A stretch of 64,000 bases of DNA from Octopus bimaculoides (Eukaryota), in NCBI RefSeq assembly GCF_001194135.2, contig NC_068982.1, forward strand, positions 64,864,794-64,928,793. Direction: 5' to 3'. The notes beneath the pieces are model-generated. The model was given only the letters and a program-made list of their open reading frames with translations, did not search any database and had not been told where the DNA came from. A program made the translations under genes and the position numbers. This document shows, piece after piece, positions 1-64,000 of this stretch; position 1 is the stretch's first letter, and the number at the start of each line of letters is the position of its first letter.

Positions 1-326
1 TACATTAAAAATACACGTGTCTGTATAATATTACCTAAGCGCTAATACGATCAGATCAAACTATTTGAAATCGACGATTTAAATTTTTATTTCAACCTGC
101 GTTGTCAAGCTTTTACTTCACTGTGCTAAAAAGATATAACTACATGATATTTTCATATATCGCGCACTATAAAATTTAAATAATAAGGGTGATAAATTGG
201 ATATTAATTTAATTAACACCAATTTAAAACCAGTGGCCTAGCATAAATAAAATTCTGAAAATTCAGAAAAAATTATATTACATACATGTGAGAAGGGATC
301 ATCCCTTTTCACACACACACATACAT

Positions 327-329
327 ACA

Positions 330-385
<56 letters not shown>

Positions 386-450
386 AAAGATAAAAACTTA
401 CTTGGAGAAGGATGCGTGGCGTTCAATCATATAATAATATAAATATATGC

Positions 451-501
<51 letters not shown>

Positions 502-507
502 GTATAT
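327..507. repeat. (TA)n microsatellites
   Basis: Two direct (TA)n runs at about 327-382 and 445-507. Confidence 0.95.
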
Positions 508-721
508 AGGGAGGCAATCATTAATATACTATATGCGCACATAATCAGAACAAACGTGGATTTAAATAATCGAACATAGAGCTCATTATACACATACGCA
601 CTGACATGTTTGTGAACTCATAAAATATTTTAAAGGAAATGATTAAATTGAAATACAGTTTTAAATTTGGGTGTTGGTTTTATTTCTAGTCATTTATTTG
701 TCCTTCCTCCGCTTATCTGCC

Positions 722-751
722 ATGTCAAGTTTTGACTCGTTTAAACCTGTC
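722..751 (+). CDS. Candidate first coding exon fragment (MSSFDSFKPV), product unknown
   Basis: Acceptor-like ttttatttctAG at 688-689, then gccATG at 722, 10 codons, and a donor-like GTTAGT at 752, inside the CpG-retaining region. No recognisable homology and no confident downstream exon. Confidence 0.2.
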
Positions 752-2696
752 GTTAGTTTTCATTTTTTTTAAACCTGAAGATTGTTGATTCCCCTCTCCC
801 CGCGATATACTGACTAATTCTTCTAGCTGTGTTGAATGCATGATAACACTTGCACCCTTTCTTTTCTTGTATTTTACTTCCTATTTTGTCTCTCCTTTGT
901 TTTGTGTCGCTATCGTTTGCACATACGCGCGTAAATTTTCTCCGTTCATACACCTGTTTTTTTAATATTTCACTCTCTCCTTTTCTCACATGCTTTCCTT
1001 ATGTCTCATTTCTCTTTATCGTCTCCAATACATAATTTTCTTCTTTCTTCTCTTCCCTCCTAATACCCTTTCTCTCTCACTCATTCTCTCCGTCTTTTTC
1101 ATTCACGTTTTCTTTTACGCTTTCTAACATGCACACTTTGTGTCATTCTGTTTTGCACGGCCCCTCCTTTACCTCTGACACGATCTTTCTACATTTAACG
1201 GCTATTCTGGACATTATATATATGCTTCTTTCTCTCACTGACCCTCCTGTTCCCTCTCACCACCACTATTATCACCTTCTCTTGATTTCACTATGGACGA
1301 ATGATTTATTATACTCTTCTTTACTCTGGCCATGACTTGATTCATTAATCTGTTTTTCAAAATCTATCGATTCCTGTCCATTTCGTAGATCAACTGAAAG
1401 CGTGCGCACGCGCGCCCACAAACACACACCTACTCTCACATCTTCCACCTTCACGTACATTAGCTTACTATTGTTGCGTCGGCATTATGTTTAGAGGACA
1501 CAGAATGTGTTACTCCAAATATCTTAACCTAACTCATTCTTTAAACAGAAACACGTCCATATGTGTATATATGTGAGTGTGTGTGTATGCGTTAACCTTG
1601 ATTGGAACCTACATGTAAAGGTTTCGTACATTCATCCTTGCCCTGTCAGCTGTACTCAAACCTTTAAGTATGGGTTTGTAATCTTGGTTACTATATACAC
1701 ATTAGATTCCACACGCTACCAGTATAATGTTTATTGCATGAAACCGTTAGACATGAGTTTGGAATTCTGGTTGCTACATACGCAGAATTAACTATACTTT
1801 ACTATTACAAGACTGTGTTGAGTTCTTTCTGCAATGAGACTCTCGCGTGTGTGTGTGTGTGTGCATCTTTCTAAAAACAAGTGTTTGTGTTGCAGCCTTA
1901 TGTAGCCTGCTACCTAACAGTTCAGCAAAGCGCGACCGATAAAATATTGAATTTTATCGGTAACACGGGTCAAATGCTTGGATGTGGAACCACAGCATGG
2001 CTGCTCTTCAATGACGAACCAATAAAAGATTACTCCCACCCACTCTTGTCTAATGCGAGTAGCCATGTATCTCTTCTAGAGTCACAAATCTGTTGCGACT
2101 TCTTCCTCCACACTCTAACGTCTAACCTCTTACAGCAATCACGTGATATGAAGACAAGGAGACACTAACTCTCTCTCATGCATGTACGTATGCACGTACG
2201 TACGTACATACATACCAAGCTTTTAGTTTTTGTTTACCAAATTTACTCACAAGGCTTTGGTCGGCCTAGGGTTATAGTAGAAAACCCTTGCCTGAAGTGC
2301 CAGTGGAGCTGAACACAGAACCACACAGGTATGCCTGTACATATGATATAGATTTGTCACACACGTAAGGCAAGGTTTTGGACAATACAGCGTTATGGCC
2401 AAATATACTTTTAGAAGATTCTAAAGAAATGGACTGGTTTAAATGATACTTCATGCTTTCAGATGATCATGTACTACTATTTATCAAGTACCAAGAGGGT
2501 CTGGTTTAATTACTTATAGTAAAACATCACAACAACCAAATTCACTAAAATCACACTATCATCTTAAAAAGAAGGACACATACAAGACAGGATGGTCATG
2601 GATTGGAATGACTATCCAGTCATTCCAGCTATGGCCAGCTTTCTCCTTATCCATGCCTGCCCAATCAAGACTGAAGTTTCTTTTATAACAGAGGTT

Positions 2697-3090
2697 TCTT
2701 TTACTCTTTTACTTGTTTCAGTCATTTGACTGTGGCCATGCCGGAGCACCACCTTTAGTCGAGCAAATCGACCCCAGGACTTATTCTTTGTAAGCCTAGT
2801 ACTTATTATATCGGACTCTTTTGCTGAACCGCTAAGTTACAAGGACGTAAACACACCAGCATCGGTTGTCAAGCAATGCTGGGGGGGACAAACACAGACG
2901 CACAAACACACACACACACACATATATATACATACACATATATACGACAGGCTTCTTTCAGTTTCCATCTACCAAATCCACTCACAAGCTTTGGTTGGCC
3001 CGAGGCTATAGTAGAAGACACGCAGTGGACTGAACCCGGAACCATGTGGTTGATAAGCAAGCTACTTACCACACAGCCACTCCTGCGCCT
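2697..3090 (-). mobile_element. tRNA-derived SINE, family A (young)
   Basis: The reverse complement starts aggcgcaggagtggctgtgtggtaagtagc (A-box-like) then ggttcagtcc (B-box-like), has an internal AT/GT microsatellite and ends in the gactgaaacaagtaaaagag tail. Near-identical to six other copies in the window. Confidence 0.9.
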
Positions 3091-3329
3091 ATGTTTATTA
3101 CAGTTTTTTTTTTTTTTGTGGGAGCAGTGTTGGTGGGATGATCTTTGGCTTCTATTAATCTAGGATATTTGTCTATATAGCTTAATGTTGTAAGCATCAT
3201 GCCATATATAGTTCAGGGGAAATTCTTATAAATGCTTCTAAATTGGATTGCAGTATATCAGTAAACTTTTAAATACTTAATTCTCTGAAGTCTTAACACA
3301 TTAAAAACAAAACTACTCAATATATATCT

Positions 3330-3547
3330 TTTCTACTTTAGGCACAAGGCCCGAAATTTTTGAGGAGGGGGTGCCAGTCGATTAGATCAACCGCAGTATG
3401 CAATTGGTACTTAATTTATCGACCCCCCCAAAAGGATGAAAGCAAAGTTGACCTCGGCAGAATTTAAACTCAGAACGTAAAGACAGATGAAATGCTGCTA
3501 GGCATTTCGCCCGGCATGCTTACGTTTCTGCCAGCTCGCCGCCTTCC
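3330..3547 (-). mobile_element. tRNA-derived SINE, family C
   Basis: Reverse complement ggcggcgagctggcagaaac...ctgagtttaaattc...tttgctttcatcc...gataaattaagtacc matches the family C arrays at 18 kb and 28 kb. Confidence 0.85.
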
Positions 3548-4451
3548 AGTCAATATATGTCAGGCCATGAGTCATGTTGGTTATTGAATCTCTCTCTGCC
3601 ATTCCAGCGATTGATCTAATAAATTGTCATTTAACCAACACCACACATCTCTTTCATAATGGGACTGCTGAAACTACTAGTTTTGATGATTGTAGACAAC
3701 GGGACAAATTTAGGAGAGTATCTAGTCAATTATGTCATTCTCAGTACTTGGGTTTTATGGTTTATTTTATTGACCCGTGGCAGGATGAAAGGCAAAGTCA
3801 ACATGAACAAGGATCAAAGTCAAAATAAGGAGATGTGACTATATTCTAGCATTTTGTCCAATGCTTATCTATCTTTAGAAGACTAAATGATTATATGAGA
3901 TAAAAGTTTGTTTTTTCAACATTTGTCATGTAACTTCCTACAGTAACTATGAGTGAACTCCAGCCCTGACAATAACACAGGAATGGCAACACTTTGTATC
4001 CAATATATTCTTCTCCTCCCTGGCCCAATTCTTATTTCCTTCACTTGTCCCCAAACTTAAATTCACCATTGACTATGATCTCTCCCTTGTTTGCTGTTCT
4101 CTGCATCCTCTGTATTGCTATATTCCTTACCTCTACCCATCTGTCAATCACATCACACTTTTGCAAATGTACCTGATTCTCTGTCCCTATCCCTTCCACC
4201 TGTTCCCCTGTCTCCATTCACCCTTGTGTACCTTGAGGGTCCATCTTGATACCTCATTAATACTATCGTCTTACCTTTTCCAGCTGGGATAGCCATGTAT
4301 CTCCTCTGTGGTGAGACGGTAATTGAAAGAAGCCCATTGAATGTGTGTGTGCATGAGTGGTTATTATTATTTGGTTAGTTTGTTGTTGGATTATACTGGG
4401 ACTGTTAGCTGCATTGACATTGAATTTCTGAATGTTACTGTATTAGATATC

Positions 4452-4452
<1 letters not shown>

Positions 4453-4506
<54 letters not shown>

Positions 4507-4597
4507 NNNNNNNNNNNNNNNNNNNNNNNNNNNNNNNNNNNNNNNNNNNNNNNNNNNNNNNNNNNNNNNNNNNNNNNNNNNNNNNNNNNNNNNNNNN

Positions 4598-4647
<50 letters not shown>
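4453..4647. repeat. (CT)n microsatellite spanning an assembly gap (N 4507-4597)
   Basis: Direct reading. Confidence 0.95.
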
Positions 4648-4657
<10 letters not shown>

Positions 4658-5116
4658 TATTTTATGCATATTTGCCAATATACCAAATCATTATTTAACT
4701 ATGTTCCCCACCAACTTCCTATAATCTCTCTATGCACCTTGTACCTTGAGGGTATGTCCTGATAGTTCTTCTCCACCATCCTTTTTTTCCTTTCCTGCTG
4801 TGGTACCTATGTATCTCTTCTACAAGACACCAGTTCCCGTCCCTCATTCCTACTTTGGACTCTGAACACCTGGTACAAAGCTACCTACTACAATACTAGC
4901 TGCCCACTTCACTCTAGGAAGGAATTTTGTCTTGTGTATTACTTGGTGACCCCTATTTGTGCTGCTTATACCATGAAAAATGCACCTAGTGCACTCTGTA
5001 ATGTGTTTGATGTTAAGAAGGCCACCTGGCTGTAGAAACCTTGCCAAAGTAGATGTTGGGCTAGCTGGAGTCTTTCGAACAGTCTAGCCCATGCCTGCAT
5101 GAAACCTGGATATTAA

Positions 5117-5339
5117 CCCTTTAGCATTTACACCAGCCACATCTGGCCAAGATATGGCTCCCTGTTTTATACTCAAACTGATCAAATCCAGCCTTTCACA
5201 TCTACCCTACAATGTAAGTCCAAAAAATCTACAGCCACATAGACTGAAATCTCAAGGCTACAGGATAATGCAGGAAAAATTCAAAACAATGTAAATAAAT
5301 AAGTGTTATATTTGAAAGCGTTATTTGAATGCTAAAGGG
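5117..5339. mobile_element. piggyBac-type MITE
   Basis: TTAA at 5113-5116 and 5340-5343. Terminal inverted repeats ccctttagcatt / aatgctaaaggg. Isolated ends of the same family occur at about 11106-11121 and 47174-47260. Confidence 0.85.
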
Positions 5340-7609
5340 TTAAATGATGATGTTGATGATGATATCCCTCTACAGTCTGAATTTGAATCCTGCTTGCTTC
5401 ATATTAACTTTCCATCTCTGCAAGATCAATAAAATTAGTTTCAGTAATGTACTGGAGTTAAGTTCAGAACATTAACCCTATCTCTTATAAATTTATGAGT
5501 GGCCTTATAGCAAAGGGAATAAACATTATTTATATACACTGATTTTACTCTATAATAATACATTTCAGACATCTAAAATAGAGAAAGAAGACTGAAGACT
5601 ACTATATAATACTGCATGTATGTACACATACACACACGATTACAGACTCATAACTGGATATACTCCTGCACATAGTTGCATATACACACTCACATAATGA
5701 TAGATCCCCCACTAGTTCCACCTACAAGCATTCAGTTGTTTGGTAATCTGAACTACCAACTTATTAAATTAACGTACAAGTGGCTGAATATTCCACATAC
5801 ATATGTACCATTCATGTAATTCCTGTACTCAGTTAGTATAACACAATATGTGACAAGGCTAGATCTTTTAATTACAAATACAATCCCAACAGTTTCCATC
5901 CAACCATTTTCACTCATATACTTTGGGTTGACCTGAAGCTATTTCAAAAGACAATTGCTCAACATGCTATACTGCTGGATTGAGCCGGGGACCTTACGAA
6001 TAGGAAATGAACTTGTTTAACTACTCGGCCATGCATATGATTACATAAACATACCTGATTGCAGATACATAAATATTACAAGCTCACACATTTGATTATA
6101 TATGTACACTATTGACATGAGTGTGGCTATATGGTTAAAACTTTGCTTCCCAACCACATAGTTTCAGGTTCAGTCCCACTGTGTGGTACTTGGGGAAAAT
6201 GTCTTCTACTATAGTTCCAAGTTGACTAAAACCTTGCGAGTAGATTCTTAACCACACAGCCATCCCTCTCATTATCTTTACATTCATATTTGCTGACATT
6301 GGTTGAATATGCCTGCAATACAACATCCTGCTCTATATCTAAATCCTGCATTATATTGATGTGTATATGTAAAATATACATGTATACATATATCATAAGA
6401 CATACAGTGTATTTGATTACTTTTGATTATTTTTTTAATTCTATAATATTGAACACAATGTTGATTTACTGAAAAAACACCTATTCATTCTAGTATGCAG
6501 TCATTAAAGCTAAACGCAGGCTATGTAAGAGGGCTATAGTAGCCTGTATTACTGCAAAACTTAAATAAATATAGAAAAACATTGAAGTTTTTTTGTAAAG
6601 ATATTCAGCTGTTTCCCATTATCTCCATGCTTGAAAATGAAATTGTCAGAGAGTATTGGATTAAATACTTTGTAGAATGATGCTTGGTGCCCCATGCATC
6701 TGAGTTCAAATTCTACTTAGCAGGGTTCACTCTACAATCAGTAATTAATTGAGTTGTAAAATTTAGACATAAATAAATAATACCCCCCCCCCCCCAAGGA
6801 AATGTTAAAGATGGGATGGGCACATTTGGAACACTTTGGATTATTCTCTGCTGACCTGGGGCTAAATAGTAACAACTTTGATATACTGCAGAGATGACAT
6901 TTATAACATAGAGCAATTGTCTTTTATGACTGTGCTTTAGTTAATTATTAAAATTAATTTTATATTGGAATTGGTGAATAATAGTGTCATTGATTGCAGG
7001 TTTCCAATGGCCTTATCACTGTATTTTTGACAGGGAAGGTGACAAGGAACTATCTATAAACTGAGGCAGAACAAATATCATATGAGACTTTGCTCAAAAA
7101 GCACCAGTTTTTCTGTTTTACTTGCTAATGTTAACATACATTTATGACAAGATATACATATATACTTATATGTGTTTATTGTTATTGCTTTAAGGTATTC
7201 TTTTCCATGTTTGTATGGGTCAGACAGAATTCATTGAGGCAGATTTTTCTATGGCAGGATGCTCTACCTCACCTGTTTCCAAATATAATATTCCCCCATC
7301 ATCAGCCATCATCATTATCATTTAATGTCTGTTTTCCATACTGGCATGGGTTAAATGGTTTGACAGGGTCTGGCAACCCAGAAAACTGCATCATGCTTCA
7401 CCGTCTATTTTGGCATGCTTTTTACAGCTGGATGCCCTTTCTAATGTCAACCACCTTACAAAGTTGACTGAGTGCTTTTTATGTGGCACCAACACAGGCG
7501 AGGTCTGTTTCAGCATGGTTTTTATGGCTGCACAGAAGACTGGAAATATGAAGGAGTCTGCTTGTATGACAGTGATTCTCATTTATAACTATCTGATCAT
7601 GCAGTGAAA

Positions 7610-8089
7610 TCGAACCTGAAACTAAACTTCTTGTCTACACTGATACACTCCTTGGAGAGAAGGCGGGAGAGGTATGCAGTAATATACATCTGGAATATCC
7701 TGGAAGGAATTGTGCCAAATTTTGGCATTGAAAGCTACACCAATGCCAGAACGGGACGACACTGCACAGTGTCAAAGATCCCAGCAACACCATCGCACTT
7801 CAGGATCAGTTACTGCAACAGCTTGGGTTTCAGGGGCACACAGCTTTTTAATATTCTCCCAAAGGGCATGAGGAACCTGCACAAAGATGTAGGCGTTTTT
7901 AAATCAAAGCTGGACCTCTTCCTGTCGAGAGTCCCAGATGAACCTACCTCACGGCAAGAAGTGCAAATGAGGGTAGCTACATCAAACTCCATTCTTCACC
8001 AAGTGGCACATATTGGAGGAGGATCTCAGTAATAAAAGTGTAGCAAAACGATGGTGCATCAGCATGGCAGCAGCTCTGAGCTGAGACTG

Positions 8090-8120
<31 letters not shown>
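7610..8120 (+). mobile_element. 5'-truncated CR1-type LINE: RT C-terminus, 3' UTR and poly(A)
   Basis: Translation SLERRRERYAVIYIWNILEGIVPN...RGTQLFNILP...FKSKLDLFLSRVPDEP is typical of a CR1-group ORF2 C-terminus. Stop at 8030-8032, a cagctc-t-gagctg hairpin, and an A-run at about 8094-8120. Confidence 0.8.
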
Positions 8121-8121
<1 letters not shown>

Positions 8122-8138
8122 TTATATATATAATATTA

Positions 8139-9604
8139 GTTTTTGTATGTGGCAGATGTTCAGGTGCAATAAACACTGAAAATGTGCAGAAAACAACTTC
8201 TGCCACATTCCAGGGAGAAAAACTGGGCGTAGTTGACAGCTTCCGATATCTGGGTGACCAAGTTAGTAGTGGGGGAGGGTGCACTGAAAGAATAAGAATA
8301 AGAATAGCCTGCTAGAATAAGAATAGCCTGCTAGAATAAGAATAGCCTGCTAGAATAAGAATAGCCTGGGCAAAGTTCAGAGAGCTCTTACCTCTGCTGG
8401 CAACAAAGGGCGTCTCTCTCAGAGTAAAAGGCAGACTGTATGACGCATGTGTCTGAACAGCTATGCTACATGTCAGTGAAACATGGGCTGTGACTGCTGA
8501 GGACATGCGTAAGCTCGCAAGGAATGAAGCCAGTATACTCCAATGAATGAGTAATGTCAGTGTGCATACCCGACAGAGTGTAATTATCTTGAGAGAAAAG
8601 TTGAACCTAAGAAGCATCAGTTGTGGTGTGCAAAAGAGACGACTGCGCTGGTATGGGCATGTGGCGAGAATGGATGAGGATAGCTGTGTGAAAAAATTCC
8701 ACACCCTAGCAGTTGAGGGAACCCATGGAAAAGGCAGGCCCGGGAAGACCTGGGATGAGGTGGTGAAGCATGACCTCCGAACATTAGGCCTCACCGAGGC
8801 AATGACTTCTGACTGAGACCTTTGGAAATATGCTGTGCGTGAGAAGACCTGGCAAGCCAAGTGAGACCAAAATCCAAGGCCTTTGCCAGGGATGTAGCCA
8901 GCCCACTTACGCATAACATTCCTTCATTGGACACTAAACTCCGCTTGCGAAGACCTGTTGAGGCAAGTGAAATCGAAATTGAATTAAATTTGTAGACTGG
9001 CACCCATGCCAACGTCTCTTCATTGAACACTAAACTCGGCTTGCGAAGACCTGTTGGGGTAAGCGAAAGTGAAATCGTGATGGCACCTGTACCAATAGAT
9101 CACTAAGAGCACCGTCCGAGCATGATCGTTGCCAGAGTACCAGCTGTCTGGCTTCCATGCCGGTGGCACGTAAATAGCACCATTTGAGCGTGATCGTTAC
9201 CAACGTCGCCTTCCTGGCACTTGTGCCAGTGGCACGTGAAAAGACATTCGAGTGAGTTCGNNNNNNNNNNTCCTGGCACTTGTGCCAGTGGCACGTGAAA
9301 AGACATTCGAGTGAGTTCGTTGCCAGTAGCGCTGGACTGGCTCCTGTGCAGGTGGCACATAAAATACACCATTTTGAGCGTGGTCGTTGCCACTAACAGC
9401 TGACTGGCATTTGTGCCGGTGGCACGTAAAAGCACCTGCTACACTCTTGCAGTGGTTGGCGTTAAGAAGGGCATCCAGCTGTAGAAACTCTGCCAAATCA
9501 GATTGGAGCCTGGTGTAGCCATCTGGTTCACCAGTCCTCAGTCAAATCGTCCAACCCATGCTAGCATGGAAAGCGGACGTTAAACGATGATGATGATGAT
9601 GACG
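8139..9604 (+). mobile_element. 5'-truncated RTE-clade LINE: inactivated RT C-terminus plus about 740 bp repeat-rich 3' UTR and (GAT)n tail
   Basis: Translation FVCGRC...VDSFRYLGDQ...RIAWAKFRELLPLL...LRWYGHVARMDED...GRPGKTWDEVVKHDL...REKTWQAK* (stop at 8862-8864). Premature TGAs, a 19-bp tandem expansion at about 8291-8368, and a gatgatgat tail at about 9588-9604. Confidence 0.9.
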
Positions 9605-9625
9605 ACCATAAATATGTATATATTT

Positions 9626-9629
<4 letters not shown>

Positions 9630-9708
<79 letters not shown>

Positions 9709-9790
9709 GTATATATAAATAATGTATATATATATTATATATATATTATACATATGTATATATACTATACATATATATATATATATATAT
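9630..9790. repeat. (AT)n microsatellite / low complexity
   Basis: Direct reading. Confidence 0.95.
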
Positions 9791-10224
9791 TACATAGTTT
9801 CAGCTTAGAGCTGTGGCTAGTCCATCTCAGGTTCACCGATCGACAGCTCAGTGGAGTCAGGCAATGTCAGATGAAGTGCTTTGCTCAAGAACACAACACT
9901 ACTGGTTCAGTAATTGTAAACACTATCTTGCAGTGAATGCATCATCCTCACTACTACTACCCCTATCCCCCACTCACTACACCCCCCACACACTTACATC
10001 ATTATCATTTTAACATCCGTTTTCCATGCTGACATAGGTTAAAAAGTGTGACAGTAGCTGGTAGTGCTTGGGAGGTGTTCCAGGTTCCATTGTTCGTATT
10101 GACATGGTTTCTATGACTGGATGCCCTTCGTAATGCCAAGCAGCCATAGAAACCTTGTCAAAACAGATTTTCCATATTGTTGTATAATCCAAATCAGGTG
10201 TGATTGTAGAGAACTGATCAATGG

Positions 10225-10600
10225 AATTTTGTCTTTATTATGGAACTATTGTCCTTATTATGGAACTATTGTCCTTAGATTTATTATGTATATGCTGCTC
10301 TAAAACTTACTATGGATATATTACACTAAATTTATTGTGGATATGTAGCCTGAACATTCATTGTAGGTGTGTTGTCCGAAAATGTGTTGTGGATATATTT
10401 GAGTCTGTGATTTATTGCAAGTGTGCTACCTTAGATTTCCTATGATTTATTGTTAGTTTATTATAGTCTAGATTTATTGTCATTAGACTTAAGATTTATT
10501 GTGTCTATGAACGTGTGTGTTAGAAGATTTTTTGTGGTTGTTTTATGAGAAGATTTGTTGGGTGTGTTGTCCTAAAATTTATGTAAAATATGTTACTCAG
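10225..10600. repeat. Degenerate minisatellite
   Basis: Recurring agatttattgt...tgttgtcc motifs and an exact ttattatggaactattgtcc duplication. Confidence 0.55.
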
Positions 10601-11589
10601 AAATTCAAAATGTATGACCTTGCCTTAAAGACACTGAGCTACACCATCATCTAGGTATGGATGGCATATAGATCAAGTTGAACTACTATTAGAAAAGTCC
10701 TCTGAAGTTCATTTATGTAATGTATTTCAATTATATTGGTCAGTTGAAATGATTGACATGTATTAATTGCAATGTCTTCTTCGTGTCTTGGTGTAAAATT
10801 TTTATGAAAATTTGTTTTACTTTATGATATCTAAAGTTGACGGCATCAGAGTGAAAGCTGGTTACAGTTCCAGAGGAACCTTGAATGGAATAAATAGTTA
10901 TTGCTGAAAATAGGCAAAAGCATGGTTGTGGTTAAGAATCTTGCTTCCCAATCATGTCGTTTATGGTTCAGTCCCACTGTGCGGCACCTTGGGCAAGTAT
11001 CTTCTACTATAGCTCCAGGCTGACCAAAGAATACTGTTGTACATATTTATATATATATATGTGTGTGTTTCTGTGTATCCTTGTCAAGGATACATGGCTG
11101 GTTTAAATGCTAAAGGGTTAAACTTCTTTCTCACCTTGCCTTATCTGAACAGCGCATTGGCTGTGAGATTAAGGAGCTAGAATATTGACCATTGTACTGC
11201 CATTAGTATTGCCATTGACCATTATTACTGCCATTGTGTTGTGCTCCAGAGCAAGGCACCTAATTCTGCTTATTCCAATTTGCCTGGCTGAAAAAAAAAA
11301 AAAAAATCCCATAAAATCCCACCCCCGAGTCTCCATTACTACTTAGCAATAATAAAGGCAATCAGCTGTAAATACAATTGTTCCAGAGAATAAAAACCAT
11401 TCCATTCATAGAAAAATGAATGAGAAACAATAAAAAAAAAATAAACAAAGCATAGAGATGAAATTCCTTTGTAGATAATTATAAATTTTTTTTATTAGAA
11501 CATCTAAATACAAAGAAACAGGAAAGAAAAAGAAAAGAAAAAGAAAAAATGGCGAAGAGTAAAGCAGTGGAGGGAGAGGGGGTGACTGA

Positions 11590-11965
11590 CCAGATATCCC
11601 AGAATAAGTGGGATGCTCAGCTGTGTCTCGCAGTGATGGCATTGCTGCAGAGAATAGTCAGTGACACTTGTTGCTGCAGATGCTACTCCACCTCATGGGG
11701 CTCATTTCTCTAACTGGCTGCTGTTATCCCTATTTTGCAGAGGAAATTGATAGTATGGGGTCCTAGAACAACTGATGTCTCTCCTCTGTGTTATGGGTGG
11801 TGACACCCAGTTTGCAGCAGATGCTGCAAGGTTGGGGCCAGAGAATGTTACTGCATGTTGCATCCCAGACTAGAGATCTGCCTCTGTTTAGAATGGGAAG
11901 AGGGTTATCCTGTTGGGGCACTTAATGTTCCTGCAGCTGAGACCTACTGGCTCAACTTGAGCCAG
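11590..11965 (-). mobile_element. Decayed CRE-clade (restriction-like endonuclease) non-LTR retrotransposon C-terminus
   Basis: Minus-strand translation EPVGLSCRNIKCPNRITLFPF*(frameshift)RGRSLVWDATCSN...LTILCSNA matches the CRE motif EP.GL.R.DG.RPDG.TL.PW..G..L.WD.T...QRGNA as recalled. Confidence 0.65.
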
Positions 11966-11974
11966 GAAGCTAAC

Positions 11975-12460
11975 CATGTCAATATTGAACTTTATATGGA
12001 AATATTTATACAGTATTCATCATCATCCATTTTTCCCTGCGTGCATGGGTTTGACAGAATTTATTGAAGTAAATTTTCTATGGCATAATGTCCTTCCTGT
12101 TTTCAACCTTCACCTGTTTCCAAATAAGGTAATATTTCCATATGATCAGACATATTTTCATGGAAGATTGGAAACAAAGGGCACTGTTCACATGATGGTA
12201 ACACGTGTTTACAACTATTACATGATGTCAAGGCAAGGAAACATTAATGCACAAACACACAGGGCATTCAAAAGCTCTCTCTCTCTTTCTTTCTCTCCCT
12301 CTCTCTCCCTCCCTCCCTTCTCTCTCACACACACACATGTGCATAGATACATATATACATAATAGGTTTCTTTCAGTTTCTGTCTACCAAATCTACTCAC
12401 AAGGCAGTTTTAATGAGCTCAGGGCTATAGTCGAAGACACCCAAGGTACCATGCAGAAAA
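11975..12460 (-). mobile_element. Older SINE with family A head and alternative RTE-like (GAT)n tail (A')
   Basis: Shares the head (gactatagc...ccttgtgag...gaaactgaaagaa) with family A. Its tail ggaaacaggtgaagg...catgcacg...gatgatg is shared with 24380, 37440, 52140, 52920 and 56180. Confidence 0.7.
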
Positions 12461-12989
12461 GTATAGAACACACACACATACTGATACAGCACTATATATA
12501 ACAGGTGGTATTAGCAAGGGTACAGATATAACTGATATATAAAATGAATACCTGTAGAGGGCGGCAGTATACAACCAATGCCAGTCTAGAAATTGGATAT
12601 AAATCAATGATTAAATGTCTGAGTATCTGAGATCAGTTAATGTTAATACGATTATAATTTTTCAGACTATTGAACTTGTCTTTAGAGATGAAACATCTTT
12701 TAATATGATTATCTTTATTTCACTACAGGATGGTGAGCAGGTAGAATTGTTAGTGTCAGGAAAAATGCCTTGTTGTATTTGTTTTGGCCTTTTTTGTTCT
12801 GAGTTAAACTTCTGCTAAGGTCCATTTTATCTTTCATCTTTTTAGGATCAATAAAATTAAGTAGAAACCAAGTATTGAGGATGAAAGTATTAACTTACCC
12901 TTTCACCACAAAATTATTAGCCTTCTGCTTAAATTAGAAATATTATCTTTATTTCATTATGATTCATTTTGTTTTGATCACTAATCACT

Positions 12990-13400
12990 ACCCAAATATG
13001 AGGGACAGGGGTCATTATAGTAGTGATAGGAAAAAAAGGACTGAAGAGACAACACACTTTGTGGGTCAGAGACTGGAGCATGTTTCTGAGTGATTTTATG
13101 CCAGTCAGTTGAGTGGTCCTTCTCTGGTTGAGTATGTTTGTGTGAGTAGCAACCATGTAGGTCTCACTTGAGCTTTGTTGAAGCTTAATTATTAGGGGAC
13201 TGAAATACTTTCTGGCCATGAATAGAAGGACCTGTCTTTTGGAAGCAGCCCTTGTTATGTTAAGGATGTGCTTTCACTGGGAGAAAATCTCACTGATAGT
13301 GAAACCTAACATTTGGAGTGACTGTGAGAGAGCTCTAGTTGAGTGCTGCTTGTGTGATGGAGGTGGGGTGTAATGGTTGATGTCTTCTTGATATGAGAAG
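12990..13400 (-). mobile_element. Heavily decayed LINE endonuclease-like fragment
   Basis: Minus-strand peptide remnants (IKSLRNMLQSLTHK) resemble an APE region of CR1/L2-group LINEs. Many stops. Confidence 0.35.
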
Positions 13401-13989
13401 AGCAGACAACTAATTATTAAACTACAATGAAGAGTTAATAGGTTTTCTTTCTCTCATAATTTGAATTCACTAAAATGAGACTAAAATAAAATCAGACAAG
13501 TATTCCCCTACCCCACTCTCTACCTAAATTTTTATAATTCCAAACTGAAGAAAACTTTTCTACTTTAGTATCTTTAGTTATTTTAACCTCAATATTGATT
13601 TTCTTTTTTCTTTTACTTGTTCTTGTTTTGTTTTTGTTAAATATATTATCAAAGGCCACTTGGATAAAAATATTGTTTTATTGCCTAGCTTGTGTCCATA
13701 AGGTGGAGAATACGGGTAGATAGTATTTAGAGGTCAGTCAGATTGATATCTTGGAGTGACATGGAGTTAGCTTTATGTTTGCTAGGTACATGTCAATAGC
13801 TAGTGTCTGAGGAGCATATGCAGGGTAATTTCCTTTTTTTATTTTTATAGAGGTATGGAGTTGGGATTTATTTTATTACAGTAGCAAGGCAAGGTCATTG
13901 GCTAAATGAAGTGGTGGCATGAAATAAAGGTTGAGGAAGAAATAAAGATAAACAATATTGCAAGGTAAAATAAAATAGCTCGAATATTT

Positions 13990-14330
13990 TCATTTGTTAT
14001 TCTTTCCTGCTCAGATCAAATCTATCTCTAGTCAAAATTGTTGTCTGCATTACTAGCTTCCTTTTTAGTTTAAAAACCACCAGAGGTGCAATAAAGCTGT
14101 TGTTCAACCACAGTTTTTTTATAGTGTTCAATGAATGAAAAACATCTTGCTTTGGACAAGGTGTTAGTCTATTGTAGATAAGTTTCCCAGGAAAGCCAAA
14201 TAAGTTTTCCACAGCTAGGTGAGCTGAGACAAAGTAGAATCCTTGTTGTAGAATCTAACTATTTGAAGTATGACAAAGTAGATATCTTCTCAAGAAATTC
14301 AACACAATAGTTGTTGCTGTGTTTGAAAAG
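13990..14330 (-). mobile_element. Decayed RTE RT C-terminal fragment
   Basis: Frameshifted remnants resembling KLRTFQ..L..ISWED...EIL...LAFLG...PKQ.F, the RTE C-terminal region. Confidence 0.4.
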
Positions 14331-14939
14331 TTCGTAGTTGGAATTTGGGTCTCAAAAATGTGCCCCAGCACGTTCGGGGTGACGGCGCCGTCGCAGGCAT
14401 GCCTTGCACATGTCCGCTTCAGTTGTCTGTTCACACTCCCGGCCCTATTTGCCAGTGCATGCGTGGTGAAGTTAATCTCATTTTACATTAAGCAATCATT
14501 AATGTAGTTGTTACTTAGACCCAGGTTAGTCTTGGCTAAGCAGTGCTGTCATCAAAGTTGTTCCATCTGTGACCATCATGCCTTGTTTTTTCAAGTGTTG
14601 TCCCTCCAAGACTGTATTATTTATGACAGCATATGCTAGGTATCCCCTTTTTAATTTTTTTTTTATGTGAGGATAGGATGTGGTTTGAAGAAGCTTTGGC
14701 TGCTATTCCTAACAGGTTGAGTGACCACATAGAAGTTTCTTTTATATAGGATGTTAGCTGCTTGGACATGTAGCAAACCTCTCATATAAATATGTAGATA
14801 TACTACATGAACAAGCTGGTTGTCAAGATTGTAGAGATTGATGCTCTTTATATGTTAAGAGAGGGGCTACAGTACTCATGACATTTATAGGTCCTTCCAG
14901 ACTGTTCAGATTAATGTAGGTGATGTTCAGCTTGAACTA

Positions 14940-15200
14940 CTGTAGGTCTGTGATAATAGGAAAAATATGGGTGAAAGGGGAATTTGAGAGGGGTCACTGT
15001 TCTTGGAAGGAAAGACTAGGGAAATTATTTGGTTGGCCATTTGGTAATATTGACAGAAAGAGGATACACAGAGAGGACTAGTTAATGTTGAGGGCATGCC
15101 ATTTGCAAGTTCAGAGGAGCAGTGGCCATTGGAATAAGGGAGATGTAATTGGAATAAGAGGGATGTAATGTGGATGAATCAGTGATTATGCTTTGGAATT
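14940..15200 (-). mobile_element. Decayed CR1/L2-group LINE 3' end
   Basis: Remnant NSPFTHIFPIITDLQ*FKLNITYINL. Similar remnants at about 29600-29720 (+) and 55600-56010 (-). Confidence 0.45.
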
Positions 15201-15799
15201 GTTCAGAGTTAGAATATACCTTCTATTATTCTGCTTGAAACCCTGTAAAGAACAAATGATAAAAATATATCTATTTAGTCATTTAATATCTTAATCTCAT
15301 ATCCGATTAAGCAGATATAAGGATTTATGCATATAATTTCATTTCTTTATATTGCTATACATCTACCTACGTATGTAGGAATTATATGAATGAGTGCACA
15401 AATACAGTTCCACCCTTGTTGGCATGGTGAAAGTAAATGGAGAAAAACAATGATGATGGTAGTAATAATAATGACAATGCTGGTGATAAGGATGATAAGG
15501 ATTAGTAGTTTCCATGCTTATCTAATTTAATGCTGGTCTATGAATCCAGTTTTACATTATGAAGGTATCGCTATCATCATTATCATTTTAATGTCCAGTA
15601 TTCCATGCTGGCATGGGTTCAACGGGCCCAGTTGTACAGCATCTTACCACTTGGGTAGTTCTTTCATTAGTTCTTGTGTGAGGCTTAGTACACTGAGATT
15701 TGACCGTACCACTTCTTCCCATATCTTCCTCTTCCAAAGGTGCCCACTCTCAACAATCACCAGCACATTCTCAATATAGTTTATATATTTATATTTTAT

Positions 15800-16012
15800 A
15801 AACAATTGCAGTGTGAAAGGTGTTTATAAGCCATTTAAAAACACACAAAAACCGTTAGATTCACTTCAACATTTAGATTTAAATGTTGAAGTGGATCTAA
15901 CGGTTTTTGTGTGTTTTTAAATGGTTTATAAACACCTTCCATGCTGCAATTGTTTTTGTTTCAGTACACGATCTCAGATCAGGTCACTTGCTATGCAAGT
16001 ACATCTCCATAA
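15800..16012. mobile_element. Fold-back (hairpin) retro-inserted element, copy 1
   Basis: 76-bp inverted arms 15800-15875 / 15880-15955 (5 transition mismatches), then a unique tail ending catctccataa. 11-bp direct repeat tatattttata at 15790-15800 and 16013-16023. Confidence 0.8.
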
Positions 16013-16336
16013 TATATTTTATAGCTTATATATATATATATATATAGTTTATAATGCAGGGTTTCATTGTTGGATTATAAACTATCTTCTCTGAGTCTGT
16101 GGGAAGAATATAAATCAATACTGAATGAAACATTTGTCACTTGGTGTTCCTTGTAATATTTTGTTGTAGATGCATGCAGTAATTCGCATAATGTGTGCTA
16201 ATTTTGTCTTTCCTTTCAAAGTATGTGTACATCCATGCCTGGTAACCATCAATCAAATTTCTTTAATGATAAAACTTGATTTTTTACCTTGTGTGCATTC
16301 ATTTTTTCCCTTTTCTAGTTCTGTGCACACACAAGT

Positions 16337-16665
16337 GTGAAGGCGCGTGGCTTAGTGGTTAGGGCATTCGGCTCGAGATTGTAAGGTCATGAGTTCAATT
16401 CCTAGCGACGCGTTGTGTCCTTGAGCAAGACACTTTATTTCACGTTGCTCCAGTTCACTCAGATGGCAAAAATGAGTAGTACTAGTGTTTCAAAGGGCCG
16501 GCCTTGTCACGCTATGTGTCATGCTGAATCTCCCTGAGAACTACGTTAGGGGTACACATGTCTGTGGATTGCTCAGTCACTTGCACATTAATTTCCCGAG
16601 CAAGCTGTTCTGTTGATCGTATCAGCTGGGACCCTCGTCGTTGTAACCGACTGAGTGCTCCTTAG
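16337..16665 (+). mobile_element. tRNA-derived SINE, family B
   Basis: Head tggcttagtggttagg...gagttcaattcc. 14-bp TSD gtgcacacacaagt at 16323-16336 and 16666-16679. Confidence 0.9.
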
Positions 16666-17864
16666 GTGCACACACAAGTACACACAACTTAGAGGGAACA
16701 GTGGCTAGCAGTTGAAAGGTGTTGGTGAGTAAATTCTTGTGATCTTTTCATTGTTTAGTACTAGCTCAAGCCTGATCACATAGGATTATGTTATTTGATG
16801 TGTCTTTCCCTTTTTCTTTAGATGGTAGTGTAATTTGAAGGAGATCTGGCTGCTGTCTGTAGCAGGTCAAGCAAGCATACTCTGGTTTCCCTTTTGCCCA
16901 CTGTGCCCTAGTTGTTGCTACTGATTTTGTTTAGTTTGAGGTCAGCTCTGATTAAGTAGACATATGGTCAAAGACATTCCAACCATGGCAATGGCACCTT
17001 TTTTTCCATGTATTTTGTATGCCTGACTACAATATCCAATACATATTTCCCTTTTATAATACGGTAGTGTGTGATATGAATGAGATTATATTATTTCTAG
17101 CAAGCCAAGCAACAATGTGATGGTTTTTTTGTTGACTCATTGTGATTTAGTTGTGACTTTTAGAAGCATTTAAGTTACATTTACCTGATTAGTTTAGTGT
17201 GTTACATCTCCAAGTATCAACACATTGTAACAATGTAATTTCCAGAACCATCAAAAGACAATATGTTTTCTTAATAAATTGTTTGTCCGACATATTTGTT
17301 TGTAACTTGTTTATACAATAAGTCAGTGTGTTTTAAACAATGAGTTTGCCTCTTTATTCTCATACTTTATATGAGAACTTTTACTTATGACTTTCTTTTA
17401 TTTCTTTTTCTTTTTTGTAGACATTCCTCTGTTAATTAATTAGTCTTGAACATTATATATAAAAAAAAAAATATAAAGAAAAAGATCCTTATTTTCTGCA
17501 TAGTTTTTGTCATATGTTCATCATTATTACCATAGCCGTCATAATCATCATCATCATCATTATCATGGTCATCATGACGATCATCATCTTCAATAAGGGA
17601 GTTTTAGAAACCAATCAGCAATATTCTATGGAGTCATATAAACTGCTAGAAATAGAAGCCAAATCTCCTTTAAATTACATCATACTGTCTCACTGGATAT
17701 TGTAGTTCTAAATATATTGTGCTTGGGGAAATGGAATGAAATAGTTATGGTGAGGGGCTAAACAGCAAAATTTTCTTCCTCTCAAGAACTGGGGTTAATT
17801 TAATTGACTAACCCCCTCCCCTCAGATCTCAAGCCCTGTGCTCATATTGGTATCAGTTGTTGTT

Positions 17865-18280
17865 GGCAGATTCTTTAGAACATCAGATAAAATATCTTGT
17901 TCTGACTCTTTACATTCTGAGTTTGAATCCTGTTGAAGTCAATTTGCGTCTCATTCCTCAGGGGTTGCTAAAATAGCAGTAAAGTACTGTCATTAGTTTA
18001 ACTGACTATCCTTCAGCTCTAAAAACACTGGCCTTGCGCCTAAATTAGATGCAATTGTTATGATGATGACAAGGGAGTGAGCTGGCAGAATTGTTAGTGT
18101 TGGAAAAATGCTTTGTAGTGTTTGTTCTGGCTCTTTACTTTTTGAGTTTAAATTTTGCCAAGCACAACTTTGTCTTTCATCTCTTTGGACTGATAAAATA
18201 AAGTACCAGTCAAATATAGGAGTCAATGCTATTGACTAATTCCTTCCCTTAAAATTGCTGGCCTTGTGCCAAAATTTGAA

Positions 18281-18312
<32 letters not shown>

Positions 18313-18975
18313 GATGGTGATCAAATTCCACCGAGGTCAACTTTGCCTTTCATCCTTTTGGGGTTGATAGAATAAGTATCAATCAAGCACTGAAGTCAAT
18401 GTAATTGACTAACTTCCTTCCCCAAACTTTCGGGCCTTGTGCCGATAATAGAAAGGATTATTGAGAGGGTGAGCTAGCAGAACCATTCACACACTGGGCA
18501 AAATGGTTAGTGGCATTTCATCTGTCTTTACGTTCTGAGTTCAAATTCTGCTGGTGTCAACTTTGCCTTTCATCCTTTTGGGGTTAATAAAATAAGTACT
18601 AGTTGATCCCTGGGTGTCAATATAATCAACTTACCACTCCCCCAAAATTGCTGGTATTGTGCCAAAATTTGAAACTGTTATTACTATTATTATTATTATT
18701 AAGGTGGTGAGCTGGCACGATTGTTACTACACCTGACAAAATGTTTGGCACATCTCTTCTGGCTTTATGTTCTGAGTTCAAATTCCATCATGGTTGACTT
18801 TGCCTTTCATCTTTTCAGGGTTGATAAAATTGTACCTGTCAAACATTCGGGTCAACAATATTGACTTACCCATTCTCCTAAAATTGTTGGTCTTGTGCCA
18901 AAAATTTGAAACCATTATTGTTGTTGTTGTTATTATTATTGTCATTATTATTATTATTATCATTATTATTATAAC

Positions 18976-19009
<34 letters not shown>

Positions 19010-19240
19010 GTAAAGCGGGTGAGCTGGTAAAATTGTTAGCAAGCCAGACAAAATGCTTTGCCACATTTTGTCTGTCTTTACAATCTGAGTTCAAATGCCA
19101 CCAAGGTCAACTTTGCCTTTCATCTTTTTGGGGTCAATAAAATAAGTACCATTTGAGTACTGGGGTGGTCAGTGTTATTGATTTATCTCCCCCCTGAACT
19201 TGCTGGCCTTGTGTGCCAAAATTTGAAATTATTATTATTA
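17865..19240 (+). mobile_element. Head-to-tail array of about 6 family C SINEs
   Basis: Repeating gtgagctggcagaa...ctgagttcaaattc...tttgcctttcatcc...ccttgtgccaaaatttgaaa units separated by (TAT)n/(TGT)n tails. Confidence 0.85.
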
Positions 19241-19872
19241 CCTTTCCTTCACTGGACACTAAACTCTGTTTGCGAAGACCTGTCGAGGCAAATGAAATCG
19301 ATCCAAATTCGATGACTGGCACCCATGCCAACCTCTCCTTCATTGGACACTAAACTCAGCTTGCGAAGACCTGTTGGGGCAAGTGAAATCGAAGTCGTGA
19401 TTGAACCAAATTCGATGACTGGCACCTGTGCCAGTGGAGCGTTAAGAGCACCTTCTGAGTGTGATCATTGCCAGAGCAACTATCTGGCTTCCATGCCAGT
19501 GGCATGTAAATAGCACCTTTGAGCATGATCATTACCAGTGTTGCCTTACTGGCGCTTGTGCCGGTGGTACACAAAAAAACATTCGAGCGAGGTCGATGCC
19601 AGTGCCGCTGGACTGGCTCTTGTGCAGGTGGCATGTAAAAAACACCATTTTGAGTGTGGCCGTTGCCAGTACCGCCTGACTGACCCTCGTGCCATTGGCA
19701 TGTAAAAGCACCCACTACACTCTCGGAGTGGTTGGCATTAGGAAGGGCATCCAGCTGTAGAAACTCTGCCAGATCAGATTGGAGCCTGGTGCAGCCTTCT
19801 GGTTCACCAGTCCTCAGTCAAATCGTCCAACCCATGGAAGGCAGACGTTAAACGATGATGATGGCGATGATG
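19241..19872 (+). mobile_element. 3' UTR-only copy of the RTE LINE at 8139
   Basis: Colinear with about 8921-9604, including both ggacactaaact...gcgaagacctgt repeats and the gatgatgat tail. Confidence 0.85.
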
Positions 19873-21499
19873 TGAGTTGGCAGAATTGCTAGCACATTGA
19901 AGCAGAGACAATTTAGGGTTAAGATCCTTCTGTCTTGTCAAGGGTATGACAATCTCTTTAGTGCTGGTGTCATAATAAAATGCATCTAGTAACTCTTGTA
20001 AAGTGCTTGGTGATAGAAAGGGCACCCAAGCTAAAAATGAAACATGATTGATAAGTAGTCTTCTGACCCTTGTAAGAAGGCAGTTACTCTGAATGAGAAC
20101 TGACTCAGGTTATGACAACTTGTCTAATCCATGTCAACGTAGACAGTTTATGTAAAACATTGATGATGATGAAAAGCAGGACTGTTCCTTAGTGGCAAAC
20201 TACTAGGATAGATTAGATGAGTAAATGACCAAATGACATACTGATATAAGTACAAACCCACTGAAAGTGATGTTTTTTTTGACTTTCCAGTATCTGATAA
20301 AATAGAATTTTGTGGTGTATAAGGAAATGTATTCCAATTTTAGACCATATTTGACATGTGGACATTGTGGTTGGCACTCAAACCTTTGATTAGTTATTCC
20401 ATGGTGTGAGTTACCTTTGCCATGTTACCAATTATTTCTAACAATTCCTTCACCACCACTACCCCCACCAACTTTTAACAACAATAAACTAACAAGAAAG
20501 TCTATGCAAATTCTCAGCTTGCTAGAAATAACAGCTAAATCTCTTTTATATCATACTGTCTTAAACAAGGAAAAGACACGCTAGATAATGTAGTCTTAGA
20601 TAATCTTAAAAAGAGAGCATAGTCACGACTGGAATGTGGTTTCATCACAGGTCTGATCTATTATACTGACCTGGGGCTAAACAACAACTAACTAACAACA
20701 ACAATATACTACATTTAATAATAAGCTGCTTACAAAACTGTCTGGTTAATGAGTCAAAGCAGTCATGCTACTAGGTTACTGACTATAAATGAGTCACCTA
20801 AATCTGTCCACCTTGACATGTACACATAGATCTGTTGTTGCCTTTTTCGCAAACTGCTGCATATTTGAGTGCTTATCTTGGCCACCTTTTGTAAATTACA
20901 AAATAGAAAAATAACAGCATTATATAAATAACTTTCTGATCAACTTTTTATTCTATTTTTCACTCAACACCCACCTAGGTTCAGGGTGGATTATTTACTT
21001 GAGCATTCTTATTTTCCTCTGGAATGTCGATGTTACTTCAACAATGAATTTTTTAAATTTCATTTTTGTTTCATTTTTTTTGATGTTCTTTTCCTGTTTT
21101 ATTTTTCCTTCATTTACTTAATTATTATTTTTTTTTTGTTTTGAAAAGATAGAAAAACAAAACATATTATTTTACTTCACTTGTAAACTGCAGTTGTTGT
21201 TATTTTGTGAACATTTCCTATGAAAACAAAGACCTTGTAGACACTTGACTGAAGCATCATATTTTATAACAGTGGAATTTGTTTTATAGCCAGATTAACT
21301 TTTTGAGAATTTGGTTATTGCTAGACAGTGTAATAACCACAAGTTATATTCTGATCCTTTATTTGATGCTGTGCATTTACCAAATTGGTTGGTTGCTAAT
21401 ACTGTAAAGTGAGGCAGAAGGAACCCCAGAAAGACACATGTAACACTGAATATTTAGTGTTCAATAGATAAGTTGTGTTTTTTTTTTTTTTTTAGAATT

Positions 21500-21980
<481 letters not shown>

Positions 21981-22151
21981 CTGTTTAATTTTATTTTTAG
22001 TAATGGATTTCCATCAGTTTTGATGATGAATATCCAGCTTTTTGATCAACCTGCTTGTTGAATCAGTGAACAAGGGGTTGAGCTTTCTACAGACACATGT
22101 ACTCTTGACATAACCCTTAGAATTAGTGTTTTACACTATATGACAATGCTG

Positions 22152-22597
22152 TCGTCATCATCATCATCGTTTAACGTCCGCTTTCGATGCTAGCATGGGT
22201 TGGACGATTTGACTGAGGACTGGTGGAGCACGAAGGCTACACCAGGCTCCAATCTGATTTGGCAGTTTCTACAGCTGGATGCCCTTCCTAACGCCAACCA
22301 CTCCGAGAGTGTAGTAGGTGCTTTTACGTGTCACCCGCACAAAGGCCAGTCAGGCGATATTGGCAACGGCCACGCTCAAGATGGTGTATTTTATGTGCCA
22401 CCCGCACAAGAGCCAGTCCAGGGGCACTGGCAATGATCTCGCTCGAAAGTCCTTACACATGCTGCGGGCACAAGTGCCAGAAAGGCGACGCTGGGCACAG
22501 GTGCCATCCCGATTTCGCTTTCGCTTGCCCCAATAAGTCTTTGCAAGCTGAGTTTCATGTCCAATGATGGAGATGACGTTGGCATGGGTGCCAGTCA
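22152..22597 (-). mobile_element. 3' UTR-only copy of the RTE LINE
   Basis: tcatcatcatcgtttaacgtccgctttc... is the reverse complement of the 8139 element's 3' end. Confidence 0.85.
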
Positions 22598-23229
22598 CAG
22601 TTTCCATTCACCCAATTTCACTCACAAACCTTAGGCTGAACCAGCAATTGGAAAAGACATTTTTCCAAGATACCACATATTGGGATTGAACCTGACACAT
22701 TGTGATTGCAAAATGAAATTCTTAATCATTTGGCCATTCTGTACTCACATGTTAGTGTAATTGTCTGGGTAGAAAAGGTCTTTGTACAATATTTTACAAA
22801 TTGCATTCTTAAACAAGAGATAGGTCAATATTTTTGTACAGTTTTAGGAAATGGAGAATATTCATTCAATTCTGTACACCAGCTTGTCTTTTATTAGCTG
22901 TCTTGTAAGCAGATCTACTTCTTGTATAATTTCTATGCCCAACTTTCAGTGTAACATTTCAACAATTTTCTGTATGATCTTGAAGCTTGTTTATTTCTTG
23001 GTGAGAGTTCTAAATAAATAGATCCTTCTAAAAAGCTGTTGTAACTGAAGTTACTAATAACATAGAAAATACCTCTTGTTAGATATATGTCTTTGTTTTT
23101 CTTTCTCTTTCTCTCACCCACACCTTTTCTGCTGTGGAATTGACTTGAGAACCACATGATTATGAAACAAATTCAACCAAATATTCAAACATACATAAAA
23201 TCCACATGTTTAGATAAATTGGTATACCT

Positions 23230-23760
<531 letters not shown>

Positions 23761-24379
23761 GGCCCCATTGTCTAAGATTGAGAAAAAAAATTAATTTCAA
23801 CAGTGGGAATTAATTTTTTCCAAGTGGAAATATATTTTTGGTCTCTCTGTCTCTGAAAGGCCAGTAACTGAAACATTAAATACCTCTTTTTCCTATGACA
23901 TATAATCATATACAAACTCACCAAATTTGCTGTATAATTTTTGTCAATGCAGACCATTACCAGTTTCCTCGAACTCTGTTGTTTACCATACGTTAATTAA
24001 GTGTAATATTTTAATTAAGTTAAGATTAGTATGTATGTTCTTGTTGGATGCCAATAAAGACTGGCCAGGATTGCATGTTGAACATAGTGTGTTGTTTCAG
24101 CCACTTAGCTACAATTAGATACAATAGCATGGCTGGTAATTTGGTGTTAAAAGCATTAAACTCACTGGATAATTTGTGAGTGATTACCATCGAGTTTACA
24201 AATGGAATTGTACTGGAACTTTTAAGATACAGCTTAAAGGTTGGTGCCCACCTAACTACTTTTGCCTTTTGCCATGGTGTTGCTCATCAAATGAGCATTA
24301 ACCAGCCAATCAGCAAACTGAACTTACATCAGGATATTGTGTGTGTGTGTTTCTGTGTGTGTGTGCACGCGTTAATAAA

Positions 24380-24700
24380 TCTTTCCAACCACATAGTTTT
24401 GGGTTCAGTCCAACTGCATGGCATGTTGGGCAAGTGCCTTCTACTATAACCCAGGGCCAATCAAAGCCTTGTGAGTGGATTAGAGGGAAACTGAAAGAAG
24501 CCCATCATATTATGCATGTATGTGTGTACATGTGAGTATCTCATTGTCTTGGCAATGTGTGGTAGCTGTAATTGAACATCACCATCATAGAAGTGGTGTC
24601 CTTCGTTTTTAATATTCCATAAAAACATGTTTGATCAATGGGGGAAATATTAATTTACTTGGAAACAGGTGAGGGTTGGTAACAGCATGGACATTTTGAT
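24380..24700 (+). mobile_element. Older A' SINE
   Basis: Head gggttcagtccaactgc...ttgggcaagtg and alternative tail ggaaacaggtgagggttgg, interrupted by a young family A copy. Confidence 0.65.
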
Positions 24701-25092
24701 TGGCTGTGTGGTAAGTAGCTTGCTTACCAACCACATCGTTCCGGGTTCAGTCCCACTGCGTGGCACCTTGGGCAAGTGTCTTCTACTATAGCCTTGGGCC
24801 GACCAAAGCCTTGTGAGTGGGTTTGGTAGATGGAAACTGAAAGAAGCCCGTCGTATGTATGTATATATATATATATATGTATGTGTGTATCTGTGTTTGT
24901 CCCCCCAACATCACTTGACAACTGATGCTGGTGTGTTTAGGTCCCCGTAATATAGCGGTTCAGCAAAAAGAGACCGATAGAATAAGTACTAGGCTTACAA
25001 AGAATAAGTCCTGGGGTCGATTTGATTCGACTAAAGGCGGTGCTCCTGCATGGCCGCAGTCAAATGACTGAAACAAGTAAAAGAGTAAAAGA
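24701..25092 (+). mobile_element. Family A SINE (young)
   Basis: tggctgtgtggtaagtagc...gactgaaacaagtaaaagagtaaaag. Confidence 0.9.
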
Positions 25093-25570
25093 CTATGCCT
25101 ACATACATGTGCATATGCACACATACACACACACATACACACACACACGTATACATACATCTATCTACATAACAGCCCACTAACTATTCCACCTCTATAT
25201 AAATATGAACTGTGGGTATGGTGGTATGATTATCTACTACGTATTCCTGTATTTGTCTGAGTGTTAGGTCCTTTGGTTGCTTGGATAAAATGCAGATGTT
25301 AAGATGACACAGGTTGCCTCCATGTTGGTCCTTGGCATGTTCATAGAGTATGGAGGACTGTTAACTGCACGGTGTGTAGGATTAACCCTGGCATTAACTG
25401 TAGAACTAGAAATGTATTTTACAGCATAAGATGCATAGAAGGTGCTTGTAAAGACATGAACATGACATACATAGAGGAAACACCTAGGAAATGCCGAATG
25501 ACTAAATGAACATTTGAGATCTCACTACCTCATGATTTAACCACGAGCCATGTTCCTTCAGATATATATA

Positions 25571-25899
25571 CTCTTTTACTTGTTTCAGTCTTTTGACTGT
25601 GGCCATGCTGGAGCACCGCCTTTAGTCGAGCAAATCGACCCCAGGACTTATTCTTTAGAAGCCTAGTACTTATTCTATCGGTCTCTATTGCCGAACAGCT
25701 AAGTTACGGGGACATAAACACACCAGCATCGGTTGTCAAGCGATGTTGGGGGAATAAACACAGACACACATGCATATATATATATATACATATATACGAC
25801 GGGCTTCTTTCAGTTTCCGTCTCCCAAATCCATTCACAAGGCTTTGGTCGGCCCGAGGCTATATACAAGATGCCACGCAGTGGGACTGAACCCGGGACC
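25571..25899 (-). mobile_element. Family A SINE, 5'-truncated
   Basis: Matches family A from the tail to gggactgaacccgggacc. Confidence 0.88.
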
Positions 25900-26272
25900 T
25901 AGTGCTCACCTGGTTTCGTGTTGTGAACCAGTGGAATGTCAAGGATGTGGCAACTGGAATGGTAGAAGATCTGCACCAGCATTGCGATGATACTTGTTTT
26001 TCAGCAAAATAGACTAGAATAATGTAGTTGAAGTACCTTGTGCAAAGACACAGTGTTGTCCAGTCCAGGATTCAAACATGTAACTTTAAGATTGAGAACA
26101 CAACACCCTAACCACTAGGCTGCATACCAGTGTATGCAAATGCAGATAAGTGGTTAATCCTTGACTGATGGCAGTTCTTAGCATTGTGTTATTTTATTTG
26201 GATTTGATTGTGTTGAATATGTGCTGTGTGAATTGTGCTATATATATTGGGAGATGATTACATAGAAATGTA

Positions 26273-26495
26273 TATGAAGATGTGCTGAAAAGTTCCTGGC
26301 TTTAAGGGTATTGCGAAAGGCCTAGTTGGAGGAGGCCCAACCTTCTGAGTTCTTTTACAGGGATTAGAAAACTGAGGGACTGCTGCAATATGGGTGTGAA
26401 TCTGAGATGGGAATATGTTCCATAAAACCATAATTAACTGATCCTCATGTATTTTCTTTTATCCAAAGCCAGGAACTTTTCAACACCCCATTGTA
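26273..26495 (+). mobile_element. Mariner-type internally deleted element (MITE)
   Basis: TIRs gtgctgaaaagttcctggcttt / aaagccaggaacttttcaacac. The interior retains a decayed transposase C-terminus (KLRDCCN.GVNLRWEYVP*, cf. mariner ...KCV...G.YVE*). Confidence 0.75.
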
Positions 26496-26956
26496 TGTAC
26501 ACACACACACACACACGTACACATTTGTTGTATATTGTTTTTTTTCAGATAGTGATTACATTGCATGTTTGTTGTCTGAGCTGAATTATTTTTATGAGTA
26601 TTATCATTATATATTTATCTGACTTATTACTTACACATCTAGTTGAAACACAAGCTACAATTATGTAACAGAAACTGGTATTAATGATGCTTTATAACTT
26701 CCCCAACATTACTTACTGCCCTACACCCCTGTACATCTATTTCCTGCTAGCTCTGTTGCCTTAGGGAAATAATATTCTTTATGAGGCAGCTTATGACACT
26801 TTCTCAAATATGCTATTCATCTTTTTCTATTCTATGGTAGTCTGGATTTTGTTCTTAGTCTCTTTTATTTTTCTTTATTTTTTTCTTTTTTAATCATTTT
26901 TTTTTTTTTTTCATCTTTTATCTTGATTGTATTAAATAAGCAAGTCAGATTGTATG

Positions 26957-26995
<39 letters not shown>

Positions 26996-27289
26996 TCACG
27001 CTGGATAGTCAGCTTTTACCTGTTTAATCTGCTTACATAAGAGACATAACTTAGTTCGTCACTTTGATTAATTGACTGTAAGATATTCACATCTGCTATC
27101 TATCTATTCATATTAGGAATTTACATGTTCATATTTATCAGCTTTTATTGATTACTTTTCATTATTTTCTGTAATTAACTTAGCATTTTTGAAATCATGG
27201 AATCTGCATGAATTCTTTGTACTGGTAGAATATTTGCATTCTTGGTTGCAGGGAAGATGTGTAAATCATTGAAGAAAGTAGATTTTTTA

Positions 27290-28740
27290 TTATTATGGTG
27301 GCAAGCTGGCAGAATCATTAATGTGCTGAGCTAAATGTTTAGTGGTATTTCTTCTGGTTCTTTATCTTCTGAGTTCAAATTCTGCCAAGGTCATCCTTGC
27401 CTTTCATACTTGATAAAAATAAAGTACCAGATAAGCACTGTGGTTAATGTAACTGACTATCCCCTCCTACAAAATCTCAAACTTTGTGCCTATATTAAGG
27501 GCGGTGAGCTGGCAGAAACGTTAGCACGCCGGGCAAAATGCTTAGCGGTATTTCGTCTGCGTTACTTCCTGATTTCAAACTTCGCTGGGGTCGACTTTGC
27601 CTTTCATCCTTTCGGGGTCGATTAAATAAGTACCAGTTACACACTGTGGTTGATGTAATCGACTTAAACCCTTTGTCTGTCCTTGTTTGTCCCCTCTATG
27701 TTTAGCCCCCTGTGGGCAATAAAGAAATGTATATTAGAGTTGGCAGAATTGTTTGCATGTTGGACAAGATGCTTAGCGGTATGTCTTTTGATTCATTACT
27801 TTCTGAGTTCAATTTGCGTCAAGGTTGACTTTACCTTTCATCCTTTCTGGGTTGATAAATTAAGCACTAGTTGAACCCTGAGGTTGATGTAATTGATGAG
27901 CCCCCTCCCCCAAAATTTCCGGCCTTATGCCTATAGTAGAAAGGATTATTATTATTATTATTCTATTGAATTGGCAGTGGAATTGCAGTATTTGTTCTGG
28001 CTTTTTACTTTTTGAGTTCAAATCAGAGGCCAACCTTTTCCTTTCACTCTTTTGAAGTTGATAAAATAAAGTACTTGTCAAGTACTGGAGTTGATGTAAT
28101 CAACTAACCCCAATTCCCTAAAATTGCTGCCCTTGTGTCAAAACTTTGAAACCATAATTGTTGTTGTTGTTATTATTATGTGAAGGCAGTGAGCTGACAG
28201 AATTGTTAGTATGTTAGACAAAATACTTAGCAGCATTCCTTTCATCTTTACATTCTGAGTTCAAATTGCATCAAGGTCGACTTTGCCTTTCATCCTTTTG
28301 AGGTCAATAAAATAAGTCCCAGTTGAGTACTGAGGTCAATGTAACTGTTTAACCTCCTACCCCCAAATTTCAGGCCTTGTGCCTATAGTAGAAAGGATTA
28401 TTCTAATTTTTATAATCATTAAGGTGGTGAGCTAGCAAAATCATTAGCATGCCAGATAAAATACTTAGTGGCATTTCATCTGTCTTTACTTTCTGAGTTC
28501 AAATTCTGCCAAGGTCAACTTTGCCTTTCATCCTTTTAGGATCGATAAAATAAGCAGCAGCTGAGCACTGGAGTTGATATAATCAACTAGCACCCCACTG
28601 CCTCCCCCAAATTTCAGGCCTTGTGCCTTGTGAGGTTAACTTTTCCTTTCATATTTTGAAGGTCAATTACATAAAGTAACTAGTCTATTACTAGAAGCAA
28701 TGTTATTGACTAATCCTCTCTTCAAATTTGGGCTTTTCTA
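27290..28740 (+). mobile_element. Head-to-tail array of 6-7 family C SINEs
   Basis: Units start near 27290, 27496, 27731, 27966, 28181 and 28415, with a partial unit near 28630. All on the same strand. The 27496 unit has a different tail (gtttgtcccctctatgtttagcccc). Confidence 0.85.
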
Positions 28741-28878
28741 AGTCATTAGAGTGTAATTTAAGGGAGATTTGACTACTATTTCAAGCATTGTGAGGTGTCT
28801 GATTGCTTTTCTTTGTGTTCTCTGTTCAAATTATGCAAGGGTCAACTTTATCTTACATTCACCTAGTGTTGGTAAAAT

Positions 28879-29226
28879 TGTTGGCACTCCGTTGCTTACG
28901 ACGTCGAGGGTTCCAGTTGATCCGATCAACGGAACAGCCTGCTCGTGAAATTAACGTGCAAATGGCTGAGCACTCCACAGACACGTGTACCCTTAACATA
29001 GTTCTCGGGGATATTCAGTGTGACAAAGCTGACCCTTTGAATTACAGGCACAACGGAAACAGGAAGTAAGAGTACAGCAGGGTTCGCCACCATCTCCTGC
29101 CGGAGCCTCGTGGAGCTTTAGGTGTTTTCGCTCAATAAACACTCACAACGCCCGGTCTGGGAATCGAAACCACGATCCTACGACTGCGAATCCGCTGCCT
29201 TAACCACTGGGCCATTGCGCTTCCAC
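28879..29226 (-). mobile_element. Family B SINE (ggaagcgcaatgg head)
   Basis: 11-bp TSD gttggtaaaat at 28868-28878 and 29227-29237. Small internal deletion relative to the 41468 and 44961 copies. Confidence 0.9.
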
Positions 29227-30009
29227 GTTGGTAAAATAAATACCAGACAACTACCTCTTCTTCAATATTTGTGACTTTATCACCTACTGAGGTTGTTATC
29301 CCTTCAACATATGATATTTAATATATTGATATACTGTATAAAAGTGATGGAATGACAAATTTAATAAAAAAAAAAGGATGACTGCTGGAGTAATTTGATA
29401 ATGGTTTTGATGACTTTAATGTTTATGCATTGACAATGCTGCTAATGTTCTGTTTGTCTTTATGGCAGCCAAAAAAGCTAATAGTTTTGTCTTTGATCAT
29501 TTATTTGCATGTTCCAGGCTAATTGTTTTTGAGGGTAGCTAACAACAACAAGAGCAACTTTATAGGTATAACAGGATGTATGATACCATCATAGTGTCTG
29601 ACTTTGCACTAAATACTTCTCCTAATTTTTCCACCCCAGCACTGCAATTCTCTGGAATCCAGTCCCTTGCCTATGCATTTTTCTGCAAACATTGACTGAC
29701 CTTCAAATGTTCAAACTGTAACAGATGATGACTGTCTTTTCTTCTCACCAGACTGAGAGGAACTACAAAGGTCAAAGGCTCTGCTTTTCCTCATTTGACT
29801 CCACAAATTTAGAAATGTCATCGACTGTTATATTTGTTTAAAGAAAGATTTTCTTTTTCAGTTAATTGAAATTGTTTTTATTTCTTATTCCAAAATGTTT
29901 TTTTTTCTTTCTTTCTTTGATAAAAATCTCAAGTTGATTGAAGCTAAAAATAGTTGGAATCTGAAAATTAAAATTAATTTAAAGAAGTAAAAATATAAAC
30001 TTAAAATAT

Positions 30010-30393
30010 AGGTGCAGGTAAGACTGTATGGTTAAGAAGCTCATTTGCAACTGCATAGTTTCAGGTTCAGTTCCACTGTGTGGTACCTTGGGCAAGTGTT
30101 TTCTACTATAGTCCTGAACCAACCGAGGCCTAGTGAATGTAGTCGGTAGATGGAAACTGTATGGAAGTCTTTCATGTGTGTCTATCTTTGAGCCTGTGTT
30201 TGTTATCCCCCACATTACTTGACAACTGGTGTTGGTTTGTTTACAACCCTTGTAACTTAGTGGCATGGCAAAAGAAACTGATAAAATATGTATGAGACTT
30301 TAAAAAAATAAGTACTGAGGTCAATTTGTTTGACTAAAAACCTTCAAGTGGTGCCCCTGCATGACTGCAGTGAAATGACTGAAACCAATAAAG
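30010..30393 (+). mobile_element. Older family A SINE, interrupted at its tail by a hAT MITE
   Basis: ggtgcaggtaagactgtatggttaag head through atgactgaaacc tail. Confidence 0.7.
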
Positions 30394-30745
30394 CAATGGT
30401 TCTCAACTGGGATCCATATGGTCCCTGAGGGTCCATATAAGGTTTTTGGGGGTCGACGCAACAAAATTGTAAATTGGGGATCCACAATAGTACTTTGAAG
30501 ATCCCTGAAAAAATTTCACTTTAGATGTGTGTATTGGTTATGTATTGCAAGAAACAGCCAGGTTTCTTTCTCTAACATTTTACATAGTTTAACCTACACA
30601 AGTTAATGCATGAAAAACGAAATAGTAATTTTTGAAAGAAGTATCTGTAAAACTAGTTTTTAAACAGTGAATGGCTATGGGGGTCCACCAGAATAAAAAC
30701 ATAATCAAAGGGGTCCATAGATAAAAAAATGGCTGAGAACCCTTG
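30394..30745. mobile_element. hAT (Charlie/Buster-like) MITE
   Basis: Imperfect TIRs caatggttctcaac / gctgagaacccttg. 8-bp TSD caataaag (30386-30393) / cagtaaag (30746-30753) with central TA. A partial reverse copy lies at about 43690-43795. Confidence 0.75.
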
Positions 30746-31133
30746 CAGTAAAGGATAAAAGATATATTAATCTAAATTTGAATTTCAATATCATATTGAA
30801 TGTCAGTTGAAGTTCGAATTTCAATTTCTGTTTTTGAAATTGTTCATATTCTGCTTTAATTGTCTCTTGCTTCAGCTTATGAAAACTTTAGTTAATCAGT
30901 TTGAAACTTGAAACTTAATGAAATATTTTTTAAAAATGTAATGAAATGTAATAAATTTGATCCTTCATTTCAACCTTTGCTTGGATTCACATCATCCTAA
31001 AGGATATTATCAAAAGCTTCAATTGGTAAATTACAAGAAAAAGATAGGAAAATAAATACAGAAAAGTCTACAATTGTTTATTCATCAATATATAAAAAAT
31101 GAAATCCATTAATAACTGAAAATTATATGAATA

Positions 31134-31462
<329 letters not shown>

Positions 31463-31559
31463 AGTGTTAGGTAGGACATAAACTGTAGAAATCAATCCAG
31501 GATGTGATTTTCTGACTCATCTTGGAGAAAAATAACTTTCAATAAAAACTGATTAGAAT

Positions 31560-31775
31560 GTTGCAGGAAATAATTGTAAGATGAATTCTTCAAGCAAAGC
31601 TGACCGGTAGGAGACCTAAAGGTAGACCAAGAATGTTTGGATAATATCCATCGTCTTAGATGGTTATACTTGGGAATCTAGCTGGAAAGTCTAAAGATGG
31701 TTGATTCTGACAGGATCCTAGGATGTACTCCCATGACATTCTTAGGAATAGTGAGTGGAAAAGATGGATGAATAA
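31560..31775 (+). mobile_element. Decayed RTE-clade LINE 3' end (second RTE family)
   Basis: Similar to 48742-48975 and 63563-63810 (caagc..accggtaggagacc...ttgggaatc..gctggaaa...tctgacagg...gatggatgaa). Confidence 0.55.
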
Positions 31776-31929
31776 ATGTGTGTGTGTATGTGTGTACATA
31801 TATTAGGTCTCCTATGTAACAGAAACTATCAACTACACCTAAAAAGCTACCTGGACATTTGAGAGAGTCTATTTTGCATATGCTCTTAGTGCTTATTGCT
31901 TAGCCTGTATGTGATCTGACCACACACTT

Positions 31930-32830
31930 ATGCAACCGGTTTGTAATGAATACACTATAGAATTCCAACCTGTTTCTTTTCTATATATTGAACATGACCA
32001 TTTCCATGATAATAGCAGGACCCTGGCTGTTCTACTTTCAAATACTTTAGTCTTTGCTAAGTTTACTTTGATGCTTCTTGAATCTAGGTTTTGTTCCTAC
32101 ATCTGGAATGTCTTTTCTAATTCTACATACTCAGCTACAAGAATTATGTCAGTATATACGAGTTTCATGGGTAGCAAGTCTTAAACTTTTCTGTTTTTGC
32201 TTGGAGGACTATAATAAATGGTTGGGGACTGAAGAACCAAGCCCTGATGCACTTCTACCTTCATGCTAATTTCATCACTATACTCATTACTAACTTTCAC
32301 CTTGCTGATTGAGCCTCTGTACATGGCTTGTACAGCTCTCACAAGCTATTTATTTCCTCCTTGCTTTCTTAATGACTACCAGATCACAGAGTGTGAAATG
32401 TTGTCAAAGGCCTTCTCTAGATTGACAAATACCAGATATAGATTATTCTTGGTTTTGCACTTCTACAATAGTCTCACTTGAAAGACAGCAATAATAGCAC
32501 TTCTTTTTGGCATAAAACCAAAATTGTGTCTCATCTTAGTTCATTTTATTCCTAATCAATTGAGATATAACTCTTTCCATAACTTTCACAACTTGATCTA
32601 ATATTTTAACACCTCTGTAGTTTCCTCTTTCTAGCGCATCTCTGACCTTGTAGTAGTTGATGATGATGCTGTTATACCAATTATTGAGTATGACACCCTT
32701 TTGTACTACCTTATTTACTATGTGAATGACTAGTCCATTTCCCACTCTTCCAAGCCTCACTGTGGTAATTCCTGATAGATCAAGTACCTTCTCTGCCTTC
32801 GTGTCCTTAATCATCCTAGCCACCACCAGG
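31930..32830 (-). mobile_element. Decayed RTE reverse transcriptase fragment
   Basis: Minus-strand translation KVRDALERGNYRGVKILDQVVKVMERVI...QFGFMPKRS...LYLVFVNLEKAFD, the RT domain N-terminal motifs, with stops. Confidence 0.85.
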
Positions 32831-34640
32831 TCACCCTGTTTTGGTTATGGACCTTACTAAATCAGACCATTATGTACTATGACTCTTAACAATAGTAAAT
32901 TTAATATAATAAAAGATATTCTCACCTGGTTGAGTAGATAAAAATCCTATTTTCAACACCTTACAATATAATTATACATATTTTTGTTTGGTAGTAAAAG
33001 TTTTTTTTTAAACACACACANNNNNNNNNNNNNNNNNNNNNNNNNNNNNNNNNNNNNNNNNNNNNNNNNNNNNNNNNNNNNNNNNNNNNNNNNNNNNNNN
33101 NNNNNNNNNNNNNNNNNNNNNNNNTGTGTGTATACATACATACATACATATATACACACACACATATTCTGTAATTGAAAATTTAGTTTATCTTACTAAA
33201 AATAGCTGCCTTGTTATCAGTCTAAATTTGCCATGAATAAAACTTTAACAATGGTCTTCTTGTTGGAAGAAAAGAGCATTTCCTGGTTACAAACCCTTTT
33301 ATCAGTTTAATAATGTCTTTTATACAGTCTGCATGAGGATGTATACAATCATAGCTGAAGGAACACGAGATGTGCCATCTGAGTAACTTTAAAAATAAAT
33401 ATTTTTTTTTTTTACCTTCTTATTTACAACATCAATATGATATCAACAAACAGATACAACTTTTTGTCTTTTTCCTGTTTTTGAAATCTAATATAAAATT
33501 AGAAGTAAACCCTCCCCCATTTTATCTATTTTAAAGAGTAATGTCACTGAAACCTTCAGGCATAAAAGGGTTTTGAATTTTATTCTTACTCATATATGTC
33601 TCATCAGAAGTATTATCATTGTTAAAATAGAAGATTGGCTATCAGTAAAGATCCAGTAAAATACCTTACTATAATATTAATTGCCTTTCTGTGCATTTTG
33701 TGTTCGCTTCCTGTCAGGGTTATCTTTGCTTTTCTTGTTTCCTGGTTCATTAAAATAAGTAAATACTTATCAAATACTAAGGTAGATTAATTGCCTGTTT
33801 TTAGCACTCCCTTCGCCCTCTTGAATCTATGGCCTTCTATCTGTATGAGGAATTTTAATTATTAACGTTGGTATTTACATTATAAGAAATTTAAAATTTT
33901 GAGATAAAGTATTTTTTTTTTATGGTGGTACTCAAAGTGGATAAGGCTATAAATAATAGTATATAGAATATTAGGTTAAAAAAAACTGGTACCTTTGACT
34001 TTTTTTTCCATCCAAAGGTTTTATTTTAAACCCAATATTTTACATTCTGTTATTTATAGCTTTATTGAGTTCTGCTGTAAAAAATTAATTTATTATGTAT
34101 TTTTTTTTTCTGGAGATGTCATTAGGTCTGACCTCTCGCCTCACTGCTTTTATCATCTTCTTTTTATATTTTGACTCTACACAACTTTTGTGACTTAGTT
34201 GTTGCTGTTTAACCCTGGTGAACCCTGATCATCCAGACCTATGATCAAAAGCATTCCAACTATGGCAATCACATCTTTTTGTATATCTGTGTAATACTGT
34301 GTAATGTCTCTTTCTTCATTTTGTTTGCAAGTAATTAGGGTTGGTGAGAGAGAAAGAGAGATTTTGTTGTAATTTCTAGCAGGTCCAGCAACTACATAGA
34401 GACTCTCTCTCTCGCTCATTGCTTCTGTTTTAATGCATTTGGAAGTTTATGTACAAATATGGCTTCTAAAAATGTTTGGTTAATATACCTACCAAAACCT
34501 ACTGTAAATGGGTACAAGCATGGCTGTGTGGTTAAGAAGCTCACTTTGAAGCCATATGTGTCTGGGTTCATGAGCAAGTGTCTTTTTTTGTATCCTATCT
34601 GTGACCAATACTTTGTGGGGTGAATTTAGCAGATGGATAT

Positions 34641-35042
34641 ACTCTTTTACTTGTTTCAGTCTTTTGACTGTGGCCATGCTGGAGCACCACCTTTTAGTCG
34701 AGCAAATCGACCCCAGGACTTATTCTTTAGAAGCCTAGTACTTATTCTATCAATCCATTTTGCCGAACCGCTAAGTTACGGGGACATAAACACACCAGCA
34801 TCGGTTGTCAAGCGATGTTGGGGGGACAAACACACACATACAAACATACACACACACATACATATATATATAAATACATATATACGACGGGCTTCTTTCA
34901 GTTTCTGTCTACCAAATCCACTCACAAGGCTTTGGTCAGCCCGAGGCTATAGTAGAAGACACTTGCCCAAGATGCCGCGCAGTGGGACTGAACCCGGGAC
35001 CATGTGGTTAGTAAGCTAGCTACTTACCACACAGCCACTCCT
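34641..35042 (-). mobile_element. Family A SINE (young)
   Basis: Full-length match to family A. Confidence 0.9.
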
Positions 35043-35414
35043 ATTGGCAAATTAAAGGATGTAAATAATGAGAAAACTGAAATATGATGTTTTATGGGCA
35101 AAATCTCTTAAGAGATATTTGCTCTTCATTGGGTTGCTGCCATTTCCTTGTCAATCTTGCCGTCAGAAATGCAGTGAACCAGTAACTAACCTATTGGAAG
35201 TCTGTAACCAATGACGTTGTTCACCAGTTGAGGTGTCAAATAGATAAAGAAATAAATGAGATAAATGTTTGAGAAAACTTTGAACAGTTGATGTCAATAA
35301 ATAAAGACAAAGAGAAAAAATATTGTATTACCTTTCATAGGTTGTTTGAAGATCCTGTAAATATTTTGGGAAAGATTCCCTCTTCTCAAATAGAAGAAAG
35401 AAAGTAATTAAAGA

Positions 35415-35653
35415 TTACGGAGATGTACTTGCGTAGCAAGTGACCTGATCTGAGATCATGTGCTGGAACGAAAACAATTGCAGCGTGGAAGGTGTTTATA
35501 AGCCATTTAAAATAACACACAAAAGCCGTCAGATTCACTTCAACATTTAAATTTAATTTTAATTTTTAAATTTAATTTAATTTAAATTTAAATGTTGAAG
35601 TGAATCTGACGGCTTTTGTGTGTTATTTTAAATGGCTTATAAACACCTTCCAC
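35415..35653. mobile_element. Fold-back (hairpin) retro-inserted element, copy 2
   Basis: Perfect 72-bp inverted arms 35485-35556 / 35582-35653. Terminus ttacggagatgtac is shared with copy 1 in the opposite orientation. 12-bp TSD agtaattaaaga at 35403-35414 and 35654-35665. Confidence 0.85.
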
Positions 35654-36022
35654 AGTAATTAAAGAGTTTGAAGAAATGTGTTGTTACCAGCAGACCATTT
35701 TAAAATGTTGTGAAAACTGGATCTGAAAAGATGAGGTTCATGAATCTTATTACTTTAACATAACAGTATATATAACTGTATGTGCATACGTAAATACATA
35801 CTCCTGTGTCTGGTCAACACAGAATAATTATATCAAAGAATAGTAGCTGAAAGAGAAAAACTACTTTACTTCTCTTGGCCAATACAATCAGTAATGATAG
35901 AAATCTCAATAAGTTAAATCACAAAGTGAGCAAGGCTAGCTTGACATTCATAAGAGAGAACAACTGTGGAACAAGAAGCACGTCAGTCCAAATTAATTCA
36001 CTGTTGCATTTTTAATTATATA

Positions 36023-36389
36023 TTTTACTCTTTTACGTGTTTCAGTCATTTGACTGCGGCCATGCTGGAGCACCGCCTTTAGTCGAGCAAATCAACCCCA
36101 GGACTTATTCTTTGTAAGCCTAGTACTTATTCTATCGGTCTCTTTTGCCAAACCGCTAAGTTACGGGGACGTAAACACACCAGCATATACACGCACATAC
36201 ATATATATATATATATACATATATATGACGGGCTTCTTTCAGTTTCCGTCTACCAAATCCACTCACAAGGCTTTGGTCGGCCCGAGGCTATAGTAGAAGA
36301 CACTTGCCCAAGGTGCCACACAGTGGGAATGAATCCGGAACCATGTGGTTGGTAAGCAAGCTACTTACCACACAGCCACTCCTGCGCCT
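36023..36389 (-). mobile_element. Family A SINE (young, internal deletion)
   Basis: Matches family A but lacks the ggttgtcaagcgatg...gggacaaac segment. Confidence 0.9.
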
Positions 36390-36987
36390 ATATATTGGTT
36401 ATATTATAATGATGTCTGGAGCACAACTTACATAAAGTCAAATCTTTATTGAATTCTCACACATGTATATTAATATAATGATGAGGTTTTGATCAAGAGT
36501 TTATTTTAAATATGAACATTTTTTATACAGATGGTCATGGGTGGGTTGAAAGGGTTAAGAGGAGACAGTCATCATCTTTGATAAAAAAAAAAAAACGTTT
36601 GTAAAACATTGATTTATAGTTTGCTCAGTGAAAACTTTCCTGCATCAATGTTTGCTGTTTATGATTGAGGTGCAAATTCATGTGTTCAGCTATGATACTG
36701 TTTTAACCACTTGGCAATGGGATTAATTTTCCAGACAACTGGATTAATTTGTCAGACAACAGATGATTTGACTATAAATAACCTGGAATGCAGGCAATAT
36801 AATGCAACAGCAGCAAAATGACTTAACGTTGGTTGACGCATTACCTATACCGATAGATGTTCATTACATACGTAATGTTCTGTTTTTTCAGTGAAATACA
36901 CACGTGATCTGCTGTTATATGATTAAAAGATTTAAAAGGAAAAACTGTTTAATAGTGTGATGTTGCTTATCTAGTTATCTTGTAGTA

Positions 36988-37402
36988 TACTCTTACTCTT
37001 TTTACTCTTTTACTTATTTCAGTCATTTGACTGTGGCCATGCTGGAGCACTGCCTTTAGTCGAGCAAATCGACCCCAGGACTTATTCTTTGTAAGCCTAG
37101 TACTTATTCTTTTCAGTTTCTTTTGCTGAACCGCTAAGTTATGGGTGACGTAAACACACCACCATTGGTTGTCAAGCGATGGTGGGGGGACAAACACAGA
37201 CACACAAACATATACACACATACATATATACATATATACGACAGGCTTCTTTCAGTTTCCGTCTACCAAATCCACTCACAAGGCTTTGGTCGGCCTGAGG
37301 CTATAGTAGAAGACACTTGCCCAAGGTGCCACGCAGTGGGACTGAACCCGGAACCATGTGGTTGGTAAGCAAGCTACTTATCACACAGCCACTCCTGTGC
37401 CT
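36988..37402 (-). mobile_element. Family A SINE (young)
   Basis: Full-length match to family A. Confidence 0.9.
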
Positions 37403-38999
37403 GAAACAAGAATTCAAGTATGGTTATGGTCTTTTTAAAAATATCATCATCATTGTCATCATCACCATGGATCATGTGGAGTTTGTCCAGGCAATTTTTT
37501 TACAGCTGGTTACCCTTCTTGTTGCCAACCCTCACCTGTTTTCAAGCAAGATAATATTTTTCCATGGCTGGACATACTTCCACAAAAGATTAGAAATAAA
37601 CATCACTTGTATGATGATGACATGTGCTTACAAATATTGTGTGGTATCTAGACAAGGACATACAAGCACACACACATTCAAGTACATGCTTTATGGGCTT
37701 CTTTCAGTTTCTGTCTAGCAAGTCCACTCACAAGGCTTTAGTTTGCCCTGGACTGTAAAGTAGAAAACATCTGCCTAAGATGTTCTGTCGTGGGATTGAA
37801 CCCCAAACCATGAGGGATGAAAGCAATCTTCCACACAGTTATGTACACGCGCGCGCGCGCATACATATATGCATATTCTTTACCTTGAGTAGCAGAACAA
37901 TGTTTTATGCCTACAGTACAAATGATGATGATAATCATCATCATCATTCAATATCCGTTTTCCATGCTGGCATGAGTTGGACAGTTTAACTGAAAACTGG
38001 TAAATTGGGGAGCTGTACCAGGTTCCAATCTCATTTGGCATGGTTTCTACAGCTGGATGACCAACCATTCTAAGAGTATAGGACTATAAAAATAATGATT
38101 TCTAGAAGACTTGAAGTTTGAGATGAGGGGCTAGTTGATTATATCAATCCCAATACTTGACTTGTGATTGATTTTATGAATCCTGGAGTGATAAAATGAA
38201 AAGTTGACTGAGACAGAATTTGAACTCAGAATGTAAAAAGGTCATAGCTAAATTACAGAAAGGCGTTTTTGCTCTACCGATTCTGTTAATTTATATAATA
38301 AGCAATAACTTCCAGCTTTGCAACCTGTCCTTTTACTGCACTGGTTCTCGGTTGTCATTTTATTTCCTTGTTCTGACCACTTTCGAATTGATATAGGGTC
38401 TTCTGATATGTTGGGGCTGTGCAGGACAACGATCAGTGCCCTCTATGGACAATAAACATGACTCAGAAGATATATATCCCATTATAATAGATTCTTCATT
38501 ACACATTACCAATTTATTGACTAAACAAATACATTATTTTCACTTGTGTGCCAACTAGCAAATAAAATAAAAAAACGAAAGAAAACACTTGTTCTCTGCC
38601 AGGGAGCTTTGTTCTCCAAGTTACATAGCTTTTCTTACAACTTTCTGCCTTTCTAGTCTTTCCCTCTGCCTTTCTTTTTCTTTCTTTCTGTATTTTATTT
38701 CCTTTGTTACCTTTTAAAATTTCTTTCTTCTTTCTTATCTTTTAAAATTTATTTTTTTCTTTCTTCCTTTCTTATTTCCGCTATTTCTCTCCCCCTCCCT
38801 CCATCTATCTATCTATCTCTGTCTTTCACCGTCCCTCCTTCTCTCCCTATGTTTACTGTAGGTTTTTAGCTAACTGCCTTCCTCTCCACATTCCCTACAG
38901 TATTGTCACAGATTAGGCAGGCTAGCTATATAAGATAACTGAAATATTGATACAACAATACAGAAGACGAAAACTGTTTGGTGGGAGCGGGACGGGAGA

Positions 39000-39071
39000 A
39001 TGGAGCAGGCGGCAAGTCTATTCATTTTGTTATTGTTTACTGTTTCACTAACAACAGGAATTACTTACCAT
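39000..39071 (+). CDS. Candidate first coding exon encoding a signal-peptide-like N-terminus (MEQAASLFILLLFTVSLTTGITYH)
   Basis: TATATAAG at 38927-38934, a CpG-retaining leader, agaATGG Kozak context, a hydrophobic core, and donor GTAAGA at 39072. No downstream exon identified. Confidence 0.28.
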
Positions 39072-39130
39072 GTAAGAATAAAGTGGAATACCTATAGATC
39101 TTCTGTTACTTCGCATACACATACACACAT

Positions 39131-39163
<33 letters not shown>

Positions 39164-39214
39164 TTCTTTAAAAACCATACAGAAGCATACGTATAAAAAC
39201 ACATACTCAGACAC

Positions 39215-39545
39215 ATCAGCACAGATACTCGTACAGAAATTTACACACCTGCATAATTTCTTTTCCTCAACAGGCCCTGCCCTGTTTAATATTGTCCCGA
39301 AACAGATAAAAGAGGAAAAGGACCCCATCAGCTTTAAACGGAGTCTAGACAGCTTTCTTCAGGGAATACCAGACAAGCCACCCATACCTGGATACAACTC
39401 ACTCAATAAGAACTCACTACTTGAATGGACCATAGACCAAACTTGACTGTAAAAAAGATTTAGATAATCCTATCAGGTGGTGCTATTAAGTTAGACATGG
39501 CCTGGACCAATCTTTGGTCGAAACAAATCTAAGTTTTATCTAAGT
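39215..39545 (+). mobile_element. CR1-type LINE 3' fragment
   Basis: Translation HNFFSSTGPALFNIVPKQIKEEKDPISFKRSLDSFLQGIPDKP...NSLLEW. 3' UTR hairpin gacca-atctt-tggtc and a tctaagtt repeat tail. Confidence 0.8.
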
Positions 39546-39572
39546 TTATACATTCAGTATCGTACAGTTATA

Positions 39573-39764
39573 CACGAGGAGGTGCTGAAAAGTTCCTGGC
39601 TTTAGGGTGTCGCAAAAGGTCTGGTTGGAGGCCCAACCTTCCGAGTTCTTTTACAGGGGCATTATGTGAATCTCAGAGGGGAATGTGTTCAATAAAATCA
39701 TAATTAACTAATCGTCCTGTATTTTCTTTTACCCAAAGCCATGAACTTTTCAGCACTCTCTCGA
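39573..39764 (+). mobile_element. Mariner-type MITE, second copy
   Basis: Same TIRs and interior as 26273-26495, with a further deletion. Confidence 0.75.
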
Positions 39765-40474
39765 ATGTGTGTGTATTTATATTTGTGTGTATGTATGCAC
39801 TCACAGATAAACGCTAATGTAACAGGAAATGTGCCACTATGCAGTCACCTGACATGACAGAAATAACAGCAAAATGCCGCAAATGATACACTTTCATGAA
39901 AAGGGATGGTTGCATAGGATAATGTAATTTTAGGTACACAATGCCTATGACAATGATGGGATGGTCATGACAGGAACATAACTGTTCAGTCAGGATTGAC
40001 ATGGGACCAAACGACAACAACATCCATTGTTTAGTCTAATAATTAAACTTATTTCCACATCAGACATAAAGGTCTCAGAGAGCTTTATAAAGTGGAAGTT
40101 GTGACATTCTTGAGTTCCCCACTGTTATTAAGGAAGTTATATGAAATTGGATATCACTGGAATATTAGAATCAGGTTCTTTAGATTTTTAATTAGTTTTA
40201 GCCATCACAGCTAAGGCCATGCTGTAGCATCACTTTTGATGCTGTGTACAGTATTGTTGTTGTTTAACCCCAGGTCAACCCTAATTAGGCCTACAATTAA
40301 ATGTGCTCCATTTTCAGTCATACCAAATCTAGGACTACATTATCCAGTGTGTCCTTTTTTAAGACTGTACAGTGTGATTTGAGGGAGATTTGACTGCTAT
40401 TTCTTGCAGGTCAAGTAACAAAGTAGGGGTTCCATTGGTGGCTTGGTTTTTTTTGATTTCTTATTGTATTTCTG

Positions 40475-40810
40475 TGAAGGCACATGGCTCAGTGGTTTCA
40501 GTGTGAAGTTCACAATCATGAGGTAGTGATTTCAATTCCTGTATCAGGTTGTGTGTTGTGTTCTTGAGCAAGACACTTTATTTCACATTGCCCCAGTTCA
40601 CGTCGCTATAGAAATGAGTTGCAACGTCACTGGTGCCAAGCTGCATTGGCCTTTGCTTTTCCTTGGGATAACATTGGTGGCATGGAGAGGGGAGGCTGGT
40701 ATGCATGGGTGACTGCTGGTCTTCCACAAACAACCTTGCCCAGACTTGTACCTTGGAGGGTAACTTTCTAGGTGCAATCCTATGGTCATTCATGACTGAA
40801 GGGGGTCTCT
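40475..40810 (+). mobile_element. SINE with family B head and alternative tail
   Basis: Head through ttgagcaagacactttatttc matches 16337. Tail ctttctaggtgcaatcc...ggtcattcatgactgaaggg is shared with 44215-44545. Confidence 0.75.
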
Positions 40811-41467
40811 TCCTCCTCTTGAATTTCTATACACCTACAATAAAAACTATATTGAATTAAATTTACTTTCTTACTACAGCATTCCTCTGTTTAGTTTGTA
40901 ATGATTTATATGGAAGATGTGGTTAGGTCCCATAGCTTAGTGGTTCAATAACATGTGTACTTCATAGGACACTTTATTTCACATTGTTCCAGTTCACTCA
41001 ACTGGCAAAAATGAGTTGTACCTGTATTTCAAAGGGTCAGCCTGATCACATCTTGTGTCATGCTGAATCTCCTTGAGAACTACTTTAAGGGTATGCACAT
41101 CTGTGGAGTGCTCAGCCATTTGCACATTAATTTCACGAACAGGCTGTTCTGTTGATTGGATCAACAGGAACCTTCATTGCCATAACCAACAGAATGTCAG
41201 ATCCGTATGAAAGAGGAACACAATATTTATGCTTCTCTTAATGACATGAACAGTGTAAGTGAAAAGGGGATAAGTAGAAAATTGAATGGGCCCAGTTTCC
41301 TGGGAGCTTATCTCTACCCTGTGGAGCTTTGCAAATTGTTTACTCAAAATAACATAGTAATTACTGCTGCTGTTGCTTAGCTCCAGGTTGGCTCTGATTG
41401 AGCAGTCCTATGACGAAATGCATTCTGGCAGTGACCATCTTGTTTGTCTTTCTGTATATCTAGGAGT

Positions 41468-41841
41468 GTAGAGGAGCAATGGCCCAGTGGTTAGGGCAGT
41501 GGACTTGCGGTTTCGATTCCCAGACCAGGCGTTGTGAGTGTTTATTGAGCGAAAACACCTAAAAGTTCCACGAGGCTCCCTCCGGCAGGGGATGGTGGCG
41601 AACCCTGCTGTACTCTTTCACCACAACTTTCTCTCACTCTTACTTCCTGTTTCTGTTGTGCCTGTAATTCAAAGGGTCGGCCTTGTCCACACTGTGTCAC
41701 GCTGAATATCCCCGAGAACTACGTTAAGGGTACACGTGTCTGTGGAGTGCTCAGCCACTTGCACGTTAATTTCACAAGCAGGCTGTTCCATTGATTGGAT
41801 CAACTGGAACCCTCGACGTCGTAAGCGACGGAGTGCCAACA
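41468..41841 (+). mobile_element. Family B SINE
   Basis: 12-bp TSD atatctaggagt at 41456-41467 and 41842-41853. Confidence 0.9.
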
Positions 41842-44214
41842 ATATCTAGGAGTACATTGTCCAGTGTGTGTGTCCCTCACCTTACATTCTGAGGTCAGCT
41901 TTGTTTTTTATCCCTTTGAGATCGATAAAATAAAGTTTCAGCCAACTGCTGAGAGTTAATGTAATCAACTTGTCCCCTCCTCTTAAATTACTGTCCTTGT
42001 GCCCTATGATGGACTGGTGTCTTGTTCAGGGAGGATGTTGTGATCTTAGTTACTTACATGCTATGGAAACAAGTTAATTGGCTTTGTAAGTCCTAGGGCA
42101 CAAGAAAATTTTTTAAAAGGTAAAATGTGTGATTTGAGGGAAATTTGGTTATTTCTAACAGTTCGAGCAACAGCATAGAGGCCGCTATTATTAAATGTAT
42201 TTGGTGTAACTGTTATAGAGTTGAGCTTGTTCAAGGGATATGGATGATAAAGCTGTAAATTAATTGGTGCTAATTACTGTTTCTTATATGTCTGTCTATG
42301 AGCAGAGTTGTGAAATCCTCTAACCTCACTTATCTAATAGCAAAATATAAATATATAGGAAAAATTAAGGGTCACAAGTCTACTCTGTAATAGTTCCCAG
42401 TGTTGAGATTGAACTTGCTAATTCACTGCTTATACTTAATACATCATTTACCTCATTCTTTTGGAATGTCTATTTAGCATTCAATGTATGATACTTCCTT
42501 CTTTCTCTCTGAAGCCCTAATGACTCATAATGTTTCTGTAAAATAGATAGATAAATTTCCATTAAAACCTGTTCTTGAGGAGTGGTAGACAAATCCATTG
42601 TCCAATTTAACTAACAGCTGGGCCTTGATAAACCACTTGCAAGCTTTTTGGCCCTGGTAAATTCCTCCCTTCCTCCCTACTAGTCTTGGAGACCTTGAAA
42701 AGTGTCGTTCCTTTTTTGAATAAGTAATAATGGAAAAAGAAAAACTATCTGTTAGTTGGTCTCTGTCTGTAGCTGCCTGCTGCATGCCCCCACCATCTCT
42801 CTCTCTGTTACAAGCTACCTTAATAAATTGACTGATATCTAATTAAGTATAGTTAAATACTCTCTCAAATAACCTCATGCATTGCCCAGAAGTAGTAGAC
42901 AATATTTCAGGATGTCAATCTGGAATAACATTACTTCCTGTTTCAGAAAGCATTTTTGTTTTATTTTTCGAGTTTTCTTAAAAGCCATGGTTTTTTTTTT
43001 TTTTTTTTTGATGCAGCATATGTTTGACAGTCATTAGTATCAAAGTGCAGGAGCATTACTTTTAGGTAGAATTTATTTTTAAAACTATAAAGAAATGTGG
43101 AATTAGAAGTTGTGGCATTTATGTTTTTTCTTTCTTTTTCATTTTATAAACCAATCTAGCTGGAAAAAAAAAAGTGGCTACAACTGGGAATTGAAGCCTG
43201 ATTACAAGCTTAGTTTATTGGAAGCTTCTTAGTGTTATACAAGCCAATGACATTCCCTGTGTGTGTGTGTGTGCGTGTGCGTGTGTGTGTGTGTGTGTGT
43301 ATCATCATTTGACATACATGTTCCATGCTGGTATGGGTTGGACAATTTAACTGGATCTGATGGGTCAGACGACTGTACCATGCTCCAGTGTCCACTTTGG
43401 TGTGGTTTCTATAGCTGGTTGCCATTCCTAATGCCAACAATTTTACAGTGTGTACTGGGTGTTTCATTCATGCCACCAGCACTGTTGAGATTGCCATGCA
43501 GCTTGCAAGACTATGACACTTGAAGGTACAGCTTTATGGGGAGTAAAAATATGAAACAAGGAACCAGAACATAATGAGTTTCTTGTAGAGGAGCTGCATG
43601 ACTATTTACATTTACACACACACACATACGCGGATACACACAATTGGGACTATCATAAAAGTGTCAAATAAAATGTCTTACAGAGGCCCTTAAAATACTA
43701 TTGTGGATCCCCAATTTACTATTTTGTTGTGTGGACTCCTAAAAATTTTATATAAGCCCTTAGGGGCTAAATGAACCCTGGTTGAGAATCACTGCTCTAG
43801 CCTTTCCAACTCAGGCATCCCCACTCCTCAACTCTTCCCAATCTTTACAGATGTTGCCTACCTACCTTCCTTTCTCCTACTTCCCCTATCTCTTCCTCCA
43901 TATTCTCTTGCAGACCTCCACTCACTACTACTATTCCTATCTGAGATGCCACCTGGTCACCTCATCAGCACTATTTATCTCTTTGGAGATACCATCAGTT
44001 CATTCTCACTCTCTCTTCTACATGTGAGGAGCCATGTAGCTCCTCTACAACAAGAACCTGCTCTACCCCAACCTCTTCCCTCGTACTTTAACCCCTATCT
44101 AACATAAGAACATAACACCCCCCACATCCTCAGGTTTATAGACTTGTGAGCTACATGGTAACCTCAGTAGAGCTACATGGTAACCTCAGTAGAGCTGGTA
44201 GCATGAAAAAAGCA

Positions 44215-44545
44215 TAGGTGCATGGCTCAGTGGTTAGAGTGTTATGCTCGCAATCAAGAGTTGGTGAATTCAATTCCTGAACCGGGCCATGTGTTATGTT
44301 CTTGAGCAAGACACTTTATTTCATGTTTCTCCAGTTCACTCAGCTCTAGAAATGAGTTGCTGCGTCACTGGTGTCAAGCTGTATCAGCTTTTGCCTTTCC
44401 CTGGGATAACATCAGTGGAGTGGGGAGGCTGGTATGCATGGGCGACTGCTGGTCTTCCATAAACAACCTTGCCCAGACTTGTGCCTTGGAGGGTAACTTT
44501 CTAGGTGCAATCCCATGGTCATTCATGACTGAAGGGAGTCTTTAC
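44215..44545 (+). mobile_element. SINE with family B head and alternative tail
   Basis: Colinear with 40475-40810. Confidence 0.75.
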
Positions 44546-44960
44546 ACAGTGCAAAATGGTTGGCATTAGCAAAGACATCCAACCTTAAAAACCTTATCAA
44601 AGCAAACACTGGAGAATAATGCAGTCCTTAGAATCATCGGATTCTTGTCAATGGATGTTAAAATGATGATGATGAAAATCCCTTATCTAACAGTTTTTGT
44701 ATTTGTATTCAAGGTTAGCTTTCAGGATACTGGGCCTCCCAAGAAAGATAAATAATGAAGTACTAAGATGATAGCTATTATTATTGTTGTTAAACCCCAG
44801 GTAAGCCCTGGTCAAGCAGGCTTATGATCAAAGACATTATATTTACAATTATCCTGTGTCTTTTTTTTTTTTTTTAGTTCACAGACACAAGCATGGATGT
44901 GTGGTTAAGAAGTTCACTTTGCAACCATGTACTTTTGGGTTCAGTTCCACTGCATGGCAG

Positions 44961-45347
44961 TGGAGGCACAATGGCCCAGTGGTTAGGGCAGCAGACTCGC
45001 GGTCATAGGATTGCGGTTTCGATTCCCAGACTGGGCGTTGTGAGTGTTTATTGAGCGAAACCACCTAAAGCTCCATGAGGCTCCAGCAGGGGATTGTGGC
45101 GAACCCTGCTGTACTCTTTCACCACAACTTTCTCTCACTCTTACTTCCTGTTTCTGTTGTACCTGTATTTCAAAGGGCCAGGCTTGTCACACTATGTCAT
45201 GCTGAATCTCCCCGAGAACTACGTTAAGAGTACACGTATCTGTGGAGTGCTCAGCCACTTGCACGTTAATTTCACGAGCAGGCTGTTCTGTTGATCGGAT
45301 CAACTGGAACCCTCGACGTCGTAAGCGACGGAGTGCCAACAGACAAA
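44961..45347 (+). mobile_element. Family B SINE nested in an older family A SINE (about 44885-45690)
   Basis: 14-bp TSD ccactgcatggcag at 44947-44960 and 45348-45361, inside the host SINE head. Confidence 0.9.
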
Positions 45348-45708
45348 CCACTGCATGGCAGCTTGGGCAAGTATCTTCTACAAAAGTCCCAGGCTGACCA
45401 ATGCTCTGTGAGTGAGTTTGATAGACACAATCTGTCTGGAAGCCTGTCACGCGCATATGTGTGTGTGTTTAAGTTTGTGCCTGACACACCCACCCATTGC
45501 CTGACCACCGGTGTTGGTTTATTTATGTTCCTATAACTTGGCAGTTTGGCAAAAGAGACTGAGAGAATAAGTACTAGACTTTAAAAAAGTAAGTGCTGGG
45601 GTTGATTTGCTGGAGTACCCTTCAAGACCCTGCTCCAGCATGGGCATAGTCTCATGACTGAAATAAGTAAAAGGTAAAACAGGTAGTGTACCTAGTACCT
45701 CATTATAT

Positions 45709-46124
45709 CTCTCTTTTACTCTCTTTTACTTGTTTCAGTCATTTGACTGTGGCCATGCTGGAGCACTGCCTTTAGTCGAGCAAATTGAGCCAAGGACTTA
45801 TTCTTTGTAAGCCTAGTACTTATTCTATTGGTCTCTTTTGCTCTACTGCTAAGTTATGGGGACGTAAACACACCAGCATCAGTTGTCAAGCGATGTTGGG
45901 GGGACAAACACAGACACACAAACATATACACGCACGTACATATATATATATACATATATACGACAAGCTTCTTTCAGTTTCCGTCTACCAAATCCACTCA
46001 CAAGGCTTTGGTCGGCCCGAGGCTATAGTAGAAGACACTTGCCCAAGGTACCACACAGTGGGACTGAACTCGGAACCATGTGATTGGTAAGCAAGCTACT
46101 TATCACACTGCCACTCCTGTGCCT
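45709..46124 (-). mobile_element. Family A SINE (young)
   Basis: Full-length match to family A. Confidence 0.9.
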
Positions 46125-46157
46125 ATATAGTTATGTCATGTATCCTTTCTCTCTCTT

Positions 46158-46215
<58 letters not shown>

Positions 46216-48449
46216 ATGGTAGGGTAAAATTTGAAGGGAATTTTGGCTTCTAGAAATAACATGTTGAGGAACTGGAGAATAACAGGACCAAGATGGTTAG
46301 CAATAAATATGCTGCATGTCAGACATGTCTAACAAAGATCAACATGGAAAAAATAATGAGTTTAATACAATGATGATGATTATGATGTTTATGATGATAT
46401 TTCAAGACACTTCCTCTTGAATAGTATGAGATGAAAAATAGTTATTTGCTTGGACAGTAAGTCAACATTGAAAACAAATTTTATAAATTGTTTCACTGGG
46501 TGGGAAATTTTAGCAAACTTGGACTTTTAATCTAGACGCTACTAATTTTGGTGGAAGTTAGCATAGAACTAGTAGTGGTTAAGCAATAAGGAGACTAAAT
46601 TGACAAATTGTGTGTGTGTGTGTGTGAAATTACATTAAGAAAGCTATTTCTATTAAATTTCAAAAATAAGAATATAAATCTCTTCCTTCTACAATCATTA
46701 TTTAAAATATTTCTTTTTTGATAAAATGAAATTTTAAACATATTTCTTATTTATAGAATTGTCAACTTTTAATGTTTAAACTAACCTTGTGTGTGTGTGT
46801 GTGTGTGTATGTTACAAGTTACCAAACCTGTTTAGCTCGTTTCTCTTACTGTGATAAGATCAATGATTTCAAGGAATAAAATGAAAAAATCTCTACATAT
46901 TTGTAATACAGTGTTTAAATATGTTTGTCTAAGTAAATAGCATGGTAGTAAAATATCTTGTGGTTTTCTGCAGTGTATCCTATATATTAAAAGGCATTAT
47001 TGCAATACTGCTTTATATACTGTTGCAATATCCTTATATACATGTGTGTGTGTATTTGTTGATGCTTAACAAGATGACTGATGTGATGAAAATGAAATTG
47101 GTGATAATTGATCTGACAGTGATGAGGTTTATGTGAGGAACATGAATAGGCCATACATCCAGTATCATAGCATTTAACCCTTTAGCATTTAAACTGGCCA
47201 TATCAGGCCAAAATATTCTACCCATTTTACGTTCAAACTGGCTAGACTTGTCCTCTCACCCCCCCTCCCCAACCTCACAACCAATCCCCATCTCAACACA
47301 AACCGGAGCTTACTTAATTATATCAAACTTCCCACTTACAACCCTCTATCAGCTATAGTAAAGAATCTGCTTTGGAAAAAGTGGAGGGTAACAGCCATAT
47401 ATTGAAATGCAACAGTTTTCAGAATTTTGTCTCAGTTGTGGACTATACATAGGGTTGTTATCTCCACCAACAGTTGCCTTCACCATTGTGAGTTCACATA
47501 GTTCCCTCTGGAGGAGGGGCAGTTACAGTAACACTCCTCCACCTCATTCACCAACAGCACACCGGGCCCACTCTGGTACCCCACCCAACATGGTGACCTC
47601 ACCACTACAAAGATCTGGTCACCATCCAGCATCTGTTTCTCCTCAACAAGCCATCATGGGCCTGTCGTTTATGCCAATATTCTTTGGTTTTCACCATGTT
47701 GCACAGCCTCTTCTACAACCTGTATTGGACCAGGACAGTGATGAATGATATGGCAACCTACACCTATATATATACATATCATCATCATCACTATTGAACA
47801 TCAGTTTTCCCTACTGGTATGGGTTGGATGATTTGAGAAGATCCAGTCAGCTACAGGACAGTACTGAATTCTGGGGTTTGCTTTGGCATGGTTTCTATGG
47901 CTGAATGCCCTTCCTAATGTGACACATGTACACACACACACATATAGCCAACTATTAAGAGGCATGATTCTATGGAATTGTCACATAAAATCTCTTCATA
48001 GGCTTGCTATGTTAAAAACCAATATATATATATATATCAGAGTGTGATGAACATTATCACTGCAGTGACTCACAACAATAACAGTTGCAGAACAAGTAGA
48101 AAGATATATTTTTTTCAACATGGAAATGCTGAACAGTATATATAAAGGATAAAATCCTTTTAAGAGCAGAAAAATTTGCCGGCAACCAGCCATTTTGCCT
48201 TTGTTGAAGCCTGACAAGTGTTTGCTAACTGCTTAAATGAAATTCAAGCCTCATTTCATAGGAAACAGAATAAAATATTCATCAGAATTATAGAAGCTTG
48301 TTGGGTTGTAAAAAAATTTGGTATACACAAATGTAATAGTATTAAATTAAAAGCATTATCTATGTATCATATTAAATATCTGTGCACTGTTAGAAGGCAT
48401 AATGCTGTGGATGATGTTGATCTTGCTTTGATGTATATTGTGTGACTGG

Positions 48450-48742
48450 TAGCAGCCAGTTAGTGTCATCAGTCAAAGTATTTAGATTGGAATCTGATAA
48501 GAGAGATCTAGTTTTGTAGTCAGTTCAGTGTTACCTCTCTTTCCAGTGTTTTATGCTGATGAGAAGAAAATTACTTCAAAATGTATACATCCATCAATCT
48601 GGATAGAAGGCTCTCCGAACTGCACTGGTGTGTTTAGACCTTTTTGTCAACAGTGTGAATTTTTCTCCATGACAAAATGTAGTGAATGACCTTCTTACAG
48701 ATTTGAATATGTCTCAAACATATTTGAATAGATTGGTAACAA
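48450..48742 (+). mobile_element. Diverged second copy of the hammerhead-bearing unit
   Basis: Colinear with 58640-58925: ttagtgtcatcagtca / taagagaga / hammerhead / catgacaaaa..agtgaatg / aatatgtctc..catatttgaa / tggtaacaa. Confidence 0.7.
48550..48597 (+). ncRNA. Type I hammerhead ribozyme relic (core G12 to A, probably inactive)
   Basis: tttatg-CTGATGA-gaag[aaaatta]cttc-AAAA-tgtataca-TC-catcaa. Stems I (5 of 6 pairs), II (4 bp) and palindromic III form. GAAA has become AAAA at a former CpG. Confidence 0.65.
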
Positions 48743-48975
48743 GTTCATAGGAAAGAATCGCAAGATGGATTCTTCAAACCAAGCCAACCAGTAGAAGACT
48801 TGTGGGTGGGCCAAGAATGAGATGGCTGAATATGCATTGTCTCAGTTGGTTGCTCTTGGGAATCCAGCTGGAAAATCTAATGAGGGTTGCTTCTGATAGG
48901 GCCTTATGGAGCAGATGCTTGAAGACTCTACCATCACGAGATTCCTCAGGAATAATGGGTAAAGATGGATGAACC
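48742..48975 (+). mobile_element. RTE-clade (Rex3/Expander-like) LINE 3' end
   Basis: Translation resembles ILQTKPTSRRLVGGPRMRWLN...LGIQLENLMRVASDRALWSRCLKTLPSR, with a gatggatgaa tail. Confidence 0.7.
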
Positions 48976-49496
48976 CTCATATTTCTAATGAAGTACACCG
49001 CCTGTGTGTTTCAATGAATTTTGAAAGCAGGTAAGAATTTTGAGATGTTTCATAAAATAAACATGCAAAACACTTGTGCTTGCCCTGCTATCATACTTTA
49101 ACCTCTCACAACTGGTATGAAGCTACTTCCCCCTCTCTCAAATACAACCACTCAGTTGCGGGTGCTTTTGCCTTTTTTTGTCTTGCAAGTTACTTGCCAA
49201 CCTCACAAATGCTGGTGGCAGGAAAAAACACAGTACACACTATAAAGTAGTTGGTACTAGGAAGGGCATCCAACCATAGGAACCATGCCAAATTTGGTAT
49301 TGGACACAGTCCTACAGCTCATTGGATCCTATCAAACATTCCCAACAGATGCCAGCATGGAAAACATGTTTGATGATGTTGATAATACTAAGAACATAGT
49401 TTAACAAAAGTCTCTCACTTTAAGTTATCTCAAAAGGTTAAAACAAGATTGTATATAACAGAATGAAGAGTAGCCTCATGTTGGTTAATATCAAAA

Positions 49497-49539
<43 letters not shown>

Positions 49540-49754
49540 ATATATATATATATATATATATAGCACTTATTTGACAATGATTTGATCTGATAGATGTAAT
49601 GACTAAAACAAATGCAACACGTTCGGATGGTGCTTTTTATGTGCCACCAGCATAGGGAGCCAGTCATATGATAAAACAAAGTGATGACCAATAACATAAT
49701 CTAATTACAATATAATAAGTAAAAGTGTATATAACAGTGTGTATGTTTTGATGG

Positions 49755-49972
49755 CTAGAATCGTTAGCGCGCTGGCCGAAGTGCTTAACAGTATTTCGTC
49801 TGCTGCTACATTCTGAGTTCAAATTCCGCCGAGGTTAACTTTGCCTTTCATCCTTTCGGGGTCGATTAAATAAGTACCAGTTATGCACTGGGGGTCGATG
49901 TAATCGACTTAGTCTGTTTGTCTTTCCAATGTTTGTCCCCTCTATATTTAGCCCCTTGTGGGCAATAAAGAA
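49755..49972 (+). mobile_element. Family C SINE (alternative-tail subtype)
   Basis: Same tail as the 27496 unit (tgtttgtcccctctatatttagcccc...ggcaataaagaa). Confidence 0.85.
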
Positions 49973-50353
49973 TTGTACACTGACTGTATTACAATGCAAT
50001 TATTATATAATATATAATGGAATGCCATATTGCATGAGTATCAAATATTTCTGTTTATAGAATCATATATATTGTTTCTAACATAAAATGATATTCTTCA
50101 AGTGAGCAATACACACAATATCTTGTTCCATATATTTCTATTTAGCTAATAATGACTAGTTTCACACCAGTGAAGTTACAATATGGATTGGTTATTTGTA
50201 ATAATTTGCAGCTGTAAATAGTAGGTCTGGGTAGTAACTGTACTTCTGCTTAAAGGAATACAGTTACTACCCAGTTAATACAAGCAAATGAAATAGTTTA
50301 CTGTTAACATTATGTAACTGTGTGGATAAATTCTTACTTAAAAACATGTTTAA

Positions 50354-50564
50354 CCCTTTCGTTACCGTATTTCTGTTGAGATGCTCTGTGTTTCTTTCAA
50401 TTAATTTTAAATATAACAAAGAATTTAGTAAAATAACTTAGTTATCATTAGGAACATAAATTGTGACTAAGGTTTGGTGGAAGATTTTAATTCAAAACTT
50501 ATGAAAACAAGACATTTGTACTACAGAGCTAGAGGCAGTTTCAGCCGGGTTGGTAACGAAAGGG
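50354..50564. mobile_element. piggyBac-type MITE, second family
   Basis: TTAA at 50350-50353 and 50565-50568. 13-bp TIRs ccctttcgttacc / ggtaacgaaaggg. Confidence 0.88.
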
Positions 50565-51029
50565 TTAAGATCTCCTCCACAAACAAAACACCAGATAAAA
50601 GAATCTATAGAACAGAACAAACACTAATCAATAACAAATATTGTAATAAACCACTGGATCAAAGCATAAAGCAAAAATATAGGAAAATACATAGAGCAAT
50701 TTCACATCTATTTTTCCTTACTTGCATGGGTTAGATGGGTCTCAAGTATAGCATTTCCTTATTTATTGTATTGTTTTGTTATTTTCTTTCTAAGGGCCTG
50801 CTTCCTGAGATCAGCCCTCACCATTTTTTCCCTTTCTAATTTTTTGGGTCATGTTCTTTGCTCTTGAGTCATTTGGCACTTCTTTTTTTATTTGGGTGTC
50901 ATTCTCCATATGCATGACATGTCCATTTCAACTCAGCTTTTTTTTCTTATGCTTATTGTATCTGATACCTTTTATGCATACGTTTTTTGTTCAGCTCCTT
51001 TGTTTGCTATCATTCAAGCATATTGGTTT

Positions 51030-51240
51030 CAAATTTTGGCTCAAGGCCAGCAATTTCAGTGGGGGAAGTGGTTTAGTTGATAACATCGACCCCATTGCTC
51101 AACTAGTACTTATCTTAATGACCCTGAAAGGATGAAAAGCAAAGTCAACCTCAGAGGAATTTGAACTCGGGATGTAAAGACAGACAAAATACTGCTAAGC
51201 ATTTTGCCCGGTGTGCTAATTATTCTGCCAGGTCATTGTC
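51030..51240 (-). mobile_element. Family C SINE
   Basis: Reverse-complement match to family C. Confidence 0.8.
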
Positions 51241-52139
51241 TACTATCATTCATGCATATTAACATTATACATCCAACAAAGCATGTTCACCACATTTCTT
51301 ACCCACTTTTACACATTCTCAGTATTCAGTGCCTATATTTCAGTATCATGCAACACACCATTTCATACGCAAGCATCATGCAATCTGCTCTTCACTCTTG
51401 AATAAAACACTTGTCCCAGGTGACTGAAATCAATAAAAAATGTTTTAGAGGTTTGGAAATGTGATTCTACTTTTTATGTATAACCTGGAACCATTAATTT
51501 CATGTGGTTCTAATTTTGTTTCTTCTGTCCCACTACATTTACTAGCTACTAAATAATAATAAGATTCATTGCTTCTATAGTTTTATCATCACGCTCCACA
51601 TGGTCTAATAGAATTAATACTTATTCTGCTATTAGGTAGATTAAGAACAAAAAAAATCCTTTTTTCACTGTGTTTGAACCTGTTACCTAATTATTCAGCC
51701 ACTTCATCTTTATGGGTTTTAGAATAAACTGGAAAATATTGGTCTTGCCTACAAAATCAACATCTTGGACATTTTTCCCTTTCACTAAGAATAATATGTG
51801 GTATGCAGTTATTTGCACAATACACCCCCAAAGGATGTTCAAATATAAGAAAAGTATATTTGTTCCATAAGATGACTAAAATAGTAAATTGTTTACTAAA
51901 ACTCTATATACATTTACTTAACAACTTTCTGGAATGTTGTGGTGGTAATATTATGAAATAGAATAATTATATTCTTATGGAAATATCAGTCTTTTGAGGC
52001 ATAGAAAATTTAAGTTAGCAAGATGTTAGATATTTGCTTTTAGAGTATATAAAGAAATGATATTTCTGAAATTTCAAACTGTTATTGAAAATTTGAGCCA
52101 TTTTGCTTTAGTGTTTCTTAACCATATTATATTATAATA

Positions 52140-52545
52140 ATATGTGGTTGTGTGGTAAGAAGTTTGCTTCTCAACGACATGGTTTTGGGTTCAGGCCCCA
52201 CTGGACAGGTATTTTTCTACCATAGACTCAAGCCAACCAAAACCTGCATGGATTCAGTAGAATCTGCACAGAAAAAGCATGTTGTATATATGTGTGTGTT
52301 ACTGTCTTTTTGTCTTGACATTGTGTGATAGTTGTAAACGAGTGTCACCATCAAGCAAGTGATGTCCTTTGTTTCCTATCTTCTGTGAAAACATGTTTGG
52401 TCATGGGGAAACATTACCTTGATAATGAAACAGGTAAGGGTTGGCAACAGGAAGAGCATCTGACTGTAGAAAATCTAACTCAACAAATTACATCAAACTT
52501 ATGCAGGCATGGAAAAGTAGACATTAAAATGATGATGATGATTAC
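52140..52545 (+). mobile_element. Older A' SINE
   Basis: Family A head, alternative tail ending acattaaaatgatgatgatg. Confidence 0.7.
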
Positions 52546-53432
52546 TGAATTTTAACGATAGCATTTCATAACTTTTCAGCTTGAAATTGGATCTTGTTTC
52601 TGTAAATCAATATATGTTCATGTAACAGTGTTGCCTTGCAATTATATCTGATATGATGTGATCGTATTGCTTTGCATTAACGAATCAGCAAAACCACTGC
52701 ATCTAATAAGAGATGAATTTGTTATATGTCGATTCAGAGTTTACTGATTGGATTTCCAGTGTTGATGAAATTGTTAAAGGCCAAAAGTCTTGGCAAAAAG
52801 TTTTTAACTTTGTGTGTACACTGTAATTGCATATACTTCAGTTTCTCAACAGTGTCTTTATAAATAATATCAATGCCAATTTTTTATGGTTATCAGAGTT
52901 AAGGCATTTTGCAAGTTTCATCATCATAATCATAATCATCATCATCAACATCATTATCATCATCATTTGATGTCCACCTTTCTATCTCATGGGTCAAACA
53001 GAATTTGTTGAGATAGACTGACTACAGTCAGATGTCCTTCCTGTTACCAGCCATCAAATGTTTCCAGGCAAAGTAATAATTCTCCATGACTGGATATGTT
53101 TTTCATGAAAGACTGGAAACAAACAACACCACTTGTCTGATGGTGATACTCATTTACAGTCATCATGTAATGTCAAGACAAGGGTATACAGAAAAAAACC
53201 CCCCACTCATGTACATGTATGCACATGCACAAACACACCTGTCTACCAAATCCATTCACAAGGCTTTGGTTAACCTAGAGCTATAGTAGTAGAAGACATT
53301 TACCAAAGTGCTGCATAATGGGATTGATTCTGAGACCACATGGTTAGGAAACAAGCTTACTCACAGCCATGTCTAATCACTTTTTATTTTCTTCATTTAG
53401 AAGTCTGGATATATTATCTTTAACTTTTTACT

Positions 53433-53938
53433 AATGCTGTGCGTGAGAAGACCTGGCAAGCCAAGTGAAATCGAAATCGAACTAAATTCAACAATGGGCA
53501 CCCATGCCAACGTCTTCTCCTTCATTGGACACTAAACTCGGCTTGCGAAGACCTGTTGGGGCAAGCAAAAGCGAAATCGTGATGGCACCTGTGCCCAGCA
53601 TCGCCTTCCTGACACTTGTGCTGGTGGCACGTGTAAAGACATTCGAACGAGATCGTTGGCAGTGCCGCTAGACTGGCTCATGTGCAGGTGGCACGTAAGA
53701 TACACCATTTTGAGCGTGGCCGTTGCCAGTACCGCCTGACTGGCCTTCGTGCCGGTGGCACGTAAAAACACCCACTACACTCTCGGAGTGGTTGGCGTTA
53801 GGAAGGGCATCCAGCTGTAGAAACTCTGCCAAATCAGATTGGAGCCTGGTGTAGCCATCTGGTTCACCAGTCCTCAGTCAAATCGTCCAACCCATGCTAG
53901 CATGGAAAGCGGACGTTAAACGATGATGATGGTGATGA
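53433..53938 (+). mobile_element. 5'-truncated RTE LINE (last codons plus 3' UTR)
   Basis: Starts atgctgtgcgtgagaagacctggcaagccaagtga, identical to the ORF end at 8830-8864. Has one copy of the roughly 95-bp UTR repeat instead of two. Confidence 0.88.
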
Positions 53939-54039
53939 CTCCTCCTCATATGTTAGCATCAATCACTATCTTATTATTTGTGAAGTACAGAAATTAACTA
54001 TATTAAACTTATCAATTGTTACAAATGATGATGACATAA

Positions 54040-54300
54040 GTGTGAATGAAAGTAAATAGGAATTACTAGTATCTGGAGATTATATTAATGCTTGCAGTTA
54101 CATGAAACCTTCAGAAAACTACAATTAAAATGTTCATATGTTAGATTTTGTTATTGGTTTGGTGTTCAAGAGCTTAAGGCAGCAAGTGACTGTGGCGGAT
54201 TAGCTAATGCAGTAAATACAGACCTTAAAAAGTTTTCAACAAAGCTTACCTCAGTAATGGATGGTTGTAAACTTCCTCATGATGTTGTGTAATCAATTAC
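54040..54300 (+). pseudogene. Decayed hAT-like transposase fragment
   Basis: FGVQELKAASDCGGLANAVNTDLKKFSTKLTSVMDG resembles the region before the xDG motif of ZNF862-type hAT transposases. 52650-52830 may belong to the same relic. Confidence 0.4.
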
Positions 54301-54379
54301 CTCTGCTGTCATCTTTTCCAAATGTTTCTTGAGGATCTACTTGAAAATAGGAATTATAATGTTTATCATATAGTAAGAG

Positions 54380-55050
54380 ACTAACGATGATAATGTTGAT
54401 GATAGAGCAAGAGACTCATTGATAATGTTAATCATGTAGTCTAGATGGGCAGTGATAAGTTGATAGTATAGTTGTGACTGACAATGATAATGTAGGTATA
54501 GTTGTGTCTGATAGAGTTGAGAGTGATATTGATAATGTTGCTGATATAGCTGAAATGGATTGATAATGATGATGAAACATTGAAAATGTTGATAATATAG
54601 ATGTGACTGACATTAATAATGTAATGTTAGGACTGATATTGATAGTACAGTTCAGATTGACATTGATAGTGTTGATGAGATAGATGATACTGACATCGAT
54701 AATGTTGATAATGTTGGTAATATAGTTGAGATAGGCATTGATAATATTGATATGGTCAGAACTGTTATGGAGGATGTTGATAATGTAGATGAGCCTGACA
54801 GTGGTGATGTTGATTGTATGGTTAGAGCTGACATTGATAATATTGATGATACAGTTGAGACATTGATAATGTTGATTATATAATGAAATTGACATGGATA
54901 ATGTTGATATAAATGAAGCTGGTATTGGTAGTATTGATAATATAGATGACGTTGTTATTGATAATACTGACAATATGATGAGACTAACATTAATAATGCT
55001 GATAATATAAATGGCACTAATGTTGATAATGTAGATGATCCAGTTGAAGT
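54380..55050. repeat. Degenerate GAT/AAT-rich tandem repeat (gataatgtt-like)
   Basis: Recurring gataatgttgat motifs with frame slips. Confidence 0.7.
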
Positions 55051-55599
55051 CAAGGATGTGCCACCTGGGTAGAAAAACTAGGCTAAAACTAAACAGATAC
55101 AACTCCTAAATTTAGAAACCTCATTACTGATGTCGAAGTATCACTACTTGTGTCAAAGTAGGCACCCATGTGTTTCCAGAAGTTCACATACAAGTGATAA
55201 TTTATTTTTTTACCTACTTTTTTAACATACTTTTAAAAATGTTTTAGTTTTTAAAATAAATTTGAATTTGCTACCACAACCACAACCTTATATAACAAAA
55301 CAAACTCACTGAGTTATCATAGCATCTACACTCCTTCATCAACCAACCAACCAACCAATGAAGACTCTGATTCTTTAAGCGATGAGTATACATAACTTCT
55401 CTACCCATTAACCTTTTCACAAAGCTCTGGTGATATAAGTAAATCATTTTGCTCCTTATTGTTGCCTCGAAGTGCTCATACTTGAGAGTGAGACAAATCA
55501 TATACTTATAGCTTACCAGCTTTATATGAAGTTTATAGTTTTACATTTCATTTTCTTGGTCTGGAGGAAGTGGCAGAGTACATGGCCTTTGCAAGGCCT

Positions 55600-56010
55600 C
55601 TGAGACCAGTGATGTTGATAGTATTAATGTTCCCCTTGAACCATTGTCAGCCAACATTTGCTGGAAAGAATTGAGCAGGGAAGAAGTTTCAGAAGATTGA
55701 TGTTTTAGGAAGGAAGGCCAAGGTATAGTAATTAGTGTAGGGCTGGGTATGGGATTAGACATGATAAAAGAAATGAAAAGAGGAAGACAGTAGGTTAGGA
55801 ATGTCTGAAAGGAGGTTGCATGAGCTCAGTTCTGAGGAGCAGAGGCCATTATAAGTGAGAAAACAGTTCTTTTGTAGGCAGGAGACTGGAGTGCGAGTGT
55901 CTTTATATCAGTCATTTAGGTGATCCCTCTCTGGATGTGGTTTAGGATGTCTGTGTGTATATCAGCATTAACATCCTAGATATTAGTGTAATAATCCATT
56001 ACAGACATCA
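55600..56010 (-). mobile_element. Decayed CR1/L2-group LINE 3' end
   Basis: Minus-strand remnants YNGLCSSELSSC...SFLPKTSIFWN.LPAQFFPA...FKGNIN. Confidence 0.5.
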
Positions 56011-56179
56011 CTCGAGTTTGTAGAGCATTGATAATTGTTGAGTGCACGCATACATATACATTTTGAGGTGAGAATTGGCAACAGGAAGGCATCCGGCTAT
56101 AAAAAGTCTGCTTCATTAAACTTTGAGCCATGCATGAATGGAGAAGTCAACATTAAAATGATATTGATGATAATTATAG

Positions 56180-56610
56180 GTGCAGGCATGGCTATGTGGT
56201 AAGAAGGTTATTTCCCAACCACATGATTCCAGGTTCAGTCTCACTGCATGGCACCTTGGACAAGTGTCTTCAACTATTAGCCCTGGGCTAACCAAAGCCT
56301 TGTGGGTGGATTTGGTAGATGGAAACTGAAAGAAGCCTTTGTATGTGTGTGTGTGTGTGTGTGTTACTGTCTCCTTGCCTCAACTTTGTATGATAGTTGT
56401 AGATGGATTTTACCATTATGCAAATGCTGTCCTTTATTTCCAGACTTCCTTGAAAACATGTCTGGTCATGGGGAATATTTCTTTGCTTGGAAACAGGGGA
56501 GGGTTGGTGGCAAGAAAGGTATCCAGCTGTAGAAAAATCTTCTTCAACAAATTCCATCTGACCCATGCAAGCATGGAAAAGTAGACATTAAAATGATGAT
56601 GATGACGATG
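56180..56610 (+). mobile_element. Older A' SINE
   Basis: Full head (ggtgcaggcatggctatgtggtaag) to the gatgatgatgacgatg tail. Confidence 0.8.
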
Positions 56611-57371
56611 CTATATTTTGCATGTGTGTGCAAAGCAGTAGGCTTTTGGTGAGTCAAGTCTGTGACATGGCTTTGATCCTGGTTATATTTACTTCGTGCC
56701 ACTTATTGTTTGTACACATCATAGTCCATAGCCTTGTAAAAGATAGACTTTGTCAGATTGGTTGGCTTTCTCACAACACCAGAGTGAAGTCGAATTTTTA
56801 AAAGTTTGAACCTATTGATGGTACCTCAGACATCAGATAAACATGCTGTATGCAATTTGTAACTAAATACACTACTTTGAAGTATGGACAGCAGCTATTT
56901 TCAGCTAGGGAGACTGACTCAATGTTTCATGATTGGTTATGAAAAGGGTCAAGAACTAATTACTGCAGAAACTTTCATAAAGTTCATGCCCTGGTGAGAT
57001 GTAACCCAATAACTGTCTCCTCATAGTAACTGTATAGATTAATAAATTATATGCATCTTCTAAGCAATTACAATTTTTATTTATTTCTGTATTATATTAT
57101 CTATTTTTGGAGGCTGCCTTAGCATTAATTTTAGAGATCTGATTACATGTAAACAAAGAAACTGTTTTCATGTCCCAACATAACATTTCATGAATCATGA
57201 ATTTACATAACTTGTATTTCAAAGGACAGATACTATTTGGATTGTTCTAGAATAGTGGCTTAGTATTACGTCATATATCATCATATTATAACTATATAAT
57301 GTTATGTGTCCTTGCCATGTGGTGAAGAAATTTGTTTTTTAACCATGTGATTATACATGATTATAATTATT

Positions 57372-57590
57372 GAAAGTGGTGAACTGGCAGAATCATTTGC
57401 ACACTGGGCAAAATGCTTAGCAACATTTTGTCTGTCTTTATGTTCTGGGTTCAAATTCCATCAAGGTCGACTTTGCTTTTTTTCCTTTCCAAGTTGATAA
57501 AATAAGTATGAGTTGAGCACTGGGGTTGATGTAATTGACTTTCCCCTTTCCCTAAAATTGCTAGCCTTGTGCAAAAATTTGAAACCAATA
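57372..57590 (+). mobile_element. Family C SINE
   Basis: aagtggtgaactggcagaatc...ccttgtgcaaaaatttgaaacc. Confidence 0.85.
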
Positions 57591-57699
57591 TGATTATATT
57601 TGATGTTTCCAGAGTCGATCATAAATTATGACCTCTCAGCTGCTTGTCTGCTACCCTATCCACTCTGGCCATTCTCATATATCAGAATGTTTTCACTCA

Positions 57700-57702
<3 letters not shown>

Positions 57703-57776
<74 letters not shown>
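57703..57776. repeat. (CT)n microsatellite
   Basis: Direct reading. Confidence 0.95.
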
Positions 57777-57778
<2 letters not shown>

Positions 57779-58041
57779 CCCTCTCTCATGAAGATTACAC
57801 CAAAAAGGTTTCTATCATGCTACCTTCTACAGGTCTAGAGGAGAAGTTTAACTCAGCATAGTGAGCTAATTAACCACTAAGCTTTGTATTATCAATTACG
57901 GAGCAGATGGATAAATTGACAGAATCATTAGAATGTCAGACGAAATGCTTCATGGTATTTGTTCTGATTCTTTACAGTCTGAGTTCAAATCCTGCCAAGT
58001 TCAATCTTGCTTTCATCCCTTCAGGGCCAGTAAAATGAAAT

Positions 58042-58380
58042 GCCCCAGCATAAGGTGTTGTCCTTGTGGTGTGATGGCTTGGGTGCCTCAAACACCCTGA
58101 GAGCTATGCTAGTGGAGTACAAGTTTCTAGTAGGGTTCCTCATGATGGATAAGTAAAAAAAATATAGAAACCAGACCAATACTCACCACCCTTTCACAGA
58201 AGTTAAAAAAAAAAAAGGGTTTTCATAGGGCCAACATCCCTGCCTAGAAAAAAAGCAGAAATTCAGAAGCATCAATGACTCTTCAAAAACAAGACCTAGG
58301 AGAGGAATAGACAGCCCAGATTGGAGAAGAGTGAAGAAAAGTCATCGATAGCCTGCTCTCCACAGGGAGTGAAAGACTTA
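58042..58380 (+). mobile_element. Bipartite non-autonomous RTE derivative (5' UTR joined to 3' end), inserted in a family C SINE
   Basis: The 5' part resembles an RTE 5' UTR (ttgtggtg..ggcttgggtgcctcaa..ccctgagagctatgc..gtagggtt..catg). The 3' part encodes an RTE-like C-terminus (AQ.GEEWRKVIDSL.STGSERLK*). 13-bp repeat agtaaaat(g/a)aaat at 58029-58041 and 58381-58393. The host SINE resumes at aagtaccag. Confidence 0.6.
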
Positions 58381-58537
58381 AGTAAAATAAAATAAAGTAC
58401 CAGACAAGTACTGGGACTGATTTAATTGACTTGTGCATTTGTTAGAAATAAATATTAATTATACAGTGCATCTATTGGTTAAAGTAGTAAATTACTCCCA
58501 TAATCTGTTACCTGTTTACAGGTATTAGAGGGTGGGT

Positions 58538-58951
58538 ATGGCTTTCTTACAGGTTCAAATATGTCTCGAGCATATTTGAACTGGTGATAACCTTGTATTT
58601 ATGCACATCACCGCTTAGCGCCGCTACCCTGAAATTTGTTTGCAGTGAGCTGCTGATTAGCGCTACCAGTCACTGTATGATGACAGGAATATTGTAAGAG
58701 AGACAATGTCTCTTATCAGCTCGCAGTGCATCCTGACTGGTTTCTATGACTGAAGAGGAAATAACTGCTCCGAAATGCTTGCATCTCACAGTCTGGGTAG
58801 GTGGCGCTGTGAGCTGATTTTTGTGTATTTACATCATTTGTCTACAACGAGACATGACAAAACACAGTGAATGGCTTTCATACAGGTTCAAATATACCCC
58901 AAGCATATTTGAACTGGTAACAACATTGTATTTATACACATCACTGCTTAG
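58538..58951 (+). mobile_element. Retrozyme-like / Penelope-pLTR-like element: 333-bp unit plus 81-bp terminal redundancy
   Basis: 58538-58618 repeats at 58871-58951 (period 333). Contains several hairpins and a hammerhead ribozyme. No convincing coding capacity. Confidence 0.75.
58744..58791 (+). ncRNA. Minimal type I hammerhead ribozyme, catalytic core intact; predicted cleavage after C58785
   Basis: ctatga-CTGAAGA-gga[aataactgc]tcc-GAAA-tgc[tt]gca-TC-tcacag. All core positions match the hammerhead consensus, and stems I (5 of 6 pairs), II and III form. Confidence 0.85.
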
Positions 58952-59811
58952 AGATAGGTATGTCCCCTGCATCTGTCTTCAGTTGAGTGATCCTAATCTT
59001 GCAGGCTCATAAGTGCTAGTGTCACATAAAAAGTACCTCTGCTGGTACCATGTAAAAAGCACCTGTGTCGGTGTCACATAAAAACACCCATGCTGGTGCT
59101 GGTGCAAAAGCACCCAGTACATTCTGTGAAGTGGTTGGCATTAGGAAGGGCATCCAGCTGTAGAAACCATGCCAAAACAGACATAGAGCCTGGGTAGCTC
59201 CTGAGCTGGTCAGCTTCTGTTAAACCATCCAACCCATGCCAGCATGGAAAACGGATGTTAGATGATGATGTTGATGATCATGCTATATACACATGTACAC
59301 ATACATGCAACAGGCTTTCTCACAGTTTCTGTTTACTAAACTAACTCACAAGGTATTGACTGTTGGTTTACCTGGGTCTATAGTAGAAGATACTTGCCCA
59401 AGGTACTGCGCAATGGAACACTCTAAAAACCATGTGGTTGTAAAGTGAGCATCTTAATCACTCAACCCTATTACCTGTAACTATGTTGTACCTAATTTTA
59501 TTATTTTTTTTAATTACGTTGAAAATTAAAACAAAGGCAACACATTCTTGTTAGAAAAATGGCAACAAAAGGGTTAACATTTAAATGTATAAATAAATGA
59601 ACAATAAGAGGGTTGTGCTTTTAACATTTTTATAACAAAATATATTAAAAAGGTGTCAATTATTTAGTGTGAAATAACATTACTGACAGACTAGTAATAA
59701 ACAATAATTTAGTGACTGAAGTTACTTAGGAAAATGATGCAATTTAAACTAATATAGCTTACTAAATATGTCACTGACCTTTTGATGGACTTCAAAATAT
59801 TTATTAATTAG

Positions 59812-59814
<3 letters not shown>

Positions 59815-59871
<57 letters not shown>
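59815..59871. repeat. (TA)n microsatellite
   Basis: Direct reading. Confidence 0.95.
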
Positions 59872-59877
<6 letters not shown>

Positions 59878-62649
59878 GTAAAATGAACAAAAAAGAAAAA
59901 GAACATTGACATATTTGCTACAAGTTTTATATATTTAGAAAAACAAAACATATCTAAAGTTAATGTTCTCAGAGATGCCATCTGCATATAAATTGACAGT
60001 TAAGTGTCAGTGGACATATCATCTCATAAAAAAACAATGTGTTCAGAATTGTCTCTTGCACTTGTTGAAATGATTAAAATGTAAAAGCTTCTAAATTGCT
60101 TGGAACTAATGTTGGCTTTTTGCTCTCTGCATTAATTAGTATTTTTAATTAAAGAAAATGACAAATTAGCTGAATCATTAGTGCTCTGGATAGAATGCTT
60201 TATGGCATTTGTATTGGTTGCCTGTATTTTCTGAATTCAAATGATGGAGAGGCCTCTTTTTGTCTTATGTCTTTTAAGGGTTTATAAATAAAGTAGCATT
60301 TTAGACTGGTAATAATTTTAGAGCGTCAGATGCTTTGAACTTTAAAATAGCAATTTGTTCTGGTTATTTGCTTTCTGAGTTCAAATTCCACTTTCTATCA
60401 CTGGTTTTCTTGTGACAGGAAACTGGTCCTTTATGAACCAGATAACAATGACAGGCCCCCACTTTAGACAGTGGTGCATCAGTTGTAGCAACATGTCAGT
60501 CACAACAATATAACAACCAGACCTGAACAAAACAAGATAAAACTTAAATATTTTATTTAAAAAAAAACCTGTTTTAAGCCAGGAGGCAAGACAGTATCCA
60601 TGATACTTTATAAAATCTCTAAGACTTGTTGGAGGAAAGGGAGAAAAGGATTGTAAAACTAGAGACAGAACTGGCTCTAAAAGCTTGCAACAGAGTGGAC
60701 TTTGCTTAAGGCACCCAAAGTGTCAGATGGTAGCATTAAGTACGCCATGGTAAGATTTGAATTCAGAATGCAAAGAACTAAACAAATACTGTAACGCATC
60801 TTGTACAATGCTCTAACAATTCCATGAATCCACTGATCTGGAGTGGTGTTTTATTATATTATATCCTCAGAGAGGATGAAAAACAAAGTTAACACCAGTG
60901 GGATTTGAGCTCTGAGTGCCAGAACAAAAGTTACAAGATATTATATCTGACTCTCTTTGGCGATTGGTCTGCTGGATGAGAACTGAGCTGGAACTATAGC
61001 AAAGCAACTTATTGAGCACTTATCACTTATGTATATTACGTGTTTATAACTGAGCTACATTGTACCCTTACAGATTTCATGTTTATGACTGAGCCAAATC
61101 TCGCCCTTATAAATTTCATGTTTACAACTGTACCAAATTGCACCCATAAACATGATATGTTTATAACCACCAACCATCCCTCAAAGCAAACCTCATTGTT
61201 TTAAACAAGTATTGATGCATTGATTAATATAGTGCTAGATACCCATAAAAATGGAATGGTCATGGCTGGAATACCTTTGATCACATGTCTGTTGGCCCAG
61301 GGCTGACCTAAAGCAAAATAACATTTAGTCAGCACTTCATATACATTACATGTTTATCATTATCTCTTTTACACATATGAATCAATACCTTTTGAAGTCT
61401 AAAGATGAAGAGAAATAGATATTGTATTGCCGTAGAACATCACACTCCTAGGACTTGTTGCATTAAATATTCATACAACCTACTTAAGGCTGAATCTATC
61501 GTTTTCAATAAGTTTATGTATGTGTGTGTGTCCTTGCATATATGTGTATGTGCGTATACACACATACATACATACATACATACATACATTCATTTATTTG
61601 TTCTTCTAATCTTATTTTTCAAGTTTCTCTCCAAGAGAAAGTGCTAGTTTCCAGTGCAGAAACAAGGGTCTTTAAGTGGAATTTAGATAGATGTGTGTGT
61701 GTGTGCATGCATACATATGTACGTGAAGCTACTTAGCATCTCTTTTGGCATACATTTATTAAAGATCATAGGCACATACAACTCACCTCTTTTTCTTGTT
61801 TCTGGTTTCTTTCTGAATCTTTGACTCAAATTTTCATATAAATCTTAATAATTATAATTTATGTCTAAAGTTTCATTTTGATAAATTTGTTTATGCAGAT
61901 CCTTTTACAAGGATAATTAAGCTTTGTATATATTTACTACTATTGTTAAACCTGTCCTTGCTTTTGGACTTTGTAAACATCAATACTTCTTTTGAAACTT
62001 GGTAAATTTCTTTCTTTTTTTTTTTTTTAAGCCATCCCACTTCGTAATATCTTTCAAAGAATTAATGCCTGACAGATTTTCTTTAACCTTGCAACATCAA
62101 ACCTTCTTAAGCATTGAAAATTCTTTCAAATTTTAAGTCTTACTTTGAATTTGAACTTTAGTTTAGTTCTTGCAGGATTACAGTCACCCTCTTAAAACCA
62201 AGACATCCATTATTATTCAAAATCTTTCCTTCTAACCAATCATGTGCAAATCCTGGAACCTGGGTGCATTCATTTTGGGTTTCCTTGTGAATCTCTTTAT
62301 TTTCAAAGAACATGTTGAACAATGAAATTCAGTTCTGTGTATATTTGTGGCATCAGTAAACCATTGGAGTTTAATTGTTTCATACTTGGGTGCTGGTGCC
62401 ACATAAAAAGCACTGGTAAAAAGCACCCTGTACACTCTGTAAAGTGGTTAGCATCAGGAAGGGCATCCAGCTGTTGAAACCAAACCAAAACAGACTATGG
62501 AACTTGGTGCAGCCCCTGGACTTGCCAGTTCCTGTCAAGCTGTTCAACCCATGCCAGCATGGATGAAAAATAGACATTAAATGATGATGATCCTATTATG
62601 TTCTAAACATTACCGTATTTATTAATTTTAACCAACTCATGCATTGAAA

Positions 62650-63130
62650 ACACCAAGAATTATTATTTTCTGAATAATACCTTTTAGCTACTGATAAAAC
62701 AGATTGTTAGCTTCATCAGAACCACACATTGTTGGTGTAGAGATACCATTGAAGGTCTCCGAGTGACCACAGGATAGATACATGGACATAGACATAAGTG
62801 TATCGTTTAAACCAGATGATTTAAATAGGACTAAAATTGACACTCTAATTTCCATCATATTATCATCTCTTCCTTGCCAAAAAATAATGTCGCTACCATT
62901 TATCTCAGCATATTGATTCCCACTGTGTCTCATAAAACAACAATATCCATCCTGTACTTAGAAACTCCCAAAGAAAGTAAAGTAATTTTCCTTTCAGTAG
63001 ATATCTCATTGTCAATCATAGTTCTTACATTCCATAGCCCACAAGAAAATCAGATGTGTACTTTTTAGTAGTTTCTTGATAAAAACTTGGGTCCAGCTGC
63101 CCTTCCTTGGAACCACTGCTGAGCCTAACC
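62650..63130 (-). mobile_element. Decayed RTE 5' region with APE endonuclease
   Basis: Frameshifted remnants WNVRTMIDNE...ERKITLL...YRMDIVVL...IFWQGR...TPTMCGSDEANNLFYQ. Confidence 0.7.
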
Positions 63131-63214
63131 CATGCATTTTAGTTTTACAAATCCTTTCTGCCCTTTATACATAAATTTGATAATGGGTTGTTTTTTTTTC
63201 AAGTTATTGCTAGT

Positions 63215-63430
63215 CATATTGCTTATTAACAGAATTGTTAGCATGCTGGGCAAAATAGATCATGGCATTCCATCTGTCTTTATGTTCTTAGTTCAAACTC
63301 TGCCGAGGTCAACTTTACCTTTCATCCAGGGTCTATTAAATAAGTACCAGTTGACCACTGGGGTTGATTTAACTGACTTATTTCCTCCCCTTCAAAATTG
63401 CTGACCTCGTGCCAAAATTTGAAACCAATA
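63215..63430 (+). mobile_element. Family C SINE
   Basis: Matches the family C body and tail. Confidence 0.8.
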
Positions 63431-63562
63431 TTACAGATTATTACTTCCAAGAATATATCATCCAAAGAATACATTATACATCAAGTTTGTGATCTTTGTT
63501 CATTTCCTGTGCTCTCACTGAAGCTAAGAGTGACAAAACACTTATTAAAAATTAAAATACTA

Positions 63563-63810
63563 TCTTTCATTCATCCATTCATTCTCACTGCCTACTATTC
63601 CTTGGAGGATTGTAAGGGTAGAGTCCTCAGTCACTTCCATAGGGTCCTATCAGAAGCAATCATCATTACACTTTCCTGTTGGCTTACCAAACATAACTAA
63701 TTGAGACTATGAATGTTATCAAACTATCTCAAACTGGATTAACCCATAGGCCTCCTGTCGGTTGACTTGGCTTGAGAACCTGTCTTGTGATCTACTATAT
63801 TATTCATCAA
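63563..63810 (-). mobile_element. RTE 3' end (same family as 48742)
   Basis: Reverse complement ...caaccgacaggaggcctatggg...ttgcttctgataggaccctatgg...gaatggatgaatgaa. Confidence 0.65.
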
Positions 63811-63829
63811 GCCTTGATTAGCCTTTTTT

Positions 63830-64000
63830 AGAACACACAATAAATTTCAAACAAATGATCCACCTGCCTCCAATGAAGTAAGAGATGTTTTGTACAAACT
63901 TTAAAAAATGCTAAAGCTCCTGGCAATGATGGAATTCCAACAAAAGTGCTTAGATTGGGAGGAAATCAGCTGCTGGATATTCTGCATAACTTTACATATA
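63830..64000 (+). mobile_element. Decayed RTE RT fragment running off the window
   Basis: DPPASNEVRDVLYKL(frameshift)KNAKAPGNDGIPTKVLRLGG. Confidence 0.7.

What the first reader, a model, noticed from the sequence alone, without database searches (positions are those of the whole stretch)
58538..58951. Intact hammerhead ribozyme inside a 333-bp terminally redundant unit: candidate retrozyme / circular-RNA element
Seen: a complete type I hammerhead (CTGAAGA 58750-56, stem II GGA/TCC, GAAA 58772-75, near-palindromic stem III ATGC-TT-GCAT, TC cleavage site at 58784-85). It is enclosed by a longer helix (tcagctcgcag pairs with ctgtgagctga). The unit has further hairpins (gttcaaatatg/catatttgaac, taagaga/tctctta), and its first 81 bp are repeated exactly 333 bp later. 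Established: minimal type I hammerheads with a short palindromic stem III, which cleave best as dimers, occur in Penelope-like elements and in non-LTR retrozymes, whose tandem units of a few hundred nt give circular RNAs. Inference: 1.25 units is what reverse transcription more than once round a 333-nt circular RNA would leave, so this may be a retrozyme family not yet described in this lineage. Novelty cannot be confirmed without a search.
Basis: partly seen in the sequence, partly recalled or inferred. Interest (0 to 1): 0.85.

Follow-up and report, generated by a model that had tools for sequence, protein, structure and literature searches.

The report
Decayed hammerhead retrozyme copy in octopus DNA
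The hammerhead self-cleaving RNA motif is real and belongs to a small non-coding mobile repeat in an octopus-type genome, but this is an old, partly decayed copy of a kind of element already known from many animals, including mussels.

Summary
It has CTGAAGA, GGA/TCC, GAAA and ATGC-TT-GCAT, and cleavage would follow C58785. A simple descriptor finds it once in 128 kb of sequence, against 0.01 hits expected from shuffles.

A second, 72%-identical copy at 48446-48744 keeps every helix. Eight base pairs there are changed on both sides with pairing kept; slid controls give 0-1. That copy carries an inactivating G12-to-A change.

So this is a genuine type I hammerhead inside a 333-nt, 43% GC, non-coding, strongly self-paired unit. 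In architecture it matches metazoan non-LTR retrozymes (Cervera & de la Pena 2020).

- The 81-nt terminal repeat is 88% identical, not exact.
- Helix II is weakened to 3 bp.
- No Rfam hammerhead model matches, even at E<=10.
- The locus holds one ribozyme only, so it cannot release a unit-length RNA.
- The 1.25-unit layout fits copying round a circle, but equally Penelope-type internal initiation on a linear multimer.

The host is an octopod. No Penelope ORF lies in the window, and I could not search an octopus genome.

Verdict: a real feature and a new member of a known kind, of modest interest.

The parts
58538..58951 (+). Copy A of the element: 1.24 units of a 333-nt repeat (one full unit plus an 81-nt terminal redundancy), non-coding.
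   Evidence: Direct repeat D2 at offset 333, 88% identity. No ORF longer than 63 aa. Unit GC is 43%. The circular fold is -97 kcal/mol, z = -3.2.
58538..58618 (+). Terminal repeat, first arm (contains hairpin H1 at 58553-58581).
58871..58951 (+). Terminal repeat, second arm (hairpin H1 at 58886-58914, then an AC-rich tract up to the 3' end of the insertion).
   Evidence: 10 differences from the first arm, 8 of them transitions.
58716..58817 (+). Hammerhead domain: a 14-bp outer helix (58716-29 with 58804-17), a distal helix I (CUGG 58737-40 with CUGG 58793-96), and the three-way junction.
   Evidence: (107-nt fold z = -3.46). RNAalifold recovers the outer helix, both parts of helix I and helix II without any constraint.
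58744..58791 (+). Type I hammerhead core. Helix I is 58744-49 with 58786-91 (5 pairs + a C.A mismatch). CUGAAGA is 58750-56. Helix II is 58757-59 with 58769-71. GAAA is 58772-75. Helix III is 58775-84. The predicted cleavage is after C58785.
   Evidence: Descriptor hit. Covariation with copy B. Same layout as the published coral and mussel retrozyme ribozymes.
58695..58715 (+). Small hairpin (taagaga / tctctta) next to the outer helix.
   Evidence: kept in copy B through G-U changes only.
48446..48744 (+). Copy B: a diverged, truncated copy of the same unit (72% identity to 58643-58925). Its 3' end abuts an RTE-like LINE tail.
   Evidence: nhmmer E = 1.7e-20, blastn, alignment, identity.
48550..48597 (+). 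Hammerhead remnant of copy B: CUGAUGA 48556-62, helix II GAAG/CUUC, AAAA 48578-81 (G12 changed to A at 48578), helix III AUGU-AU-ACAU (a perfect 10-nt palindrome), C17 = 48591.
   Evidence: (the only hit when AAAA is allowed).

Best explanation
Copy A is an old, fixed insertion of a small non-autonomous retroelement whose 333-nt unit carries a type I hammerhead ribozyme. It is a retrozyme-type element, probably mobilised by Penelope-like reverse transcriptases, in an octopod genome.

How the family would work; these steps are inferred from published retrozymes, not shown here. Tandem units are transcribed. [quoted passage not shown] A host RtcB-type ligase closes the 333-nt monomer into a rod-like circle. 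A Penelope-type RT then copies the circle, or an uncleaved multimer, into cDNA longer than one unit, and that cDNA integrates.

What is shown here:
- The ribozyme core and its helices exist and were kept by selection in the lineage leading to two copies.
- The unit is non-coding and strongly self-paired.
- Both copies run uninterrupted across the cleavage site, so the template was a ligated circle or an uncleaved multimer, not a cleaved linear monomer.

This particular locus has one ribozyme, a weakened helix II and 12% divergence between its repeat arms. It is most likely a dead relic that could at most cut a read-through transcript once.
For: - The motif is unique in the window and has about a 1% chance expectation. 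The same descriptor recovers validated coral and mussel ribozymes.
- Copy B aligns over ~290 nt. Of 29 modelled pairs, 89.7% are paired in both copies. Eight show changes on both sides (4 in helix I, 1 in helix II, 1 in helix III, 2 in the outer helix), against 0-1 in slid controls.
- An unconstrained RNAalifold run recovers the same helices, with 13 compensatory pairs over the whole unit.
- Hairpin H1 is kept in all three copies.
- The unit is 333 nt and 43% GC, has no ORF and folds as a circle with z = -3.2. These values fit the published definition of metazoan non-LTR retrozymes: 150-450 bp units, GC <45-50%, stable self-paired circles (PMC7229834, PMC7761336).
- Helix III (4 bp + 2-nt loop, palindromic) has the same layout as the coral retrozyme ribozyme.
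- The host is an octopod. Octopus genomes carry many Penelope-like elements (PMC13282606).
Against: - No Rfam hammerhead model matches either copy, even at E<=10 on 116-nt slices.
- Only 1.24 units and one ribozyme are present. No tandem array was seen, and there are only two copies in 64 kb.
- The hammerhead fold is 6 kcal/mol less stable than an alternative fold of the same domain.
- Helix II has only 3 bp in copy A, and copy B has lost G12.
- Family copy number, tandem arrays, circular RNA and self-cleavage could not be checked. No octopus genome was searchable, and all collection scans were negative.
Confidence: 0.65

Rival explanations
1. The unit is simply the pseudo-LTR (terminal non-coding region) of an autonomous Penelope-like element. 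Copy A would be a heavily 5'-truncated partial tandem of such an element, not a separate retrozyme family.
For: - Penelope-like insertions are typically 5'-truncated and arranged as partial tandems, with hammerheads in their pseudo-LTRs (PMC8557442; PMC4209133).
- Xenopus retrozymes are sister to Penelope pseudo-LTRs (bioRxiv 10.64898/2026.07.22.740005).
- Octopus genomes hold many Penelope families.
- The 3' ends of copies A and B lie 26 nt apart, just after hairpin H1 in an AC-rich stretch. This recalls the 30-40-bp optional 'tail' and the two internal RT start sites of a Penelope element (PMC11167929).
Against: - The two repeat arms are separated by exactly one non-coding unit, with no ORF between them.
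- No RT or GIY-YIG motif occurs anywhere in the window.
- The ribozyme has the canonical layout (helix II 3-4 bp, a real helix III). It does not have the Penelope minimal layout (helix II 6-8 bp, an extra base between A9 and G10.1, no helix III) described in PMC4209133.
Confidence: 0.2
2. This rival concerns the origin of the 1.25-unit layout only. The layout arose by internal initiation of reverse transcription on a linear, uncleaved multimeric transcript followed by 5' truncation, or by later deletion from a longer array. It did not arise by running more than once round a circular RNA.
For: - In vitro, unprocessed RNA is the dominant template of a Penelope RT, hammerhead mutants do not affect insertion, and RT starts internally in a stem-loop downstream of the ribozyme (PMC11167929).
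- Here the insertion ends 101-166 nt downstream of the cleavage site, just past hairpin H1.
- The two arms differ by 12%. That fits either great age or a template with non-identical neighbouring units.
Against: - The published retrozyme model explicitly predicts cDNAs longer than one unit from circular templates (PMC7761336).
- Nothing in the sequence distinguishes the two routes.
Confidence: 0.45
3. The element is a SINE-like or satellite-derived repeat moved by a LINE (RTE) machinery, and the hammerhead-like fold has no role in its propagation.
For: The 3' end of copy B directly abuts a 5'-truncated RTE-like LINE tail at 48763-48972. The window is full of SINE and LINE debris.
Against: - Copy A has no LINE tail, poly-A or simple-repeat tail.
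- The compensatory changes show that the ribozyme helices themselves were under selection.
- The LINE next to copy B is most simply a nested or adjacent insertion.
Confidence: 0.05
4. It is a chance match: an ordinary repeat that happens to contain the short hammerhead consensus.
For: No Rfam hammerhead model matches. Helices I and II are short. The active fold is not the minimum-energy fold.
Against: The expected number of chance hits is 0.01 per window. A 72%-identical copy keeps all helices through 8 double changes, while slid controls give 0-1. The outer helix and H1 are conserved as well.
Confidence: 0.02
5. It is an endogenised cDNA of an exogenous viroid-like or delta-like circular RNA, not a genomic retrotransposon.
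For: Small size, rod-like fold, a hammerhead, and more than unit length.
Against: - Two copies in 64 kb differ by 28%, which implies long residence and repeated insertion in the germ line.
- There is no ribozyme of the opposite polarity and no ORF.
- No match was found in viral contigs.
Confidence: 0.03

Closest known systems
Metazoan non-LTR retrozymes (Cervera & de la Pena, NAR 2020, PMC7229834), e.g. the Mytilus galloprovincialis 350-390-nt and Acropora millepora 220-240-nt units
   Same: - A type I hammerhead in a few-hundred-nt, low-GC, non-coding unit.
- The ribozyme sits at the tip of a long helix in a highly self-paired predicted circle.
- Helix III is palindromic (coral ACAG-UA-CUGU; here AUGC-UU-GCAU and AUGU-AU-ACAU).
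- The G10.1-C11.1 and A15.1-U16.1 pairs are kept.
- Monomer-like dispersed copies are known besides arrays.
   Different: - No sequence similarity outside the core.
- Helix I (3+2 bp with a mismatch) and helix II (3-4 bp, 7-9-nt loop) are weaker than the 6 bp and 4 bp of the coral and mussel ribozymes.
- No tandem array is seen here.
- Neither copy is recognised by the Rfam models.
- No expression or cleavage data exist.
[quoted passage not shown] 2024, PMC11167929)
   Same: - Type I topology.
- Partial-tandem, 5'-truncated insertion architecture.
- Insertion ends fall shortly downstream of the ribozyme near a stem-loop in AC-rich sequence.
- The host genome is rich in Penelope elements.
   Different: - No RT/GIY-YIG ORF is attached.
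- Helix II is short rather than 6-8 bp, and there is no bulged base after A9.
- A true helix III is present.
Newt and salamander satellite 2 / axolotl retrozymes (330 and 350-nt units)
   Same: Nearly the same unit length (331-353 nt), a type I hammerhead, and a palindromic helix III that allows a dimeric active form.
   Different: - The vertebrate units have a higher GC content (51-58%).
- Their helix III is only 1-2 bp, so they need dimers. Here helix III can form 3 bp plus a CUUG tetraloop on its own.
- The vertebrate units form arrays of up to ~10^5 copies.

Membership tests
Hammerhead ribozyme, type I | Conserved core C3-U4-G5-A6-N7-G8-A9, G12-A13-A14 and cleavage-site U16.1-H17 | tested here: met
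   Copy A has CUGAAGA, GAAA and UC at 58750-58785. Copy B fails at G12 (A at 48578), so it counts as a dead copy.
Hammerhead ribozyme, type I | Three helices around the core, with G10.1-C11.1 and A15.1-U16.1, helices II and III closed by loops and helix I open | tested here: met
   Helices I, II and III are 5(+1 mismatch), 3 and 4 bp in copy A, and 5(+1), 4 and 4 bp in copy B.
Hammerhead ribozyme, type I | Helices supported by covariation among relatives | tested here: met
   8 of 29 pairs are changed on both sides between the two copies, against 0-1 in slid controls and 9/500 shuffles. RNAalifold agrees. The comparison rests on only two sequences.
Hammerhead ribozyme, type I | Match to the curated Rfam hammerhead covariance models | tested here: not met
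   No hit at gathering score, nor at E<=10 on 901-nt and 116-nt slices of either copy.
Hammerhead ribozyme, type I | Loop 1 / loop 2 tertiary contacts typical of canonical metazoan type I motifs | not tested
   An internal loop (UUU / U) in helix I and a 7-9-nt loop 2 exist, but no model of the contacts was applied. Mussel retrozyme ribozymes also lack the archetypal contacts.
Hammerhead ribozyme, type I | Site-specific self-cleavage | not testable with these tools
   This needs in vitro transcription. The active fold is predicted to be 6 kcal/mol above the minimum-energy fold.
Metazoan non-LTR retrozyme | Unit of about 150-450 bp, GC below ~45-50%, non-coding, no LTR/PBS/PPT | tested here: met
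   333 bp, 43% GC, longest ORF 63 aa.
Metazoan non-LTR retrozyme | Tandem arrangement with at least two ribozymes, so that a unit-length RNA can be excised | tested here: not met
   This locus holds 1.24 units and one ribozyme. Whether arrays exist elsewhere in the genome could not be tested. Monomeric derivatives are described for known families.
Metazoan non-LTR retrozyme | Multiple dispersed copies in the genome | tested here: inconclusive
   There are two independent copies 10 kb apart in 64 kb and none in 20 kb of Octopus vulgaris DNA. No genome-wide search was possible.
Metazoan non-LTR retrozyme | Stable, highly self-paired predicted circular RNA | tested here: met
   Circular fold of -97 kcal/mol, z = -3.2.
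Metazoan non-LTR retrozyme | Expressed as linear and circular RNA of unit length | not testable with these tools
   No transcriptome data were available.
Penelope-like element pseudo-LTR | Flanks an ORF with a telomerase-like RT and a GIY-YIG endonuclease | tested here: not met
   No such ORF or motif occurs in the window. This was a motif and ORF scan only, not a profile search. Elsewhere in the genome it is untested.
Penelope-like element pseudo-LTR | Minimal hammerhead: long helix II (6-8 bp), unpaired base between A9 and G10.1, helix III absent or 1-2 bp | tested here: not met
   Helix II is 3-4 bp, there is no bulge, and helix III is 4 bp. The criteria come from PMC4209133.
Penelope-like element pseudo-LTR | Partial tandem, 5' truncation and an optional 30-40-bp tail | tested here: inconclusive
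   Copy A is a partial tandem. The 3' ends of copies A and B differ by 26 nt. With n = 2, and with copy B's end possibly created by the neighbouring LINE, this is not decisive.

The most novel reading that the evidence does not exclude
Octopods may carry a still-active retrozyme family, invisible to the Rfam models, that yields abundant ~333-nt circular RNAs. Its conserved H1 hairpin plus the following AC-rich tract would be the internal start site used by Penelope reverse transcriptases. That would give a sequence-level link between retrozyme circles and the Penelope initiation mechanism in a lineage noted for heavy RNA processing.
Probability: 0.2. Interest if true: 0.55.

Novelty: new member of a known kind. 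Interest (0 to 1): 0.3.

Why it matters
If the family proves abundant or active, it would extend ribozyme-bearing circular-RNA retroelements to cephalopods. It would also supply a hammerhead variant that current Rfam models miss, which is useful for repeat and ncRNA annotation of octopus genomes, where about two thirds of the DNA is repeats. Finally, its insertion ends could test whether Penelope-type internal initiation also mobilises retrozymes. As it stands, this locus is a relic and changes no concept.

Tried and rejected
- Rfam scans of the whole window and of short slices gave no hammerhead hit. The only weak hits were spurious (IS009, miRNA-like hits on the outer helix).
- The metagenome scan with the H1 hairpin pattern returned two AT-rich chance matches unrelated to the unit.
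- The viral and prokaryote-genome scans returned nothing.
- Protein-space searches with ORFs of the unit and of a LINE RT fragment returned nothing.
- The exhaustive representative search gave two hits. They are translated 56-bp satellites with no DNA similarity and no ribozyme core.
- Look-ups of window ORFs to find the source record found nothing on record.
- I fetched 20 kb of Octopus vulgaris DNA and a 1.6-kb contig. They share the window's SINE/LINE repeats but hold no copy of the unit.
- A covariance model built from the two copies, run with filters off, found no third copy in the window.
- Segmental duplication of copies A and B is rejected, because the flanks share only dispersed SINEs.
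- A tRNA-like or pol III B-box reading of GGTTCAAAT is rejected, because it is not conserved in copy B.
- A 6-bp AGGTAT flanking repeat is noted as a possible target-site duplication, but it is not flush with the element and is not significant.

Full report

- CTGAAGA is at 58750-56.
- Helix II is GGA/TCC, at 58757-59 and 58769-71.
- GAAA is at 58772-75.
- Helix III is A-TGC-TT-GCA-T at 58775-84, with C17 at 58785.
- The enclosing helix is 58716-26 with 58807-17. It in fact runs to 14 bp, 58716-29 with 58804-17.
- The two hairpins are also present.

The 81-nt direct repeat lies at an offset of exactly 333 nt, but it is 88% identical and not an exact copy. It has ten differences, eight of them transitions and several at CpG sites.

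I wrote a hammerhead descriptor requiring the core, G/C-type helix II of >=3 bp, helix III of >=3 bp with A15.1-U16.1, H17, and helix I of >=3 bp.
- It hits the window once on both strands, at this site.
- It gives 0.01 hits per shuffled window.
- It recovers the experimentally active coral and mussel retrozyme ribozymes taken from the supplement of PMC7229834.

Against this, no Rfam hammerhead model reports the site. This holds at gathering score and at E<=10 on 901-nt and 116-nt slices.

**2. A second copy gives the decisive evidence.**

BLAST and nhmmer of the unit against the window find one further, diverged copy on the same strand (copy B). It spans 48446-48744 and corresponds to 58643-58925, with E = 1.7e-20 and 72% identity. 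Its flanks are unrelated to those of copy A apart from dispersed SINEs, so this is not a segmental duplication.

Copy B carries the ribozyme at the homologous place:
- CUGAUGA
- helix II GAAG/CUUC
- AAAA instead of GAAA (G12 changed to A at 48578)
- helix III AUGU-AU-ACAU
- C17 at 48591

I scored a 29-pair structure: outer helix, distal and proximal helix I, helix II and helix III.
- 89.7% of cells are paired.
- Eight pairs are changed on both sides with pairing kept: four in helix I, one each in helices II and III, and two in the outer helix.
- Sliding the partners by 1-3 columns gives 0-1 such pairs and 25-47% pairing.

RNAalifold, run with no constraint on the whole homologous stretch, independently recovers several elements: the outer helix, both parts of helix I, helix II, hairpin H1 and a further helix (UUUGUC/GACAAA). 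It reports 13 compensatory pairs.

H1 is kept in all three available copies, with one compensatory and two wobble changes.

A covariance model built from the two copies finds no third copy in the window with filters off.

The conclusion is that a real type I hammerhead embedded in a conserved RNA architecture was under selection in the lineage that spawned both copies. Copy B is now dead because of G12A. Copy A keeps the core but has lost the fourth helix II pair (A.C where copy B has G-C).

**3. What the element is.**

The unit has these properties:
- It is 333 nt long and 43% GC.
- It has no ORF above 63 aa.
- As a circle it folds to -97 kcal/mol, z = -3.2.
- The ribozyme sits at the tip of a long helix.

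These are the published hallmarks of metazoan non-LTR retrozymes: type I hammerheads in 150-450-bp low-GC repeats, expressed as highly self-paired circles. They have been shown in a coral, a mussel (350-390-nt units) and the axolotl (330/350 nt) (PMC7229834 and PMC7761336).

Helix III (4 bp closed by 2 nt, palindromic) has the same layout as the coral ribozyme ACAG-UA-CUGU. It can also close as AUG-CUUG-CAU, so obligate dimer action is not implied.

The ribozyme does not fit the Penelope 'minimal' type, which has helix II of 6-8 bp, a bulged base after A9 and no helix III (PMC4209133).

No RT or GIY-YIG remnant is present in the window. There is no sequence similarity to the published retrozymes outside the core.

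**4. Host.**

An RTE-type LINE tail in the window matches a predicted protein of Octopus vulgaris at 88% identity. The corresponding O. vulgaris locus shares the window's SINE/LINE families at 80-90%. The window is therefore octopod DNA; the species was not determined.

Octopus genomes carry many Penelope-like families, with an expansion at a Jukes-Cantor distance of about 0.2 (PMC13282606).

A rough inference of my own follows.
- The A-to-B distance is 0.35 (0.17 per copy).
- The distance between the two arms of copy A is 0.135 (0.07 per copy).
- On that paper's scale this places the family's activity at tens of millions of years ago, and the copy A insertion later.
- The sample sizes are tiny, so these figures are indicative only.

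**5. How the 1.25-unit layout arose.**

Both copies run uninterrupted across the cleavage site. The template was therefore a ligated circle or an uncleaved multimer, not a cleaved monomer.

The published retrozyme model predicts cDNA longer than one unit from circles. However, Penelope-like elements generally insert as 5'-truncated partial tandems. For an Anolis Penelope element, the following was shown in vitro (PMC11167929):
- Unprocessed RNA was the dominant template.
- Hammerhead mutants inserted normally.
- RT started at two internal sites in an AC-rich stem-loop downstream of the ribozyme, which explains an optional 30-40-bp tail.

Here the 3' ends of copies A and B lie 26 nt apart. Both sit just past hairpin H1 in an AC-rich tract, 153-166 nt after the cleavage site. 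This is suggestive, but n = 2 and copy B's end abuts a LINE.

I cannot decide between the circle and the linear multimer. The 12% divergence of the arms fits either age or non-identical neighbouring units.

**6. This locus today.**

It has one ribozyme, a weakened helix II, and an active fold 6 kcal/mol above an alternative fold that sequesters the core. It cannot release a unit-length RNA and is best read as a relic.

**7. Novelty.**

In the searchable literature I found no description of a retrozyme or hammerhead family in octopods. Type I hammerheads are nonetheless known to be widespread in metazoans, including molluscs. 235 Rfam Hammerhead_1 hits were listed for the giant squid genome (PMC6962438).

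This is a new member of a known kind, and its interest is modest. The open and checkable points are the family's copy number, the existence of arrays, its relation to Penelope pseudo-LTRs, and circular RNA expression. All of these need an octopus genome and transcriptome, which the tools here did not reach.

Noticed in passing
window 48763-48972 (+): A 5'-truncated RTE-like LINE tail (..GGPRMRWL..DRALWSRC..) begins within ~20 nt of the 3' end of hammerhead copy B. It is either nested or an adjacent insertion.
   Followed up: partly
window 58506-58519 and 58521-58526 / 58956-58961: The palindrome ACCTGT-TT-ACAGGT lies just upstream of copy A and shares TTACAGGT with the element (58547-54). AGGTAT occurs on both sides of copy A, but it is not flush with the element's ends and is not significant as a target-site duplication.
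   Followed up: partly
window 59106-59278 and at least 12 other sites (e.g. 62419-62589, 53764-53938, 9428-9600, 22155-22325): A very abundant ~175-bp SINE-like family, present on both strands at 72-80% identity. A second family at 59284-59400 has about 10 copies.
   Followed up: no
window 8547-8813 (+), 32539-32844 (-), 7589-8029 (+), about 39200-39443 (+): LINE debris: an RTE-like C-terminal tail (88% identical to an O. vulgaris predicted protein), an RT N-terminal fragment, and two CR1-like C-terminal tails (..FKSKLDLFL.., ..FKRSLDSFL..).
   Followed up: partly
window 4507-4597, 9261-9270, 23437-23496, 31184-31278, 33021-33124: Runs of N (assembly gaps), mostly next to long microsatellites (CT, AC, CTAT, ATAG).
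   Followed up: no
window 54340-55105: A 32-42-nt minisatellite (GATAATG-rich) that creates a 224-aa pseudo-ORF on the minus strand.
   Followed up: no
window 8295-8368 and 44148-44196: Perfect short tandem repeats: a 19-nt unit x3.9 and a 22-nt unit x2.2, both 100% identical. They are young duplications in otherwise decayed sequence.
   Followed up: no
L005 (ENA ERZ26222911 contig, 1-4200): An unrelated 56-bp satellite array whose translation matched the unit's ORF spuriously. It is a reminder that tandem repeats inflate phmmer scores.
   Followed up: yes
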